DNA from: a virus
Strand: one strand, 5' to 3'
IMG/VR virus record: IMGVR_UViG_3300031251_000015
Span: 3,599 to 67,598 of that record
Length of the DNA stretch: 64,000 bases
Every line of letters begins with the position of its first letter. The stretch's first letter is position 1. The notes under the pieces are model-generated. The model saw nothing but the letters and a program-made list of their open reading frames with translations. It did not search any database and had not been told where the DNA came from. Shown here piece by piece: positions 1 through 64,000 of the stretch. A program made the position numbers and the translations under genes.

Positions 1-396
1 AGCCACTGTAGTAACTGTTGGAAGATCTGTTAAAGTCAGTGTAACAGTTGAAGCTGTTTGACTGGCTAATGACCAAGCGCCCTGATATTGTGTATAATTA
101 GACGGCAAGAACATAGAGGCTGCAGCAAATTTAGCGTCACTTGCTGTTACTCTTGTTACCCATAACATATTTCCCTGTTCAAGATATGACATAGCGGCAT
201 ATCCTAAATAGTGCTGTGGATTAACATTGCCAAAAGTATTAACAAAATCATTTTGCGTAGTAATAAGTATTGGTGTATTAGTTGGACCAGAATCAGCAGT
301 TCCAACCATACCAACAATAGTAGATGATAAGTTTGAAATATATGCAGAGAGATCTTGTTCAACAGCGTAAACACCAGCGGAGATGAAATTAGTCAT
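1..396 (-). CDS. Tail sheath protein (gp18-like), N-terminal part; runs off the window
   Basis: Manual translation from ATG 396: MTNFISAGVYAVEQDLSAYISNLSSTIVGMVGTADSGPTNTPILITTQNDFVNTFG...LWVTRV, a classic sheath N-terminus. AAGGA RBS; next to tail tube. Confidence 0.9.
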   Translation of the reverse strand, partial: MTNFISAGVYAVEQDLSAYISNLSSTIVGMVGTADSGPTNTPILITTQNDFVNTFGNVNPQHYLGYAAMSYLEQGNMLWVTRVTASDAKFAAASMFLPSNYTQYQGAWSLASQTASTVTLTLTDLPTVTTVA

Positions 397-421
397 GAGT
401 TAAAATCCTTTATAACCGATA

Positions 422-910
422 TTACGAAAGTGTTACTTGTGCTTCATCTATAAGTAAAGTTAAAGTTACTTCCTGGTTGCCTTTACCATCTTCCCACGAT
501 AAATCTTTACGCTTTAGATCTTTAGGCCAAGCACCTACTAATACCCAAGATTCAACAACTGAGTGATCTGGGCCATATATTAGTAGAGTAAGATTTTTCT
601 TGTATGAAGAAGCGAATCCCATTAAAGAAGTATTTATGTTATAAACCTGTGTCCACCAAGCTTCAATAGAGTTGGCAGCAGCATTGTCCACCATATCATA
701 AAATGTAACAGTAATATCGCTGTATGTAATTTTAGACCCAGCTACTTTGTAGTAAGTGTGCATTCTATGAATATCTACTTGGTCTACATTCATACTAGGC
801 ATTGTTACAGATTTACAAGTTAGCCGAAGATTGTCGTCAAGTAATATCTCATACCTATTAAGTCTCTTGGGTTCTTGAGTGTTATCTGTCCACCCCATTA
901 ATTGTGCCAT
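422..910 (-). CDS. Tail tube protein (gp19-like)
   Basis: EPKRLNRY, YSDITVTFYD, YKKNLTL..YGP....ESWVLVGAWP..L..DLSW pattern; adjacent to sheath. Confidence 0.88.
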   Translation of the reverse strand: MAQLMGWTDNTQEPKRLNRYEILLDDNLRLTCKSVTMPSMNVDQVDIHRMHTYYKVAGSKITYSDITVTFYDMVDNAAANSIEAWWTQVYNINTSLMGFASSYKKNLTLLIYGPDHSVVESWVLVGAWPKDLKRKDLSWEDGKGNQEVTLTLLIDEAQVTLS

Positions 911-973
911 TGTAAAAGTTCCTTCAAAAAATTGAGTTTATATAACATTCTATATACTACATCTACAAATTAA

Positions 974-1099
974 TTACACTGTTATTTTCTTTCGTTTATT
1001 TTCTTCTTGTTTCTTTTTATTTGGTATCACACGCTCTCTATAAACAGATTCTCGTCTGTTCTTTATATAAGTGTGTAGTGGTTTAATCTTCTTTTTCAT
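974..1099 (-). CDS. 41-aa basic protein, loosely ArfA-like (not in ORF track)
   Basis: MKKKIKPLHTYIKNRRESVYRERVIPNKKKQEENKRKKITV*; ATG directly follows the stop of the upstream gene. Confidence 0.55.
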   Translation of the reverse strand: MKKKIKPLHTYIKNRRESVYRERVIPNKKKQEENKRKKITV

Positions 1100-1100
1100 A

Positions 1101-1403
1101 TTACTTTGTTTCAGTTGTTTCTTCTTTTGTGGTTTCTTCAGGAGGTTCTTTCCCAGACCATTTGGCCCATATAATTCTTACTACTTCTTTGATAGAAGCC
1201 ACTGAATAGCCACCTATAACTAAATAAAAAAGATAGTCAGTCAGTTGCTTGATATACGTAAGTGTAGTAAATATACCATGTGGATTTATTGCCACTGTTA
1301 AATGGATAAGTAACATGACAAAAAAAGATATAGTTGAAATTATACGACCGTAAGAAGCACTTTCATCTGAAGAATATACTTTACTTAACCATGATAAAAA
1401 CAT
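1101..1403 (-). CDS. Two-TM membrane protein, holin candidate
   Basis: S..GR motif before TM1, two hydrophobic segments, charged C-terminus. Confidence 0.5.
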   Translation of the reverse strand: MFLSWLSKVYSSDESASYGRIISTISFFVMLLIHLTVAINPHGIFTTLTYIKQLTDYLFYLVIGGYSVASIKEVVRIIWAKWSGKEPPEETTKEETTETK

Positions 1404-1407
1404 AGTA

Positions 1408-2082
1408 TTATCCTTTCCATATAATATTTTTTATAATTCTTCCTATGGTTGCTTGAGAGACATTAAATATTAAAGATAAATCTTGTTGAGATATTTTTAA
1501 TATTTTATAATTTTCTCGAATTCTATCTACTTCATTTTTAGTTAATTTAGCCATGTGGTTCTTTTCTCCCATCTGACTATAAGATATTTTACCACCAAAA
1601 TCACTTGGTTTTTTCTTTCCTTTTGTACTATTTGATATTTTTTCACCAAAACTTTTTGGATGTTTATATCCCAAAGAACGCGTATTTCCTATAAGACTTT
1701 TCGATATTTTTTTCTTTTGTTCTTCAGTAATTGGATTATTATTTATATAATTACACACAGCATCTGATATTTTCTTTCGTAATTCTACAGTATATTCTTT
1801 TATAATTCTACCACCATCGCCACCATCTGACCTATTCATTCCTATCTTTGGGTTTGTAGAATTATAAAAAGATATCCAGTATATTTCTCGCTCATTTAAT
1901 AATTTTTTATCTTGTATATTATCTTCAATTATTTCTTTTTTAAATTGATTTTTACCATATTTTTTAATTTTTGCTTTAAGTATAATACCAGAACCTAAAT
2001 ACTTTGGGTTATTTATAACACTTTGCCCAATGTAAATAAGTCCAGTAGCAATTTCGGTTGTTTTATATATAATCATAAGCAC
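1408..2082 (-). mobile_element. GIY-YIG homing endonuclease with NUMOD3-like repeats and C-terminal HTH
   Basis: IIYKTT...IYIGQS, YLGSG, LNEREIYWI, N..DGGDGG; C-terminal AKLT...SQQDL..FNVSQATIGRI....W. Confidence 0.9.
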
Positions 2083-2088
2083 TCATAC

Positions 2089-2670
2089 TTAATTATTAGA
2101 TAAAAAGGAATCCATTTTTTGTTTAGTCAGATTAATTATATTTTCAGGTATTTCACATACTTGAGAGTTTCTGAAAACTATAGCAAGTAAATCAAAAGAT
2201 AGTTCTATGTTTATCTTGTTCGTGTCACCGTTATGAGCATCTAAAAAATGACAACTGGAGCACATACACACTAGGTTATTAGGTTCTACAAGGTATTCTG
2301 GATATTGTGATTTACGTAAAATATGATGAATATGTAAATCAGTTTGTTTTCCACAAAGTACACATTCATTATTGTCTCGTTTTTTTATATAATCATGAAC
2401 AGGTTTTACAAATGTATAATATAAAAATCTATGTCGATTAGTTGGAAAGGTATAACTGGCATGATTTTCTCTTTGCTTTAAACGTAACTCAGTATTATAA
2501 CAACCACAGCTTAATGTATCGCTGCCTAGATGGTCTGCTCTAACTGAAACTATATTGTTACATTTACATCTACATATCCAGTAAGAATGGCTTCCTTGCT
2601 TGGTCCAGTCACGTTTAACAGCTGTTAAAAACCCAAACGTTTGATTACGTCTGTTAATTAAACTACTCAT
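2089..2670 (-). mobile_element. HNH homing endonuclease
   Basis: N-terminal FGFLTA..YWICRCKC..SCGC module; RDNNECVLCG..LHIHHI...NLVCMCSSCH HNH core. Confidence 0.85.
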
Positions 2671-3191
2671 TATTTTACACCAAGGATAACTTCAATTATT
2701 TTATCTAATTCAGTATATAAGTCATCAAGAGAAGTATTGTTCTTAACTACATAATCATACTCAGTAAACAAATCAAATTCTAATTCAGATTGATGAGTTA
2801 GCTTTATCGCGCCTCTTTGTATTCGTATTTCTTCATCAGCTTCTATTTTAATTATAATAAATCCTTCTTCTTTTAACCTACATAACTCATTTAGATATCG
2901 AGCATCTGTAACTATAACTGGAATATACTTTGGTTCAAATTTAATATCTTTAATAAGAGCATCAATCCAAATAGTAGGTTTATGCTGTCTTGCCCAGTCT
3001 CCAAGAAACTGTAAAAATGCTCTATCTTTATTTTCAGGCAAGTCTAAAAACTCCTGAACCATATATAAAATGTCGTATAAAGGCTTGGCAAAAGAAAAAG
3101 ATTTAGCTTGTAACAAATATTGTCGTGTTAAATATTCCGCTGAAGAATCTTTACCCGAGCGCATTGGTCCTGAAAAAGCTATACGTATCAT
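2670..3191 (-). CDS. Deoxynucleoside monophosphate kinase (gp1-like)
   Basis: IAFSGPMRSGKDS P-loop, FAKPL, DRAFLQ, VTDARY.NE, HQSE. Start moved to ATG 3191 (GGAGA RBS, promoter box at 3213-3222). Confidence 0.85.
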   Translation of the reverse strand: MIRIAFSGPMRSGKDSSAEYLTRQYLLQAKSFSFAKPLYDILYMVQEFLDLPENKDRAFLQFLGDWARQHKPTIWIDALIKDIKFEPKYIPVIVTDARYLNELCRLKEEGFIIIKIEADEEIRIQRGAIKLTHQSELEFDLFTEYDYVVKNNTSLDDLYTELDKIIEVILGVK

Positions 3192-3234
3192 TAAATCTCC
3201 ATATATAATATAAGTATCGACAATTGTTGGCATA

Positions 3235-3266
3235 AAAAAAGAAGAACCCGAAGGTTCTTCTTTTTT
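3235..3266 (-). terminator. Intrinsic terminator after the major capsid gene (symmetric, could be bidirectional)
   Basis: AAAAAAGAAGAACC-CGAA-GGTTCTTCTTTTTT; TTCG loop on the minus strand. Confidence 0.85.
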
Positions 3267-3285
3267 ACTTAATTAATCGTTACAG

Positions 3286-4893
3286 TTAAACGACACCGTA
3301 ATCAGCGGCTGGAGTGCCACCAGAAGTATAAAGATTCTGTACCTGTAAAACACCTAGACCATGGGCACCATCAAGTAGTACCTGGTGGTCATAACGTTGC
3401 TGTAGACCAACGACTGTGCTGAAGATGTCGCCGGAAAGAACGTCAATACTTGGAGGAGTTAGATAAGTTACGAAGGGGAAGTAAGCATAAGGAGCTTTAC
3501 CTAGATCCTTGGAAGTGAAACCCATTAGAATCTTGTCTGACTGAGGGAACTGAGGAGCGCGAGCTACTGTAAAGTTATTAACGGTGCCAAACTTCTCGCC
3601 GCCAATTTCTGATTCGCCCTGTGGCTTGTGACTCATATCCTGCATCTTGAATTCAGCAGTATTCTGAAGTAGGGTAAATACGTGTGGGTGAGTTACTGCG
3701 AACATTCCTTCACCACGGAGGAAGTCAATTGACATGTCATTAGCAAGATAGTTCATCTTGTGGACTAGTTCTTGGTTCTTCTGGAACATTGTTCCACGGA
3801 AACTATTGGCTGGGTATGACGCATCGTAAGTAGAAACCTTACCAGCGTTAGCCATCATGTCCATCATCATTTCTAGGTCGATTTCAAGAGCCATTGACTC
3901 TGTCATTCCACCGACTAGCTCTTTAAGAGCGTCCATACGACCTTCAGTATAAGCCTCTAGGTCCTGGATTGCTTCAGCTGAAATCTGAGCAAAGTTCTTA
4001 CGTGAACGAGTACTTACCTGAATCAGACTTTGAACGAAGCTAACTTCACCAAGAGCCTTATTACGTTCCTGGTTATACTGATAACTAACCTGGAAAGTAG
4101 CGGTTCCACCAAGACCAGTTAAACCAGCAGCGGTAAACGCATTGGCAGCAGTTTCAGCAAGACTAATGGAAGGGACACCAGAACCATTAACAGTAATTGT
4201 TCCGTTAATAACTGAGGGAGCGACAGCAGCCATGGCACCAGCTCCGTTATCTACAGCAATAACTGCAGTATTACGAGGATTGGTACTATCATAAACTGAA
4301 ATAGAAGCAGTTCCGCTGATATATGGTGAGTAAGTTGGAGTATAGCCAGATAGAGCACTGGTTCCACCAACTTCATTTACTACCTGACCTGAGTAATTAG
4401 GATCAATTCCCTGAGTCATATCTTCATAAGCAGTAGAACCTGAACCAAACTTCTTGTAATTAGCTGGGTCCATGTATTCACGACCTGCAGTAGTAGCACC
4501 CTTAGTGGTGTTACGAGAAAGTCGGAAGGTCTGAATGACTTGTGTAGGAACATCAAGCTGACGGGTAGCAATAAACTTGGTTACAACAATCTGTGGAAAT
4601 ACGCGGGTAATAATTGTTGGTAACATGGCCTTGTTATAGGTAGCTACTGAAGATGATGTAGTGGCTTCAGTTAAGGGCTGGTTACGAGTAGCATACTGAA
4701 GTGACTTTACAGCATGAAGGAAAATTGTGTTACGATATTCTGGGTCATTAGTAACTGTCTGAAGATTCTCGTTAAAGGTCTTCCAGAATGAGGACTTGCC
4801 AGCTTTCTTTGCGGCACTTTCATCGCGTTCAAGAATAGCTTTTACACGTTGCTCACTTAGCATTTCTAAATTGACAGGGTTGTTTTTAAACAT
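3286..4893 (-). CDS. Major capsid protein (gp23-like)
   Basis: PLTE|ATT maturation site, LPTIITRVFPQIV, RSRKN...EAIQDLEA, MALEIDLE, YAYFPFV, VGLQQRY; follows protease and scaffold. Confidence 0.92.
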   Translation of the reverse strand: MFKNNPVNLEMLSEQRVKAILERDESAAKKAGKSSFWKTFNENLQTVTNDPEYRNTIFLHAVKSLQYATRNQPLTEATTSSSVATYNKAMLPTIITRVFPQIVVTKFIATRQLDVPTQVIQTFRLSRNTTKGATTAGREYMDPANYKKFGSGSTAYEDMTQGIDPNYSGQVVNEVGGTSALSGYTPTYSPYISGTASISVYDSTNPRNTAVIAVDNGAGAMAAVAPSVINGTITVNGSGVPSISLAETAANAFTAAGLTGLGGTATFQVSYQYNQERNKALGEVSFVQSLIQVSTRSRKNFAQISAEAIQDLEAYTEGRMDALKELVGGMTESMALEIDLEMMMDMMANAGKVSTYDASYPANSFRGTMFQKNQELVHKMNYLANDMSIDFLRGEGMFAVTHPHVFTLLQNTAEFKMQDMSHKPQGESEIGGEKFGTVNNFTVARAPQFPQSDKILMGFTSKDLGKAPYAYFPFVTYLTPPSIDVLSGDIFSTVVGLQQRYDHQVLLDGAHGLGVLQVQNLYTSGGTPAADYGVV

Positions 4894-4948
4894 TTACTTA
4901 TCTCCTGGATAAAATTAATTATATTTTTTATTATAGTTTAGGAAAATA

Positions 4949-5812
4949 TTAACCTAAATAAATCTCATAATCTAAAGCAGATATATCTTTCTTATCTGAT
5001 GTAACTTCTTTTGTTTCATTTTTCTTAGTATTTATTGCTTCTGCTATAACTTTTACTTTATTTCGCTGTGTAGATTGTGTTGAAGTTTCTACTGGCTTTA
5101 CTTCTTCTGTTACAACTACTTTTTCAGTTTCTGCCTTTTTAGCAAGCTCTGTTTCTTTTTCTTTTAGAGCAGATTTAGCAGCTTCAAGGGCTTGCTTACC
5201 TTCAACTAATGTTTTGGGTTCTAATTTTAATACTGTCTCATATAGTAATGCTACTTTTTCTGTTGGATACCCAGAGCATTCAGCTACAACTAATGAATGT
5301 AAATCACCTGATAATGACTTAGCTTCAAGAGTTCTAACTTTCTTGGTAGCTTCGTTGAGCTTCTTTTTAAGGTCATCTATATCAGCCTGAGTCTTTCCAA
5401 CTATTTCATTAATGTTCATAAAAGGAGCTAATTCACGCATAGCTCTTGAAAAAGCTTCCTGAAGTTTAGCTGAGTTACTTGAGGTCTTAACATCCTCCTC
5501 AATAGCTATAGTTAGATTTTTAACTGACTCATTAATAAATTCGTAGACTTCTTTTCCTAATTTCTTCTTTGCTTCATTAAATTTACTTTCGTAAAATTCC
5601 TTTAATTTAGCTTCAAAAAGATTTGACTTAGCTAAAATAGTCTTTTTGAAAATATAAGATTCTTTTTCAAAAGATTTCTTCTGTTCAGCTAATTTAATTT
5701 TTTCAGCTTCAAGAGAGGCTTTAGTTTCTTCAACAGCCTTCTGAATCTGTTCCTCTAGTACCTGACGAACATCAGCGTTAGCTAACAGTTCTTTAATTGA
5801 TTTCATGTCCAT
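4949..5812 (-). CDS. Prohead scaffolding protein (gp22-like)
   Basis: K/E-rich coiled coil lying between protease and capsid, the T4 gene order. Confidence 0.7.
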   Translation of the reverse strand: MDMKSIKELLANADVRQVLEEQIQKAVEETKASLEAEKIKLAEQKKSFEKESYIFKKTILAKSNLFEAKLKEFYESKFNEAKKKLGKEVYEFINESVKNLTIAIEEDVKTSSNSAKLQEAFSRAMRELAPFMNINEIVGKTQADIDDLKKKLNEATKKVRTLEAKSLSGDLHSLVVAECSGYPTEKVALLYETVLKLEPKTLVEGKQALEAAKSALKEKETELAKKAETEKVVVTEEVKPVETSTQSTQRNKVKVIAEAINTKKNETKEVTSDKKDISALDYEIYLG

Positions 5813-5840
5813 ATCTGTTCACCTATAAAATAATTACTTA

Positions 5841-6461
5841 TTACTGAAAATAACTTCGTAGCTCTTCAATAAACTTTTTACGTTCTAATTCTCTTTCTAA
5901 CTGACGTTTAAAGTCAGCTCCTTCATTAACTGGTTGAATAAATGCTTTTTGTGTTGACGGGTCATGCACACAATCAAATGTTACTAATTTATATTCATCT
6001 ACTGTGGTGCTATCGTAACCTTCAGTTATTGAACCAAAGCCACGACTTGAAATACCCACAGTACAGTTGTTTCTAATTAATGCACCGAGTAGTCTGCCAG
6101 AAGGAGTTCCAGCTGGGCCTGGGTCATCAAATACAACAGCTTCACCAATTAAATCGCTACCTGAAAACTTTAAAGTAGTTATTACATGACTTACATTCTT
6201 TAAAGATACTGTAGGAGATTGATCTGCTGGGTGGTCTAATTCCCCAAACATATTACGAGACATTAAGCTTTCACTTGCTTCCTGAATGGCTTTATCTAAT
6301 ACCTTATAAGGATAGATTCTTCCATTTTGATTTTTTGAATCTGCTCGTTGAAAAATACCACGAATTTTCAAACTTTTCCATGAAGATTGTGGATTAATTT
6401 TCTCTTCCAGCACTTCAAAGCCGTGTGTGGATGAGGTTATTTCAACTAATTGGTTAAACAT
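5841..6461 (-). CDS. Prohead core protease (gp21-like)
   Basis: GIFQRAD.KNQNGRIYP, GELDHP, VSHVIT, TPSGR, GISSRGFGS, TFDCVHDPST. Confidence 0.95.
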   Translation of the reverse strand: MFNQLVEITSSTHGFEVLEEKINPQSSWKSLKIRGIFQRADSKNQNGRIYPYKVLDKAIQEASESLMSRNMFGELDHPADQSPTVSLKNVSHVITTLKFSGSDLIGEAVVFDDPGPAGTPSGRLLGALIRNNCTVGISSRGFGSITEGYDSTTVDEYKLVTFDCVHDPSTQKAFIQPVNEGADFKRQLERELERKKFIEELRSYFQ

Positions 6462-6473
6462 TATTAATCCCTA

Positions 6474-7745
6474 TTAAACTACGGGTTGATTCTGTGGTTC
6501 TTGTTGAGGAAGTTCTGGAGACTGGCCCATAGGATTTTCACCAAGTTCTTCAGTTGGTTCACCCTCTTCTTCTGGCTCTTCTGCTGAATCTGGATCTTCT
6601 CCTTCGTCGTCATTCTTGAGTTCGATTTCTTCAGCACCTAAATCTTGTTCTGGTGTATACAAATCCGAATCAAGGAAATATTCTAATACTGGATGCCACT
6701 GTGCTTCTATTGAAGAAAGTTCGTCATCAGCTAACTCAGGACTATTTAAAACATCTATATCATGCTTAAGTTTATCGTCTAAATCTGCGTTAACCTTTGC
6801 ATTTTCCGGATTATTAGCCTCACGACTAACGAACTCTGACATGCCATTGAGAATAGACAGTAATACAGTTTTGTGCAGTTCTTTGATTTCTTCATCACTT
6901 AATTTAGAAGGATCGAATTCTTCAAATTCGTGCTTTCCTTCTTCCTCTTCTGGAAATTCATTTTCTATATCTTCTGGAGCGCTATAATCTTCTCCTTCAA
7001 TATCGTCATCTTCTTCATTTTCAAACTTGCCATCATCTAATTTATAACCGTTATCAAGTTCATGGCTAATATCATCATTAGCTTCTGTTAACGTTTTAGC
7101 AGTTTCAAAAAGTTTTTCAGTAAGTATTTCTGCTAAATCTTTATTACCAAGTAGGGCGTCTTCTACTATTGGTAACACTTTTGTTTTACCAAGGAATAAA
7201 ACACAGCCACAAGTTTCAATTAATGAAGCGCATTCTGCTACATCAAACTCTTTACTTTCAGCTAATGTGGCAAGAGAAAAAACTTCAGACTTAAATTCAG
7301 AAATTTGTGAAGTTGCTTTCTTACGAAGTTTAAATCCTGGTGCCTTTTTTACCAAGTTTTCTGTAAATGTTTGTGGAAATTTTGTTCGAAGAAGATTAAA
7401 CTGATAAAATTCCTCACAGAAATTCCTCATGTCTTCTTCAGCGGTAACATAGTCATCCTCAACTAAATTATCAATAAGTTTAAATAATGATTCTTTTAAT
7501 TCCTTTTCAGTATCTTTAGCTGAAACATAAATGACCTCATTGTCTAGTATATCATCGGAGGTCATTTTAGCTTCTGCCAAATTATGTTTAAACTTGGCTA
7601 TGACTAAATAATTATTTTTCTGGAATAACACAGCATCATCTGTATATTCTAGAATGGTGCAATCTTCTGTTAAAAGATTACATAGTTTTTGCCCTAAAGC
7701 AGCATTACCGCTCTTAAGAATACTTGTTAAAGTCTTTAAACTCAT
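6474..7745 (-). CDS. Acidic head-morphogenesis protein (prohead core candidate)
   Basis: Lies between portal and protease; very D/E-rich with many L-x-E sites. Confidence 0.45.
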   Translation of the reverse strand: MSLKTLTSILKSGNAALGQKLCNLLTEDCTILEYTDDAVLFQKNNYLVIAKFKHNLAEAKMTSDDILDNEVIYVSAKDTEKELKESLFKLIDNLVEDDYVTAEEDMRNFCEEFYQFNLLRTKFPQTFTENLVKKAPGFKLRKKATSQISEFKSEVFSLATLAESKEFDVAECASLIETCGCVLFLGKTKVLPIVEDALLGNKDLAEILTEKLFETAKTLTEANDDISHELDNGYKLDDGKFENEEDDDIEGEDYSAPEDIENEFPEEEEGKHEFEEFDPSKLSDEEIKELHKTVLLSILNGMSEFVSREANNPENAKVNADLDDKLKHDIDVLNSPELADDELSSIEAQWHPVLEYFLDSDLYTPEQDLGAEEIELKNDDEGEDPDSAEEPEEEGEPTEELGENPMGQSPELPQQEPQNQPVV

Positions 7746-7825
7746 TAGAATGCCTTTTCTAAAATGTAGTTACTTACATCCATACTTACAATTTAATTAT
7801 ATAAAACCACTAACACTTTAATATA

Positions 7826-9760
7826 CTATTCAAATATCTCTTCTGGTTCTGTTAAACTTGATTTTTTATTTTCCACAAGAGAGGTAACACATCGTTTTTT
7901 ATCATGAAGTGGAAGTAAACCACCATCTTTAATACTTTCTTCTAATATTTTTATACTATTCTTATATCTAACAACTTCACATACAGTGTCATTTGTTTCT
8001 AAAATTAAACCACCAATATATCGTCTATTTTGCATTAAAGGAACTCCAGCTTGGCCACCCATATCTGGAGACATTGGTTGACCACCTTGTTGTGATTGAT
8101 CTGGCATCTGTTCAGCGCCCATATCTTCTGGTGACATTCCTTGACCACCCATATTAGAGAAATCTTCTCCACCCATAGGCATTCCTCCACCCATACCGCC
8201 CATTCCTTCCATGCCAGCTTGTGGTGCTGTAGGATCAATTTTAAATATCTCTTCAATTTCAGCGTCTGATTTATTTAATACAGTTTTAGCTACCCAACGA
8301 CGATTAGCTCCCCAACCAGTCCATTTAGCTGCTAAATCAAGTAAAGCACCATCGTTTTCTATTCTTGCTTTTTCTTCAACATAGGAAGGACGAGACATTA
8401 CTAAATTAAAAGATTTTAATTCAGTCTTACTTGAAATACCCCGAATAGCTAAATGAATAAAACACAAATCTTTAATAGCTTCAAGAAAATCTTCTTGAAT
8501 ATTTTGAATGGCCTTACTAAAAGTAACATTCTGCTGTGATAACATTCCCTTTGAAGATACATCACCTTCGTATCCAAGGAAAGATTTAGGAACTTTAAGA
8601 GCAGAAAATAGCCGATTATTTAAAAATTCTACATCCTCAATCTTACCGATATCAGCAACTCCAGCCAGTTGTTCTACTTTAGTTGCTCCATTTTTCTGCA
8701 TTGGAATATATAAGTTAGCATTCATATCAAGCAGCTGATAACGTTCATTAAGTTTACCAGTTGGATCAAAATACTCTTTTTTAGCTAATGCGTTTATCTG
8801 TTTCTTTACTATATTTTCAGCATCAGCGCCTTGATTGTTTCCTACATCAACGTAAAAAACTAATCTGGTTGGTGCCCTGTTTAATCTATAAATAATAAGA
8901 GAATCAAATAATAAATCAAGTTTCTTCCAAGTATCTACAGCTGCGTCTAACGGGCTTGTTCCATAAGGCATAAACAAACCATTTCCACGAAGTTTAAAGT
9001 GTAGCATTTCATATTTTAAGAAAGTTATTAAAGAATTTTCGTTTTCTTTTTGAGCACTATCACCTGTCATATAAGGTAACGATAGAGTATTAAGATTTAC
9101 ATATGGATTTGTAGTAGCTGAACTAACATTGGCATTCTGAACAGCGCTCTTTAACACGTCTATATCTTGAACGTATCCAATTAAACTTCCCTTATCTTCT
9201 AGTCTATAAACAGAAATAGCGTCTATTTCAGTTAAATCAGTTACTCCGCCTACTGAATCTAATTTTAACGCCACAAAATGGTCACCATATTTAACCATAT
9301 TTCGTATAATAGACCAACTTCTATAATTATTTATTCCTAAATCAGTTAATAATGTTTCAAGTTCATCTTGAATGTAACGAGAAGAAGAGTGGACACCAAC
9401 TACTTTACCTTGTTGATTTTTTTGAGTGGCTTCATTAGCATAAACATCAATGGCTGAAGCTATTAAATCAGTGTCCATTCTATCATACATAGTATATCTA
9501 CCATGTCGTAGAGTTTCTCGTTCAAGATATTTATGATAATTTTTTCCTAAACCTTCTTCATTAAAAATTGTTCCACGGCCCATTCCCTTTTTGGAAATTA
9601 CCGTTGGTTCTACTGCCGGTTTAGCTGATAGTTCTCTATTAGTGGTGCTTAATGCTTTTTCAATAGAGTTTCTCGCAACAAACTCTCCTGGTTTGCTGTT
9701 ACTAAATACTCTGCCAAGTGCCGTAAATATATTTTTAAGTTGGAAAGGTGAATCGGCCAT
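7826..9760 (-). CDS. Portal protein (gp20-like)
   Basis: YDRMD..IASAIDVYANEAT, PYGTSPL, LIIYRLNRAPTRLVFYVDVGN, LFSALKVPKSFLG. Confidence 0.95.
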   Translation of the reverse strand: MADSPFQLKNIFTALGRVFSNSKPGEFVARNSIEKALSTTNRELSAKPAVEPTVISKKGMGRGTIFNEEGLGKNYHKYLERETLRHGRYTMYDRMDTDLIASAIDVYANEATQKNQQGKVVGVHSSSRYIQDELETLLTDLGINNYRSWSIIRNMVKYGDHFVALKLDSVGGVTDLTEIDAISVYRLEDKGSLIGYVQDIDVLKSAVQNANVSSATTNPYVNLNTLSLPYMTGDSAQKENENSLITFLKYEMLHFKLRGNGLFMPYGTSPLDAAVDTWKKLDLLFDSLIIYRLNRAPTRLVFYVDVGNNQGADAENIVKKQINALAKKEYFDPTGKLNERYQLLDMNANLYIPMQKNGATKVEQLAGVADIGKIEDVEFLNNRLFSALKVPKSFLGYEGDVSSKGMLSQQNVTFSKAIQNIQEDFLEAIKDLCFIHLAIRGISSKTELKSFNLVMSRPSYVEEKARIENDGALLDLAAKWTGWGANRRWVAKTVLNKSDAEIEEIFKIDPTAPQAGMEGMGGMGGGMPMGGEDFSNMGGQGMSPEDMGAEQMPDQSQQGGQPMSPDMGGQAGVPLMQNRRYIGGLILETNDTVCEVVRYKNSIKILEESIKDGGLLPLHDKKRCVTSLVENKKSSLTEPEEIFE

Positions 9761-9764
9761 ATAT

Positions 9765-9950
9765 TTAATTCCCTAGTTTTACTCTGTTAAGTAGTTCTTC
9801 TGCTAGCATCTCATCATATCGTTAAAAGTTTCCTTTGTGAGCAATATATAAATGACAAGATTTACATACAGCCATTATTTTATTTTTACTTATATAAAAT
9901 TCTGTTGCATCTTTTTCCAGTTGACATTTTTTACACTTCTTAACAACCAT
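9765..9950 (-). pseudogene. Collapsed Zn-finger/HNH endonuclease remnant
   Basis: MVVKKCKKCQLEKDATEFY..CKSCHLYIAHKGNF*RYDEMLAEELLNRVKLGN*. The tail resembles CSSCHFLDAHNG..ELSFDLL of 2089..2670. Confidence 0.6.
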
Positions 9951-9952
9951 AA

Positions 9953-11929
9953 TTAGTTATTCCTGAATAAAAACCGTTGATGCATTTCAGTAATGGTTCT
10001 AAACTCGTCACTAAAAATATCTTCAATAGTGAATTTTCGAGCCATCGGTATTAATGAAATAGATTCAGCTAAACTATAACTATTATCTAATACAAGATTA
10101 CCCATATTACCTATTAACTCATCTGCTGCTATTCTCTTTTCAAACTCTTCAACTGGATGCTGTAAATCCAATTCATCAAGACCAGACCCAGCGTATTCTC
10201 CAGATTTTATTTTGTGATATAGAGTTAATCTGCTATTTAACATTTCTTTTGATATACCCATTTTAGCAGAATGATACTCTAAATAATCATCAGAATATTC
10301 ACCGTTAGACAGTGTAGCCCTAGCATCATAAGCAAAGTTAGAATCTATATGAGGTCTGTGTACAGTTTCTCTTGGAGTTAAAGTAACTACTGATAAAGCC
10401 AAGGCAAGAACAGCATCGTCTTGTCCATGTTTAGCTTCCATTTTTCTTGTACCATCAGAGTATACAGCACCAGCAGTAAAATTTTCCATTTGTAATCGTA
10501 ACCTAGAACTTTTTAATCCTCTTGAATGTACTGGATTATTATAAAATAAAATAAGTTTCTCTATTAATAATGACCGAGTAGCACGATTAGTCTGGAACCC
10601 TGGTGTATTTTTAACGGGATCATACCAAATATTGTTGTATCTTCGTTGTTCAAGTAAATAAAATACCATTTCAGAATACGAGTTAGATTCAATTACTAAC
10701 ATAGCGTTATTATAGTGTCTTGCCGTCTTAACTAATATGTCTACGAAAACTTCAGTTGGTAATTTTCCAACATATTCAGCGCATTGTTCATAAGTATCTT
10801 GGTCTATAACTTGAAAACTTGTATAGTCTTTTGCAGTTATTTTATTAGAAGCACAATCTACTCCTATTATATATCTGCCATGCGGATCAGCTTTATGCCA
10901 CATATAAAGAGTATCCTCATATGTAGCACCACCATACACTTTATTTAGAATAGGTGAAGATAAATTAAAACTACTTAATACTTCTTTTGTAAATAAAGAA
11001 TATAAGTTAATATGAAACTCACACTCGTATTCCTGTCTAAACTTATCTTCGTTACCGTTATCTAATCTAATCTGGTCTTTCCTAAAATTAGGATTTTTAG
11101 TAAAGATTGACGATACTGTCCAAGGAAACTCATAAAGTTTCCAATTAACTTCATCTTTATCAGCACTTTGAGTTCTTGCTCTTGCTGTTGATACTGTTTT
11201 ATAGAACCAGTTATCAGGAGAATCGCCATTAGGAGTACTGATAGCAATAAGTTTACCATCGGAAGCGGCAACAGTAGGACCAATGGCTTTCACTACTTCA
11301 TCACATTCTTTAACGAATGACGCTTCGTCTAACAATACTAATGTGGCGGAGAATGAACGAGCAGCATTTGGATTAGATGTGATAGCCTTAACTGTAGATT
11401 TTGTATCAAACTCTACTGTATTTTTACTATACAATACACAAGATGGTTTAAGCCATTCTGGTAAAAATTCATACGCTGTTTTTAATTTTACAATAAACTC
11501 TTCCGCCGATTCTTTTCTATGGGCTACAATTAGACACCGCTTACCTTGTGAGAATATAGAAAACCACAATGCGTAAAACACCAGTGAGGTAGATACACCC
11601 AACTGTCTTGCTTTGTTTACAATTACATATTTTTCATCAATGAAAGACTGTAATAATGTTTTCTGATATTCTTCTAACTTCATTGGGATAATACCAGCGC
11701 CGCCAGGACCAGTAATAAACCCATATGTTTCAGCAAAATATTGTATGTTATCTACACATTTTTTACGTTCATTTTCAATATAACTAATAAGAATATTTTT
11801 TGTTTCTTCTTCTGTCTTACCCTCAACTCTACATCGCTGAATAAGACGCTCTGGTTCATAAAAAATATGATGCTTATCTTCTACTTTATGTTGATACTTC
11901 TTGGCTAATACTTTTTTACTTATACTCAT
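9953..11929 (-). CDS. Terminase large subunit (gp17-like)
   Basis: KARQLGVST Walker A, LLDEASF Walker B, ISTPNG, FRQEYECEF, IIGVD, DDAVLALA. Confidence 0.95.
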   Translation of the reverse strand: MSISKKVLAKKYQHKVEDKHHIFYEPERLIQRCRVEGKTEEETKNILISYIENERKKCVDNIQYFAETYGFITGPGGAGIIPMKLEEYQKTLLQSFIDEKYVIVNKARQLGVSTSLVFYALWFSIFSQGKRCLIVAHRKESAEEFIVKLKTAYEFLPEWLKPSCVLYSKNTVEFDTKSTVKAITSNPNAARSFSATLVLLDEASFVKECDEVVKAIGPTVAASDGKLIAISTPNGDSPDNWFYKTVSTARARTQSADKDEVNWKLYEFPWTVSSIFTKNPNFRKDQIRLDNGNEDKFRQEYECEFHINLYSLFTKEVLSSFNLSSPILNKVYGGATYEDTLYMWHKADPHGRYIIGVDCASNKITAKDYTSFQVIDQDTYEQCAEYVGKLPTEVFVDILVKTARHYNNAMLVIESNSYSEMVFYLLEQRRYNNIWYDPVKNTPGFQTNRATRSLLIEKLILFYNNPVHSRGLKSSRLRLQMENFTAGAVYSDGTRKMEAKHGQDDAVLALALSVVTLTPRETVHRPHIDSNFAYDARATLSNGEYSDDYLEYHSAKMGISKEMLNSRLTLYHKIKSGEYAGSGLDELDLQHPVEEFEKRIAADELIGNMGNLVLDNSYSLAESISLIPMARKFTIEDIFSDEFRTITEMHQRFLFRNN

Positions 11930-12450
11930 TACTCACCGCTCAAAAGTCTATCAACAGATGATTCTTTTAATGAATTTGATGAGTCGAAATGTTCAGTTTC
12001 AAATTCAATTTCTTCTACATCTGCGTCTATTGTTTCAAAAGCAACTTGTTCTGCTTTCTTACTATCTATAGTTTTTTGGGTAGTTACTTTAGCACCAAGA
12101 GCAGCACCCATAGCAACTCCTGATAATATAGAATCGAAATCAGACATAACTGTTTTCTTTTTAGCTGCTACTTCAAGACCCTTATCAGTGACAAGAGTTT
12201 TCAAAATATCTATACGTTTCTTGAAAGTATCCATTCTAACTTCACTTAATCGCGCTAAAGCTATTGGAAAACTAACGTCAGTGGATTGAATAAGTCTATC
12301 TTTAAGTATTTCAATAATAGCATCTAAATCATCAGCTACTATATCTAAATCCTTAAGCATTTTTACTACTTCTGAATCAACAATGTCATTAGTTTTGTCA
12401 ATTCTAACAGCATTTTTGTCTTTTCTTGTTTGTGGAGTCATGTCAGCCAT
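11929..12450 (-). CDS. Probable terminase small subunit
   Basis: Helical protein overlapping the TerL start; position only. Confidence 0.45.
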   Translation of the reverse strand: MADMTPQTRKDKNAVRIDKTNDIVDSEVVKMLKDLDIVADDLDAIIEILKDRLIQSTDVSFPIALARLSEVRMDTFKKRIDILKTLVTDKGLEVAAKKKTVMSDFDSILSGVAMGAALGAKVTTQKTIDSKKAEQVAFETIDADVEEIEFETEHFDSSNSLKESSVDRLLSGE

Positions 12451-12471
12451 ATTATAGCTTTCTAAAAATAG

Positions 12472-12951
12472 TTATCGTAGAGTCATTTCAGCATCAGTTC
12501 TTGTCTTAATAGCTTCAATTATATCAGTAAATCGCCCAAGATTTTTTGCTTTACCATCTACACAAATCTGAGCAAGCCATTTTTTATTCTTCTTGTCCCA
12601 TCCAACACCTTTAATACCTGAAGTGTTATCCGCTCGTAAATCAGTATTTATAGTATTAATTGCACAAGTAGCTTCACGAAGATTACTCCAACAATTATTA
12701 CTTGGGTTTCTATCAATATGGTCAATCAAATCTACCCAAGAGTTTGTCATATATAAAAAGGCTAACTGATGTGCTAAATATCCTATTCCATTTATTTTTA
12801 TTTTTTTATACCCATCAGGTCTAGCACATCCCACTATTTTACCAATTTTCCATTTTCCTCTATTTACCTTACTTATGAAATCTCCAGTTAATGGTAGATA
12901 TTCTAAAGTTTGTTTAAGTTCACTACTTGTAATAGTTCTTTGTGGTTTCAT
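12472..12951 (-). mobile_element. HNH endonuclease with AP2 domain
   Basis: YLAHQLAFLYM, IDHIDRNPSNNCWSNLREAT, NTSGIKGV.W....KWLAQI...LGRF. Confidence 0.9.
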
Positions 12952-13551
12952 TTAAAGTTTCTCAAATATAGTTATAATTCTAAATCTATGATTCGTACTT
13001 TTTAACATCCCGATACACGCTACTATTTTGAAATCTATTTTTCTAAATTGTGGAAGAACTTGGTCGAGCCATACCACATGACTGCCAGCAGTTAATCCAT
13101 TACCAAGAGCCTTCATTACTTTATTACGGTGTATCATAGTAGTTTGATAGTGGTCGCAATCCTCCACAGAATACGGAGGGTCAGCTAATACTAGATCAAA
13201 AGTAGATAAAGGAACGTTTAATAAAGTTTGAGCATCATCTATATAGTCTGGATTATTTGCGGCGTTAATATCAACTGTCTTTCCTGGAAATATAGCTGTA
13301 TCTACTTTACCAGAAAATAAATGAAGAACATTAGTCTTATCTGGGAACATTGCCTTGATACGTTTAAGATAACCAGCAGGATATCCACCATAGTAAGTTG
13401 ATTTTACTTTATAATTGTTTCCCATTATAAAGGTTCCAACTACTCTTTCATCACCGCCAATAAAAAGAGACTTTGGAAATCCAGTTACCTTCTCATAATT
13501 TTCTATTCGTTCTTTCCAGTCCATATTATTCGCTATCTTCCTTGCTATCAC
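12952..13551 (-). CDS. Small amino-methyltransferase-like protein (DPPY)
   Basis: VLHLFSG (motif I-like) and FDLVLADPPYS (motif IV). Confidence 0.65.
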   Translation of the reverse strand: MIARKIANNMDWKERIENYEKVTGFPKSLFIGGDERVVGTFIMGNNYKVKSTYYGGYPAGYLKRIKAMFPDKTNVLHLFSGKVDTAIFPGKTVDINAANNPDYIDDAQTLLNVPLSTFDLVLADPPYSVEDCDHYQTTMIHRNKVMKALGNGLTAGSHVVWLDQVLPQFRKIDFKIVACIGMLKSTNHRFRIITIFEKL

Positions 13552-14503
13552 CTACATTAGCTAATTCAGAAAATATTACTAATGGCCCGAATATCATTTT
13601 TATAAGTTCAAGAGCGTCAACAACATCCTTAACTTTAACACCACATTCATTTTTCAAAGTAAAAAGTAAATTATGAACCAATCTTGATGAAGCCTCTGGT
13701 GATTTAAGAAGCTCTAAAAGTTTTGTAATTATCATCTTATTCATATCAGAAATTAATTCATCGTCTGAATCTTTTAGTGTCTCTAATACTAATAAGAACT
13801 CCTGAAAAATAACAGGCCCATCCGTTACAGAATAAGCCTCATTACCATACAATCTCGACACATTTTCATAGCTTACATTTGTTATTCGTTCAGCGCCGTA
13901 AGTCATAGTAATAGTTGTAATTCCGTAGTTCAATACCATAGTAAAATAGGTATAAACTCTTGCGTAAATATCACGACCATTATCATCTGTTCCAACTATT
14001 CTTTTTGGATCAAACTTATCCATCGCCTGAATAATTTTTAATATAGCACTCTGAAATATCTCTTCATATGCTAATCCATGTTTATGTCTGGCATATTTGA
14101 ATATAACACCATCTATTAATGGATAGCAATAAGTTAAAAAATCATTCCTAGCATCATAGTCTTTTGTATCATGCCATTTTGTCCAGAGATACTTACCAAC
14201 ATCTTCAATAAAATAGTTATTAGACTTTTTGCCGCGTTTCTTTTTATTAGCAAGTTCCGGAAAGCGATCTGGGAATAAGAGATATGCTTTTAACAAAAAA
14301 CTATCCGAATACTTATCATTCGGATATTTGTCTAACATTTCTTTTATTATTCTTTTTTCCATGTATTCAACAGCCAATTTATCATACATCACTACACGAT
14401 AAGAGTGTTTGGTATCTCGTCCAATATCTTCCTTGTCAATCCCCAAATCTTCACACATATCAGCATATGGAGTTAGATTATCTTTATCATTAGTTGGTAT
14501 CAT
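13526..14503 (-). CDS. Phage sigma factor (sigma70 region 2; gp55-like late sigma candidate)
   Basis: ARNDFLTYCYPLIDGVIFKY...EEIFQSAILKIIQAMDKFDPKR...YTYFTMV. Confidence 0.72.
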   Translation of the reverse strand: MIPTNDKDNLTPYADMCEDLGIDKEDIGRDTKHSYRVVMYDKLAVEYMEKRIIKEMLDKYPNDKYSDSFLLKAYLLFPDRFPELANKKKRGKKSNNYFIEDVGKYLWTKWHDTKDYDARNDFLTYCYPLIDGVIFKYARHKHGLAYEEIFQSAILKIIQAMDKFDPKRIVGTDDNGRDIYARVYTYFTMVLNYGITTITMTYGAERITNVSYENVSRLYGNEAYSVTDGPVIFQEFLLVLETLKDSDDELISDMNKMIITKLLELLKSPEASSRLVHNLLFTLKNECGVKVKDVVDALELIKMIFGPLVIFSELANVGDSKEDSE

Positions 14504-15203
14504 TTGTCTCTTTCCATGACTTATTACTTATAATATTGTATATAGCACCTTGAGACATACCATACCAAGAAGCTAACTCTTTTTGAGATATATTAAATAT
14601 ACTATAGTTATTTTTTATGTTGTTTATTTGATTCCACGTAAGTTTAGCACTATTACTCTTATCTCCAGATAGTGCCACTCTATTTTTTTGTTTATGTTCT
14701 TCTGTACATTTTTTACCAGTATTAGCTGTTGATATTTTTTGTCTTGTTTCAGCTAATACTATTTTTCCTTTTTCAGATAAGGATATTTTTCTTTTATGTT
14801 CTTCTGATTTTATTTTACCTTTTTGAAACTTTGACATATTTTGTCTTGCTTCAAGTGAGATTATCTTATCTCGCATTCTTTGTTTAGTTTCTTCTGAAAG
14901 CTTATATCCACTAGGACCTTCTCCACCATCAGTAAAATTACATAAAGTATATCCATCAGACCTAAAAGTATGTATCCAATGAGTTTCTAACTTAAAGGCT
15001 TCATGTTCTTCTTCACAAGGTATTAATTCTATTCTTACGCAATCTCTACCATCTTTTTTAATTATACTTTTAGCCCAGCTATTTCTATGGGCCGAAAAAT
15101 CTAATGCTCTTTTTCTAGAACCCTTACCTACATAGAAAGGAGTTGTTCCATCTTTTCTATAATATATATAACAGTAAAAGCGTGTTTCTTGTTTCAAGAA
15201 CAA
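14490..15203 (-). mobile_element. GIY-YIG-family homing endonuclease with NUMOD3 repeats and HTH
   Basis: FYCYIYYRKD..PFYVGKG, EAFKLE, L.NFTDGGEG, SEETK/SEEHK repeats, SQKELA..YGMSQGAI.NI...KSWK. Confidence 0.88.
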
Positions 15204-15274
15204 TCCTTCTTAATTTAATTTATTAAAGTTAATGATTATAAGTATTGTATCGACCAAAAACAATTTAATTATTA

Positions 15275-15312
15275 ATAAAAAATTGGGAAATCCGGCTAAA
15301 GATTTCCCAATT
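15275..15312 (-). terminator. Intrinsic terminator after the UvsX operon
   Basis: 12-bp stem AATTGGGAAATC/GATTTCCCAATT followed by a T-run on the minus strand. Confidence 0.65.
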
Positions 15313-15336
15313 ACTATAATGAGTACGAAATAAAAA

Positions 15337-15603
15337 TTATTTATTTTTTAATTGTTTTGATAAAATAGAAGGGACAACACAATGATTTTCAACGTAAACA
15401 GCAATAAGTTTATTAGTTGTTTTATTTCTATATTGCTCATGACCCATTCCAAAGTCTGAATCCCATTCTATTAAATCGCCAATAGAAATACAAGAAACAT
15501 CATTAAGTATTTCAAAAGTGGTATATTGTTCACCGTCAAATGGATGCGTATATACAGCTACCATATTATTTTTACATATATGACTAATTTTACCTTGTCT
15601 CAT
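15337..15603 (-). CDS. Hypothetical small beta-rich protein
   Basis: ORF coupled to the UvsX stop. Confidence 0.6.
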   Translation of the reverse strand: MRQGKISHICKNNMVAVYTHPFDGEQYTTFEILNDVSCISIGDLIEWDSDFGMGHEQYRNKTTNKLIAVYVENHCVVPSILSKQLKNK

Positions 15604-16752
15604 TTAGTTATTCTCTATTTCAGAAATATCACCAATATCAGAAGCATTTGGTAGTTCAACATCAGACTGGGCTGCAAAGTTTAAGCTTTTTCCGAAACAA
15701 TCTTTCATCATCTTTAAGAAGTGTTGCTTATTTTCTTCTGACTTGTTAAACAATTCAGCAAAAGTGTCAATAGAGTTAAACTTTTTTTCGGTCCCGTCAG
15801 GTAATATTATTGTCTTCCAAGCACCAGTTCCTAAATAAGAACTATCATTAAGTAAGTCATAAACGATATGAGCATTACAATAACCTAAATTATTATAATA
15901 AAGACGCATTGGAAGAGTACGGCCAAGAGCAGCAGACGATTTACATTTGATAATCTTGGTACGAACAATATGTCCATCAGGCATTTTCGATTCACCAATA
16001 AACTTACCACGTTCCATAAAAAGCCTTGAAATACAAGCATATTTTATGGCATCGCCGCCGCTAGAAACATAGGTAGGGCCAGTCCAAGAATTACCAACAC
16101 CAATAGCAGTTCTAACTTGATTAATTGCTAATACAGCCAAATTAGTTTCACGACAAAGCATTTTAGTTCTTTGTAAACCCTTCTTGATCATTCTAGCTGT
16201 TAGAGCTACTTGATTGGAATCATAGTCAGCTTCTTGTTCTGCTCTTGTAGTAAGTCCAGCGATACTATCAATTACTACTAAACTTGGCACCGTTATATTC
16301 TTTTTTTGAATATAATTAGCTATTTTTTCTACCTGACTAAAAACCTTTTCGGCCAAATCTTCAATTGTTATAATACACTTACTAGTATCTACTCCAAAAG
16401 TTTCGAAACGGTACTTATCACCGGCTCCGCCCTCACTATCAATAAGAGCAGCTAATCCACCAAGTTTTTGTATTTGACCCAGCATATGAATACCGAAGGA
16501 ACTCTTACCGCTACCTTCTTTTCCGCATACTTCGGTGATTGCTCCTTGAGGAATGCCGCCGCCCAAAAGATAGTCAAGAGCATCTATACCTGTAGGTATA
16601 AACGCTCGCACAAAATCGTCATCATCTATTGCTGCGCTACTTCCATATTCTTTACGTAATTCCTTCTTAAAATCGTCTAAATCAGAAAAGATATCAGTAG
16701 CATTAACTATTTGAAGGTCTTTATCTAATTTATTACTTTTCTTGCCAGCCAT
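15604..16752 (-). CDS. uvsX: RecA/UvsX recombinase
   Basis: IPTGIDALDYLLGGGIPQGAITEVCGKEGSGKS, VVIDSIA, INQVR, SGGDAIKY. Confidence 0.93.
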   Translation of the reverse strand: MAGKKSNKLDKDLQIVNATDIFSDLDDFKKELRKEYGSSAAIDDDDFVRAFIPTGIDALDYLLGGGIPQGAITEVCGKEGSGKSSFGIHMLGQIQKLGGLAALIDSEGGAGDKYRFETFGVDTSKCIITIEDLAEKVFSQVEKIANYIQKKNITVPSLVVIDSIAGLTTRAEQEADYDSNQVALTARMIKKGLQRTKMLCRETNLAVLAINQVRTAIGVGNSWTGPTYVSSGGDAIKYACISRLFMERGKFIGESKMPDGHIVRTKIIKCKSSAALGRTLPMRLYYNNLGYCNAHIVYDLLNDSSYLGTGAWKTIILPDGTEKKFNSIDTFAELFNKSEENKQHFLKMMKDCFGKSLNFAAQSDVELPNASDIGDISEIENN

Positions 16753-17081
16753 TATTTAGTTTCCTTTATAGTTTCTACATATATTGCGTGTTCACTTTTA
16801 GTTAGATTAAGATAGCCAGTAATAACTGGATATTCATAGTCTTCAAGATTAAATGCCGCTACAAATTGTCCATCAAATTGATCTAATTTTTCTCTAATTG
16901 GCTCTAATCCCTTTGATGGGATTGGAAGGTTTAACAGGGGTCCACCATTATTTTCACATAAACAAAAAGAGGAATAACCTCCCCTAATGCCGGTAATAAG
17001 TTCGCCGTTAATATATAGCTCAATACCATTAGTAATTTTTATCTGTCTAAATGAAACTTCTGCCATAGGCTGTTCTGTCAT
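16752..17081 (-). CDS. Hypothetical protein
   Basis: AGGAG RBS; overlaps the UvsX start. Confidence 0.6.
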   Translation of the reverse strand: MTEQPMAEVSFRQIKITNGIELYINGELITGIRGGYSSFCLCENNGGPLLNLPIPSKGLEPIREKLDQFDGQFVAAFNLEDYEYPVITGYLNLTKSEHAIYVETIKETK

Positions 17082-17111
17082 TACTACTCCTTTTATATAT
17101 TATCGACAAAT

Positions 17112-17141
17112 AAAGAAAAAGCCTAAACCGAAGTTCAGGCT
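17112..17141 (-). terminator. Intrinsic terminator after SSB
   Basis: Minus strand AGCCTGAAC-TTCG-GTTTAGGCT-TTTTCTTT. Confidence 0.8.
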
Positions 17142-17160
17142 AATTCTTATTTACTGTATA

Positions 17161-18042
17161 TTAATCTTCCATTGCGCGTTTTAGGTCTTCAAGGTCAAAC
17201 GGAACATCTTCTACTTCGATTGGCTTGCTATTCTTGACCGGAAGCTTATCCTCAACGGGCTTCTGATACTTTTGAAGCATTTTACGTTCTGCTTCACTTT
17301 CATCAACTTCTTCTTTTTCATCCTCTTCTATTGGTGTTGACATGAAATCCTTAAACTTCTTGTCAAGTTCAGCATCAGTTAGTGGAGTAATGATAGAAGT
17401 TAGATCGGGAGACTTATCAATCAGGTCTTCCCAAATCTTCTTACCTGATTTACCTTCAAAGGCAACACTTGGATCGTCAAAATCCCAGGTAATAGTTGCG
17501 TAGGCGTCTTTACCAGCCTTCTTCGTCTTGCTCAAATCAACGTTTCGACCAGTAGCAAAATCAACGAAGTCAATTTCACGTTCCAGCTTGTTCTTGATTA
17601 GATCCATATTGGTCGCGGAAGAAGCACGAACAATCTTGAGGTCTTCGGTCTTAATATCAGAAGTATCAATTTCGTTTGGCTCATATCCGACAAGCAGATA
17701 ATGAGTTTTTACGAACAACTTTTTCGCAGCTTCAAGATATTCCTTATTTTCAGTCTTGGTGAACTTACGATAAGTCTGGGAAGCTAGTCCACAAAACGGG
17801 CATTCTCGCTCTTCCGAAGCTCTTGGACAGGCGACACTTTCAAAATGACCATCAGGAAAGTTTAGAGCGTGATGATTATAGATAGCAACTGGCAATTCAA
17901 GGTTTTCTGATTTCAGAGGGAGAAAACGCATGGTGTAGTGCTTACCACTATCTAGCTTCATCCAGGTAAAGTTTGATGTTGCTTTCTTTGCCTTTGACTT
18001 TTCTAGCTTTTCCTTAAACTTGTTAAAATTCGTTGTTGACAC
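17161..18042 (-). CDS. Single-stranded DNA-binding protein (gp32-like)
   Basis: W.KL..G...MRFLP, H..ACP.....CPFC zinc site, acidic C-terminal tail; GTG start with AAGGAG RBS. Confidence 0.85.
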   Translation of the reverse strand: MSTTNFNKFKEKLEKSKAKKATSNFTWMKLDSGKHYTMRFLPLKSENLELPVAIYNHHALNFPDGHFESVACPRASEERECPFCGLASQTYRKFTKTENKEYLEAAKKLFVKTHYLLVGYEPNEIDTSDIKTEDLKIVRASSATNMDLIKNKLEREIDFVDFATGRNVDLSKTKKAGKDAYATITWDFDDPSVAFEGKSGKKIWEDLIDKSPDLTSIITPLTDAELDKKFKDFMSTPIEEDEKEEVDESEAERKMLQKYQKPVEDKLPVKNSKPIEVEDVPFDLEDLKRAMED

Positions 18043-18354
18043 TTTAGTGTCTCCTTACGCGGCATCCCGCAAAATAAGCAACCGATCTGGTCGCCAAGTT
18101 ACTAATCTGTCTTACATAGGTAGTATCGACCGTACCTACTATAACTTAATTCGAAAAAAATATTTATTTTTATTAAAGTTTTTGCTCAAGGTACACGATA
18201 ATAAGCATAGGCGTCTTCGGGAAGAGGAACCTAAAGGAGGAGATGGGAGATAGAAGTAGATAGAAATAAACCTAATACAAACCAAATCAAAGCAACGAAG
18301 TGAATGAAACGAAGTGGAATGAACGAGTTGTACAAGGTATATAATTAAGCGTAT

Positions 18355-19413
18355 ATGAATAATCTCAAGTTCAGGACAAGGTTCTCATTAAGGTTAAGAA
18401 CTGGTAAACGAGCTAAACTTCTAAACTCACGAACTAAAAAATCGGAGAAATGTAATCCTGTACTAATAATAGATTTAACATATATAGAAAACTTATTAAA
18501 CTCAAAAAAACAATATAAAAACTCTTCTCTGTACAATAAAGATACTGATGCTCTAATACAACGAATGTATGAGTGGCTATCTTCTGCTTTTAACTTAACA
18601 ACACCACAAGGTATTTTGTTTACTGCTGAAAAAGAGACAGAGTTCCTTAAACTATTAGATAAAGATATAATGTATGGAAACATTAAGAACATTATATTTT
18701 CTATTATAACTCAACAATCTATATCTAAACCTCTATGTATATTATCTGACAATCTCGAATTATGGTCTTTATCAGCACCTTCTACTAACCTGTCTTTTTT
18801 AGCTATCGACTCTAATAATAGGATGATTTACTATAATAACAAGACAGGATTAGATATTCTGTCAAAATTCATAGGTACATATAAGATAGTCAATAAGTTA
18901 GGATTAGACAGCTTAAAGTACGTTAGTTTACAATACCTGTACATCTTGTTGTTCTATATTCAGTTTACTAATAACAAACCTGACACTGACTTCTATTTTG
19001 ACAATGATTTTTTCAAGCAATTTACAAATAAACAGTTTTCTAAATCAAATGGATATGGATTAGAACTGATTACTGCTGCTCATAAGTTTTTAAGTTATGC
19101 CTTTCTGACCAAACCAGAGTTTATGGATTACTTCTTAATTGGAGAAATATCACACTATTCTCTTAATTTACAGAGATTAGTCAAACTTATGTATTTTGAT
19201 GTTCAGATATTAGATGCTATGAAACGAGCTTATCATACTAAAAGTTGTCCTGTGTTTATATCTAACCTTACCATACCCAGTATTAACCCTATTCTACCTG
19301 CCAATTTTACCTATTACCCTGAAAAAATTACAAAAATAGATATTGAAGTTCCTAAAACTGCCGATACTATTAGTGATATAGAGAGCTATGTCACTAACCT
19401 TTTAGGATTATAG
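18355..19413 (+). CDS. Degenerate 5'-3' exonuclease/PIN-like protein, probably inactive
   Basis: PVLIIDLT and KPLCILSDN.ELWSL align with NVLLIDGT and KQVILLSNDSDFLQL of the next gene. Confidence 0.5.
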   Translation: MNNLKFRTRFSLRLRTGKRAKLLNSRTKKSEKCNPVLIIDLTYIENLLNSKKQYKNSSLYNKDTDALIQRMYEWLSSAFNLTTPQGILFTAEKETEFLKLLDKDIMYGNIKNIIFSIITQQSISKPLCILSDNLELWSLSAPSTNLSFLAIDSNNRMIYYNNKTGLDILSKFIGTYKIVNKLGLDSLKYVSLQYLYILLFYIQFTNNKPDTDFYFDNDFFKQFTNKQFSKSNGYGLELITAAHKFLSYAFLTKPEFMDYFLIGEISHYSLNLQRLVKLMYFDVQILDAMKRAYHTKSCPVFISNLTIPSINPILPANFTYYPEKITKIDIEVPKTADTISDIESYVTNLLGL

Positions 19414-19521
19414 TGTCAGGTATTTACAGTATTCAAATCAATAATAAAATATAATATGTCTACTTCTACTATATTTAGCATAGTTCATAATGATACATGG
19501 AAAGAACAAATAAATGGTTAA
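19414..19521 (+). pseudogene. C-terminal HTH remnant of a deleted homing endonuclease
   Basis: Frame reads ..IIKYNMSTSTIFSIVHNDTWKEQING*, matching YGMSQGAIYNIISNKSWKE of 14490..15203. Confidence 0.55.
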
Positions 19522-20569
19522 TCCTAGATTTCTTGGTAATAAAAACGTGCTTCTAATTGACGGTACAAATCTTCTTTTGAGGGTCTTATTTTCAAAAAAT
19601 AAGGGCAGCGTAGTTATATCTCAACCAGAAATGATACTGGAATGTGCTATGATTTTCATACGCCAGATAACTATTTGCCTCAAAAAATACTCTTGTGAAC
19701 GTGTTTATGTAGCCTTTGATAATGGTGGTTCTATACGAAAAAAAGCTATTTTTGAGGAATATAAGCAAAATAGACCTAATTCTGGAACAAATTATGGGCA
19801 AGTTTCACCCTATAATGATGCTACAAACGACCTTTTTGTTAGTTTAAAGACCAAAACACTAGAACTTTGCCATATTTTTAACCTTCCAATCTTTCATGAA
19901 TACGGTATTGAGGCCGACGATGCCTTAGCGATAATGGCAAATCAGCTTACCTCCATTGGAAAACAGGTTATATTATTGAGTAATGACTCAGATTTCCTTC
20001 AATTATTAAGGATTCCGTCTATTATTTGCTCAATTCCATATAATAAATCTGAAGTAACCCTGGATTCTTTCACTAAATACTTTTCAGAACTTCCAAAAAG
20101 TAAAGGAATTACTATTTCTTCCTTCGAATATCTGTATTATAAAGTAATCGTTGGCGATACTTCCGACAATATCCAAGGTATCAGAGGCATTGGATATAAA
20201 ACATTAAATAAATTAATGAAAGAACAGTTGCCATTAGAGGAAAAAACTACTATTGAGATGTACATAGCTGATGGATTAGACTATATAAAGCTATTAGCTT
20301 CTAGAAATTCTACAAAATTAGAAAAATTAATACATGATAACTTAGACTTGTTAATACGAAATTATAAATTGATTGAACTCTCAGAAAAATATATTAGCTC
20401 AAAAACTGTGTCTTTAACCCTAAAAAAGCTCATGGAAGTGCCTGAAACACCTGATAAGAAGGATGTTATCAAGCGATTTAACACCTTATTTCCTAATTCG
20501 TCGGAGCTGGACTTCGTTTTGAATACTTTGTTCGCTTTCAAATCTATCTATCAAGAAGTTTCAGAATAA
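19514..20569 (+). CDS. 5'-3' exonuclease / T4 RNase H-like (FEN family)
   Basis: LLIDGTN, VAFD, YKQNR, EADD, SNDSDFLQL, GDTSDNIQGIRGIG.KT. Confidence 0.93.
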   Translation: MVNPRFLGNKNVLLIDGTNLLLRVLFSKNKGSVVISQPEMILECAMIFIRQITICLKKYSCERVYVAFDNGGSIRKKAIFEEYKQNRPNSGTNYGQVSPYNDATNDLFVSLKTKTLELCHIFNLPIFHEYGIEADDALAIMANQLTSIGKQVILLSNDSDFLQLLRIPSIICSIPYNKSEVTLDSFTKYFSELPKSKGITISSFEYLYYKVIVGDTSDNIQGIRGIGYKTLNKLMKEQLPLEEKTTIEMYIADGLDYIKLLASRNSTKLEKLIHDNLDLLIRNYKLIELSEKYISSKTVSLTLKKLMEVPETPDKKDVIKRFNTLFPNSSELDFVLNTLFAFKSIYQEVSE

Positions 20570-20590
20570 GCCGATACTGGTACTGGAGGA

Positions 20591-21184
20591 TTGGGTATGG
20601 ACTCATTACAAATAGACACTTTTATATCAGGCGTTATAGGATTATCTCATGTAGAACGATATCATGGGCATCAAACTATTAGTAAGCAGAGTGTGGCAGA
20701 CCATAGTGCCAGAGTTGCTCAATTAGCTCATATCGTAGCCTTTGAGTTCTATCGTGGAGATATAAATAAAGCTAATTCAGTTTCTGTATTTGCTCTTTTT
20801 CATGACTTTTCTGAAAGTTTACTAAAAAGTGATATCAATTCAAGTGTAAAAAACAAACTAGGAATACGAGAATTAGTAAAACAGTTGGAAATTAATGTAG
20901 TTAATGAGTCTTTTGACAAAACTTCGCAACAATCTTATGGTGATGTAAGTCATATTAATGATTTACTATTAGAAAATTGCGAAGAATCTGACGATTACTG
21001 TATTTTAAAACTATGCGATACGCTTGATTTTGGGTTGTATGTTAAAAATGAACTAATGTTAGGCAATAGTTATATGTTCCCATTACTCGATTCATTTAAG
21101 CGTGAGTTTTCTAAATATCCAGATTATTTAAAATCTACTCATATAGTTAAGGAAATATACGATAAGATAATAGTGGAGCAGTAA
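20591..21184 (+). CDS. HD-domain nucleotide phosphohydrolase (YfbR/DatZ-like)
   Basis: RYHG...QSVADHS, ALFHDFSE...DI, LKLCDTLD. Likely start is ATG 20597. Confidence 0.85.
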   Translation: MGMDSLQIDTFISGVIGLSHVERYHGHQTISKQSVADHSARVAQLAHIVAFEFYRGDINKANSVSVFALFHDFSESLLKSDINSSVKNKLGIRELVKQLEINVVNESFDKTSQQSYGDVSHINDLLLENCEESDDYCILKLCDTLDFGLYVKNELMLGNSYMFPLLDSFKREFSKYPDYLKSTHIVKEIYDKIIVEQ

Positions 21185-22080
21185 TGTCTGAAATTATCTT
21201 AAATTGCCCAAAATGTGCCGAACATGAGACTCCTAAACTCTACGTGAACGTGGAGTTAGGATGTTTTAATTGTTTTCGTTGTGGATTTAGTGGAAAACTA
21301 CGTAAATTATACCAATTTCCAGAATTAGTATCATCTTTGGAAGATAAAATCTCATTATCAGAGTTTACCAAGCTTAAATCATTTAAGCCTATGGAGCTTA
21401 CTGATATTGACGCATTAGAGGACTTAAATCCAGTAAGAGAATTGGTATATTCTGACCCACAATACACTTATTTAATGAACAGAGGCTGGACGGATGCTTT
21501 AATCTTCCTTTATAAACCTCTTTTATCATTAAACCCTAAATATAAGGATAGAGTTGTTCTTCCAGTCATAAAAAACGAAAAAATTATATATTTTACTGCT
21601 CGTTCTATTGAGCAAAATCCAGCAATGAAGTATAAAAATCCAGCAATTCCTCGAAAAGATGTTATTTTTGAGTCTATTTTACCAGAAAATCAGTTTTTCA
21701 AGGAAACTTTGGTAATTTGTGAGGGATTTTTTGATGCTTTTAAAATACCTAATTCCATAGCTCTTTTTGGCAAGACAATTACATCTGAAAATGAGCTAAA
21801 TATACTCAAAAAAGCATCAAATAAGACAGAAATCTATGTTTGTCTTGATTTTGGTGCAGAACATTGGATTGAAGGTATCTGTAAAAAACTTCATGACTGG
21901 ATGCCTAATAAAAAAATCCACTTTATCGATACTAGTAAATATGAGGATAAGGATTTGGGTAAGTTATCTGAAGAATTGGACTCGTTTGAACTTATGTCAT
22001 GGATTAAAGAAAATAGTAAGGAATATTCGACAATTTCGTTAACTGATACTTTACGAAGCAAATTAAGGATGTATAATTAA
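21184..22080 (+). CDS. DNA primase
   Basis: CPKC...FNCFRCG zinc finger, YLMNRG, RVVLP, FTARS, ICEGFFDA TOPRIM, CLD, KDLG. Confidence 0.9.
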   Translation: MSEIILNCPKCAEHETPKLYVNVELGCFNCFRCGFSGKLRKLYQFPELVSSLEDKISLSEFTKLKSFKPMELTDIDALEDLNPVRELVYSDPQYTYLMNRGWTDALIFLYKPLLSLNPKYKDRVVLPVIKNEKIIYFTARSIEQNPAMKYKNPAIPRKDVIFESILPENQFFKETLVICEGFFDAFKIPNSIALFGKTITSENELNILKKASNKTEIYVCLDFGAEHWIEGICKKLHDWMPNKKIHFIDTSKYEDKDLGKLSEELDSFELMSWIKENSKEYSTISLTDTLRSKLRMYN

Positions 22081-22126
22081 ATGTATATGTTAGAGACTTT
22101 AATGAACAAGTTTACGTAGGTTTTTA

Positions 22127-22204
22127 GTACCTGTAGCATAGTTCGGCCTAATGCGGTGGCCTCTAACTCCATGAGCGCAGGTTCAAATCCTGTCAGGTAC
22201 ACCA
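22127..22204 (+). tRNA. tRNA with CTA anticodon (amber suppressor)
   Basis: GTACCTG/CAGGTAC acceptor plus ACCA; GCAT/ATGC D stem; GTGGC-CT[CTA]AC-TCCAT anticodon arm (C31-U39 mismatch); 4-nt variable loop; GCAGG-TTCAAAT-CCTGT T arm. Confidence 0.88.
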
Positions 22205-22279
22205 ATCGTCCTCCTTGATGATTAAATGACTGTATTGCTTTATTAATACATGACATTTAATCAAAAAGGAGATTTTATT

Positions 22280-22906
22280 ATGTCAACTTCTATAAATACC
22301 AATGAAATCAAACAACCACATGCTCCACGCTTTACACCAGAACAAAAGGAAGCATGGCAAAAAGCAAAAGAATTATTAAAAACTAGTATGAATTACCAGT
22401 CTAAACGAGCACTTCATATCGCAATGTCTCAATTACGATTAGAAGGTGGCCGAAAGCATAGGGGTCCGATTGAGGCTCTTCCGAAGAACGAAACAAAGCT
22501 ACAACAACATAATGCTGAAATAGTTAATATAAGACTTAATGAACGTGTAGCTGAATGGAAGGAATATTTAACTAACCCAGGTTCGCGTAAACTGTATATT
22601 ATTGTTAGTCCTGATTTAGATACCTCACAATCAGCCGTACAAGCCTCCCATTGTGCCGCAGACTTTGTTAAGCAACATCCACTCGCTCCTTGGATTAACG
22701 GTACCATGGTGCTTCTAACGATGGATACTGATAAAATAAAAGGTAAAAATGCGTTAGAAATCTTTTGTAATGATTATTTCTGGTATGTTGATTACAAAAC
22801 TTGCTGGAAAGAACCAGATCAGGATAACAGAATAACTGCTGTTGCTATGTTATGTGACTTTGGAAATGACCGAATAGGAAAGCAGCGAGGAGTTAAGTTG
22901 CTATAA
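22280..22906 (+). CDS. Pth2-like peptidyl-tRNA hydrolase domain fused to a helical N-terminal domain
   Basis: KLYIIVSPDL...AVQASHCAADF...W.NGTMVLL...WKEPD....TAVA. Start placed at ATG 22280 (AAAGGAGA RBS). Confidence 0.7.
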   Translation: MSTSINTNEIKQPHAPRFTPEQKEAWQKAKELLKTSMNYQSKRALHIAMSQLRLEGGRKHRGPIEALPKNETKLQQHNAEIVNIRLNERVAEWKEYLTNPGSRKLYIIVSPDLDTSQSAVQASHCAADFVKQHPLAPWINGTMVLLTMDTDKIKGKNALEIFCNDYFWYVDYKTCWKEPDQDNRITAVAMLCDFGNDRIGKQRGVKLL

Positions 22907-22912
22907 TTAAGT

Positions 22913-24112
22913 TTGGAAACTAATATGGAATCGATCCCAAAACTGTTATTGGTAGAAAACTTTAAATGGCTACTTGGTCAGCTTCATGCTTTTGATGACC
23001 CTCAGTTTACTTATGCTTCAGTAGGTAGACAAGACTTACGTGGTGGTGTACGTAGAGAATATCGGTATGAAAAACATTACGATACATACTACAAGGGTTC
23101 AATTATAACAAAAAGCCCGTCACCAACCCAAGTAGCTATTGGCAATACTCAAATAGAATGTGACGAATGGGACATTACTCACCCAAAGTTCAAAGATCCA
23201 GAACTTAAAGAAAAATACCCTAAACCAGATACTCATTATACCGTATTAGTTACTAGCAGACGTAGTTTACAAAACAAAACAGCACAACGTTGTTATGTTT
23301 CTTGTGATTGTATGGATTTTAATACTACTTTTAAAGAAGAATTATTAAAATATGGATATACTAATGGGACTACTCTACAAGGAACCGGCAAGAAAAAACT
23401 AGCACCGGCAATTTGTAAGCATATATACTCTGTGTTAATGCGTGAATATATGTTCTATATTAACACGGAAGATTCTGAACAGCTAACTCCATTAATTACT
23501 TGGCCGAAAGAAGCGCCACCAGAAAAAGAACAAGTACCTACACACTATGATTATGAACCTATTGAATATGAAGAAGAGCCAGAAGAAGGAATCCCACCAA
23601 TTCAACCTTTAGGAAAACCAAAACGAGGAAGAATACCAAAGACTCCTGAACAAAAGAAAACTGAATACGAAAAAATTATAAAACAGTCTCTAAAATTCAT
23701 TGCTAACACTATGCCAGGAGGAATTAACGCTTACAAGAACACCAGACAAGGCGATACTTCCTATAAAAAATATAAGTTTATGGTTAAAAAGTATTTCCAA
23801 GGTTGGGTTATTGTTTACTCTAATCCTCTGCTTAATCCATTTAGAGACAAAGCAAGAGAAAAAGAAATTGTACCACTAATAAATAGAACAGCCAGAGGTA
23901 TGCTTCCGTTTGGTGATTCTACGGTAGTGTATACAAAGTATTTTTCAAAAGATGAATTGATGGGGTTTATCAGGTCTGAAACAAAGGAAATACAACCTAA
24001 TCAAATTGAAAAACTAAATAAAATACTTAAAAAGTATACCTTAACTGAATCATTAGAGGTTTTAGATAGTGAATCTTCTTCTATATTAACTACTTTATTA
24101 GGACTTTACTAA
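22913..24112 (+). CDS. SWIM zinc-finger protein
   Basis: VSCDCMDF...ICKHI; late-type box upstream. Confidence 0.6.
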   Translation: METNMESIPKLLLVENFKWLLGQLHAFDDPQFTYASVGRQDLRGGVRREYRYEKHYDTYYKGSIITKSPSPTQVAIGNTQIECDEWDITHPKFKDPELKEKYPKPDTHYTVLVTSRRSLQNKTAQRCYVSCDCMDFNTTFKEELLKYGYTNGTTLQGTGKKKLAPAICKHIYSVLMREYMFYINTEDSEQLTPLITWPKEAPPEKEQVPTHYDYEPIEYEEEPEEGIPPIQPLGKPKRGRIPKTPEQKKTEYEKIIKQSLKFIANTMPGGINAYKNTRQGDTSYKKYKFMVKKYFQGWVIVYSNPLLNPFRDKAREKEIVPLINRTARGMLPFGDSTVVYTKYFSKDELMGFIRSETKEIQPNQIEKLNKILKKYTLTESLEVLDSESSSILTTLLGLY

Positions 24113-24471
24113 TGACCACAAGTGTATTTAAAAAATCAGTTGTAGTTAACTATAATACAACATCGTTTCCTGCCGATACTATACATACCTTAGTAAGAAC
24201 ATTTAATAATTCTGTTATAGATTCAGCAGGTAATCCAGATGCTTCTCAAATACTTGTATACTTTAATGGGCAGCAAATAGGGACTACCACAACCTCTAAA
24301 TATTTTTACTCTATATCATTTACTGGTTCTCCTACCACCTCTTTTACAATAACTTTATCAGCTAACACATCTTATACAAGTCCTGGATATGTTTCTGAAA
24401 CTCCTTACGCAGTAGTGATCGGGCCGAACGATTTATTTTTTATTGATTATACTTATACTATAACGAGCTAA
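24112..24471 (+). CDS. Probable virion structural protein
   Basis: T/S/Y-rich beta composition (VYFNGQ...D.FFIDY). Confidence 0.45.
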   Translation: MTTSVFKKSVVVNYNTTSFPADTIHTLVRTFNNSVIDSAGNPDASQILVYFNGQQIGTTTTSKYFYSISFTGSPTTSFTITLSANTSYTSPGYVSETPYAVVIGPNDLFFIDYTYTITS

Positions 24472-24476
24472 TAAAC

Positions 24477-24965
24477 ATGTCTGATAAAACACAAGAACAG
24501 TTTCTTAATGATACTAAAACACAGATATTACAATATTTATACAGGTCATTACAAGAACCTGCTAGCGATTTGATTAAATTTCTTCAAGAAACGTCAGGTA
24601 ATGGTAACTTAAATTGGCAAAATTCAGCAAATAAAGCTAAATTAGGTATTGTATTTGCTTCTTTGGCTAATAGTATAAACAATTATACGCTAGCTGATGG
24701 CGATTTTAGAACTTATTTATTGCTACAATTAGTAAATATTACATATAATCAATATACCGATGAGCTATTTTCTCAGTTTTTACGTCAAGGATATAACATA
24801 ACTCCAGAAAGTGTTGTTGGATCTTTATCTACAGCCTATTCTACACAAGAACCTCAAAATACTAATTTTCCAGGTGACGCAAATACATCAAGTGAGTATT
24901 TACCAATTAAGCCACAAGATAGATTAGTACCTTCAGTATTATATTCAGACTCTGACATTGATTAA
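24477..24965 (+). CDS. Hypothetical protein
   Basis: ORF in operon. Confidence 0.55.
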   Translation: MSDKTQEQFLNDTKTQILQYLYRSLQEPASDLIKFLQETSGNGNLNWQNSANKAKLGIVFASLANSINNYTLADGDFRTYLLLQLVNITYNQYTDELFSQFLRQGYNITPESVVGSLSTAYSTQEPQNTNFPGDANTSSEYLPIKPQDRLVPSVLYSDSDID

Positions 24966-25317
24966 AAAATTAAATCTTTCAGACTTTTTAGCGCAAAGCT
25001 ACATTACATCTCCTTTAACGTTTCAACCGAAGGAGTGTGATAATATGAGTTTTAGTTTGATAGAATTTTATAATATCATGTCAGCACACGTTGGTTCATT
25101 TATTATAGACGAAATTACCTATTCGGCTATAATACCGTCAACAAGTAACCTTTATTTTTTCAGGGAGTCAGACAATGACGAATTTATTTTGTTATTTGAC
25201 CCAATCAACGATATAAAAAAGAAAAATAATAGCGATTTTACTGTATTTTATTATCCTAATACTATTATTAATATTTCGTTAAGGGAATCAAATGTCAAAG
25301 AAGACAGGAATATATAA
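24958..25317 (+). CDS. Hypothetical protein
   Basis: ORF in operon. Confidence 0.5.
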   Translation: MIKKLNLSDFLAQSYITSPLTFQPKECDNMSFSLIEFYNIMSAHVGSFIIDEITYSAIIPSTSNLYFFRESDNDEFILLFDPINDIKKKNNSDFTVFYYPNTIINISLRESNVKEDRNI

Positions 25318-25921
25318 AATTACTAATATATTAACAGGAGATTTATATATTGGTTCAGCAACAGATATAGTAAAAAGATGGTGGCTACACAAATACCAAT
25401 TATTAAAAAATATTCATCATTCTACTTATCTTCAAAACGCTTATAATAAATATGGAAAGAATACTTTTATATTTGAAGTATTACTTTATTGTGAAATAAA
25501 AGATTTACTATTTTTTGAGCAACGAGCAATAGATACATATAATCCAGTATATAATATGTGTAAAATTGCTGGATCTAATAGAGGTTTGACTATATCTGAT
25601 GAGCACAAACAAAAAATAGCAAAAGCTAACTTAAAAAATACACACAGACTTGGCAAAGTTCTCTCAAAAGAACACATACAAAAAATATCAGAGGCAAATA
25701 GTGGTGAAAATAACTATATGTTTGGCAAGAAACACTCTAAAGAAATGAGACAAAAAATGTCAAACAATAGTAAAGATAAATCAGGAGAGAATAACCCAAT
25801 GTTTGGAGTTCATAGATTTGGTAACTTAAATCCCATGTTTGGAAAGCACCAATCAGAAGAAACTAAAAAGAAAATATCAGAAGCAGCAAAGAATAGAAAA
25901 AAGGATACTAATAATGTCTAA
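25292..25921 (+). mobile_element. GIY-YIG homing endonuclease with NUMOD3 repeats
   Basis: GIYKITN...YIGSA, LQNAYNKYG, EQRAID..PVYN, repeated GENNPMFGKKHS.E. Confidence 0.92.
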
Positions 25922-26309
25922 AAAATCTACACGATTATTAAAATGTAATATGTATGAGGATGCCGAAGAGTTATTATATTCGACAGAAACAGAAGTAGTA
26001 AAAACGAAGCACATTGAACCTACACGACCAAAAAGACAGACATCATCGGTATCTCCATCAAAAGAAGCACCAGATAGAAATAAAATATTTGGAGAAGCTA
26101 TTTCAGTAAAGTCAGTTTCTTGTAATTGTAATAAATGTGGAACTCACGTGAATGGTGTTTTAATTAATACTATCTATTCACCAGCTTCGGATATGCTTAC
26201 TCCATTTATATCTTATGAATGTGTAAATTGTAAACATTCAGGATTTCGATCAGTATTAGCCAAAGCTCTGCCAGTAAAAGACTTCGACAAAATTTATTTT
26301 AATTCGTAA
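25914..26309 (+). CDS. Zinc-ribbon protein
   Basis: CNKC...CVNC. Start placed at ATG 25914 (AAGGA RBS). Confidence 0.55.
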   Translation: MSKKSTRLLKCNMYEDAEELLYSTETEVVKTKHIEPTRPKRQTSSVSPSKEAPDRNKIFGEAISVKSVSCNCNKCGTHVNGVLINTIYSPASDMLTPFISYECVNCKHSGFRSVLAKALPVKDFDKIYFNS

Positions 26310-26346
26310 TTTGTCGATAATATAAGTATTATATCAAGGGATATTT

Positions 26347-26691
26347 ATGGATTTAATCAAAAAGAAGTATGTTTGTAATGTATGCTCTTATCGTGGCGCT
26401 ATATTGACAGCAATTAAAGATAATAGAACTATTACAACTGACTTTTTGCGAGAATATGTAGAACCTCTCGGGGAAATATCAGAAAATATTATATATAGTT
26501 ATGAAGTAAATCGGGATGATACTGGATTATTATTAAATAAAAAGCCAGTTAAATGCGTCTGTGAAAAATGTGGAGAAATTGACATAAAATATATACCAGA
26601 TCAAAAGTTTGATAATGTTCTTAATTTTTATCCTACCTGTGAAAATGAAAAATGGTTGAGGGGTTTTTGTGATCTTGGGCAAAAGCGATAG
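26347..26691 (+). CDS. Zinc-binding hypothetical protein
   Basis: CNVC and CEKC pairs; promoter box at 26312. Confidence 0.55.
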   Translation: MDLIKKKYVCNVCSYRGAILTAIKDNRTITTDFLREYVEPLGEISENIIYSYEVNRDDTGLLLNKKPVKCVCEKCGEIDIKYIPDQKFDNVLNFYPTCENEKWLRGFCDLGQKR

Positions 26692-26747
26692 TTCACGGTC
26701 AAGTAAGAGATAATTAATTGTAATGAGTTTTATACTTAAGGAATACA

Positions 26748-29700
26748 ATGTTCATCAAATCACAGTTATTTAAGTCTCTTTATGAAGCTCGTAAGCCAAA
26801 AAAACCAGTAGAAGAACCTAATCCAAGTGAGGATGCTGAGGATATTGAAGCCGGGGAGCAAGCTGGATGGAAAATTAAACGTCCAAGTAAGTCTAATAAG
26901 GGAAAAATATTCAAGAGTCCAGTACAAGCTGCTGTAGACGCTGGTAAAACAACCAAGCCAGGAGCAGTTTCTAACCGAGTTGAAAAAGTTGCTATAAAAG
27001 ATGTTGCTAAAAACGAAGAAGCTAAAGGAAAATCTAAAAAAAGTAAAGAAGAAGAACCGTTTAAGGATTCTCCAAAAGTAAAAGGTAGTGAAGCATTTAA
27101 GCCAGAAGATTTAAAAAGTAAATATCTAAAAACTAAATCTGAATATGGAAATGCCTATATGAAAAATAGGCAGTCTGTAGCTGATTTATATGCTGACGTA
27201 GAAAATATACCTTTTAGATTATCAGCCAAAAAATCACGAAATCTTTTTAAATATTTTTCAGAAGTTTTATTAGATTCAGAAAATGCCCAAATAAGAGAGG
27301 ATGAACAATCACAACCAGCCTTCAAAGAATTACTAGATATTCTTCGAAAGGGTGGCGTTGGTGGATTACATTCTAATGAAGGCTATAATAATATACCAAC
27401 TTATGTTTTATTTATGGTATTGGTATTTCCACTAATACAGCCTGATATGGTATCTTATTTATTCAGTAAACCAAACATAGCTAATTTTTTCAATACCTTA
27501 TCAAAAACTTATTCTGGAAATATTTTAAATCCAATTTCTTTTTCTCCTAATACTGACTTATCATCTTTAGATCAAATTAAAGATGAGTATACTAGACTAG
27601 TAGTTGAACAGTTTCAAAACATGCTGCGCTCAAACGATCCAGAACAACAGCCAGAAAAAGTAGAATTAGCCAGATATTTACAAGAGGTAACTTCAGGACT
27701 ATCACAAAGTTTTACAAAATCTATTGGAAGCTACAAACATAAAAATGAAATAACTAAAACTATATATTATGCTATAGCTGGTGGTTATGTGCCAGAAAAT
27801 TTAGATTACTTTGAATTAGATGATAAAAAAGTACAGGATTATTTTAATAATAAGAGTTTATCAAAAGAACAGAGTTTACTTACAGATGCCGCTGAGCAAT
27901 TAGTGTATCATCGTAGTGAGAGTATAGAAGAAAGTCCAGCCCTTAATAAAAATTTAGCTGGCATGAATGCTAGAAATGAACTCGCATGGAAATACGCACT
28001 AGAAACTAACAGACTGCAACGTAAGCGTAAGAATAAAGAAATAGAGAGAGCTGAAAAAACTAGAAGTATTAATTTAGGTACTTTTGAATATTTCAAAGAA
28101 TTATCAAGAGCTATCCCACAAATTAATGAAAATGATGCCAAGCTAACTGAAATATTAAACAATATGTTTAATTTTGGAGAGGGTCTTACTACTCTTTCAG
28201 TAGAATCAGTTAGTAAAAAAACAACAAATGACTTACATAATTTTGCTAAAGAAGGAATGGATTTAATATCGGCAATTTTTTCTAATGATGCTTTATTATT
28301 AAAAACATTTAATAATGTGGCAGAAAAAATTCCAGTTATTAAGCAAAGTATAATTGAATCAGAAGATAGAATAGCTTATGTTAGAGATACTTATTTAGCT
28401 CCGTTTAAAACCCAGTTATCTACTATATTAAAGAATTTTGCAGCAATAACTGAAGAAGATGTAAGTATTTTATTAAATACTGTTATTTCTATTACTAATT
28501 GTATAGGTAAACAATTAGAGCCATTCAAGCTCAAACCAATTTTATATAGTTATGAAACCCATCTAAAAAAAGCAGAATTAAGATCTAATATTTACAGACT
28601 TGATGGATTTGCTTTCCTTCGTAGTGTGTTAAATTTAGATTCTCTTTTAATTGAAGCTGGTAAAATTACTAAAAAAGCTGGAAAAGTAGCAAAACAAAAA
28701 GAAGAAAAACCAACTACAGATCAATCAGTAACAGCTGGTGAAGAGGGCGCAGAATTTAAAACTGGGGTACTTCTCGGAAGTAAGAGAAGTTCTAAACAGT
28801 TACAGGCTGCTAGAAGAGAAATAATGGAAACCAAGGCAGTATTGACTAGCTTACGAAGCGTTACTGCTAGACTGTTAGATATAATTAGACAAAAAATTGA
28901 AGATGCCGATCTTAAAATACTAAATGCACTAGTTTCAGGGGCTACAGAAGAAGAGGATATAGTTAAAGTATCTGAATTTTTAACTACTTTGGTCTCTGAT
29001 ATTTCTTCTAGATTTTTCTCTAAAAATAGTCCATATAAACTTTCATTACTATCTGCTGGGGAGTCTAAAGAAGCCCTAGTTGCTAAAACAGTAACATTGA
29101 ATCTGATAGAAGATGCTAAAAATAGTTTATTAGCTACTCCTGGTGTATTTAATGGTAAAACAGAATATTATGATGGATTAACTGATGATTTTATCAACTT
29201 TGTTAATTTAGTTACATCAATCAAACCAGACTATGCTGGATTAGCTATAGATCCAGTAACTGGCGAAGTTTCATCAAACTTAAAAGATGCTATAGATCCA
29301 GCAAGTAGTTCTAAAAGTTTCTTTGGAAACTTCTTTTTCGCCGGATTACCAAGAGCAATAGAGTCAAATCCATTAGCAAAACTTTGTCTACAAAAGTTTA
29401 TGTTACTAAAGTTTAAACGTCTATTCTTTAACCCGTTATCTACCGCTTCATCAAAAACTATTTTATTACCAGAAGCAATATCAGCTAATCCAAAAGCTGC
29501 GGCACAAATAGATGCTTATTTTAAACAGTTACAAAATACATGTCATGGCGGAATACAAACAGCAGTTGATGAAATTGACACAGAAATTTTAAGTTCTTAT
29601 GGAGATTCTACAAGAAACTTTACTACCTTTGTTAATGAAGAAGATCCCACAGTATCTGCTACTACTGCATTTTATATTCCAGGAACCCATGATAAAGAAT

Positions 29701-31991
29701 ATGAAAAAGTAACAGAGCTTATTGGTAATAGAGCTATGGAATATCTTGCCAGAGGTAAAAATATACAAACAGCTAATCGTCTATTTTTAGAAGAGTTTGC
29801 CAAAGTTCCAGTATATGAAGAAGGTGAAAAAGGATCTAAAATATATACAAGTGTAATAAACGCCATAGATCTTATATCTACTGCTATTAATCTTAAAGCA
29901 GCACAGACTGCCTTCACTGGAGATAAGAAAGCAGAGGAAACATTAACTTCTCTAATTAAAAAATATATGAAAGAAGGGAATGACAGTCTAGTTGCTGATT
30001 TAACAACAAAACGCAATATGTTTGAAGATTTGCTAGCTAGATTTGAAAAAGAATCACAGTTTAGAGGCACCAGTTTAATAAATTATCAGACTAATAGAAT
30101 AGATAATCCAGTTCTAGCTCAAATACTTGATAAATTTGACGCGTTTATTTCAGAAGAGTCCTTAGCTAAAAGTCTTGTTGAATACGCTCAAGATGTCGCT
30201 GAACGTAAGGCATCTGGAACTTGGGATATTTCTGGCGTTAAAGAAATTATAGCTAAAACTGGAATAATGTATAAACAGATAGCGCATTTTAAGAGCAGTT
30301 CAACAAAAAAAGAAGCACCAGAAGAAATTACAGAAATAGCAGCAAAACAATCTTTATTTGATGAAACTAATCCAAAGGCATTAAAGTTTAAGTTTGAAGG
30401 AACAAGAGAAGTTGTAAAAGAGTTTATAGATAGAGTCTTTGGTAGAACTATTATACCATTAGGCAGAGATGCTCACAGAAATGCCAATGAAGCTCCTGTA
30501 GAATCTTATAATGAACGAATAAGTAAATTAGTAACTGCGGTAGATTTAGCTACTAGTGTATATGTAGATTTTTATAACTCCATTAAAGAAGTTGATAAAG
30601 CAGAAGAATTGAAAGTAGCTAAAAGTTTGGCCGAATTCAACTGCTCAAAATTAAACGAGTGTTTTACAATTATAAAGCATTTCGATACTGTTGGAATATA
30701 CAACGTACAAACTCAAACTGAATTGTTAACCACCATTCAGCAACTAAAACCACATGCTACACTTTCTATTCGTGACATTAGTAATGAAATACAAGATGTA
30801 GAAAATGTGCTACCAAATCTACTAAAGCTTAATAGTAGTGATGATGAAGCTGGTAAAAAGTTTGCCGAGAAGAAAGAAGATATATTTAACAATTATCTAG
30901 GATCAAGACATGTGTATAGTCTAATGAAACAAGGATATACCCTTACAGAAATTTTTGAAAGGGTTAAACAGATAATGTTAGAAAAACAAGGCAATCCAGA
31001 GTTTGTTAATTTTGCCTCACAAGAAGTTGTAGAACCAGAAGTAACCACAACTGTATCTGGAGTTAGTAAAAAGGTTAATAAATCTGCTGATACTTTGGCT
31101 GATATTTTTATTAAGCGATTGAGGTTTAACTATCCGATAGAAAATAGTGGAAATAATACGACTAATGGTCTAGACAATAGATTCTTAAGTAGATATGCCA
31201 CTTTATTAGACCCAGCTACTTATTCTCTTAATCTATCACCGGAAGTTAAAACACAATTAGTACAAGCTGCCAGTAATTTACTAACGTCATTACCAGGGAT
31301 ACTCGACCAGGAACGTAACACAAAGAAAGCTAAACTTTCAGCAGCAGGAACGTCTCCAGAAGAGATATCGGCACAAGATATACCAAATGATATTATAATT
31401 AAGAAAATTCAAACTACCGTGACAGGTACTGCTGGTATTGTAAATGAAATAACAAAAAAGACAGTAACAACATTACGTGACCCTAGAACAATAAAGCCAG
31501 TTGTAAAAGAAAGCATGTTTAATTTAGCCAAAGCCATTTTAGAAGCTATGGATGATGAAAACAATGACAAAAAGAAACCATTTACTAATATTTCAGCTTC
31601 TCAAAATAAAAGACGAGATGAAGCAGAAGCACGAAACCAAGAAGCTGGTCCGAAAGCTAATGAAATGACTTCAGGTGATGCCGCCACATTAACAAGTTTA
31701 GCTGCTATCTTAAAGGCAAGCTATGGAGTAACGTGTTCCCCAGAGGCAGGTCTTATGAGAGGTAACGAACCATTTACTTTCACTTTCCTTGAATATACCG
31801 TTGATTTATTACAAGAGTATAATAGCTCACTTAAAGAATATTTAGTAATTATTAACAAATATGTAGAAGGTTCAGATACAATAGAATTTGAAACTTCCAG
31901 ACCTGGGGCTGACCATAATATTTATTGTAAGATGTTCTATTTTAACAAGCTAAAACAAATAGTAGATACGTTCTATAAATCAACGGTATAA
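26748..31991 (+). CDS. 1747-aa protein of unknown function, probably head-internal
   Basis: AAGGA RBS, late-type box, N-terminal SLYE|A site; no recognisable catalytic motif. Confidence 0.55.
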   Translation: MFIKSQLFKSLYEARKPKKPVEEPNPSEDAEDIEAGEQAGWKIKRPSKSNKGKIFKSPVQAAVDAGKTTKPGAVSNRVEKVAIKDVAKNEEAKGKSKKSKEEEPFKDSPKVKGSEAFKPEDLKSKYLKTKSEYGNAYMKNRQSVADLYADVENIPFRLSAKKSRNLFKYFSEVLLDSENAQIREDEQSQPAFKELLDILRKGGVGGLHSNEGYNNIPTYVLFMVLVFPLIQPDMVSYLFSKPNIANFFNTLSKTYSGNILNPISFSPNTDLSSLDQIKDEYTRLVVEQFQNMLRSNDPEQQPEKVELARYLQEVTSGLSQSFTKSIGSYKHKNEITKTIYYAIAGGYVPENLDYFELDDKKVQDYFNNKSLSKEQSLLTDAAEQLVYHRSESIEESPALNKNLAGMNARNELAWKYALETNRLQRKRKNKEIERAEKTRSINLGTFEYFKELSRAIPQINENDAKLTEILNNMFNFGEGLTTLSVESVSKKTTNDLHNFAKEGMDLISAIFSNDALLLKTFNNVAEKIPVIKQSIIESEDRIAYVRDTYLAPFKTQLSTILKNFAAITEEDVSILLNTVISITNCIGKQLEPFKLKPILYSYETHLKKAELRSNIYRLDGFAFLRSVLNLDSLLIEAGKITKKAGKVAKQKEEKPTTDQSVTAGEEGAEFKTGVLLGSKRSSKQLQAARREIMETKAVLTSLRSVTARLLDIIRQKIEDADLKILNALVSGATEEEDIVKVSEFLTTLVSDISSRFFSKNSPYKLSLLSAGESKEALVAKTVTLNLIEDAKNSLLATPGVFNGKTEYYDGLTDDFINFVNLVTSIKPDYAGLAIDPVTGEVSSNLKDAIDPASSSKSFFGNFFFAGLPRAIESNPLAKLCLQKFMLLKFKRLFFNPLSTASSKTILLPEAISANPKAAAQIDAYFKQLQNTCHGGIQTAVDEIDTEILSSYGDSTRNFTTFVNEEDPTVSATTAFYIPGTHDKEYEKVTELIGNRAMEYLARGKNIQTANRLFLEEFAKVPVYEEGEKGSKIYTSVINAIDLISTAINLKAAQTAFTGDKKAEETLTSLIKKYMKEGNDSLVADLTTKRNMFEDLLARFEKESQFRGTSLINYQTNRIDNPVLAQILDKFDAFISEESLAKSLVEYAQDVAERKASGTWDISGVKEIIAKTGIMYKQIAHFKSSSTKKEAPEEITEIAAKQSLFDETNPKALKFKFEGTREVVKEFIDRVFGRTIIPLGRDAHRNANEAPVESYNERISKLVTAVDLATSVYVDFYNSIKEVDKAEELKVAKSLAEFNCSKLNECFTIIKHFDTVGIYNVQTQTELLTTIQQLKPHATLSIRDISNEIQDVENVLPNLLKLNSSDDEAGKKFAEKKEDIFNNYLGSRHVYSLMKQGYTLTEIFERVKQIMLEKQGNPEFVNFASQEVVEPEVTTTVSGVSKKVNKSADTLADIFIKRLRFNYPIENSGNNTTNGLDNRFLSRYATLLDPATYSLNLSPEVKTQLVQAASNLLTSLPGILDQERNTKKAKLSAAGTSPEEISAQDIPNDIIIKKIQTTVTGTAGIVNEITKKTVTTLRDPRTIKPVVKESMFNLAKAILEAMDDENNDKKKPFTNISASQNKRRDEAEARNQEAGPKANEMTSGDAATLTSLAAILKASYGVTCSPEAGLMRGNEPFTFTFLEYTVDLLQEYNSSLKEYLVIINKYVEGSDTIEFETSRPGADHNIYCKMFYFNKLKQIVDTFYKSTV

Positions 31992-31992
31992 T

Positions 31993-34440
31993 ATGAAGCA
32001 AACTAAAAGAATAAATCTTTCTGATATGCTAGCTCAACTTGAAAAAGCCGAGCTAGCAAGTTTGTTCGAAATTATTAAACCTAAAACAACCCAAGATATT
32101 AAATTAGCTGCGGCAGAACGTGAAAGATACAGCGACATTCGTAAAGATACTGGGGTGGTAAAGCAGATCACACAAGAACCTGGAACAATGATAAAGCATG
32201 GGCTACAAAATACAAAAGATGCTTATGCCAAGGCTAATATTGTACCGTATTTGACTAACACTTCTTTATATAAGGCATTCGGTTCCTTATCTCCAGAACA
32301 ACAACAAGGGATGGAAAACGCGGCTATAAATTATAGTGATAAGCTTAAACAGATAAATTGGACGTATCATTTTTATTCAACTATTCTAAAAGGGCCTAGT
32401 GTAAAGCTAACTACTTTAATGGTTAAGCCCGAGATAGTTATACCATCAGCTAAAACAGTAGAAGATTTCTATACTAATTATAGTGTATCTAATTATGCCC
32501 CATTATTTGAAGATACCACTACTGCGGACAGAGTTATTTCTGGAACAAGAAGCGGTGATGATATATATTTAAACACCAATAATGAAGTAAGAGCATATGT
32601 TAGATCAGAGAAAGAACGCGGATTGTTTATTGGGGCCGTAGTATCAGGCGCCAGATATGTTAATTTTACTCAATTAGAATCTAATATATCATCAGAAGAA
32701 GGTTTAAAACTTAAAAACTTTGCCTCATCTATTCTTGACACAGTCAAACAAAAAGTATTTACAGATATTGAACCCTTTTTTAGAACTGATAATGAAAAAG
32801 CATTTTTAAATACTTTAAAAACATCACAACTTTCACCAGTATTTATGGATTCTTTGTTTTTTGGATTAGTAGACGTGATGAATATTCCATTATCAGTAAA
32901 TTATGGTGTTAAACAAAAAGCTGGGGAGGCTTTACGAGGGTTTAATGTATTAAATAACCAAATGTACGGAGAGTCTTTAGCACAGTCTAACCCACCAGCA
33001 GCTTCGGCTATTATTTCTAATTTAGACAAGTGTATGACTTTTGGCAATCCTTTCTTACGAGATTTACAGAAGTTAATGAGGGCGGCGTCTAAAGCTCGGT
33101 ATACTCCAACACATTATAATAAACTTACTAATGTTTTATTTGCCAAGTTTGGAGATTTACTATCTAAACTTACCGCTATATGTGGAACAAGTGCTTATGA
33201 TTTTGATACAATTTTTTGTAAAAATTCTCCACAAGATAAAATAGACCAATTAAACCATGATTTTGAGTCTGGTTCTATATTTTCAGGATCTAGCGACACT
33301 TCACGATACCCAAATCCATTTATAAGAATATTGTTTACAAAAAGAAATGAACCAGACCCAGCATACATAATAAAACCAATGCATGTAAGTGCTTTAGCTT
33401 TTGCGCAAGAAACAAAATATAAGTCTAAAAGTGGAACACTTCCATTATTAGTAGCCCTTAACAGTGATAAAGAAACTGTTAAAGCTAATGAATGGAAAGG
33501 AGTAGGAATACCAGAAGATGAACATAAAGAGATTTTAGCAAAGGCACAAGCTGAAACTGGAAATATAAGCAAAGCAAGTTATGTTAGAGTATTATCATCC
33601 CTCGCTGACCGTGACGATACCTCACAAAATGCTCAAGCGGGTAAAGACAGAATGGCTGCGGCACAGTTATTAAATACTTTCGAGTCTTTATATAATGGCG
33701 ACGGAACTTTTAAACCTAACCATGTATTATTTGCCATAGTTCCAAGAGTGTTATTCCAAGGTGCTGCTCAAGGTATATCAACAGAAGTTAGTATAGATCT
33801 TCAAATGGAGAATGCTAATAAAAACATAAATATATATAAAGAAAGTTTTGAGTATGATCGACGTGAAGCAAAAAAGAAAGCTTTAAAAGAAGTAGAAGAT
33901 GCTAATAATATGTCTATTATGGGAGACCCAACTTCTCCTGACGTTAATAAAGATATTGATACTAAAATAGCTAAAAGAAATGAAGCTAAAAAAGTAGCCA
34001 ATGAACGATTAGCGTTATTTAAAAATGTAGCTCTTGATGATACAAAAGATGAAATAATCAGTAGTATAACTGCTAAAATGGTACCACTTACTGATGTTCT
34101 TAATACGTTCTTAACACACATGTATACCTATGATATGTCATCGCAAGAGTTAGTTAATCTTCAAGGAACTTTTAAAATTATTGTAAGAAATATTCAAGCT
34201 GGCTATTGGACTATGAAAATACCCTGTTTACGTAATACTAAACTTGGATTAATTAGTTTATTAAAAACTGACAGAGGAGATTTTAATCTTAATCAATTTG
34301 AAGATATAGAAACTTCAATTAGTCACTTACGTCAAGAATTAATAGATATAAAATTAGCAGAACAAGCCACGGAACAGCCACATCAAACGCCACCTAGCAG
34401 TATTATATTACCCCCAGGATACGACCCAATTAAGTTTTAG
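31993..34440 (+). CDS. 815-aa protein of unknown function, probably virion-associated
   Basis: Coupled to the previous gene; SLFE near the N-terminus. Confidence 0.5.
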   Translation: MKQTKRINLSDMLAQLEKAELASLFEIIKPKTTQDIKLAAAERERYSDIRKDTGVVKQITQEPGTMIKHGLQNTKDAYAKANIVPYLTNTSLYKAFGSLSPEQQQGMENAAINYSDKLKQINWTYHFYSTILKGPSVKLTTLMVKPEIVIPSAKTVEDFYTNYSVSNYAPLFEDTTTADRVISGTRSGDDIYLNTNNEVRAYVRSEKERGLFIGAVVSGARYVNFTQLESNISSEEGLKLKNFASSILDTVKQKVFTDIEPFFRTDNEKAFLNTLKTSQLSPVFMDSLFFGLVDVMNIPLSVNYGVKQKAGEALRGFNVLNNQMYGESLAQSNPPAASAIISNLDKCMTFGNPFLRDLQKLMRAASKARYTPTHYNKLTNVLFAKFGDLLSKLTAICGTSAYDFDTIFCKNSPQDKIDQLNHDFESGSIFSGSSDTSRYPNPFIRILFTKRNEPDPAYIIKPMHVSALAFAQETKYKSKSGTLPLLVALNSDKETVKANEWKGVGIPEDEHKEILAKAQAETGNISKASYVRVLSSLADRDDTSQNAQAGKDRMAAAQLLNTFESLYNGDGTFKPNHVLFAIVPRVLFQGAAQGISTEVSIDLQMENANKNINIYKESFEYDRREAKKKALKEVEDANNMSIMGDPTSPDVNKDIDTKIAKRNEAKKVANERLALFKNVALDDTKDEIISSITAKMVPLTDVLNTFLTHMYTYDMSSQELVNLQGTFKIIVRNIQAGYWTMKIPCLRNTKLGLISLLKTDRGDFNLNQFEDIETSISHLRQELIDIKLAEQATEQPHQTPPSSIILPPGYDPIKF

Positions 34441-34448
34441 AAGAGACT

Positions 34449-34730
34449 ATGGAACCAACACAACAAGAACAGTCAGTATCTAATGAAATAACAGAGATGT
34501 CTTTACAAGAAATGATGTTTCTTGTAAGTGCTTGTTTTTATACAACCGCTGCCGAAATAGGCCAACAAGCTTTAGAAGCTAAAAATGAAGCACTTGTAGT
34601 TATTAAACATGCTGACGTTCCAGATATAGCAAAAGAAATTGAAGCGGCCGGCAAAGAAATAACTGATTTTAAAACAAAAGAAACAAAATATGATGGCACG
34701 GCGGAACCTTTAACTCCAGAAGAACCATAG
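34449..34730 (+). CDS. Small acidic hypothetical protein (TAG stop)
   Basis: ORF in operon. Confidence 0.55.
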   Translation: MEPTQQEQSVSNEITEMSLQEMMFLVSACFYTTAAEIGQQALEAKNEALVVIKHADVPDIAKEIEAAGKEITDFKTKETKYDGTAEPLTPEEP

Positions 34731-34766
34731 TTTGTCGATACTAATAACAGAGCTGTTTTAGGAGCT

Positions 34767-36161
34767 ATGTTGATTGACAAGACTACGATTCAGTATATAA
34801 ATCCAGCACTTAAGTTTTCAATAAAGAAATATTTTCCCTTGAAGGAGAAGACGTTGTTATACGACGCCTTGCTTTTTTGTAGTGTGATATCTAAAACTCC
34901 AATGCGCTGTTCTTCTGCTGATTTAGAAGCCTTTAGTAATTTAATGATTAACTGTAAAGAACTTGATATATCTTTAGAAAAATATTTAAGTTGTGCTTAT
35001 GCTTATATTAAGAAATATTCAACTCCTGGGCATAGGCTCGGAATATCTTATTTTCTAAATGATTCAGTAATAGAGTATTGTGGCTCTATGTTGGAAAAGT
35101 TCACTAGCTCCTCTTTGTTTTTAGAGCAAGTAAAAAATGATATTCTGTCTACAGAAAAAAGTATAAGAGAATTAATGACGGAAACTTCAATATCATACGA
35201 GCAATCTTTTGGGAATATGCTTAAAAATAAAAAAATAAGTTCATTCTTTTTAGCGTATAAGAAGTTTTGTAATTCAGTGTTAGTTAAAGACTACAATTCT
35301 GAATATTTTATGACATTAGTTAATATACTAGAGCCATTCTTTACGTATATTTTAGCTAAAAATAATGTATATAGTCCTCATAGGATACAAAAGTGGAATA
35401 ATTCTAAAATAGAAGATTTTAGTTTTTGTTCAGTGTATTTTACAGATAGATACATAACTAACGAACTTATAGAAGAATGCCTAGGCAACGAAGCTACTGA
35501 AAATGGAACAAAGTTACACAGTATTTTTGAATCTATTTTTACTAGATATAACAAAAATAAAGTAAAAAATCTAAAAAATATAGCATTAAAATATTTTAAA
35601 TCTACAGCTTATTTGGATATAAAGAAAGAACTACCTGAACATATGTCGTTTATAGAGGAATTATTTACAAAAGATGATTCTATTTTTTATTCCTTGCTTG
35701 ATGAAAATACACAAGTTTTAGTAGAACATACAATGAATGCTAATCTGGCTGGATTTGAGTTTTATGGAACAGCAGATTTGATTTTTATAAACAATAACAA
35801 AGCTTATATATTTGACTATAAATCATCAAAATTAGATGAAAAGTATTTAACAAAAAATAACGACAAGTATAATAAACAAATTAGTCTTTATGCTAAACTA
35901 TTAAAAGAAGAACATCCAGAACTTATTAGCATAACTGGAAAAATTATATATACAAGAGGATTACTACATCCGTTTGATAAATTAAATGATAATATTCATA
36001 TAGAACGAGCATTAGACATAGAAAAAATTAAAAAAACATTAAAATCAGGCATTCTTATGCCAAATACTCGCAATTGTTTTCTCTGTAGACACCCGGCTTG
36101 TAAGTTTAGAACACGACCTAGTATTTGGGCAGAGGATGGTTCGCGAAAAATAAGCAATTAA
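34767..36161 (+). CDS. PD-(D/E)XK exonuclease, Cas4/RecB-like
   Basis: FSFC, GTKLHSIFE, GTADLI...IFDYKS, QISLY, C-terminal CFLC...C. Confidence 0.8.
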   Translation: MLIDKTTIQYINPALKFSIKKYFPLKEKTLLYDALLFCSVISKTPMRCSSADLEAFSNLMINCKELDISLEKYLSCAYAYIKKYSTPGHRLGISYFLNDSVIEYCGSMLEKFTSSSLFLEQVKNDILSTEKSIRELMTETSISYEQSFGNMLKNKKISSFFLAYKKFCNSVLVKDYNSEYFMTLVNILEPFFTYILAKNNVYSPHRIQKWNNSKIEDFSFCSVYFTDRYITNELIEECLGNEATENGTKLHSIFESIFTRYNKNKVKNLKNIALKYFKSTAYLDIKKELPEHMSFIEELFTKDDSIFYSLLDENTQVLVEHTMNANLAGFEFYGTADLIFINNNKAYIFDYKSSKLDEKYLTKNNDKYNKQISLYAKLLKEEHPELISITGKIIYTRGLLHPFDKLNDNIHIERALDIEKIKKTLKSGILMPNTRNCFLCRHPACKFRTRPSIWAEDGSRKISN

Positions 36162-36182
36162 ATTGTAGAGGTTATATACACT

Positions 36183-36788
36183 ATGAAATCATTAATTAGA
36201 ATGTTTTTAGATGAAGCAGTTGAAGATGTTAATTTACCAAAAGAGCCAGTCAGTGCCGCAGAACCAGTAGGACAGCCTATGAGTAGTGGTGATTTTGCTC
36301 CTCCCCCCGCAACTCCAAGTTTAACACAACAGGCTCCCGGTGCTGCCGCCATGCCTAAAGGTCAGGCTGGAACAAACACTATTCAAAAAGAAGTACTAGA
36401 TAAGCAAGTTATTCTTACTATTCTTGGTGAAATGAAAAGTGTTATTGCTTTCTATGATAAAAAGTTTGAAAGTGAAGATCTTGATTTAGAGACTGCCAAG
36501 AAAGTTATTGATAACTTTCTAGCCAGTTTAGCCACACATGCTAATAACATTGCTAATTTAATAGGTGAAGATACCCCAGAAGAAGCTCCTATGGAAGAGC
36601 CTTTACCAGAACTTCCTCAAGAACCAATGCCAGAACTTCCTCAAGAACCAATGCCAGAACAAACACCAGCACAAGATGATGGATTAGGTAATGAAGCTCT
36701 TCCTACAAGTCCTTCACAAGAAGAATATACAAATCCGTTTGGTCATGCCGAAGAATCTGATTTTACTGATCCATCTGGAGCACTATAA
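36183..36788 (+). CDS. Acidic Pro-rich protein, probably head-internal
   Basis: FLDE|A N-terminus; PELPQEPM repeat; late box upstream. Confidence 0.5.
   Translation: MKSLIRMFLDEAVEDVNLPKEPVSAAEPVGQPMSSGDFAPPPATPSLTQQAPGAAAMPKGQAGTNTIQKEVLDKQVILTILGEMKSVIAFYDKKFESEDLDLETAKKVIDNFLASLATHANNIANLIGEDTPEEAPMEEPLPELPQEPMPELPQEPMPEQTPAQDDGLGNEALPTSPSQEEYTNPFGHAEESDFTDPSGAL
36606..36660 (+). repeat. 24-bp in-frame tandem repeat (2.3 copies)
   Basis: CCAGAACTTCCTCAAGAACCAATG twice, then CCAGAAC. Confidence 0.9.
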
Positions 36789-37111
36789 TGGCATCATATA
36801 CTACAAAGTTTAGCGTTGGCGATACAGCATATTATATTAAACATGCTAATGTTATATCTGTTGTGGTATCTGATATATACATTCATGATTTTGTTGGGTT
36901 AGGAATTAACTCCACCGGGTCTTCTAGCAATATAAATCCTCCTCTAATTTCATATAAAGTGTCTCATTCTGTGAATAGCTCTGGTGTTGGCGTCTCTAAA
37001 AATGGCCCGTCAACATTTAATGAATCAGATTTGTATTATATAGCCGAAGTTACTGCTACAATGAATCAGATTTTAGCACAAAAAGCACTCAATTTACAGG
37101 CATTAAACTAA
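36788..37111 (+). CDS. Small beta protein, paralog 1
   Basis: TTKFSVGDTAYY N-terminus. Confidence 0.6.
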   Translation: MASYTTKFSVGDTAYYIKHANVISVVVSDIYIHDFVGLGINSTGSSSNINPPLISYKVSHSVNSSGVGVSKNGPSTFNESDLYYIAEVTATMNQILAQKALNLQALN

Positions 37112-37390
37112 ATGGCTCAAATAATAACTACACAATTTTCTATTGGTGATACTGCTTATTTTCCGTTATTTGCCACCGCTACTATTTATGTAGTTACTGT
37201 TATTGATGTTTATTTAAGAAATGTAAATGGACAATCTATTGTTTTATATGATTTACAAAGAATAGATAATAAGACTGTATTACAAGGTATTCCGCAAGAT
37301 CAAGTATTTACTTTTCCACAAGCAAAAGCTTCTTTACTAACTTATCTACAAGCAAAAATAACTGAAGTAACTAACTTAACGGTATCTTAA
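37112..37390 (+). CDS. Small beta protein, paralog 2
   Basis: TTQFSIGDTAYF N-terminus. Confidence 0.6.
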   Translation: MAQIITTQFSIGDTAYFPLFATATIYVVTVIDVYLRNVNGQSIVLYDLQRIDNKTVLQGIPQDQVFTFPQAKASLLTYLQAKITEVTNLTVS

Positions 37391-37998
37391 TGGCAACTCT
37401 ATATAACAAATTATTTGAAACATTTGACACTCTATCAAAATCAAATGTAACTAATGGGTCAATAGATGGTGTTATATCTCCATACTCTGTCCCAGCCAAA
37501 GATTCAGTTGGTATAGCTGTAGATACGTTAAACGATTCAGATAGAATTGATAGTAAAATCTCGATAGTACATAAGAAGTGTCAGTATAATATCATGATGG
37601 TTTCTGCTTCTGACATGGAAGGATTTAGAACGTTATGTGAAAGACTTACAGACGCTTTTAAATTAAACAAGATTTTTGATAATGATCCACTAATTCAGAC
37701 TAAATTGGCAGAAATACTTGCTTACAGTTATATATCCAAAAACTCTACCTATCTTATATACCCTGATATTTTTCAGGCAAAGACCAAGGCTCTGTCTGTG
37801 TTTAATGTGGCTAAAAAGCTTGGGCTAAACTTTCTTAATTCAAAAGTTGAAGATTTATTAAAGAAAGTCTTACTCACCGTATTTTATAAGATTTCGTTTG
37901 ACCAAGATGATAAACAAAAAACTGAACAAGCACCAACCAAGCCTACCACACAGCAGCAACCATTACAACAGCCCTTACAAACTCCTGGAATAAAATAG
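37390..37998 (+). CDS. Hypothetical protein
   Basis: KLFE near the N-terminus; Q/P-rich tail. Confidence 0.55.
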   Translation: MATLYNKLFETFDTLSKSNVTNGSIDGVISPYSVPAKDSVGIAVDTLNDSDRIDSKISIVHKKCQYNIMMVSASDMEGFRTLCERLTDAFKLNKIFDNDPLIQTKLAEILAYSYISKNSTYLIYPDIFQAKTKALSVFNVAKKLGLNFLNSKVEDLLKKVLLTVFYKISFDQDDKQKTEQAPTKPTTQQQPLQQPLQTPGIK

Positions 37999-38002
37999 CA
38001 TA

Positions 38003-38096
38003 ATGAATATTACTTATTGTTATGTGTATTATAGAAAAGATTACTCCAGCGACAGTTAGTTTAATAGTTCGTAATAAAACTTGGAAGGAAGAATAA
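38003..38096 (+). pseudogene. Internally deleted GIY-YIG/HTH endonuclease fossil
   Basis: MNITYCYVYYRKD (38003-38041) abuts, in another frame, ITPATVSLIVRNKTWKEE* (38040-38096). Both ends match the termini of 14490..15203. Confidence 0.75.
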
Positions 38097-38101
38097 ATAA
38101 A

Positions 38102-38722
38102 ATGACTACCGAATTAGAAGTAGTTGAAACTTTTTGGCAGAAATATAAAAAAGATGGCGTATATTTTGGTATAGTGATAGTTCTTGTTGCCTCAGGATTT
38201 GGTTTTTGGTATATAAAAGATCAGAAACATTCTAAAGCTATGGCTGAAACTGCCTCAAAATTGGCCTCGTTAAATAGTGATTATACTAAATTAAACGCAG
38301 ATAAAATCGCAGCAGACACAAATGCAGCCAATGCTCTATCTTTATATAAAATAGAACACGCTAAACTTATTGCTCAATTAAAGAAAAAACCAGTACAACA
38401 AACTACTCCAACAACTCCATTAGAACCTCTACCAGTTATACCATCATCTACTAACCTTGATGATTGTAACAAGCTTGTTCAACAGCTAACCACCGATAAC
38501 AATGATTGTATTACTGTAGTAACCACTCTTCAGACAGACAAACAAGCTGCTGAAGCTGTTATTAATAATCTAAAAGATACAGTAATTACTACTAATAAAG
38601 AAACAGAGGAAGCAAAAGCACAAACTGTCTCTGAAACAAAGCGGAAAGTTTGGTATAGAAATGGATTGTTAGTAGAAACCGGCTGGATAATTTTACATAT
38701 ACTTACTCATGGGGCATTATAA
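38102..38722 (+). CDS. Membrane-anchored coiled-coil protein, spanin (Rz-like) candidate
   Basis: N-terminal TM, long coiled coil, overlaps the endolysin start. ATG 38102 preferred. Confidence 0.5.
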   Translation: MTTELEVVETFWQKYKKDGVYFGIVIVLVASGFGFWYIKDQKHSKAMAETASKLASLNSDYTKLNADKIAADTNAANALSLYKIEHAKLIAQLKKKPVQQTTPTTPLEPLPVIPSSTNLDDCNKLVQQLTTDNNDCITVVTTLQTDKQAAEAVINNLKDTVITTNKETEEAKAQTVSETKRKVWYRNGLLVETGWIILHILTHGAL

Positions 38723-39171
38723 TGGTAACACAGCTATCTCCTAACTTTACATTAGAACAATTAGTATTTAGTCAAACTGCTGCTCGTAAAGGAATAGACA
38801 ATACTCCCTCACCAGAAATTATTGCTAATTTAACTAATCTTTGTGTTAATCTGTTAGAACCAGCAAGAGAACTACTTAACGCTCCAATTCATATTGATAG
38901 TGGTTATAGATGTAAGGAATTAAACGTTGCTGTAGGTGGTGCCGCTACTTCCGAACATGTGTTAGGTCACGCCGCTGATTGTATACCGCAAGGTTGGGAT
39001 TTGGCTCTTGCTTTTGATACTTTACGCACTTCTGACCTACCCTATGACCAGATTATTTTTGAATGTAAGGAATGGATACATTTAGGCATGGCGGCTGACG
39101 GAGTTACACCAAGACGAGAAGCCTTAACTGCTACTGGTGGTCCTGGTGCTTGGCATTATCAAAAAGTTTAA
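38722..39171 (+). CDS. Peptidase M15A endolysin
   Basis: LSPNFTLE, S.TAARKGIDNTP, SGYRC..LN.AVGG...SEH..G.AAD, WIHL. Confidence 0.9.
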   Translation: MVTQLSPNFTLEQLVFSQTAARKGIDNTPSPEIIANLTNLCVNLLEPARELLNAPIHIDSGYRCKELNVAVGGAATSEHVLGHAADCIPQGWDLALAFDTLRTSDLPYDQIIFECKEWIHLGMAADGVTPRREALTATGGPGAWHYQKV

Positions 39172-39212
39172 TTAAATAATTAAATTAACCGATAATATAA
39201 TTGGAGAAATGT

Positions 39213-39422
39213 ATGACAGAAGGCAACACATCAATTAGTTTTACGGATCAAGAATTAAAAGCTTTACATACCATAGTAAGCCAGTTTAAAATTAATGTGA
39301 CGATTGAAGATTTACTAAAAGTGGCAAGTAAGGAAGAAACTACCCCATTAGTTTCTATCTTACAAAAGCTATCAGAAGCTGTTGTAAATCGCCAAAAAGA
39401 AATAAATACGTTTGAAAAGTAG
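39213..39422 (+). CDS. Hypothetical protein
   Basis: GGAGA RBS before ATG 39213; promoter box at 39187. Confidence 0.55.
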   Translation: MTEGNTSISFTDQELKALHTIVSQFKINVTIEDLLKVASKEETTPLVSILQKLSEAVVNRQKEINTFEK

Positions 39423-39463
39423 GTAATTAAATTGTAGTACAAAGTTTATCGAAAGGATATAAT

Positions 39464-39610
39464 ATGCGTAATGGTTCAGAGACACACGGAAAAGGTGGAG
39501 AGCAAAAAGGTCCAGTTAAGGTTCCTAGTAAGACCCAGAAAGGTCTTACTACTGCTGATGTAACCAAGAAGGGCACAGTTAAGCCCACTCCTTGTAAAGA
39601 AAACAAGTAA
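39464..39610 (+). CDS. 48-aa basic protein (not in ORF track)
   Basis: AAAGGA RBS; MRNGSETHGKGGEQKGPVKVPSKTQKGLTTADVTKKGTVKPTPCKENK*. Confidence 0.7.
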   Translation: MRNGSETHGKGGEQKGPVKVPSKTQKGLTTADVTKKGTVKPTPCKENK

Positions 39611-39647
39611 ATAATTAATAAATACACTAACTTAAAGGAATACTACA

Positions 39648-39746
39648 ATGGTTGATAAGAAGAAGGAAGTAGAGAAGAAGGACGAAAAGAAGCCCTTCCC
39701 ATTCAAGAAGAAGGACGAAAAGAAAGACGACAAGAAGAAGAAGTAA
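39648..39746 (+). CDS. 32-aa Lys-rich peptide (not in ORF track)
   Basis: AAAGGAA RBS; MVDKKKEVEKKDEKKPFPFKKKDEKKDDKKKK*; terminator follows. Confidence 0.7.
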   Translation: MVDKKKEVEKKDEKKPFPFKKKDEKKDDKKKK

Positions 39747-39765
39747 CATAGTTATAATTTCTACG

Positions 39766-39794
39766 AAAAAAGAAGGTTTCGGCCTTCTTTTTTT
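39766..39794 (+). terminator. Intrinsic terminator
   Basis: AAAAAAGAAGGT-TTCG-GCCTTCTTTTTTT. Confidence 0.85.
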
Positions 39795-39879
39795 ATGCCT
39801 TTTTGTCGATACTAAAATGACAGAAAGTTGCTATTTTCATCTGGGATGAAACGCAATTAACTTTACGGAGTTACACTAC

Positions 39880-42800
39880 ATGACAGATCTTCTAAACAAA
39901 GAAGCTTTACAGTATTTAGTAAGTAAAAACATATCACCAGAAAGCGCATCCGAGGCACAATTATCCGATGCTAAAGCTTACAGTAACTGCTATAATTGGT
40001 ATATTGAAACGCAAAAGGTTCTACCAAATACAGCAGATTTAGCATCAAGTATTTTTGTACAGAAATATGCCCTACACAATACGGTTGGTATTTGTTTAGA
40101 ACAGACTCCTGAAATGATGTGGGATAGGATTGCTAACGTACTTGCCGATGAAGAAATTGCTACTAATCTTGTTAATACAGATAGATCCTATTGGTTTAAG
40201 CAATTCAGAGAGATTTTGACTAACTGGAAGTATAGTCCTCAAGGTTCTGGTCTTTATGCTCTTGGCAATCCTTATGTTAAAGCCAGCGCAAGTAATTGTT
40301 TTGTTGTTAATTCTCCAAGTGATAGTTTAGAATCTATTTTTGATACAGCTAAGGATATGGCTCGTATTTATGCTGCCCGTGGTGGTTGTGGAACTAATAT
40401 ATCCAATCTTCGTCCATTTGGTGCTACTACTAATAATGCCGCCAAGTCTTCTACTGGTGCCGCAAGTTTTATGGACTTTTTTAGTCATGTAACTTCTACT
40501 ATTGGACAAGCTGGTAGACGTGGTGCTCTGATGCTTTGTATGGAAGTTCATCACCCTGATATTTTTAGATTTATTGAAATGAAACAAGATTTGGATAAAC
40601 AATGGTTCTTTGAAGAGCTTGCCGAATCTGGTGTAAACATTAATGATTGGAAATATTCAAGTATTGCCGACCGTCTTAAATCTACTTCTCATGCCAATGT
40701 ATCTGTTCTTATCGATAATCAGTTTATCAATGCCGTAGAAAATGATTTAGACTACGAACTTTACTACGAGTTTGAGAATAACCAGTATCCAAGGATTTCA
40801 CAATGGGTTAAGGCGCGAGATATTTGGGATAAACTAATTGAAGGTGCTACTAATTCAGCTGAGCCTGGAATCATTAACATGGAATTGATTAGGAAAGAAA
40901 GTCCAGCAGATTGTTATTCTGAACCAACTGACTATATTATTGGCGATAAGAAAGTTACTTACTCGTTTAAGACTACCGCCACTAACCCTTGTATTTCCGG
41001 CAATAGTTATGTGTTAACTGATAGTGGATATAAACAAGTTAATACTCTATTAAATACTTCATGGAAAGCTACTATTAACGGTAATAATTATGATGCATCA
41101 GCTTTCTGGGAAACTGGATATAAACAAATCTATAATGTGACGCTAGCTAATGGAACAACAATAAAAGCCACATTAGACCACAAGCTTCAGTTAATTGATG
41201 ACTCCTGGGTAACAGTAGAAGATTCATTAAATAAAATATTAAAAAATAACGTAGTAGAAACATACAATGTTTTAGACATATCTTCTGATGATTTTAAAAG
41301 TGGTTGGCTAGTTGGTTCTATTGTTGGAGATGGCTATTACACAACTACTTCCGGTTCAGCTGTAATGTATTGGGGTAAATGTGCTAATGAACTAGCGGAA
41401 TATGCTAACACTTGTTTAAATAGAACTACAACGTTAACTAAAACAGAAAATAAAATAAAAATAAGAACCAATACAATTAATGACTTACTTTCTTCTATTA
41501 TTGAAATAGACACAAAAGAAATTAAACCAGCTATATACAGTAAATCAAAGGAGTTTATCTCTGGCTTTTTAAGTGGATTATTCGATGCAGATGGTAGCGT
41601 TCAAGGAACTGCTCTAAAAGGATATAGCGTTAGGTTATCTCAATCTAAAATATCTCTTATTGAACATTGTCAACGATTACTTCATATGCTTGGTGTTTCA
41701 AGCAAGGTTTGTAAAAATAGACGGTTAGAAAATGAAAAATATTGGGCACAAGGAAATAAAATATATATAAGTAAAGCACAACATGAATTACTTATTTCAA
41801 GTTCTAATTTACTTTCCTTTAATTCGGCCATTCATTTTATAACTACTTATAAGTATAACAAACTTAATACAATTATTGAAAATACTAATTTCTATATGTC
41901 AAAACCAAAAACAAAGGTAATTAGTATTGTATTATCAGGCGTAGAACCTGTTTACGATTGCACTGTTGATACTGTTCATTGCTTTGATTTAAACGGTATT
42001 ATAGCACATAATTGTGGTGAACTTCCATTATCCCCTGGTGATAGTTGTTGCTTGGGAACTCATAATCTTCCAGCTTTCGTTATCAATCCATTTAAAGATA
42101 ACGCAAAGTTTGACTGGGCTGGATTTGAAAAAGTAGTTATGCTGTCAACTCGCGCTCAGGACAACATTAAAGGTATTGATATTGGTCTTGTCCCACTTGA
42201 AATAAACAAAGTATCAGCTATCCTTGGTAGACGTATTGGTATGGGGTGTAATGGCCTCTCTGACTGTCTTGCTATGCTGGGAATACGATACGACTCTGAC
42301 AAGGCTATTGAGGTTTCTGGACGTATCTATGAGCTACTACGCAATACAGTATATGCTTCATCGATTCAGTTGGCAGAAGAAAAAGGTGCCTTCCCAATTT
42401 ATAACGCTGAAAAGGAAAAAAATAACCCATTCCTGTTAAGACTACCAAAAGAACTACAAAATAAGCCACGCAGAAACATAGCTTGTTTGACAAATGCTCC
42501 TAATGGCTCTATGTCTATTGAAATGAACGGTTCTTCGTCAGGTATTGAGCCTGTATTTGAAACTGACGAGTATATGCGTAATGTAAAGCGTTCTGGAACC
42601 AATGATTTCGTTCAATTTAAGGTTCGTCATCAGGCTATTGAAGATTGTGTAAATGCTGGTGGAAATCCTAATATATTTGTTAAGGCAAATGATGTTAGTG
42701 GAGAAATGCGTATTAAACTTCAGGCCACTATTCAAAAATATATTGACCATGCTATTTCGGTAACTACAAATCTTCCACAAGGAACTACCCAAGAAGTAGT

Positions 42801-43470
42801 GGGTAGTCTATATCTAAAAGCGTTTAAAGCTGGTTGTAAGGGCTTTACCGTATACGTTGATGGTTGTAGAACTGGTGTATTAAATACTATAAAGACTGAA
42901 CCAAAAGTACACAAGGTAACAGATAGACCTAAAACAACTGATGTAGATGTGTTTAAGACCAAATATAAAGATCGTTCATATATGATTTTAGTTGGAAAAA
43001 TTAAAGGTGTACCATGTGAAATCTTTGGAGGAGAAGAGACTGGATTAAGTCTTCCCACCAAATATAAATCTGCTACTTTAACCAAGAAATCAAGAGGGCA
43101 CTACACTCTTAATATTCAATTATCAGAAGACCCAGAAGATATTTTAAAGGTTAATAATTTAGGAAATCTTTTTCCGGCAGGGGATGTAATAACTATCGCC
43201 AGAATGATTAGTTTATCTTTACGAAATGGTATCCCAATTTCCGAAATAGTAGAACAATTAGCTAAAAGTGGCTCTACACTATATGATGCCCCGACAGTAT
43301 TTGCTAGAGTTCTTAAAAATTATATTCCAGATGAAGAGATTATTTCAAAAGAAAAGGCTAAAAATAAACCATGTCCAGAATGTGGTAGTGAGCTAAATTA
43401 TAAGCGTGAAAGTGGTTGTTTAACTGAAATATGTAGTTCATGTAGTTATACTAATTCTAAATGTGGATAA
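39880..43470 (+). CDS. nrdJ: Class II (B12-dependent) ribonucleotide reductase with intein
   Basis: SNCFV, GGCGTNISNLRP, GRRGALM, TNP[intein]CGE, RRIGMG, APNGSMS, SSGIEP, IDHAISVTTNLP, CKGFTVY.DG; C-terminal zinc ribbon. Confidence 0.92.
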   Translation: MTDLLNKEALQYLVSKNISPESASEAQLSDAKAYSNCYNWYIETQKVLPNTADLASSIFVQKYALHNTVGICLEQTPEMMWDRIANVLADEEIATNLVNTDRSYWFKQFREILTNWKYSPQGSGLYALGNPYVKASASNCFVVNSPSDSLESIFDTAKDMARIYAARGGCGTNISNLRPFGATTNNAAKSSTGAASFMDFFSHVTSTIGQAGRRGALMLCMEVHHPDIFRFIEMKQDLDKQWFFEELAESGVNINDWKYSSIADRLKSTSHANVSVLIDNQFINAVENDLDYELYYEFENNQYPRISQWVKARDIWDKLIEGATNSAEPGIINMELIRKESPADCYSEPTDYIIGDKKVTYSFKTTATNPCISGNSYVLTDSGYKQVNTLLNTSWKATINGNNYDASAFWETGYKQIYNVTLANGTTIKATLDHKLQLIDDSWVTVEDSLNKILKNNVVETYNVLDISSDDFKSGWLVGSIVGDGYYTTTSGSAVMYWGKCANELAEYANTCLNRTTTLTKTENKIKIRTNTINDLLSSIIEIDTKEIKPAIYSKSKEFISGFLSGLFDADGSVQGTALKGYSVRLSQSKISLIEHCQRLLHMLGVSSKVCKNRRLENEKYWAQGNKIYISKAQHELLISSSNLLSFNSAIHFITTYKYNKLNTIIENTNFYMSKPKTKVISIVLSGVEPVYDCTVDTVHCFDLNGIIAHNCGELPLSPGDSCCLGTHNLPAFVINPFKDNAKFDWAGFEKVVMLSTRAQDNIKGIDIGLVPLEINKVSAILGRRIGMGCNGLSDCLAMLGIRYDSDKAIEVSGRIYELLRNTVYASSIQLAEEKGAFPIYNAEKEKNNPFLLRLPKELQNKPRRNIACLTNAPNGSMSIEMNGSSSGIEPVFETDEYMRNVKRSGTNDFVQFKVRHQAIEDCVNAGGNPNIFVKANDVSGEMRIKLQATIQKYIDHAISVTTNLPQGTTQEVVGSLYLKAFKAGCKGFTVYVDGCRTGVLNTIKTEPKVHKVTDRPKTTDVDVFKTKYKDRSYMILVGKIKGVPCEIFGGEETGLSLPTKYKSATLTKKSRGHYTLNIQLSEDPEDILKVNNLGNLFPAGDVITIARMISLSLRNGIPISEIVEQLAKSGSTLYDAPTVFARVLKNYIPDEEIISKEKAKNKPCPECGSELNYKRESGCLTEICSSCSYTNSKCG
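40990..42012 (+). mobile_element. LAGLIDADG intein (341 aa) in the RNR active-site NP|CGE motif
   Basis: Starts CISGNSYVLT, has KATLDH, LVGSIVGDG and FLSGLFDADGS, ends VYDCTV...NGIIAHN before C+1. Confidence 0.93.
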
Positions 43471-43471
43471 T

Positions 43472-43540
43472 ATGGCTGTTTGTATAGATTTAGCAGGTAA
43501 AAGATTTAATAGATTATTAGTAATCGACAGCAATCATTAA
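43472..43540 (+). pseudogene. N-terminal remnant of an HNH/AP2-type endonuclease
   Basis: MAVCIDLAGKRFNRLLVIDSNH*; D(L)xGxRFxRL is the usual start of this family (compare 2089..2670). Confidence 0.6.
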
Positions 43541-43570
43541 TAAAAATAACAATATAGGAGACATAATAAA

Positions 43571-43768
43571 ATGTCTGAAATTAAAGTAGGAGATATAGTA
43601 AAATTAAAATCAGGTGGACCAAATATGACTGTAACAAGTAATGTTGGTGGTCTTTATCAATGCCAGCATTTTATATTTGATACTATATCTAATAATTGGT
43701 GTATAGGTCAGCCAATTGAAGTAGCAGGAGAAGCATTAGTTATGCTAGAATGTCCTTGTAATGCTTAA
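43571..43768 (+). CDS. DUF2158/YodC-like small protein
   Basis: IKVGDIVKLKSGGPNMTV. Confidence 0.8.
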   Translation: MSEIKVGDIVKLKSGGPNMTVTSNVGGLYQCQHFIFDTISNNWCIGQPIEVAGEALVMLECPCNA

Positions 43769-44056
43769 TTAATCTTCTTCTTCATTAGCAGAACCCGACT
43801 CTTCTTTGTCGGGTTCTTTTTGTTTGTCAGAGCCTTGTATTAGGTCTTCAAAATGATGTATTACTACTTCACAACCAGCATAAGCATCATCAAGTGGTTC
43901 CATCTTTTCCATGTCGCTAATGCCAGTCTTTAATAACTCTATTTTCTCTTTTAGTTTCATAGCTTCTAACATTAAATCATTACATTTATCTTTAAACGAT
44001 GATTTAATATCAGTTGCCTTAATAAAATCCTGAGTTACTAAAGAATTGCGTTTCAT
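43769..44056 (-). CDS. Hypothetical protein
   Basis: ORF in operon. Confidence 0.5.
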   Translation of the reverse strand: MKRNSLVTQDFIKATDIKSSFKDKCNDLMLEAMKLKEKIELLKTGISDMEKMEPLDDAYAGCEVVIHHFEDLIQGSDKQKEPDKEESGSANEEED

Positions 44057-44057
44057 A

Positions 44058-44567
44058 TTAAATCCTATTATCTATATCGTGTACAGAATGATTGGTTTTT
44101 TCAAGCGGAATATTTTTATTCTTAAAATGTGTTAGATATTTTTCAGTTTCTGGTGGTATATTTTCTAACCCATTATTTATTAAGTTGTGTCTACCCCAGT
44201 TATACGCAGCAAGAGTTTCTCCCCAATTACCAAAATGCTTGTATAAATCACCAAGATTTTTGGCTGCTTCCTTGGCAGCTTCCATTGGATTAAATGGATT
44301 ACCAGCAAACTTAACACGAAGTTGAAATAAGCCTTTGGCACCCTTTGAGGATCTTGCTTTTGGATCTCCTTTTGACTCTATTTCTATAACATATTTTAAA
44401 AGACCAGGATACAGACCATTGATATCTTCTAACTTATCTAAATGTAGTGCTTTATACCAATAGTCAGGAGATTGAACCTCCATATGTATCATAGCAGGAG
44501 GATAAACTGGTGGAGCAGCTTGATGTTCATCTACTCTAATAAACTGATTGGTATTTAGTTTTTTCAT
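44058..44567 (-). CDS. Lytic transglycosylase (SLT domain)
   Basis: IES.GDPKARSSKGAKGLFQL, LAAYNWG, ETEKY. Confidence 0.88.
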   Translation of the reverse strand: MKKLNTNQFIRVDEHQAAPPVYPPAMIHMEVQSPDYWYKALHLDKLEDINGLYPGLLKYVIEIESKGDPKARSSKGAKGLFQLRVKFAGNPFNPMEAAKEAAKNLGDLYKHFGNWGETLAAYNWGRHNLINNGLENIPPETEKYLTHFKNKNIPLEKTNHSVHDIDNRI

Positions 44568-45092
44568 TTATTTCTTTGATTGTCTAATAAATTCGTTTTG
44601 TTCTAATACCTTTGTTAATTTATAAGATCTACCACCGTCGTCCTCAGCTTTCCATATTCCAGGTTCTATATCAAATTTTGCCATACGTTTAGTTAAATAT
44701 TCATCTGGAACGGCTTTACCTGCGTCAATTCGTTCTTGTGTTTTATTTTGACGTATTACAGTTTCTATATCTCTTGGTAGTACTTTTAGTTCTACTTCAT
44801 AACCATATTCAATAGCTCTATTTATGTATTTACTCCTATCTCCCTTTTTAGCATTTTGATTGTCTACAAAAATAAGAGGAACATCAGCTAAAAGAGCTTC
44901 CGTAAATCTGGCAAAACACTCAGAATGAGCATGCCAAACATGAGTAGCGTCATACACATGTTTACCATCTGTTTCAAAAAAGTTATCCATAGAACATACA
45001 ACATATGGAGAAGTAGCTGTTTTAGTATATTCTTTTATAAAATAACTTTTTCCAGAACCAGGAGGTCCAACTAAAATAATAACTTTACCCAT
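44568..45092 (-). CDS. P-loop kinase (AAA_33 / polynucleotide-kinase-like)
   Basis: VGPPGSGKS, CSMDNFF, AH..C, IFVDNQN. Confidence 0.75.
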   Translation of the reverse strand: MGKVIILVGPPGSGKSYFIKEYTKTATSPYVVCSMDNFFETDGKHVYDATHVWHAHSECFARFTEALLADVPLIFVDNQNAKKGDRSKYINRAIEYGYEVELKVLPRDIETVIRQNKTQERIDAGKAVPDEYLTKRMAKFDIEPGIWKAEDDGGRSYKLTKVLEQNEFIRQSKK

Positions 45093-45105
45093 TTAGTATT
45101 CCTCT

Positions 45106-45780
45106 TTACTGTAATTTACTTTTTAAGAAATCCATTAATTCTTTGTTATTTGTTGGATTTTTAGTTAACTGTTGTATTAGTTCAGCAATAACTTCTTGTT
45201 GTGATAAGCTAACTGAAGGTGTTCCAGTATCAGCAGGGCCACCAGGACCCGGTTCTTTATCACCCATAACAGCTTCTGGATTATCTAAATCATTAAATAA
45301 GTTATCACCATCTGGATCGCTAACATCTGGATTAGTTTCAAGATTTGGAGAGTATCGTTCAGTTTCATCACCAAGAGTTTCAGGGTCATCAAAATCGTAT
45401 TCAACTGCTATATCCGCATCAGGGTCATACGAAAGAGGAACTTCTTCGTCATCAGTAATAAGATTAGGTTCTCCTGATAATCTGGCAAAAGAACCGCCAG
45501 TATATTCATATGGTTCTTGTTCGCCTTTTGTATTTTCGGCTTCTTCATCAGCTAACATCTTTTCACGTTGAGCTTCTATAGCAGCTTGTGTCATATTATG
45601 AATTGATTTAGCTGGTTCACCTTCCCTAAATGACCCAGTATCAGGATCTTCTGTACTGGAAGCAGCAGTATAGTCAGCCACGTTACCAAAATGACCTGCT
45701 TCGTATAAGGCACCAAACGGATCAGTAGTATCTTTATATGATACTTCGTTTGCCTGTTCAAAAAGATGACGCTTGTCCAT
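45106..45780 (-). CDS. Acidic, probably disordered protein (head-internal candidate)
   Basis: HLFE|Q and ALYE|A sites; D/E-rich; late box upstream. Confidence 0.5.
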   Translation of the reverse strand: MDKRHLFEQANEVSYKDTTDPFGALYEAGHFGNVADYTAASSTEDPDTGSFREGEPAKSIHNMTQAAIEAQREKMLADEEAENTKGEQEPYEYTGGSFARLSGEPNLITDDEEVPLSYDPDADIAVEYDFDDPETLGDETERYSPNLETNPDVSDPDGDNLFNDLDNPEAVMGDKEPGPGGPADTGTPSVSLSQQEVIAELIQQLTKNPTNNKELMDFLKSKLQ

Positions 45781-45886
45781 TTAAAATATCCTCGTTAAAG
45801 TTAATTATTGTAAACCATAAAGGCTCATAATTTAATTGCTCAACCATATAGCAGTAATGCCGATACTTAATAATGGAAAGGGTTTT

Positions 45887-46927
45887 ATGACCAAAATAGT
45901 ATTGTCATCGGACTATCATCTAAAATTTGGAGCACAATTTGATCATACCCTTGAAAACGGGCTACCTTCTCGCTTAAACGAAATAATTGAAAGTGTAGAT
46001 TGGGTAATAAACACTGGGAAAAAGCACAAAGCCACTGTTTTTATTGGTGGTGGTGATATTTTTGATAACAGTGAGCGTCTAAATACGAAAGAGGGTTTAG
46101 CAATATCTGAAATGTTTAAACGAGTTAAATCTAATTATAAAAACAATTATTTTATAGTTGGAAATCACGATATTATATCAAGTAACCACAACATTCTAGA
46201 TTTGTTTAATCCTCTCATTAATGTATTTTCTAAACCTACATATTTAGATGTTAATGGAGCAAGACTTTATTTTCTTCCATATTTACGTGAAAGTCTTGAT
46301 GTATACGCTGCTATCAAAGAGTTCCAAGATAAATATGATTGTCCTGGTAAGAAATATCTCATAGGGCACTTCTGGGATGCTCAAACTATTAGTGTTGATC
46401 CAGAGGCAATTGACTTATCAAAAGTAAATACAAACTTTTTTGACCGTATATTTTTAGGACATTATCATGTTCCTACTAGTGATTTAAATAGTAAAGTTGT
46501 ATATATTGGAACACTTCTAAATAAACGATTTAACGAAAATGGTGGAAAAGGTTGTTGGATACTTGATACTGATACAAATAAAATAGAGTTTGTTGCTAAT
46601 CCGCATTCCCCAGAGTTTATTCAGACTATTGACACAAGTGTATTAGCTAATTTAGAAACACTTAATAAGAATGCTTATTATAGAGTATTTACTAACCCAG
46701 AAAATGTGTTAGAGATTACTAAACTATTAAGTGTTACCAAGGGATTTGAGCTATTAACTAAACAGGAAACGGATAGTCAACAGCACATCAGTATTCTTAA
46801 CATTGAAAAGAAAAACAGTAGTTCATTAAAAGACTATATTCTCAACAATTGTGATTTGTTCCTACCAGAAGGAATTACAAAGGATGAGTTTAAAGAAGCT
46901 GGAACAACTTTCATGAGTAACCTATAA
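45887..46927 (+). CDS. Mre11/SbcD-like nuclease (gp47-like)
   Basis: SDYH, GGDIFD, VGNHD, FLPY, LGHYH. Start placed at ATG 45887. Confidence 0.9.
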   Translation: MTKIVLSSDYHLKFGAQFDHTLENGLPSRLNEIIESVDWVINTGKKHKATVFIGGGDIFDNSERLNTKEGLAISEMFKRVKSNYKNNYFIVGNHDIISSNHNILDLFNPLINVFSKPTYLDVNGARLYFLPYLRESLDVYAAIKEFQDKYDCPGKKYLIGHFWDAQTISVDPEAIDLSKVNTNFFDRIFLGHYHVPTSDLNSKVVYIGTLLNKRFNENGGKGCWILDTDTNKIEFVANPHSPEFIQTIDTSVLANLETLNKNAYYRVFTNPENVLEITKLLSVTKGFELLTKQETDSQQHISILNIEKKNSSSLKDYILNNCDLFLPEGITKDEFKEAGTTFMSNL

Positions 46928-46928
46928 T

Positions 46929-48728
46929 ATGGGATATAAACTAAAATCTATTACAGTTGAGAACTTTGTAGTGTTCAAAGATAGGACTACTGTTGATTTC
47001 TCTTACAATCAACTTAACTTGATTGAGGGTATTTATCATAATAACCCCAGTCAAAGTAATGGCGCTGGCAAAAGTTTCATTATTGATGCCGTTTGTTTGG
47101 CGTTATTTGGCAAAGGAGTAAGAGCAAATTACCTATCAGACTATCTTCCGTTCTCTAATCCAACTGGTGGCATATACATCGGCCTTGAATTGATTGATGA
47201 AAATAACACGAATGTAAAAATTGAACGTTGGAAGCGTCCTAACAGTGATACCAATAAAGCAAAACTATGGAAAAATGGGGTATGTATTTCACAAGACTCC
47301 ACTATAACTAAAATTGACGAGGCAATACAGTCTATTATAGGTATTAATCACACTAACTTCTTATCCTGTATTTTCTCTGTCATGCTTCCTGGGTTTCTTC
47401 GTTTACGACCGGCCCAGCGATTTGAGATTTTAGAACACGCTCTGGCTGTCAAACGAATAGAGTCCGTAATTAAAAAAATCAACGCGTCTATTAAGTCAAA
47501 TGAGGACGCTATATCTGCTATTCATTCAGTTATCACAGAGAAAAATAACAAATATATTTCTGAAAAAACTAAAAAAGAAATATACTGTTCTAATATAGAC
47601 TCCATTAAAGAAAATATAACAGAACATGAAGCTGAACTTGTAGACTATCAGGGTCAAGAGAAATCTATTTCAGATAAAATAAAAGAAACGCAGCAATTTT
47701 TGAAAGAATGTAATATACAGCTTGCTCCATTAGATATTGAATATAATGAACTTGTAGCTGAACGACGAGCAAAAGAAGTAAATAAAGATAATTTAAAGTT
47801 AAAAAAGACGGCAGTATTAAAGTCTTTTAAGAAGAATGGTCAAGGCAGTTTGGAATGCTCTGTTTGTAAATCTTCTTTAACCGAACATTCAAAAGAATCC
47901 GTAAAAGAACATTATGATGCTGAAATAGTAAAAATAGAAAATGAAATACTCGCATTATCCGCAATTATCATAGAAAAAAATAATAAAGTAAATAAAGTAA
48001 CTAAAATTAAAGAGCAAACAGAAAAAGCTTATAATAAATTAGTAGCCTCGTTGTCTTTTGTTCAGACAAATATGATGGCATTAGAGAAAGCTTTGATAAA
48101 TAATCGAGCAAGTTTAGAGACAGCTTCCTCCTCCTTTAACGAAGCTTTATTAAACTCTTTAAATAAAGAACTTAAAGAATTACGAGATAGCCTTAAAAAT
48201 ACTGAAAAACAGCTAACAATAAATATAGCTTGGAAACAAGTAATGTCAAAAAATGGGCTACGTTTAAGTTATATTAAAGAAGAAGTTTCTACTTTAAATG
48301 CTCTTGCCAGTCGTTATGCTACTGCTATTTGTGAAACTCCAACCCAAGTAAGATTTTTTATAAATGATGAAAAAGATAATCCATCGCTAGACTTCACAGT
48401 AAATGGGCAAAACTCTGGTATGGCATCTACAGGTGAGCGTGGGAGACTTGAAATAGCAATGACTTTATCCCTACTATCACTACTTAAAACAGCAGGATTA
48501 TCTTTGGACTTTCTTATTCTTGATGAGGCTCTGGATGGTCTTTCACAAGCAAGCAAACAAGCTGTATTAAATGTGATAGACTCTCTTTCGTTGGATTATC
48601 AGGTTCTCATGATATCACATGACGATTTAATAAAAAACAGACCAGGGTATGTAATCCAAGTCATGAAAGATGCCTCAACCGAAAGATCCACTATATCGAC
48701 GTATACTCGGAAATCTCAACCAGAGTAG
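46929..48728 (+). CDS. Rad50/SbcC-like ATPase (gp46-like)
   Basis: SNGAGKS, CSVC hook, STGE signature, ILDEALDGL, ISH. Confidence 0.92.
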   Translation: MGYKLKSITVENFVVFKDRTTVDFSYNQLNLIEGIYHNNPSQSNGAGKSFIIDAVCLALFGKGVRANYLSDYLPFSNPTGGIYIGLELIDENNTNVKIERWKRPNSDTNKAKLWKNGVCISQDSTITKIDEAIQSIIGINHTNFLSCIFSVMLPGFLRLRPAQRFEILEHALAVKRIESVIKKINASIKSNEDAISAIHSVITEKNNKYISEKTKKEIYCSNIDSIKENITEHEAELVDYQGQEKSISDKIKETQQFLKECNIQLAPLDIEYNELVAERRAKEVNKDNLKLKKTAVLKSFKKNGQGSLECSVCKSSLTEHSKESVKEHYDAEIVKIENEILALSAIIIEKNNKVNKVTKIKEQTEKAYNKLVASLSFVQTNMMALEKALINNRASLETASSSFNEALLNSLNKELKELRDSLKNTEKQLTINIAWKQVMSKNGLRLSYIKEEVSTLNALASRYATAICETPTQVRFFINDEKDNPSLDFTVNGQNSGMASTGERGRLEIAMTLSLLSLLKTAGLSLDFLILDEALDGLSQASKQAVLNVIDSLSLDYQVLMISHDDLIKNRPGYVIQVMKDASTERSTISTYTRKSQPE

Positions 48729-49113
48729 TTTCAGTGGTTCCTACCTCTTTCCTTAAATGTAGATCCCAAATCTGACGATCATCAAGTTCAAAGTTAAGTT
48801 CTTTAAATGCTGTAAATATGGAATCGATTAAAGCTTTCTCAACTGAACTTATATCTTTTTGCCGTATGGTCTTTCCATCTTTTAGAAGCCATGAAACTGA
48901 TGTAACTTTGATAAATACTGTTAATCGTTTGCCAGTAAGCGCCGATAATTCTTTTAGAAGCTTTGGTTCTTTTACTATTTCTTTAACTTCATCCTCTATT
49001 AATTTCTTAAACTTTTTACCTTCCGTAGATATAAATCGTCTTTTTTGGCCAGGAATATTAACATACAATTTATTAACACTAATTGGAAACACATTAAACA
49101 ATAGTCGTATCAT
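48691..49113 (-). CDS. RusA-like Holliday junction resolvase
   Basis: PISVNKLY, ISTEGKKFK, KDISS.EKALIDS, DDRQI. Confidence 0.8.
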   Translation of the reverse strand: MIRLLFNVFPISVNKLYVNIPGQKRRFISTEGKKFKKLIEDEVKEIVKEPKLLKELSALTGKRLTVFIKVTSVSWLLKDGKTIRQKDISSVEKALIDSIFTAFKELNFELDDRQIWDLHLRKEVGTTETTLVEISEYTSI

Positions 49114-49133
49114 ATACTTAATTAAGGAATAAC

Positions 49134-49592
49134 ATGACCTTACCGTTGTATTTTAAGAGATTAGTAGAAACAGCTATTCTACCAAGAAAGAACTTCCCAA
49201 CAGATGCTGCGCTTGATCTCTACTACCCGGCATTTGCTGAAAATATAACAATAGAACCAGGAAATCAAGTAGTGGTAGAAACTGGGGTAGCTTGTATTGT
49301 TCCGGAAGGTTACTGGTTAAAGTTTCATGAGCGTAGTGGGTTGGCGGCTAAAAAGGGAATTAAAGTATCAGCCGGTGTAATTGATAGTAATTATACCGGA
49401 CAACTTAAAGTTATTCTTTTAAATACATCGCATATTCCACAAACTATAACAGCAGGATCAGCTGTTTGTCAGTTTACAATAGAGTTAGTAATTAATGCTG
49501 ATATTCATTGGGTTGACGCTGATGTATTTGACAGGTTAGCAGAAGCCAAGGATAGGAAAGAGAAGGGCTTTGGATCCAGCGATAAAGCATAA
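49134..49592 (+). CDS. dut: Trimeric dUTPase
   Basis: DAALDL, ERSGLA, AGVIDSNYTG, CQ, RKEKGFGSS. Confidence 0.95.
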   Translation: MTLPLYFKRLVETAILPRKNFPTDAALDLYYPAFAENITIEPGNQVVVETGVACIVPEGYWLKFHERSGLAAKKGIKVSAGVIDSNYTGQLKVILLNTSHIPQTITAGSAVCQFTIELVINADIHWVDADVFDRLAEAKDRKEKGFGSSDKA

Positions 49593-50079
49593 TATGAGCC
49601 ATTTAAATAAGAAAATACAAACTGTTCCTTATGTGATAAATCATATAAACACGACTATTACTTCTGAACAATCCCCATTTGAGATGATAACAGAGGCTCC
49701 TTGGTTTGTACGATTAATAAGTAAGGGACAGTATTGTGTTTATAAGGAAACTGTGTATGTTCCATCTTTCCATCTAGAACTAGTCAAATCTGCTCATGAA
49801 GAAGATAGAACGTTAGCCACATCCAAAGTTCTTCCATGTATTATGCTGTTACATGACTTTAAAAGCGTTTCTTTATTTAGAATGATTAAGTTTTTGTATA
49901 CTTTAAAATATCAATTACATTACTTTTTATACGAATTCTTATTTTTAAAAGCCGCTGATAGTAGATTTTATGAATTAGTTACCATGGGGTTCTTGACAAG
50001 TAGAAAACAGTATCTAACAAAAGTGCCTCCTGAAATAATAGAGGCACAATTGCGTGAGATACTAGAAACTAATTCGTAA
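49570..50079 (+). CDS. Hypothetical protein
   Basis: ORF; likely start is ATG 49594. Confidence 0.5.
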   Translation: MDPAIKHNMSHLNKKIQTVPYVINHINTTITSEQSPFEMITEAPWFVRLISKGQYCVYKETVYVPSFHLELVKSAHEEDRTLATSKVLPCIMLLHDFKSVSLFRMIKFLYTLKYQLHYFLYEFLFLKAADSRFYELVTMGFLTSRKQYLTKVPPEIIEAQLREILETNS

Positions 50080-52930
50080 TTAGTCTAGGGTCATTATGAT
50101 GAATAACAGTACCATCATCATTTTTAGGTACATTAAAGTTCTTAAATACAGTAGTTCTACGTTTTGGTTTTTCAGGTGCCGGATTGATAATTTCTTCCGG
50201 CACTTCTCCTTTTAGAACAGCGTCAATATCAGCATTCATATATCGTTCAGCTTCAGCCGATTCTTTTTCATCGGCTGTTTTTGGTTTATCTACTACATTA
50301 ACCAAGGGAACTTCATGTGGACTATTTATTCTTTGTGCTCCAATGATTAGTCCCTGCATAGCTTTTGATAGTCTACTATTCCCTAATTTAGTTTTTATAG
50401 CTGTCATGTTAGCTTCTAATAGCTGTTTTAGTAGAGTCCAATTACCTTCTTCAGCTGACTTAATGGCTTTCTGAAAATTAAGTCCAGTTTTACCTTTAAA
50501 GAAAGACAATAACCAACTCTTCATATCTTTAAAATTATCAGCAAAAGTTGGGTTGAGCATAGGGTCAAACTCTTCTACCGGAAGATCTTTAATCTCATTA
50601 AACTTATCCATTATTTTATTTATTACACTTGGTGGAGCTAAACTACGCAACGTTCCCTGTATTAGATCTGGTTTGGCTTGTCCTATATTAATATATGTAG
50701 CTGGATTTTTAGCAAAGTCAATTAGAAATAATCCGAGTTTATATAATACTATTCCTATTTGTTGCAGCACAGGGAGTAAGGATACTACAAAAGCATGGAT
50801 AACAGCGTCTTGTAGTATTTGTCCTGAATTATCTACCTCTTCGTTTATTTCAGAAGATGGCGTTTTTAAAGCTATTAAGACTTCTATATTTTTCTGTAAC
50901 GCTGTTTTTTGATTTGGTTTAATAGCACTAAACTGACCTTTAGCATATTGATCATTATTAATAGTGGTTAAAAAAGCTTTGAGTTCGTCTAATGTAAAGT
51001 TTTTAAGATCGGCGGCTAATTGTTTCTCATCCTTTTTTTCGTTATTAATAGTCAAAATACGATTACCAGTTTCATCAGTTCTCATAATACAATTCAAAGA
51101 TTTAACCAATTCTTTAGCGGCTTTTGTAAGATTTTTTTCAAGTTCTCCACCATACAACTGCTTATCCTCTGAACCCACTAATAAATTACTAATCACTTTT
51201 TTATCAAAATATTTTTCAGCATTTCGTAATAACTCTATAGGCGTTTTGCTTGATTGTATGTTATTTAATATTTCTTCCATTTTTTCTTTTGACAGACTAT
51301 TTATCTGAAGTTTAGTATAAGTAACTAATTTATCTTTAAATAACTTATCTGCTGTAACTGCGATTCTTCCAGTAGTGTTAATAAAGTCAGGCACTACTTC
51401 GTCAGATAGCCCCAGGGCTATTTTAGCCATTTGCTTTTCAATTGCCGGTTTATTCATAAATAAAAAGTCAGTCAACCCATATTTACGTATAATTTTATAC
51501 ATTATTTGTTCTATATGATTAGTAATATCCTCAGTTATAGGTACCTCAGCGCCAGATAGTGTTATTAAATAACTAACACAAGTTAGCACGTCTACTTGCA
51601 GATTAGATATACGAATATTTCCTGTAGGCAAGTAGTCAGTTGAATTATCATATAAATACTTTAGTAAATTAACATCCACTAACTTTGTATTAGTTCTATC
51701 TACGTTAAACACTTTAACTTTGTAATTGTCTGGTTCGGCAGACCAATCCATAAGTAATCTACCAACGCAGCTGGCATAACTCATGGAACTAAAATAGGCA
51801 TGTAAAAAATTATTGCTACTAAATATAACGTTATCTTTTACCGATTGTTCAGATTGCTTTACGTCCGCATCAGAAAATACTCGTTCTCTATTCCCACTCT
51901 CTTTTTCGTCTTTAAAGGGTATTTCTTTTTCAGCCTCTAGTTCGGCATCTATACTCATGTTAAACCCTGGAACGATATTTCTTTTAGTTGCCTGTTGTTT
52001 ACGAGTGTTTAACTCTTTTTCACGATCATTGGGATTAAATATACGACGATATATACGTTCATCAATATACGGAATATTAGCTGGTGTGGCAACTACATAT
52101 AACCGTAATATACAATTTACGTATTTAGTTTCCAAAGAATCTTTTACATCCTCTACACTAGAAACTGAATCATTTTCAAAGTTTTGTGAGGTTGGAACTC
52201 TATTAGCCTCCTTTAAGAAACATATAGATTTAGTGATGAATTGTTCTGGAAGTTTTATGTCCTGTTGGTCTATAAACTTGGTAAGTAAATCAGGCTTACT
52301 TCCAAGAATATCCTGTATATTTTTCGGCAAAGAGTTATATATTTGATGAAAATATCGTAAATCACCGTTGCTTGGAAAGAATAACTTTTGGTATAATCCA
52401 GATTTAAGTCTGGTAAAATCTCCTGGAATAGCACTAAAAGAAGATGCTTTCCCCTTGGATGCTGTTGATCCCATTCTTTGATACGGTATATACCCATTCC
52501 AATAATAATATTTACATCTAATTAAAGATATTGCAAGATTTTTAATTAAATCTTCACCAGAAAGAAGGTCTTTTAAACTATGTACTTTGGCATTAGCTAA
52601 TACTACTTGTTTATTTTCTTTTCTAAACTTTTCTATAATTGCTGCCAATTCAGTAGCAAACTGAACGCTATTATTTTCTACTTCATTTTCCATTACAAGT
52701 TTTTCATAACTGTAATTAGCTTCCTTGGCCATTTTGTATAGCTTGTTAAACGATGACGAAGTTATTAAGGTAGATGCAGCTTCTTCATCAGTTATACTAT
52801 CGTCATCCTCTTCTTCGGTTTCTTCTTCTTCGGTAGGATCTAATGGATTTGACCCCGGCTCTAACACATCATCGTTAGACTCATTTTCTTCTAATAACCT
52901 TAAAAGTATATTTTTTATATTGGTATCCAT
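50069..52930 (-). CDS. 953-aa protein of unknown function, probably head-internal
   Basis: RLLE|E N-terminus then an acidic tract; late box 4 nt before the ATG. Confidence 0.5.
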   Translation of the reverse strand: MDTNIKNILLRLLEENESNDDVLEPGSNPLDPTEEEETEEEDDDSITDEEAASTLITSSSFNKLYKMAKEANYSYEKLVMENEVENNSVQFATELAAIIEKFRKENKQVVLANAKVHSLKDLLSGEDLIKNLAISLIRCKYYYWNGYIPYQRMGSTASKGKASSFSAIPGDFTRLKSGLYQKLFFPSNGDLRYFHQIYNSLPKNIQDILGSKPDLLTKFIDQQDIKLPEQFITKSICFLKEANRVPTSQNFENDSVSSVEDVKDSLETKYVNCILRLYVVATPANIPYIDERIYRRIFNPNDREKELNTRKQQATKRNIVPGFNMSIDAELEAEKEIPFKDEKESGNRERVFSDADVKQSEQSVKDNVIFSSNNFLHAYFSSMSYASCVGRLLMDWSAEPDNYKVKVFNVDRTNTKLVDVNLLKYLYDNSTDYLPTGNIRISNLQVDVLTCVSYLITLSGAEVPITEDITNHIEQIMYKIIRKYGLTDFLFMNKPAIEKQMAKIALGLSDEVVPDFINTTGRIAVTADKLFKDKLVTYTKLQINSLSKEKMEEILNNIQSSKTPIELLRNAEKYFDKKVISNLLVGSEDKQLYGGELEKNLTKAAKELVKSLNCIMRTDETGNRILTINNEKKDEKQLAADLKNFTLDELKAFLTTINNDQYAKGQFSAIKPNQKTALQKNIEVLIALKTPSSEINEEVDNSGQILQDAVIHAFVVSLLPVLQQIGIVLYKLGLFLIDFAKNPATYINIGQAKPDLIQGTLRSLAPPSVINKIMDKFNEIKDLPVEEFDPMLNPTFADNFKDMKSWLLSFFKGKTGLNFQKAIKSAEEGNWTLLKQLLEANMTAIKTKLGNSRLSKAMQGLIIGAQRINSPHEVPLVNVVDKPKTADEKESAEAERYMNADIDAVLKGEVPEEIINPAPEKPKRRTTVFKNFNVPKNDDGTVIHHNDPRLITN

Positions 52931-52941
52931 ATATTTAATTC

Positions 52942-55515
52942 TTATATACTAAATTGTGAGTTTTGTGTTATAGCTATGATAGTAGCACCATACGACAAAA
53001 CATCATTTTTAATTATTGTATTAGTATTTGCGTAATGAGAATAATAAAAACTACTTTCTAATGCCGGATACCCATAACCGCCACCAATAACTATACTGTT
53101 ATATAAATTTTCTATATCGTTGCTTATAGTATTAGTTTCTATACAATAAATATAATCCATTAACACAGCTCGCATAGCATACTCCTTACTACCAGCAGCA
53201 CCAGTAAGTGGATCTGTGTCTGACCATATTAGATTACTGTTGCTTTTAGTTAATAAAGAATATAACGAATTAGCTCTGGTATTTATAAATTGTATAGCAA
53301 TATCTATATTATTGGCAGGACTTGTGTAAGAAGCTAATTGTGCCGAATCATCTTTAATATACTTTGCAACTACCGGTGATATTTGATAAACACCAACTCT
53401 TCCATTTATTGAGGGAGGATTTGGATTACCCTTACATGCCAATAACAATATAGCTTTTAGTATTTTAGGAGTTATACGAGAAGCAATTTCATTTTTATTG
53501 GGTTGAATGTAATTTTTCCATCCTTGATTTATTAAGTCATCATAAGTGCTAAATGGGAACTTAATTTGATTTATAGCATCTTGAGCAACGTCAGCCGCAT
53601 ATCCATTTTTTGTTATCTGACTTAATGATTTACCTAGTGTACCACCAGCTAAATTATAATAAATGTTCGAAGTGCTTTGTTTTAAAGCATCATTCATATC
53701 ATTTTTTCTATTGTCATCTATTCGTTGAAATATTCTAGGTATATTATATTTCTTAAATACATTTTTATCAGTATTTACAGGAAAATCTGTAAAGGCAGAA
53801 ATAGCTTGATTTGTAAATCCAGTCCCAGCAAAGGATTTTATCACCTGTCTGGCTCTAGTATAAACAGCCATACAGGAATTGAATATACCTCCAAGTACAT
53901 CGAACACTAGATTTCTATTTATTTTAAATTCGGCACTACCAGGAGTATACAGTTTAAAGTTACCATCTGGATCAAACCCAAGGTAAGCACCTGACGGATG
54001 TCTTAAAAATACCTGCTCTGCCCCAGGATCTAACGACATTTCTATACCAATTGGTTTATCATAGTTATAATTATTAGCAATAGTCCATGCCTGTGTAAAG
54101 GAATCTATTTGATTAGCACCAACATTTACTGTAGTTTTTATATTAGTTCCTTGAACTTTATTTCCCAACCATTGTTTTAAAGGATCAATAAATATACTAT
54201 GATTATGTTGCGAAGTTGTTCTATCAGTAATTGCTTGAGTAGGACTTGCCGATGTAAACACTTCCCAGTGTAAATGTGCTCCAGTAGTGTGTCCACCAGA
54301 ACCGGCAGCACCAACCGCACCACCAGTTATGCCTAATGTGCTTCCTACACTATATTTGTTACCTTGTATACCACTTACTGAAGATAAGTGCATAAAAGTA
54401 TGATAATAGTTATCAGCACCTTGGTATATTATATAGTTACCAGCAGTACTGCTACCAAGTTTTACGTAAACTACAGTACCATCAATAGGAGCTACTAATG
54501 TTGTTGTTCTAGTTGAAGTATTAAAAGTTAAATCAATACCATCATGCCACTCACCATTAGCCCTCGTACACCCAAAAGTCTGACCTTGTTGTAGGCTTGG
54601 AGCATTCCATGATATATTAGTTGGAATAGGCAGTTGTTTAGTTATAGTTATATTAGGAGTAGTATCTAATGGAGCTGGTGTATTATTTAAATTAGCATTT
54701 TGTACTGTAGAAGTTAATGTAGTAGTTGTGGCAGAAGGATGTAATAAATCTATGTTAATAATTGGATTAGTAGTATTGATAGTAGAATTTCTTACTCTAA
54801 ATGGAGCTGATTGTGTTGTTGGAAAGTTTGGATATGCTGAGCTAAAAGCTTGATATATATTTCCAAATTCAGTAGTGACAGCTTGTTGGGTTAATGGAAT
54901 AGCACCACCAAGAAATATTTCTTCTTGACCCTCAACATCGCTTAGCAAAAGAGAATAACCTTTCTCGCTTTGTATTTGATACGATTGTACTACTGAATCA
55001 TAGGTTAAATCTACGGTAGGAGTGATGGGTGTTCCTGGAGTTATTTCAAATAATGGTGTTTTTCTTACCGATTGAGCAAGATCTGTTTCATGAAATACAG
55101 AACCTAAAACTATTGGATAATTAGGATCGTCATCTTCAAATGTAACTATTACTTCAGTGCCTATTTTAGGTATGTTAAATACACCAAAATTTGATATTGT
55201 TGCTCCGTTATTTAAGTCACTAGTAGATGCCCAATTATGTCCTAATACTGGTGCCCAAGGCAAACAAGCTACCGAATCTGGATTAGTTATATCACCAAGT
55301 CTGTTGGTAGTTTTTCCACTTTCATTTAAGTTATACGGATTAGCCGGGTCATTCTGTAGCATTCCGCCGTGAAGAAGCGGAATCCAAACCTTAACTCTCC
55401 CAGATTGTAGTGGATCATTAATATCTACAACAAGACCTCTAGTTATATTTCCCGATACACCTTGACTAGTATACTTAAAAAAATCTCTAGTTGAAAAATC
55501 TACAGTTTCTGGCAT
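52942..55515 (-). CDS. Baseplate hub/spike (gp5-like) with M23 peptidase and degenerate SLT domain
   Basis: VVDINDPLQSGRVKV..P, LPWA, PKIG.EV.V.FE.DD.NYPIVLG OB-fold; H.GID, HL, TGAHLHWEV (M23); HPSG. Confidence 0.85.
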   Translation of the reverse strand: MPETVDFSTRDFFKYTSQGVSGNITRGLVVDINDPLQSGRVKVWIPLLHGGMLQNDPANPYNLNESGKTTNRLGDITNPDSVACLPWAPVLGHNWASTSDLNNGATISNFGVFNIPKIGTEVIVTFEDDDPNYPIVLGSVFHETDLAQSVRKTPLFEITPGTPITPTVDLTYDSVVQSYQIQSEKGYSLLLSDVEGQEEIFLGGAIPLTQQAVTTEFGNIYQAFSSAYPNFPTTQSAPFRVRNSTINTTNPIINIDLLHPSATTTTLTSTVQNANLNNTPAPLDTTPNITITKQLPIPTNISWNAPSLQQGQTFGCTRANGEWHDGIDLTFNTSTRTTTLVAPIDGTVVYVKLGSSTAGNYIIYQGADNYYHTFMHLSSVSGIQGNKYSVGSTLGITGGAVGAAGSGGHTTGAHLHWEVFTSASPTQAITDRTTSQHNHSIFIDPLKQWLGNKVQGTNIKTTVNVGANQIDSFTQAWTIANNYNYDKPIGIEMSLDPGAEQVFLRHPSGAYLGFDPDGNFKLYTPGSAEFKINRNLVFDVLGGIFNSCMAVYTRARQVIKSFAGTGFTNQAISAFTDFPVNTDKNVFKKYNIPRIFQRIDDNRKNDMNDALKQSTSNIYYNLAGGTLGKSLSQITKNGYAADVAQDAINQIKFPFSTYDDLINQGWKNYIQPNKNEIASRITPKILKAILLLACKGNPNPPSINGRVGVYQISPVVAKYIKDDSAQLASYTSPANNIDIAIQFINTRANSLYSLLTKSNSNLIWSDTDPLTGAAGSKEYAMRAVLMDYIYCIETNTISNDIENLYNSIVIGGGYGYPALESSFYYSHYANTNTIIKNDVLSYGATIIAITQNSQFSI

Positions 55516-55516
55516 G

Positions 55517-55858
55517 TTAACCTAGTATAGAATTGACAGAACTTAAATCAGCTACTAATAATTGTGTTCCGGTAGACAGTGTAGAAAATGGGTCAATTAT
55601 TCCATTAAACCATAATACTAACCACCAGTAATCCTCTGAACCATACAATGTATTTGCTATTAAATCAGCCCTATTTTCAAAAGACGCTGGAATTATATAA
55701 GTTCCTACAACTGGAATAGCTGATCTGTATGATGATGGCAATGGAAAGTAGGTTTTATATTTTTTTGATGGAGAAAATATACCACCTTTGTTACTCCATA
55801 AAGCTTGTGGTGATGGAGCCTGTATTACGTTACCATTCCAATCAACTATAAGACTCAT
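55517..55858 (-). CDS. Baseplate wedge protein (gp53-like)
   Basis: RADLIA..LYGSEDYWWLVL.FNGIIDPF. Confidence 0.85.
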   Translation of the reverse strand: MSLIVDWNGNVIQAPSPQALWSNKGGIFSPSKKYKTYFPLPSSYRSAIPVVGTYIIPASFENRADLIANTLYGSEDYWWLVLWFNGIIDPFSTLSTGTQLLVADLSSVNSILG

Positions 55859-55917
55859 ATATGTTTCCTTAAAGTTAATTCCTGTTATTGACGATACTTT
55901 ATGCAGAGGAGTAATTT

Positions 55918-56949
55918 ATGACTACATCTTTGACAACAACATACACAGTAACCCCAGTTACTTTTGGATACGGTTCCAGCGTATATCCGATGCCGCCTGT
56001 ATGCACTAATTACCCAGTTAATATAGGAGGTAACTACTATCCAACATTTCCTGGAGTTATTTCGAATAATTATGTTCAAAATAACTGGTCTAATTGTCGT
56101 AATACCTACGATTTATCTAAAATGACTGATAGTAAAGATTTTATATTCACTTGCCTTAAACAAATTATAAAAGACATATTATATATATTACCATGTCCTC
56201 TTGATGTTACTTATGATAAAATGTCAAGTAATTATTTTTCATTGGTAGAAAATGATTTAGATGGTGATATAAACACAGCTACAGATATACGTGAATTTTT
56301 TAAAACTAATAGAAGTTTAGCAGTAGTAGCATATGATATCCATTTAAACAGACTTGAAATGTCTTCAATGTTTAGTGAAGAATCCCCAGTTTCTAATATA
56401 GATAACTTACTAGATGATAAATTACAAATTAAAGAAAATAAAGAAGAATACTTTATGTCATTAAAATCAAGGTTTTTACCATTAGTTAATCTGCGTCTAT
56501 TAAATATCACAGATAATATTATTTTGACGTTTGAAAAAGATCTGAAACAAGGTATTTTACCGTTTATTCATACTTCTAATTATCTTTTTAATCCCCTATA
56601 TAATAGTAAATCAGAGGGTCAAAAAGCCTCTGATCTGTTATCTTCGTTAACTTCTGAAGCTCTACTAATAGACAAGTCACATTTACCAGACATTCAGCCT
56701 TATTTTTCTCCAGAATATTGTTATTTATCTTTACAAAATAAAGAAGTGATACAAGAAGCATTGGAGACTTTTGATAAATCTAAAGAAGGACTGATAAATT
56801 TTTTAAATAAAATAACAGTCCCCGGAACTAACGTAATACCTTTTATAGAAACAATGATAGACCATTGTGCTATGAATCAAAATATAGTGAATATAGAACG
56901 ATATGCTTACATAACTTTACGACATTTAATTGAATCTAATTTGATTTAA
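55918..56949 (+). CDS. Hypothetical protein
   Basis: GAGGAG RBS; promoter box at 55889. Confidence 0.55.
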   Translation: MTTSLTTTYTVTPVTFGYGSSVYPMPPVCTNYPVNIGGNYYPTFPGVISNNYVQNNWSNCRNTYDLSKMTDSKDFIFTCLKQIIKDILYILPCPLDVTYDKMSSNYFSLVENDLDGDINTATDIREFFKTNRSLAVVAYDIHLNRLEMSSMFSEESPVSNIDNLLDDKLQIKENKEEYFMSLKSRFLPLVNLRLLNITDNIILTFEKDLKQGILPFIHTSNYLFNPLYNSKSEGQKASDLLSSLTSEALLIDKSHLPDIQPYFSPEYCYLSLQNKEVIQEALETFDKSKEGLINFLNKITVPGTNVIPFIETMIDHCAMNQNIVNIERYAYITLRHLIESNLI

Positions 56950-56970
56950 TAAGCTAACTAACAAAAGTAT

Positions 56971-57002
56971 ACCTCCAATGTAGTTATTGGAGGTTATTTT
57001 TT
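56971..57002 (+). terminator. Intrinsic terminator
   Basis: ACCTCCAAT-GTAGTT-ATTGGAGGT-TATTTTTT. Confidence 0.7.
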
Positions 57003-57018
57003 ATAGCAATTAAATTAT

Positions 57019-57252
57019 ATGATAATACTTTCAACACTTCCAAAAAACTCATTAGGAATAGTTAAAATACTAAATGTAAACCAGTCTACCATAACAAAGT
57101 TAGAGACTTTGGGAATTACAATAGGTACAAAAATAAAGTTAAAACGAATAGAAGAACGAGATATAATTATAGAATCTTATATAGAAGGTAATAAAGTTAA
57201 AGCAACTTTATCTATAGACGATGCTCTTAAAATTCTAATAAATCCTATCTAA
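57019..57252 (+). CDS. FeoA-domain protein
   Basis: LSTL......VK.L.......KL.TLGI..GTKIK.......II........L..DDA.KI.I, the FeoA pattern. Confidence 0.65.
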   Translation: MIILSTLPKNSLGIVKILNVNQSTITKLETLGITIGTKIKLKRIEERDIIIESYIEGNKVKATLSIDDALKILINPI

Positions 57253-57585
57253 CACTCTGGCAGTAATCCAATTGTAAGAAAGTAATTTTAAAGTATGTTT
57301 AAGTAGGTCTTCATTTATTATATCTTTTGGCATTCCAACTATATCAAACTCTTCAGCATCTGGTGGAAGATCATATTCTAATAAAGAAGTTTTACCTATC
57401 TCGTAATCTATTCTTGGCGCTCCCCAATAAAATGAAGTATCACCAGTCATTAGTGAAATTAGTTTATTAGCGGCTATGGTATCTTCACATAAGGCCACTT
57501 CGGATTTTCTGTGTTTTAATGTTACATATTCACCAGTAGGAATATGTAACACAGCATATACACTATTGGACATGAGACACAACAC
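57235..57585 (-). CDS. Hypothetical protein (small paralog family)
   Basis: YAVLHIPTGEYV...EFDIV. Confidence 0.5.
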   Translation of the reverse strand: MLCLMSNSVYAVLHIPTGEYVTLKHRKSEVALCEDTIAANKLISLMTGDTSFYWGAPRIDYEIGKTSLLEYDLPPDAEEFDIVGMPKDIINEDLLKHTLKLLSYNWITARVLDRIY

Positions 57586-58399
57586 TACTTGCTAAATCTG
57601 TTAATTGCTTAACTAAAAGAATAAAAAACTTATGTCTTACTTTTGAATCTACTAAATTATCTAAAAATTTTGTTTGTATATCTTGAGAGAATTCGTTTTT
57701 AATGTTTGGAATAATTTTACTGCGTATAAATTGTTCTTGTTGTTGTGGTGTTTTATCTTTAAATTCTTGCTTATATTTATAAAATAACTGTAAAGCTAAA
57801 TCATGTGAGTATGGTCCTAACTCATCCTTGGAATTAGCATACTCTGATTCTGTTTTATATATAGGCTTATTCAGTACAGTATCAATTTCTCGCCACTCAA
57901 ACGGTGGGAGTATGCTAACTAATTTATCTATTCCAAGGTTTATTACAGCTTTGGTATCTTGTTCTGCATGTATTAACTCATGGTATAAGCTTTGAATTAC
58001 TGTTTTTGCTGGGATTTCTTCTAGTCTAAATAAATAAATAACAATTCTTACTTTAATTTTTTTATAATTTTTGATTGTATTAGTAACATTGGCTACATTA
58101 AAGGTACATTTTCCGTATGCTCCGTCACATTCGTTAGTTTTATAAAAATTACAAGATAATGATTCCAATGTTATACCAGCTTTATGTAATAATTTTTTAA
58201 AATATTCTCGTATTATGTGTTCTAACATCATATCAGATACTTGCGAAGTCCACTTTGAACTATTCAAAACCAATTTTAACCATGATTCTTGATTTTGAGT
58301 ATATTGTTCTATGCTCGACCAAAGATCATTAGTGACTCCCAAGGCCATTTCAGTTAGATTTTCACGCTGTATAAACGATGTATGACTTATGGATACCAT
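57563..58399 (-). CDS. Zincin-like (HExxH) protein
   Basis: LYHELIHAEQD...EY.NS.DE..PY; NLTE|MA site. Confidence 0.6.
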   Translation of the reverse strand: MVSISHTSFIQRENLTEMALGVTNDLWSSIEQYTQNQESWLKLVLNSSKWTSQVSDMMLEHIIREYFKKLLHKAGITLESLSCNFYKTNECDGAYGKCTFNVANVTNTIKNYKKIKVRIVIYLFRLEEIPAKTVIQSLYHELIHAEQDTKAVINLGIDKLVSILPPFEWREIDTVLNKPIYKTESEYANSKDELGPYSHDLALQLFYKYKQEFKDKTPQQQEQFIRSKIIPNIKNEFSQDIQTKFLDNLVDSKVRHKFFILLVKQLTDLASSVVSHVQ

Positions 58400-58479
58400 A
58401 TAATTAATTTACTCTAAAAAGTACTCTTCAGATGTAGTATCGGATATATATAGAATTAAGTAAATAAATAGAGATTATT

Positions 58480-58881
58480 ATGACAACAGCTAAAAAAACA
58501 ACGGCAATGAACTCGACTTACTCTGGTATTTCGTTTCCTCCAAGGAAGGGCGCTGGAACAGGATTTTTTGCTATGTCAACTGATACAGACTTAATTACTA
58601 ACAGCATTCAGGTTCTTTTAAACACTAAAAAAGGGTCAATGCCAATGGTGCCCTCGTTTGGAAGCAGCGCACAGGATTTATTATTTGAGCCAATAAATGA
58701 TACTACACAAGGGTTAATAGTAAGTGCCATACAAGCAGATATAACTAAGTGGGAACCCCGTGTTTCCGTTGTTCAAATCATGGCGGCAAGCACTGACAAC
58801 ACCCGTATATTTCAGCTTACCCTACAAATAAAAGCCACAGGTCAAATAATTACTCAAACAATTCCCTTATCAGCTATGTAG
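58480..58881 (+). CDS. Baseplate wedge subunit (gp25-like)
   Basis: LI.NSI..LLNTKKG..PM.PSFGS...LLFEP...I.KWEPRV. Confidence 0.92.
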   Translation: MTTAKKTTAMNSTYSGISFPPRKGAGTGFFAMSTDTDLITNSIQVLLNTKKGSMPMVPSFGSSAQDLLFEPINDTTQGLIVSAIQADITKWEPRVSVVQIMAASTDNTRIFQLTLQIKATGQIITQTIPLSAM

Positions 58882-58909
58882 TATTGACGATACTATATAG
58901 GGAAGTAAG

Positions 58910-59260
58910 ATGCTATTTTATATTACAATTTTATTTACGCTATTGCTGGGCGCTTTACTTACAGAGGGTATTTTTAGCTATCTTCTACACATAAATCTAA
59001 AAGATAATCGCCAATATATTTATACATATCTACTAAAAAATGAAAACGATATAACATTAGAGGAATATACATTAAAAACATTTTTTCCAAAGTATTTTGT
59101 AATTTTACTTTATTTTATATTAAGTTTATTAATCGGTAATTCACTACCTCATTTTTATTCAATTATATTATATACAGCTTCTTTAACTGGATTAATAGGT
59201 TTACGAGTTTATAACAGGCATATTTTCAATAACATTTGGCAAATTATTAATAAAGTGTAA
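58910..59260 (+). CDS. Membrane protein (about 3 TM)
   Basis: Hydrophobic segments; promoter box at 58885. Confidence 0.55.
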   Translation: MLFYITILFTLLLGALLTEGIFSYLLHINLKDNRQYIYTYLLKNENDITLEEYTLKTFFPKYFVILLYFILSLLIGNSLPHFYSIILYTASLTGLIGLRVYNRHIFNNIWQIINKV

Positions 59261-59263
59261 ATT

Positions 59264-59623
59264 ATGCATGATGTGCTTATGGTTAATCCTAGTGGATCGT
59301 TTGGACAAATAGATTTAATGGTTCAGCTAAAGTTGAACAAAGAAATAACTAACTTGATACACATCAGTAGCAAGTGTTCTGTAGCCATAGCCTCACGGTT
59401 AACCTTTTTATTGACTTCTGTAAATGAAGCAAGGTATAACTATCAAATAATCTCATATAAATATGTAATCTCAGATATACTAAGTCTCATGCCTGTTGAG
59501 TTATCAAATAACAATAATAGCTATAACGATAATTTAGAAAACTTTTTTATAGCCTTTGAAGATGTTATTTTAGAATCTTTCAATGTATTTGATTGGTGTA
59601 CAACTTCTGTAATAGTTTGTTAG
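59264..59623 (+). CDS. Hypothetical protein
   Basis: ORF. Confidence 0.45.
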   Translation: MHDVLMVNPSGSFGQIDLMVQLKLNKEITNLIHISSKCSVAIASRLTFLLTSVNEARYNYQIISYKYVISDILSLMPVELSNNNNSYNDNLENFFIAFEDVILESFNVFDWCTTSVIVC

Positions 59624-59713
59624 AATTAATTTTAGGTAGTATCCTGGCGGGTATACCTATTAATAACGAACGCCGTAAGGGTTCAAACAAACTGCCTTTT
59701 AAGGAGATAAGCA

Positions 59714-60163
59714 ATGAATGGGTTAGAAGCATTTAGAAATATTTCAATTGGAATGGACGCACTGATTGATAAGTTAGTAAAAGCAAACGATAGTGCCTTT
59801 CCTCCATATAATTTGTATAAAGTTAATGATAACAATTTTAAAATAGAGCTTGCTATGGCCGGATATCTAAAAGAGGATATTAGTATATCTGTCGAAAATG
59901 GTATCTTACTAATTTCAGCCAATAAAGCTTCTAATTTATATAGTCTTGTTACTGATAAAACTTCTTTTGATATAAAAGATAAAGATAATAATAATGTATG
60001 TCCAATACATAATGGCATTGCTGGTAGATGGTTTAATAAGAGTTTCCAGTTAGCCGATGATATTCTGGTAATAGGCGCATCTTTTAAGGAAGGTATTTTG
60101 ACAATAGATTTAACACAGCCAGAACCTCCTCCACCTACTACAAAAACTATAGCTATTAAGTAG
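59714..60163 (+). CDS. Small heat-shock protein (Hsp20/IbpA-like)
   Basis: FPPYNL, IELAMAGY.KEDI, HNGIAGR.F..SF.LA, A.FKEGILTI. Confidence 0.93.
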   Translation: MNGLEAFRNISIGMDALIDKLVKANDSAFPPYNLYKVNDNNFKIELAMAGYLKEDISISVENGILLISANKASNLYSLVTDKTSFDIKDKDNNNVCPIHNGIAGRWFNKSFQLADDILVIGASFKEGILTIDLTQPEPPPPTTKTIAIK

Positions 60164-60212
60164 TAATCATTACTGATAGTTATAGAAACAAACTTGTAAT
60201 ACTAATGTAGTA

Positions 60213-60241
60213 TTGACAATACTTTGCCAGGATATTATAAC
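60213..60241 (+). promoter_or_regulatory. Near-consensus sigma70 promoter
   Basis: TTGACA-N17-TATAAC. Confidence 0.55.
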
Positions 60242-60270
60242 AGCTCTAAAAAAATTAGAGCTGTTTTTTT
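60239..60270 (+). terminator. Intrinsic terminator after Hsp20
   Basis: AACAGCTCTAA-AAAAA-TTAGAGCTGTT-TTTTT. Confidence 0.7.
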
Positions 60271-60325
60271 AATTGTAATTCTTTCTTGCCGATACTAATA
60301 TAGAGGAGCATATAAGGAGGCTCAA

Positions 60326-60538
60326 ATGATATATATAAATCAAATGGATTTAACAGACATTCCTATTTATGGACCATATAGTCAAGGAAGCCAGACACCT
60401 AATATCCAAAAAATGATGCTGGCCATTATGGAGCTTCAACAAAAATTAACAGAGGTATCAGGTCTTGTAGATGTATTAATGACAGAAAACATGAAATTGA
60501 AGGCTGATGTAGCTATTTTCAATAAGATGAGAACTTAA
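60326..60538 (+). CDS. Small coiled-coil protein
   Basis: AAGGAGG RBS. Confidence 0.6.
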   Translation: MIYINQMDLTDIPIYGPYSQGSQTPNIQKMMLAIMELQQKLTEVSGLVDVLMTENMKLKADVAIFNKMRT

Positions 60539-60745
60539 ATGATAAGTGAGTTTCTTATTATATATGTTCCTACTGGTTCTTTTATTAGAGATATAGATAA
60601 CCTCCATCCATTAATTTTTATGACTTCTTCTGAAGCTAATAATTATTTAAATTATATATTTAAAGCAAATAACAAAGTTAAAGCATATACAAAACAATTA
60701 GAATATACTAAAAATGATTTTGTTATTATTGAAAGAAAAAAATAA
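60539..60745 (+). CDS. Small paralog family member
   Basis: FLIIYVPTGSFI...LIF.TS.EA...DFVIIE. Confidence 0.55.
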   Translation: MISEFLIIYVPTGSFIRDIDNLHPLIFMTSSEANNYLNYIFKANNKVKAYTKQLEYTKNDFVIIERKK

Positions 60746-61035
60746 TGTCAGAGTATAAAATCATAGATATTGTTAACGCTGCTTATTTGAGAGATATTTT
60801 TGGTGATGAACTTATTTTTACATCAGAAAAATTAGCAGTAGAATGTTTGGCACGAATGATAGACGACGCAAAGAAGCGTAATAAGCCACATAATAGAAGT
60901 GAGTTTGAGATTGTTTGTATCAATTATGGCCAAAACCTTATGGATCAAATAATTGGTCAAATGGTAGATAATTTAGCAACAGAAATTGATAAAGAACTAA
61001 TAGAATTAATGACCAATACTACGGAGATAAAATGA
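60745..61035 (+). CDS. Small paralog family member
   Basis: YKIID....YL...LIFTSEKLA...EFEIV. Confidence 0.55.
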   Translation: MSEYKIIDIVNAAYLRDIFGDELIFTSEKLAVECLARMIDDAKKRNKPHNRSEFEIVCINYGQNLMDQIIGQMVDNLATEIDKELIELMTNTTEIK

Positions 61036-61274
61036 CACGCGAACTACCTTTTGTAAATCTTAATCCAGTAATTCCATTTGCTGGTACAGTAGTTGAAATG
61101 ACAACCAAAGTAATTAAACTTTCAGCTACTACTCATGGGTTGACTACTAAATACATTGTTGAGAATGTTAAGCATTCACTGACACCAGGAGAATCTTTTA
61201 ATATAGAAGGCATTAGTTATACTTTTGCTGATCTAAATAATGGAACTTGGTCAGTAGTTATTGAGGAAGATTAA
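61032..61274 (+). CDS. Hypothetical protein
   Basis: GGAGA RBS. Confidence 0.55.
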   Translation: MTRELPFVNLNPVIPFAGTVVEMTTKVIKLSATTHGLTTKYIVENVKHSLTPGESFNIEGISYTFADLNNGTWSVVIEED

Positions 61275-62704
61275 ACTCCATACTTTTTAATAAGTTTATC
61301 CATAGTTCCCAATAAATCCAACGTATCAAAATCAATTTCACTATAATCTGGCTCAAAACCTTCTTCATTTTTATCTATTAAATATTGTAAATCCTGTCTT
61401 ATTGCTTTTAGATTTTGTATATTTTTATTATTCCATATACACTTTTTAACTAATTTTATTACATATGGAGGAAATCCATCTTTACCGCTTGGTTGATTAA
61501 GCCAGTTCATATTCATTATTATACGTATCATTCCTCCGTCATCCCAATTACCATAAGTTATTTTGTCCAATACCGACCAATTGAGTATTTGTGGAGTTCT
61601 TCGATAGATATCTAATATTATAGTGGCTTTTCTTTCAAGTGTTACTCTATTATGATATCCTGTGCCATATTTATCTGATATAAATGGTAAATTATTATAT
61701 GACTCATAAGAACATTGTCCCATCATTACTGCTTCAACAAATCGTTCATCTAACGTATTCAGTATTTCCCAATCTATATGCGTCCAAATTATTCCTGGTA
61801 TATTGGCTTCGTTTTTAAGGCCAATGTAAAATGCTTCGGCCATTAAGTCATGAAATTGTGATGGAGCGCCTTTAGCTAAATACTGCCATGTTTCAGGTGA
61901 TACTTCTTTAACATCTACTTTTCCACTACAAATTGCTTTTAATGTATTGATTTTCCATTTAAAAATCTTTTCACCTGCAGCATCGTAGTTATCGTTATTA
62001 ATATATTTATTAACTATATTACCCCATTTATCTGTTTTATATGGTTTATTTTTAGGATTGTTATGGGTATTATGTATTGCTTTTATACTAACTGGTGTAA
62101 TATCAGTACATAATTTTGAATCTAATACAAGTATTTGCCAAGGTTCAGCTGAGTTTATTATTCCTAAGCCCATATCATATAACGCACCAACACCATGTTT
62201 TAATAATAATTTAGTGAGAAATCCTTGAGTTATTATGTTATTAGTATTTTTGCATACATCTGTAAACATTTGAAACCAATTTCTACCGTGCCAATCTTGC
62301 TTCTGAGTGTCATCTCCAATTGTATTAAATAAAGAATCTATTTTTTCAACAGCATCTTTTTTTAATGCCGTTATATGTGCCGAGCTTATTTGTTTTGGTC
62401 CCGTTGTAGTATGAACATAAGGATTTTTTAAATCAACTCTAAATATGTTAGCTATTGGTCTATCAGTTCCATAAAATCTTGAAGAACCTTGTTTATAAAA
62501 CCATCCTAACGGATAAGCATAAATACCAACAGGATCATAATGTCCACGTGTATTAGAATTATAATTCATCCCAAATCTATCTTTACCAGTAAATCGAATA
62601 AACCAATTTTCTCTATCGTTTTCTGGTATCTTTTCGTATACTTCGTCAATCGCTGGCCATTCAGTTTCTTCTGTTAGTATAGGATTTTTAGTATCAAAGC
62701 TCAT
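61271..62704 (-). CDS. Probable virion protein with ADP-ribosyltransferase-like N-terminal domain
   Basis: ILTE|E site; FIRFT..RFG.N...PVGIYAYP and G..ALYD.G.GII...EP.QILVL. Confidence 0.4.
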   Translation of the reverse strand: MSFDTKNPILTEETEWPAIDEVYEKIPENDRENWFIRFTGKDRFGMNYNSNTRGHYDPVGIYAYPLGWFYKQGSSRFYGTDRPIANIFRVDLKNPYVHTTTGPKQISSAHITALKKDAVEKIDSLFNTIGDDTQKQDWHGRNWFQMFTDVCKNTNNIITQGFLTKLLLKHGVGALYDMGLGIINSAEPWQILVLDSKLCTDITPVSIKAIHNTHNNPKNKPYKTDKWGNIVNKYINNDNYDAAGEKIFKWKINTLKAICSGKVDVKEVSPETWQYLAKGAPSQFHDLMAEAFYIGLKNEANIPGIIWTHIDWEILNTLDERFVEAVMMGQCSYESYNNLPFISDKYGTGYHNRVTLERKATIILDIYRRTPQILNWSVLDKITYGNWDDGGMIRIIMNMNWLNQPSGKDGFPPYVIKLVKKCIWNNKNIQNLKAIRQDLQYLIDKNEEGFEPDYSEIDFDTLDLLGTMDKLIKKYGV

Positions 62705-62731
62705 ACATTTAATTACTTTTAAGGAGGTCTA

Positions 62732-62983
62732 ATGCTAACTAAAGAATGGCACAATACAGAAAACAAAGTGTCTTTAACTATATCTTATGACCCAGTTCAT
62801 GATATGTCTGTAACACCTGACGGGATTTGTTATAAGCTTAAACCATGGAACCTTAAACATATAGGGCTATACGGTGCTGGATTTATAGACGATAATAACA
62901 CTCAAATTACCTGTATGCGCGGCGATGATCCGTATAATCCGGTTATCCTGTTATATGAGAAACCAGCTCTGTCTAATCTCTAA
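62732..62983 (+). CDS. Hypothetical protein
   Basis: AAGGAGG RBS. Confidence 0.55.
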   Translation: MLTKEWHNTENKVSLTISYDPVHDMSVTPDGICYKLKPWNLKHIGLYGAGFIDDNNTQITCMRGDDPYNPVILLYEKPALSNL

Positions 62984-63022
62984 ACGCGAAGCCCCGATAG
63001 GATTTTCATAAAAAATATCAAC

Positions 63023-63050
63023 TAAAGTTCTACGAACACATGACGATACT
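63023..63050 (+). promoter_or_regulatory. sigma28-type promoter (best example of the class)
   Basis: TAAAGTTC-N11-GACGATAC, 21 nt before ATG 63072. Confidence 0.65.
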
Positions 63051-63071
63051 ACTTATGAGGGACAATAAAAA

Positions 63072-63269
63072 ATGGCACACTATGTAATTCTCGATACAGC
63101 ACTTAACGAATATATTAAGGTAGACTATATCAATATCTCTATTTGGACTAAAAAGCGTGAAGTAGAGCGTTGGGCTTATTATATCAATAAGCAGTATAAT
63201 ACTACCAATCAATATAAAGTAAAAGAATTAGCTAACGAAGAGTATTTTAAAGTAAAATATGAAAAGTAA
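63072..63269 (+). CDS. Small protein (possible paralog family member)
   Basis: HYVILDTALNEYI... Confidence 0.5.
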   Translation: MAHYVILDTALNEYIKVDYINISIWTKKREVERWAYYINKQYNTTNQYKVKELANEEYFKVKYEK

Positions 63270-63408
63270 TAAAACTAAAATATCTGACACACGTATCTGG
63301 CTTATCAAAGAACTATGTGATCCATATTATAACATTAGTAAAACAAAATTAGAAAAAATATTTCAGGTTAGTCGTCGTCAAATTGGGAGAATACAAAGTG
63401 AAAAATAG
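63259..63408 (+). CDS. Stand-alone HTH protein (not in ORF track)
   Basis: MKSNKTKISDTRIWLIKEL....ISKTKLEKIFQVSRRQIGRIQSEK*; resembles the endonuclease C-terminal HTH. Confidence 0.55.
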   Translation: MKSNKTKISDTRIWLIKELCDPYYNISKTKLEKIFQVSRRQIGRIQSEK

Positions 63409-63580
63409 TCAAGTAGAACATCTAAAAAACGTTATGACAGACGGAACTGCTTTCTATCGATATTCGTTTGAAGGTTCAGAAGTAGTAAAGTTTATGATCA
63501 GATATGCTCTTGATAACAATGATATCTCATATGTCAAAGCCCTATTGGAAGAACTGTTAAAGAACGCAGAAAAGATCTAA
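63383..63580 (+). CDS. Hypothetical protein
   Basis: Likely GTG start at 63398 after GGGAGA. Confidence 0.5.
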   Translation: MGEYKVKNSQVEHLKNVMTDGTAFYRYSFEGSEVVKFMIRYALDNNDISYVKALLEELLKNAEKI

Positions 63581-63581
63581 T

Positions 63582-63686
63582 ATGGAATATCTTGGATACT
63601 ATATAAGCCTACCTATTTTAGTTGCTATTCTTATATGGGCTTGCATATCCGCCTGTAATGACAAAGATGATAGGCCGGTGAAATAA
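63582..63686 (+). CDS. 34-aa membrane peptide (not in ORF track)
   Basis: MEYLGYYISLPILVAILIWACISACNDKDDRPVK*. Confidence 0.45.
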   Translation: MEYLGYYISLPILVAILIWACISACNDKDDRPVK

Positions 63687-63842
63687 ATGTCAAGATGTAT
63701 GATACAAAATAAAACAACTGGACAATACATATCCAGTTATAATAATGGTGCTGCTCTTATATTTCCAACAAGAGAAGCTGCGGAAGCCTGGATTAAAAAG
63801 CTACACAATGATAGCTTTACTATTATTGAACTTGGAAATTAG
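63687..63842 (+). CDS. Small paralog family member (not in ORF track)
   Basis: CMIQNKTTGQYI....LIFPTREAAEAWI...SFTIIE. Confidence 0.6.
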   Translation: MSRCMIQNKTTGQYISSYNNGAALIFPTREAAEAWIKKLHNDSFTIIELGN

Positions 63843-64000
63843 CTGTATTTGTTATTCTGTATCGTAGTTTTTATCTGGCTTAATATCTGTGTATTATTAG
63901 TAAATACCCAATCTTCTACTATCTTCTCTAATAAGATATTTAGATTTGGTGGATTAAATCGTTTACATATAGCTATTATTTTACTATTTTTTAGTAGCTC
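63839..64000 (-). CDS. C-terminus of a gene starting outside the window
   Basis: Open frame ELLKIVKIIAICKRF...QNNKYS* to the window edge. Confidence 0.45.
   Translation of the reverse strand, partial: ELLKNSKIIAICKRFNPPNLNILLEKIVEDWVFTNNTQILSQIKTTIQNNKYS

What the first reader, a model, noticed from the sequence alone, without database searches (positions are those of the whole stretch)
22127..22204. Amber-suppressor tRNA in a phage that is not TAG-recoded
Seen: a full cloverleaf with encoded CCA, U33, A37 and anticodon CTA (22163-22165). All long genes are intact in code 11, and TAG ends about a dozen genes (portal, gp46, gp25, Hsp20 and others). A late-type box lies about 45 nt upstream. 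Known: CUA tRNAs characterise code-15 phages and also occur in some standard-code relatives. The G1-C72/U2-A71 pairs, 4-nt variable loop and C38 look Glu-like rather than Gln, Tyr or Pyl, but identity is unresolved. Inference: timed partial read-through, disruption of host termination, or a pre-recoding state. The C31-U39 mismatch may weaken it.
Basis: partly seen in the sequence, partly recalled or inferred. Interest (0 to 1): 0.75.

Follow-up and report, generated by a model that had tools for sequence, protein, structure and literature searches.

The report
Stop-reading tRNA paired with tRNA hydrolase
A large soil phage that uses the normal genetic code carries a genuine tRNA that reads the stop codon UAG, and it travels as a unit with a gene for a tRNA-cleaning enzyme, a pairing kept in many unrelated giant phages and so far unexplained.

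Summary
Window 22127-22204(+) is a well-formed tRNA gene with anticodon CUA, and contigs from four sequencing runs reproduce it without a difference. The record does not recode TAG: TAG ends 20 of 80 ORFs, and no homologue alignment runs past a TAG. The record is only about 30% of a roughly 230-kb T4-like genome.

The main result is new context. The tRNA and the next gene (22280-22906) form an 832-bp insertion that six relatives lack. That gene encodes a divergent peptidyl-tRNA hydrolase 2 (PTH2)-like protein. Of 35 viral loci encoding this domain, 29 carry a suppressor tRNA on the same strand within 2.5 kb: 21 CUA, 7 UUA and 1 UCA. In four cultured standard-code jumbo phages the gene starts ATG, 2-3 codons, then TAG. 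Recoded Lak megaphages have the pair too.

The tRNA body is closest to tRNA-Arg, not tRNA-Glu. The amino acid it carries is unresolved. How the pair works is inferred, not shown.

This scan noted the same module earlier on other DNA (e1-5349570, e1-5680253, e1-5560323). I found no paper that links the two parts.

The parts
22050..22077 (+). Sigma-70-type promoter-like site (TTTACG, 16 nt, TATAAT) inside the last codons of the primase gene, about 50 nt upstream of the tRNA
   Evidence: 10 of 12 matches, and the only such site in 21800-23100 (shuffles give a mean of 5.1, so this is no proof of function). The motif TATAATTAANNGTATATG recurs exactly at 18340-18357, in front of ORF 18355. No terminator-like site lies between it and the end of the hydrolase gene.
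22127..22204 (+). tRNA gene with anticodon CUA (22163-22165), encoded CCA, A73, an Arg-type acceptor stem, a 4-nt variable loop and a C31/U39 mismatch
   Evidence: ARAGORN; Rfam 56.8 bits; four runs, no differing letter; 78 of 80 cellular look-alikes are tRNA-Arg; covariation among 20 module tRNAs.
22280..22906 (+). Gene for a 208-aa protein (P0035). It has an N-terminal four-helix domain (22280-22588, no known fold) and a C-terminal PTH2-like domain (22589-22903). AAGGAG lies 8 nt before the ATG. The mechanical ORF list starts it at 22250.
   Evidence: AF2 model: pLDDT 83.8, pTM 0.78. All of the top 10 Foldseek PDB hits are Pth2 structures (3erj, 1q7s, 1xty, 2zv3, 1rlk; 1wn2 follows at rank 13), probability 0.99-1.00, TM 0.54-0.63 on the target. 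There is no Pfam hit for this protein itself. PF01981 is found in 5 of 30 close relatives (best E 0.043) and in 24 of 40 sampled short relatives, 5 of them over the cut-off. The N-domain has no fold match.
22081..22912 (+). The 832-bp insertion (promoter tail, tRNA and hydrolase gene) between the primase stop and the start of the conserved 399-aa gene
   Evidence: in six related loci (L004-L009) the primase homologue is followed within about 14-30 nt by the homologue of 22913-24112. None of the seven related loci has a tRNA within 6 kb. In relative G008 the same pair sits elsewhere, in a tRNA cluster at about 64.4-65.2 kb.

Best explanation
The tRNA is a functional UAG-reading tRNA. It is one half of a conserved, mobile two-gene module whose other half is a divergent PTH2-type peptidyl-tRNA hydrolase.

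In this phage the two genes are probably transcribed together. A sigma-70-like promoter precedes the tRNA, the hydrolase gene starts 75 nt after the tRNA, and no terminator is predicted between them. In other phages the coupling comes from placing a UAG at codon 3-4 of the hydrolase gene or inside it, so the enzyme is made only when UAG is being decoded.

The module does not rewrite the phage's code, because TAG remains a normal stop. I infer that it sets up limited decoding of UAG in the infected cell. I also infer that the hydrolase works on the tRNA esters this decoding creates: peptidyl-tRNA that drops off, peptidyl-tRNA left by ribosomes that ran past a stop, or the suppressor's own ester. 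Such activity would either clean up after the suppressor or hold it in check.

Shown: the gene pair, its conservation, the fold, the standard code, and the UAG gates in other phages. Inferred: charging of the tRNA, read-through itself, the enzyme's substrate, and the benefit to the phage. The inserted residue is unknown. The body is Arg-type but lacks A20 and C35, so by recalled E. coli identity rules Lys or Gln is more likely than Arg or Glu.
For: - **The tRNA is real and reproducible:**
- **Selection on this class of tRNA:** 20 distinct suppressor tRNAs next to the gene family keep the cloverleaf, with 96.2% of cells paired and compensatory changes in 21 of 21 pairs. None of 500 shuffles reaches any measure. 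The loop YUCUAAM stays constant apart from the anticodon variants.
- **Linkage, close relatives:** 8 of 8 full-length relatives of the protein in IMG/VR have a CUA tRNA 113-201 nt upstream on the same strand.
- **Linkage, wider family:** 29 of 35 loci found with the C-domain profile have a suppressor tRNA within 2.5 kb. Suppressors are 29 of 105 tRNAs in those loci, against 5 of 182 genome-wide in six phage genomes.
- **One suppressor per genome, always adjacent:** G006, G007 and G008 each have exactly one CUA tRNA among 49, 40 and 14 tRNAs, and it is the one next to this gene.
- **Co-absence:** G001 is 93% complete with 30 tRNAs and has neither the tRNA nor the gene.
- **Moves as a unit:** the pair is inserted after the primase gene here and sits elsewhere in G008.
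- **Expression coupling elsewhere:** ME3, RAS14, Xoo-sp13 and XacN1 have ATG, 2-3 codons, then TAG in frame with the gene. Each has a CUA tRNA (XacN1 from passages of PMC5852040). Eleven distinct low-GC versions carry an in-frame TAG inside the domain.
- **PTH2 fold and weak Pfam signal:**
Against: - There is no direct evidence that the tRNA is expressed, charged or used. No RNA run is available.
- The window's own hydrolase gene has no TAG in or before it. The simple 'key for this gate' function therefore does not apply here, and I found no other convincing target.
- The only ATG-x-TAG leader with a Shine-Dalgarno site (17930) runs antisense to the SSB gene, and its product looks like noise.
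- TAG stops show no adaptation to read-through. Extensions after TAG (median 10 codons, n=20) are like those after TAA (median 8, n=59). TAG is as common in module-bearing genomes (17-23% of ORFs) as in G001 (15%).
- The window protein itself gives no Pfam hit even at E 10. The lysine of the SQKAVQASH motif, kept in most relatives, is Ser here and Gln in its nearest relatives. Catalytic competence was not tested.
- Six of the 35 loci have no suppressor tRNA within 2.5 kb.
- In XacN1, RAS14 and Xoo-sp13 the CUA tRNA is not adjacent to the gene.
Confidence: 0.45

Rival explanations
1. The tRNA is a key for a few deliberate UAG codons, a translational gate or timer, and nothing more. Its targets in this phage lie in the roughly 165 kb of genome missing from the record. 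The hydrolase is simply the best-known gated gene in other phages.
For: UAG sits at codon 3-4 of the PTH2-like gene in 4 of 4 cultured carriers, and in or before the gene in many metagenomic versions. The record covers only a segment collinear with 125-187 kb of the 230-kb G001. The identical primase sits on a contig of 233,172 nt. Earlier scan notes e1-5680253 and e1-5560323 read it this way.
Against: In the subfamily to which the window belongs (the window plus 6 distinct relatives) the hydrolase gene has no TAG, yet the tRNA is kept directly upstream in all of them. A pure key without its lock should be lost. No gated gene was found in the 67.6 kb available. In XacN1 the authors found no target by in-silico read-through of 18 amber stops (passages of PMC5852040).
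Confidence: 0.2
2. The module is a remnant of, or stepping-stone to, TAG recoding: part of a code-change kit shared with code-15 phages. In this standard-code phage it is either idling or preparing the ground.
For: The same PTH2-like family, next to a suppressor tRNA, occurs in the TAG-recoded Lak megaphages (15 GenBank records). It also occurs in low-GC phages whose genes carry many in-frame TAGs, for example a 562-aa ORF with 15 TAGs in L229. Passages of the Borges et al. preprint describe a standard-code relative with 4 of 146 TGA stops as a possible precursor state. This record has a similar skew, with TGA ending 1 of 80 ORFs.
Against: Four large genomes with the module are fully standard-code, and TAG stops are not depleted in them. 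The module is kept across protein divergence down to 48% identity in such phages, which argues for a present function. The skew here concerns TGA, not TAG.
Confidence: 0.1
3. The pair is aimed at the host or at competing phages. Read-through of UAG-terminated host genes, or competition with release factor 1, disturbs host translation, while the hydrolase protects the phage's own translation capacity.
For: The tRNA has its own sigma-70-type promoter, beside replication genes that are typically early or middle. The hydrolase is always coupled to the tRNA, as an antidote would be.
Against: The phage itself ends 25% of its ORFs in TAG, so it would be hit as well. There is no host information and no evidence on the timing of expression.
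Confidence: 0.1
4. The tRNA and the hydrolase act together at the ribosome as a UAG-specific peptide-release or rescue device. The tRNA reads UAG and the hydrolase frees the chain, making termination at UAG independent of host release factor 1.
For: This would explain why phages that end 15-25% of their genes in TAG keep a 'suppressor'. It would explain why a UUA tRNA, which would otherwise read the commonest stop, is the partner in Lak phages. It would also explain why the window tRNA has lost the recalled ArgRS marks without gaining those of another synthetase, and why an extra conserved N-domain is fused to the hydrolase in this subfamily.
Against: No known PTH2 acts inside the ribosome. 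A tRNA acceptor arm and a 100-aa domain would compete for the same space in the A site (established structural knowledge, recalled). The UAG gates at codon 3-4 require insertion of an amino acid, not release. The N-domain has no fold match that suggests RNA or ribosome binding.
Confidence: 0.06
5. The tRNA is a decaying or neutral copy of a tRNA-Arg gene whose anticodon drifted to CUA. It is not charged and does nothing, and it is carried along with the neighbouring gene.
For: It has an Arg-type body. The recalled ArgRS identity elements A20 and C35 are absent, there is a mismatch at 31-39, and no target was found.
Against: All universal tRNA positions and the CCA end are intact. Twenty differing tRNAs in the same genomic role keep the structure through compensatory changes, and keep a stop-reading anticodon. 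A drifting pseudogene would not hold CUA across phages whose partner proteins are only 48-56% identical.
Confidence: 0.06

Closest known systems
Orphan CUA suppressor tRNAs of cultured standard-code jumbo phages (Xanthomonas phage XacN1, PMC5852040; 'tRNA-OTHER anticodon CTA' of Acinetobacter phage vB_AbaM_ME3, KU935715.1)
   Same: A CUA tRNA sits in a large phage that uses TAG as a stop. XacN1's authors found no target by in-silico read-through of 18 amber stops (passages). ME3, XacN1, RAS14 and Xoo-sp13 also encode a relative of the window's PTH2-like domain.
   Different: In those phages the hydrolase gene begins ATG, 2-3 codons, then TAG, and except in ME3 the tRNA is not adjacent. Here the tRNA is directly upstream, the gene has no TAG, and the protein carries a different N-terminal domain. 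The passages I read of the papers on XacN1 do not link the tRNA to the hydrolase. I did not see XacN1's supplementary Table S3.
Suppressor tRNAs of TAG-recoded (code 15) phages: Lak megaphages, crAss-like phages and the clades of Borges et al. (bioRxiv 10.1101/2021.08.26.457843; PMC9523058 seen as a search listing only)
   Same: A phage-encoded tRNA reads a stop codon. Lak genomes carry the same PTH2-like family just downstream of a suppressor tRNA.
   Different: Those phages have in-frame TAGs throughout their late genes. This record has none, and its complete relatives G006-G008 are standard-code. The Lak partner tRNA has anticodon UUA, not CUA. The word 'hydrolase' does not occur in the preprint's main text.
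PTH2 (Pfam PF01981), the archaeal and eukaryotic peptidyl-tRNA hydrolase, noted in jumbo phages by Iyer et al. 2021 (PMC7824862) and in Klebsiella phage RaK2 (PMC3622015)
   Same: The C-terminal domain has the same fold. There are sub-threshold to threshold Pfam matches in relatives.
   Different: The window protein is too divergent for Pfam. It has an extra conserved 100-aa N-domain of unknown fold. Those papers explain phage PTH2 as ribosome rescue after tRNA cleavage, and 'suppressor' occurs 0 times in either text.
Bacterial tRNA-Arg(CCG), for example of Bacillota MAGs (L073, L090, L109)
   Same: The acceptor stem, A73 and U8-C11 are identical, the T-arm is nearly identical, and C32, U33, C34, A37 and C38 are shared. 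Identity is 58 of 75 positions.
   Different: The anticodon is CUA rather than CCG. The D-arm differs, with GGC where Arg tRNAs have GGA (A20). The variable loop is 4 nt rather than 5, and position 31 is C rather than A.
Code-change operon of TGA-recoded Jade phages (suppressor tRNA + TrpRS + RF1; Borges et al. preprint, legend of Fig. S6)
   Same: A suppressor tRNA is clustered with protein genes that act on translation termination or charging.
   Different: The partner here is a hydrolase, not a synthetase or release factor. I found no RF or aaRS gene in the window (PHROGs annotation).

Membership tests
tRNA (Rfam RF00005) | Cloverleaf scoring above the family's gathering score | tested here: met
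   56.8 bits against 29, model positions 1-71; ARAGORN cloverleaf.
tRNA (Rfam RF00005) | Universal positions U8, A14, G18G19, U33, G53-U54-U55-C56, A58, C61 (list recalled) | tested here: met
   Read from the sequence and the ARAGORN drawing.
Amber suppressor tRNA | Anticodon CUA in a 7-nt loop after U33 | tested here: met
   Loop CUCUAAC, anticodon at 22163-22165. Four runs show no variant.
Amber suppressor tRNA | Is aminoacylated and inserts a residue at UAG | not testable with these tools
   Needs an amber reporter with mass spectrometry, or analysis of charged tRNA.
TAG-recoded (code 15) phage | In-frame TAG codons inside conserved genes, with coding density gained under code 15 | tested here: not met
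   Code 11 gives 80 ORFs with coverage 0.942; code 15 gives 80 ORFs with coverage 0.943. The same holds for G006-G008. The TAG-split pair 34449/34767 is two genes in relatives. None of 15 homologue alignments passes a TAG. This applies only to the 67.6 kb held.
tRNA-Arg | Isotype-typical acceptor stem and discriminator | tested here: met
   78 of 80 cellular tRNAs returned with this stem, A73, U8-C11 and T-loop are tRNA-Arg.
tRNA-Arg | ArgRS identity elements A20 and C35 (E. coli rules, recalled) | tested here: not met
   The D-loop reads ...GGC..., giving C at position 20. Position 35 is U.
   C11-G24 and U13-A22 are seen. Only the 4-nt variable loop and G1-C72/U2-A71 fit. None of 80 same-stem cellular tRNAs is Glu. 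G001's tRNA-Glu is less similar (50 of 78) than its tRNA-Arg(UCU) (54 of 78).
tRNA-Pyl (ARAGORN's label) | Compact Pyl architecture: very short D-loop, 3-nt variable loop, 6-bp anticodon stem (recalled) | tested here: not met
   The D-loop is 11 nt, the variable loop 4 nt, and the anticodon stem 4 bp plus a mismatch. ARAGORN gives the label from the anticodon alone. I did not search for pyl genes.
PTH2 peptidyl-tRNA hydrolase (PF01981) | PTH2 fold | tested here: met
   All of the top 10 Foldseek PDB hits are Pth2 structures, probability 1.00, TM 0.54-0.63 on the target, 15-18% identity. The model has pLDDT 83.8.
PTH2 peptidyl-tRNA hydrolase (PF01981) | Pfam gathering score (23 bits) | tested here: not met
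   The window protein has no hit at E up to 10. Among relatives: 5 of 30 at best E 0.043; L215 at 22.2 bits; 24 of 40 sampled short relatives at E 0.01 or better, 5 of them above 23 bits.
PTH2 peptidyl-tRNA hydrolase (PF01981) | Catalytic residues and esterase activity | not tested
   No residue-level alignment to a solved Pth2 was obtained. Family invariants are K, Q, H, N, T, E-P-D, N and T. The motif lysine in SQK is Ser in the window protein.
T4-type late promoter | TATAAATA box upstream | tested here: not met
   Upstream lies TATAATTAAAT, with a sigma-70-like -35. TATAAATA occurs 12 times against 17.2 expected, and never at that place.

The most novel reading that the evidence does not exclude
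Suppressor tRNA plus PTH2-like hydrolase is a self-contained, horizontally mobile 'stop-codon handling' device of giant phages. The enzyme is physically or kinetically dedicated to the stop-reading tRNA: it either releases the chain carried by that tRNA or sets its charged level by feedback. With it, a phage can decide how UAG (or UAA, UGA) is read in an infected cell independently of host release factors. The same kit would be the enabling step from which full stop-codon recoding, as in Lak phages, evolved.
Probability: 0.17. Interest if true: 0.9.

Novelty: new variant of a known kind. Interest (0 to 1): 0.72.

Why it matters
CUA tRNAs in phages that still use TAG as a stop have been annotated for years without an explanation (XacN1, ME3). 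A conserved partner gene gives the puzzle something to test. That partner is adjacent in 29 of 35 loci, is gated by UAG in cultured phages, and is shared with recoded megaphages. If the hydrolase acts on the suppressor's products or controls it, that would show how a virus can afford a stop-reading tRNA, and how genetic-code change can begin without killing the genome that starts it. A naturally co-evolved pair of suppressor tRNA and control enzyme could also be useful in genetic-code expansion work.

Tried and rejected
- **DNA similarity to GenBank phages:** the 3-kb region found nothing. The tRNA alone gave only weak partial matches to Met, Asn, Gln and one UUA tRNA. Plasmids gave nothing useful.
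- **Exact-pattern scans for the tRNA:** viral contigs gave 0. Metagenome contigs gave one unrelated tRNA-like stretch, L136. No copy of this particular tRNA was therefore found outside the runs.
- **Primase as a single query in IMG/VR:** no relative. An alignment was needed.
- **RNA evidence:** no RNA holder was listed among the runs, so nothing can be said on expression.
- **Loss of one U from a UCU Arg loop as the origin of CUA:** rejected by hand, because the shifted register would not pair (reasoning).
- **Fusion of 34449-34730 with 34767-36161 across a TAG:** rejected. Relatives have two genes with other stops between them.
- **Backup stops after TAG, and avoidance of TAG between same-frame neighbours:** module-bearing genomes give TAG 8 of 162 against TAA 60 of 460. 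G001 gives 5 of 41 against 11 of 190. TGA behaves like TAG and the numbers are small, so this is inconclusive.
- **UAG-led genes in the record:** the single candidate with a Shine-Dalgarno site, at 17930, is antisense to the SSB gene and gives a low-complexity product. I judged it chance.
- **Sequence searches of the protein against PDB chains:** nothing, either as a single sequence or as a profile.
- **N-terminal domain:** the model has pLDDT 76.3, and Foldseek gives no match with E of 0.001 or better.
- **Genes between the tRNA and the hydrolase gene in low-GC phages:** no Pfam family of note, and no RF or aaRS.
- **Fixed-spacing pattern for CUA tRNAs in cultured phages:** found none, because the spacing was too strict. 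It was replaced by the Rfam search.
- **Not used:** Complex prediction, because it takes no RNA.
Full report
**1. The observation**

ARAGORN finds a single tRNA in the window, at 22127-22204 on the + strand, with anticodon CTA at 22163-22165. It is also the only tRNA in the whole 67,598-nt record that holds the window. Rfam's tRNA model scores it at 56.8 bits against a gathering score of 29, E 1.4e-9, and it is the only Rfam match in the window.

The cloverleaf has seven Watson-Crick acceptor pairs, A73 and an encoded CCA. It has U8, A14, G18G19, U33, A37 and C38, a UUCAAAU T-loop, a 4-nt variable loop and a C31/U39 mismatch.

Contigs assembled from four public rhizosphere runs cover the gene with no differing letter. 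Two of these runs may be the source of the record. The other two are short independent contigs covering 22077-22437 and 22074-22224, though all four runs are from 2019 and may belong to one campaign. The anticodon is therefore not a sequencing error.

**2. What kind of genome this is**

PHROGs annotation shows a distant T4-like myovirus. It encodes tail sheath and tube, major head protein, prohead protease, portal, large terminase, UvsX, SSB, primase, NrdA, SbcCD-like genes, gp25-like wedge, Hsp20 and several homing endonucleases. GC content is 33%. The nearest cultured phages share only about 29% terminase identity.

The record is a fragment:
- Its genes map collinearly onto 125,367-187,134 of a 230-kb relative, G001, which is estimated 93% complete. 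They also map onto about 47-108 kb of a 213-kb relative, G008.
- The identical primase protein is on record on a contig of 233,172 nt.
- G001 carries 30-34 tRNAs.

All statements on coding below hold only for the 67.6 kb available.

**3. TAG is a stop here**

My ORF caller is mechanical: longest ORF first, overlapping ORFs dropped. Under code 11 it gives 80 ORFs of at least 50 aa covering 94.2% of the record. Their stops are TAA 59, TAG 20 and TGA 1. Code 15 gives the same number of ORFs and 94.3% coverage.

The only same-frame pair split by a single TAG is 34449-34730 with 34767-36161. In four relatives this is two genes, with other stops or another frame between them.

I read 12 TAG-terminated ORFs through the TAG with X and searched them against G001 and G008. 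Of the 15 alignments obtained (9 in G001, 6 in G008), none continues past the TAG. Where the C-termini align well (portal, SbcC-like, the 278-aa ORF, gp25-like), the homologues stop within 0-5 codons at TAA or TAG.

Read-through extensions after TAG (median 10 codons, n=20) do not differ from those after TAA (median 8, n=59).

**4. The body of the tRNA**

I scanned one genome per prokaryotic species for tRNAs with the same acceptor stem, U8-C11, T-loop and A73, leaving the rest free. Of these, 78 are tRNA-Arg (ACG 33, CCG 26, GCG 10, UCU 9) and 2 are tRNA-Ile.

The best matches are tRNA-Arg(CCG) of Bacillota MAGs, identical at 58 of 75 positions. They share the T-arm and the loop positions C32, U33, C34, A37 and C38, so CUCCGAC in those tRNAs compares with CUCUAAC here.

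Among the tRNAs of relative G001 the closest are also Arg: UCU at 54 of 78 positions and ACG at 51 of 78. A looser pattern in viral contigs hit Met/Ile(CAU) three times, Ile once, Arg twice and Lys twice.

The Glu-like reading is therefore not supported. By E. coli identity rules, which I recall rather than tested, ArgRS needs A20 and C35. This tRNA has C20 and U35, so arginine is unlikely. U35 with A73 would favour mischarging by LysRS or GlnRS. The inserted residue remains open.

**5. The turn: the tRNA is half of an inserted, conserved gene pair**

Six related IMG/VR loci keep the gene order UvsX, SSB, exonuclease, primase, 399-aa gene and onward. In all six the primase gene is followed within about 14-30 nt by the homologue of 22913-24112. 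None of the seven related loci has a tRNA within 6 kb. The window phage has 832 extra bases there, holding the tRNA and one gene, 22280-22906. That gene has AAGGAG 8 nt before its ATG.

The 208-aa product has no Pfam or PHROG match but has 41 homologues in metagenomes. An AlphaFold model built on 30 of them has pLDDT 83.8. It shows four N-terminal helices and a C-terminal alpha/beta domain.

The top 10 Foldseek matches of that domain in the PDB are all type-2 peptidyl-tRNA hydrolases: AF2095, Bit1, S. solfataricus Pth2, MJ0051 and TA0108, with PH1539 following at rank 13. Probability is 0.99-1.00 and TM 0.54-0.63 on the target.

Sequence support is weak but consistent:
- PF01981 appears in 5 of 30 family members, best E 0.043.
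- One viral relative scores 22.2 bits, against a cut-off of 23.
- Of 40 short relatives that I sampled from the 150 best of a profile search, 24 match PF01981, 5 of them above the cut-off.
- That profile search found 740 cluster representatives at E 0.001 or better.

The N-terminal domain, modelled alone at pLDDT 76.3, has no structural match.

**6. The linkage**

- **Close relatives.** All 8 full-length relatives of the protein found in IMG/VR (6 distinct sequences) have a CUA tRNA 113-201 nt upstream on the same strand. A ninth locus was only a 47-residue partial match and has no tRNA.
- **Wider family.** A search with the C-domain alone gave 35 loci. Of these, 29 hold a suppressor tRNA on the same strand within 2.5 kb: 21 CUA, 7 UUA and 1 UCA. 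Six hold none, and one of those has only 502 nt of upstream flank. Many of the 35 are duplicates, but the suppressor tRNAs fall into 20 distinct sequences.
- **Enrichment.** Suppressors make up 29 of 105 tRNAs in these loci, against 5 of 182 tRNAs in six whole phage genomes.
- **One per genome.** In G006 (313 kb, 49 tRNAs), G007 (210 kb, 40 tRNAs) and G008 (213 kb, 14 tRNAs) the single CUA tRNA is the one next to this gene. All three genomes are standard-code, with TAG ending 17-23% of ORFs.
- **Co-absence.** G001 has neither the tRNA nor the gene.
- **Mobility.** In G008, a relative of the window phage with 55% terminase identity, the pair sits at a different place. It therefore moves as a unit.

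**7. The tRNAs are under selection**

Twenty differing suppressor tRNAs from these loci align to one cloverleaf. Of all cells, 96.2% are paired. Compensatory changes occur in 21 of 21 pairs. None of 500 shuffles reaches the observed values, and sliding the partners drops pairing to 35-46%.

The 31-39 pair is unpaired in 11 of the 20. The window's C31/U39 mismatch is thus a shared trait, not a private defect.

**8. Coupling by UAG elsewhere**

The only GenBank phages hit by the window protein are 15 Lak megaphage records, at 34-37% identity over the C-domain. In Lak-B5 and Lak-A1 a UUA tRNA lies upstream, followed by a 127-aa ORF and then the PTH2-like ORF.

A shorter relative used as query also finds the cultured standard-code jumbo phages ME3, RAS14, CM1, Xoo-sp13, XacN1 and Hallingskeid, and five uncultured huge-phage records. 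In the four that I inspected, the reading frame of the PTH2-like gene begins ATG, 2-3 codons, then TAG, upstream of the annotated start. Each of the four has a CUA tRNA:
- ME3: about 450 nt upstream of the gene.
- RAS14 and Xoo-sp13: elsewhere in the genome.
- XacN1: two copies, according to its paper (passages).

Among low-GC metagenomic versions, 11 distinct genes carry an in-frame TAG about 31 codons into the domain. Eight have one 6-12 codons before it. In the window's own subfamily (the window plus six distinct relatives) there is no TAG in or directly before the ORF. In that subfamily the coupling is by position only.

**9. How it most likely works**

The facts to explain are these:
- A stop-reading tRNA is kept by selection.
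- A PTH2-type esterase is always tied to it, by co-transcription or by a UAG gate.
- The genomes still use TAG as a stop and show no visible adaptation to read-through.

My best reading, at confidence 0.45, is a controlled, low-level UAG-decoding module. The hydrolase deals with the tRNA esters that decoding of a stop codon produces, or limits the suppressor itself. Its synthesis is made to depend on the suppressor. Both the substrate and the benefit to the phage are inferred.

The rivals are listed with their tests in the Rival explanations section:
- a pure key for gated genes that lie outside the fragment;
- a recoding precursor or relic;
- an anti-host tool;
- a tRNA-guided release device;
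- a dead tRNA.

**10. Upstream signal**

TTTACG, 16 nt, then TATAAT at 22050-22077 is the only sigma-70-type match in 21800-23100. No terminator-like site lies between it and the end of the hydrolase gene. The motif TATAATTAANNGTATATG recurs exactly at 18340, in front of ORF 18355, but two exact copies are too few to establish significance. The T4 late box TATAAATA is not enriched and is absent there.

**11. What is in print**

I read passages of six papers:
- **XacN1 (PMC5852040).** Reports two CUA tRNAs with no target found, and separately reports a peptidyl-tRNA hydrolase.
- **Atu_ph07 (PMC6102473).** Reports a UCA tRNA and two putative hydrolases.
- **Iyer et al. (PMC7824862).** Notes PTH2 in jumbo phages as ribosome rescue. 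The word 'suppressor' occurs 0 times.
- **RaK2 (PMC3622015).** Notes a Pth2.
- **Borges et al. preprint.** Treats suppressor tRNAs, release factors and synthetases. The word 'hydrolase' occurs 0 times.
- **A 2026 jumbo-phage survey (PMC13037316).** Likewise has no occurrence of 'hydrolase'.

Four full-text searches found no paper that links the two parts. I did not see any supplementary tables. Those of the preprint are closed, and they could bear on this claim.

This scan's own earlier AI notes describe the same module on other DNA (e1-5349570, e1-5680253, e1-5560323). I reached the linkage before reading them. I then checked the UAG-leader claim myself. It holds in four cultured phages and does not hold in this window.

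**12. Verdict**

The tRNA itself is a new member of a known but unexplained kind. Its conserved coupling to a divergent PTH2-like gene, shared between standard-code and recoded giant phages, is the part of real interest, and it can be tested in culturable phages.

Noticed in passing
whole record (window 1-64000 plus 3598 nt upstream): TGA is almost unused as a stop: 1 of 80 ORFs (60745-61035, in an ATGA overlap), against TAG 20 and TAA 59. Relatives use TGA for 15-34% of ORFs (G008 32 of 218, G001 47 of 278, G006 107 of 318). TGA is not used in frame either, and code 4 brings no gain. The TGA trinucleotide is not depleted overall, at a ratio of 0.95. Passages of the Borges et al. preprint describe a similar skew (4 of 146) in a standard-code relative of TGA-recoded phages.
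   Followed up: partly
window 25292-25921 (+); also 1408-2082, 2089-2670, 12472-12951, 14490-15203 (-): Five homing-endonuclease or HNH genes. The one at 25292-25921 has no counterpart at that place in six related loci, so it is a second lineage-specific insertion, 2.4 kb from the tRNA module.
   Followed up: partly
window 39880-43470 (+): The NrdA-like ORF is 1196 aa, and its PHROG matches fall into two blocks (residues 57-342 and 705-1193). This suggests an inserted element such as an intein in between. G001 aligns over only 489 residues, G008 over the whole length.
   Followed up: no
alignment A4 (20 suppressor tRNAs from L137-L236 and the window): The closing pair of the anticodon stem (31-39) is unpaired in 11 of 20 of these tRNAs, mostly A/C or C/A. 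All other stems pair in 95-100% of cells. The ME3 tRNA has C instead of U at position 33.
   Followed up: partly
L228 about 2465-2857, compared with L227: Where L227 and many relatives have an in-frame TAG about 31 codons into the PTH2-like domain, the L228 gene shows a different stop codon (TAA or TGA) at the same place. I did not check which one, or whether the gene is broken.
   Followed up: no
L235 (XacN1) 830-1273 and L234 (Xoo-sp13) 1139-1585; L233 (RAS14) 4275-5624: In cultured carriers the UAG-led PTH2-like gene lies in a cluster with other translation genes. These are a small 'glutamyl-tRNA amidotransferase' (148 aa) and NAD+ synthetase in XacN1 and Xoo-sp13, and a valyl-tRNA synthetase in RAS14, all as annotated in the records.
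   Followed up: no
window 18340-18357 and 22072-22089 (+): The motif TATAATTAANNGTATATG occurs exactly twice: once in front of the first gene of the rightward replication cluster and once in front of the tRNA. It may be a shared promoter type.
   Followed up: partly
L003 (LR745208.1, 485-kb uncultured phage) 7228-7705: A UUA tRNA lies about 140 nt downstream of a PTH2-like match in this huge phage. This is one more instance of the pairing, and it turned up by chance in the first tRNA similarity search.
   Followed up: partly
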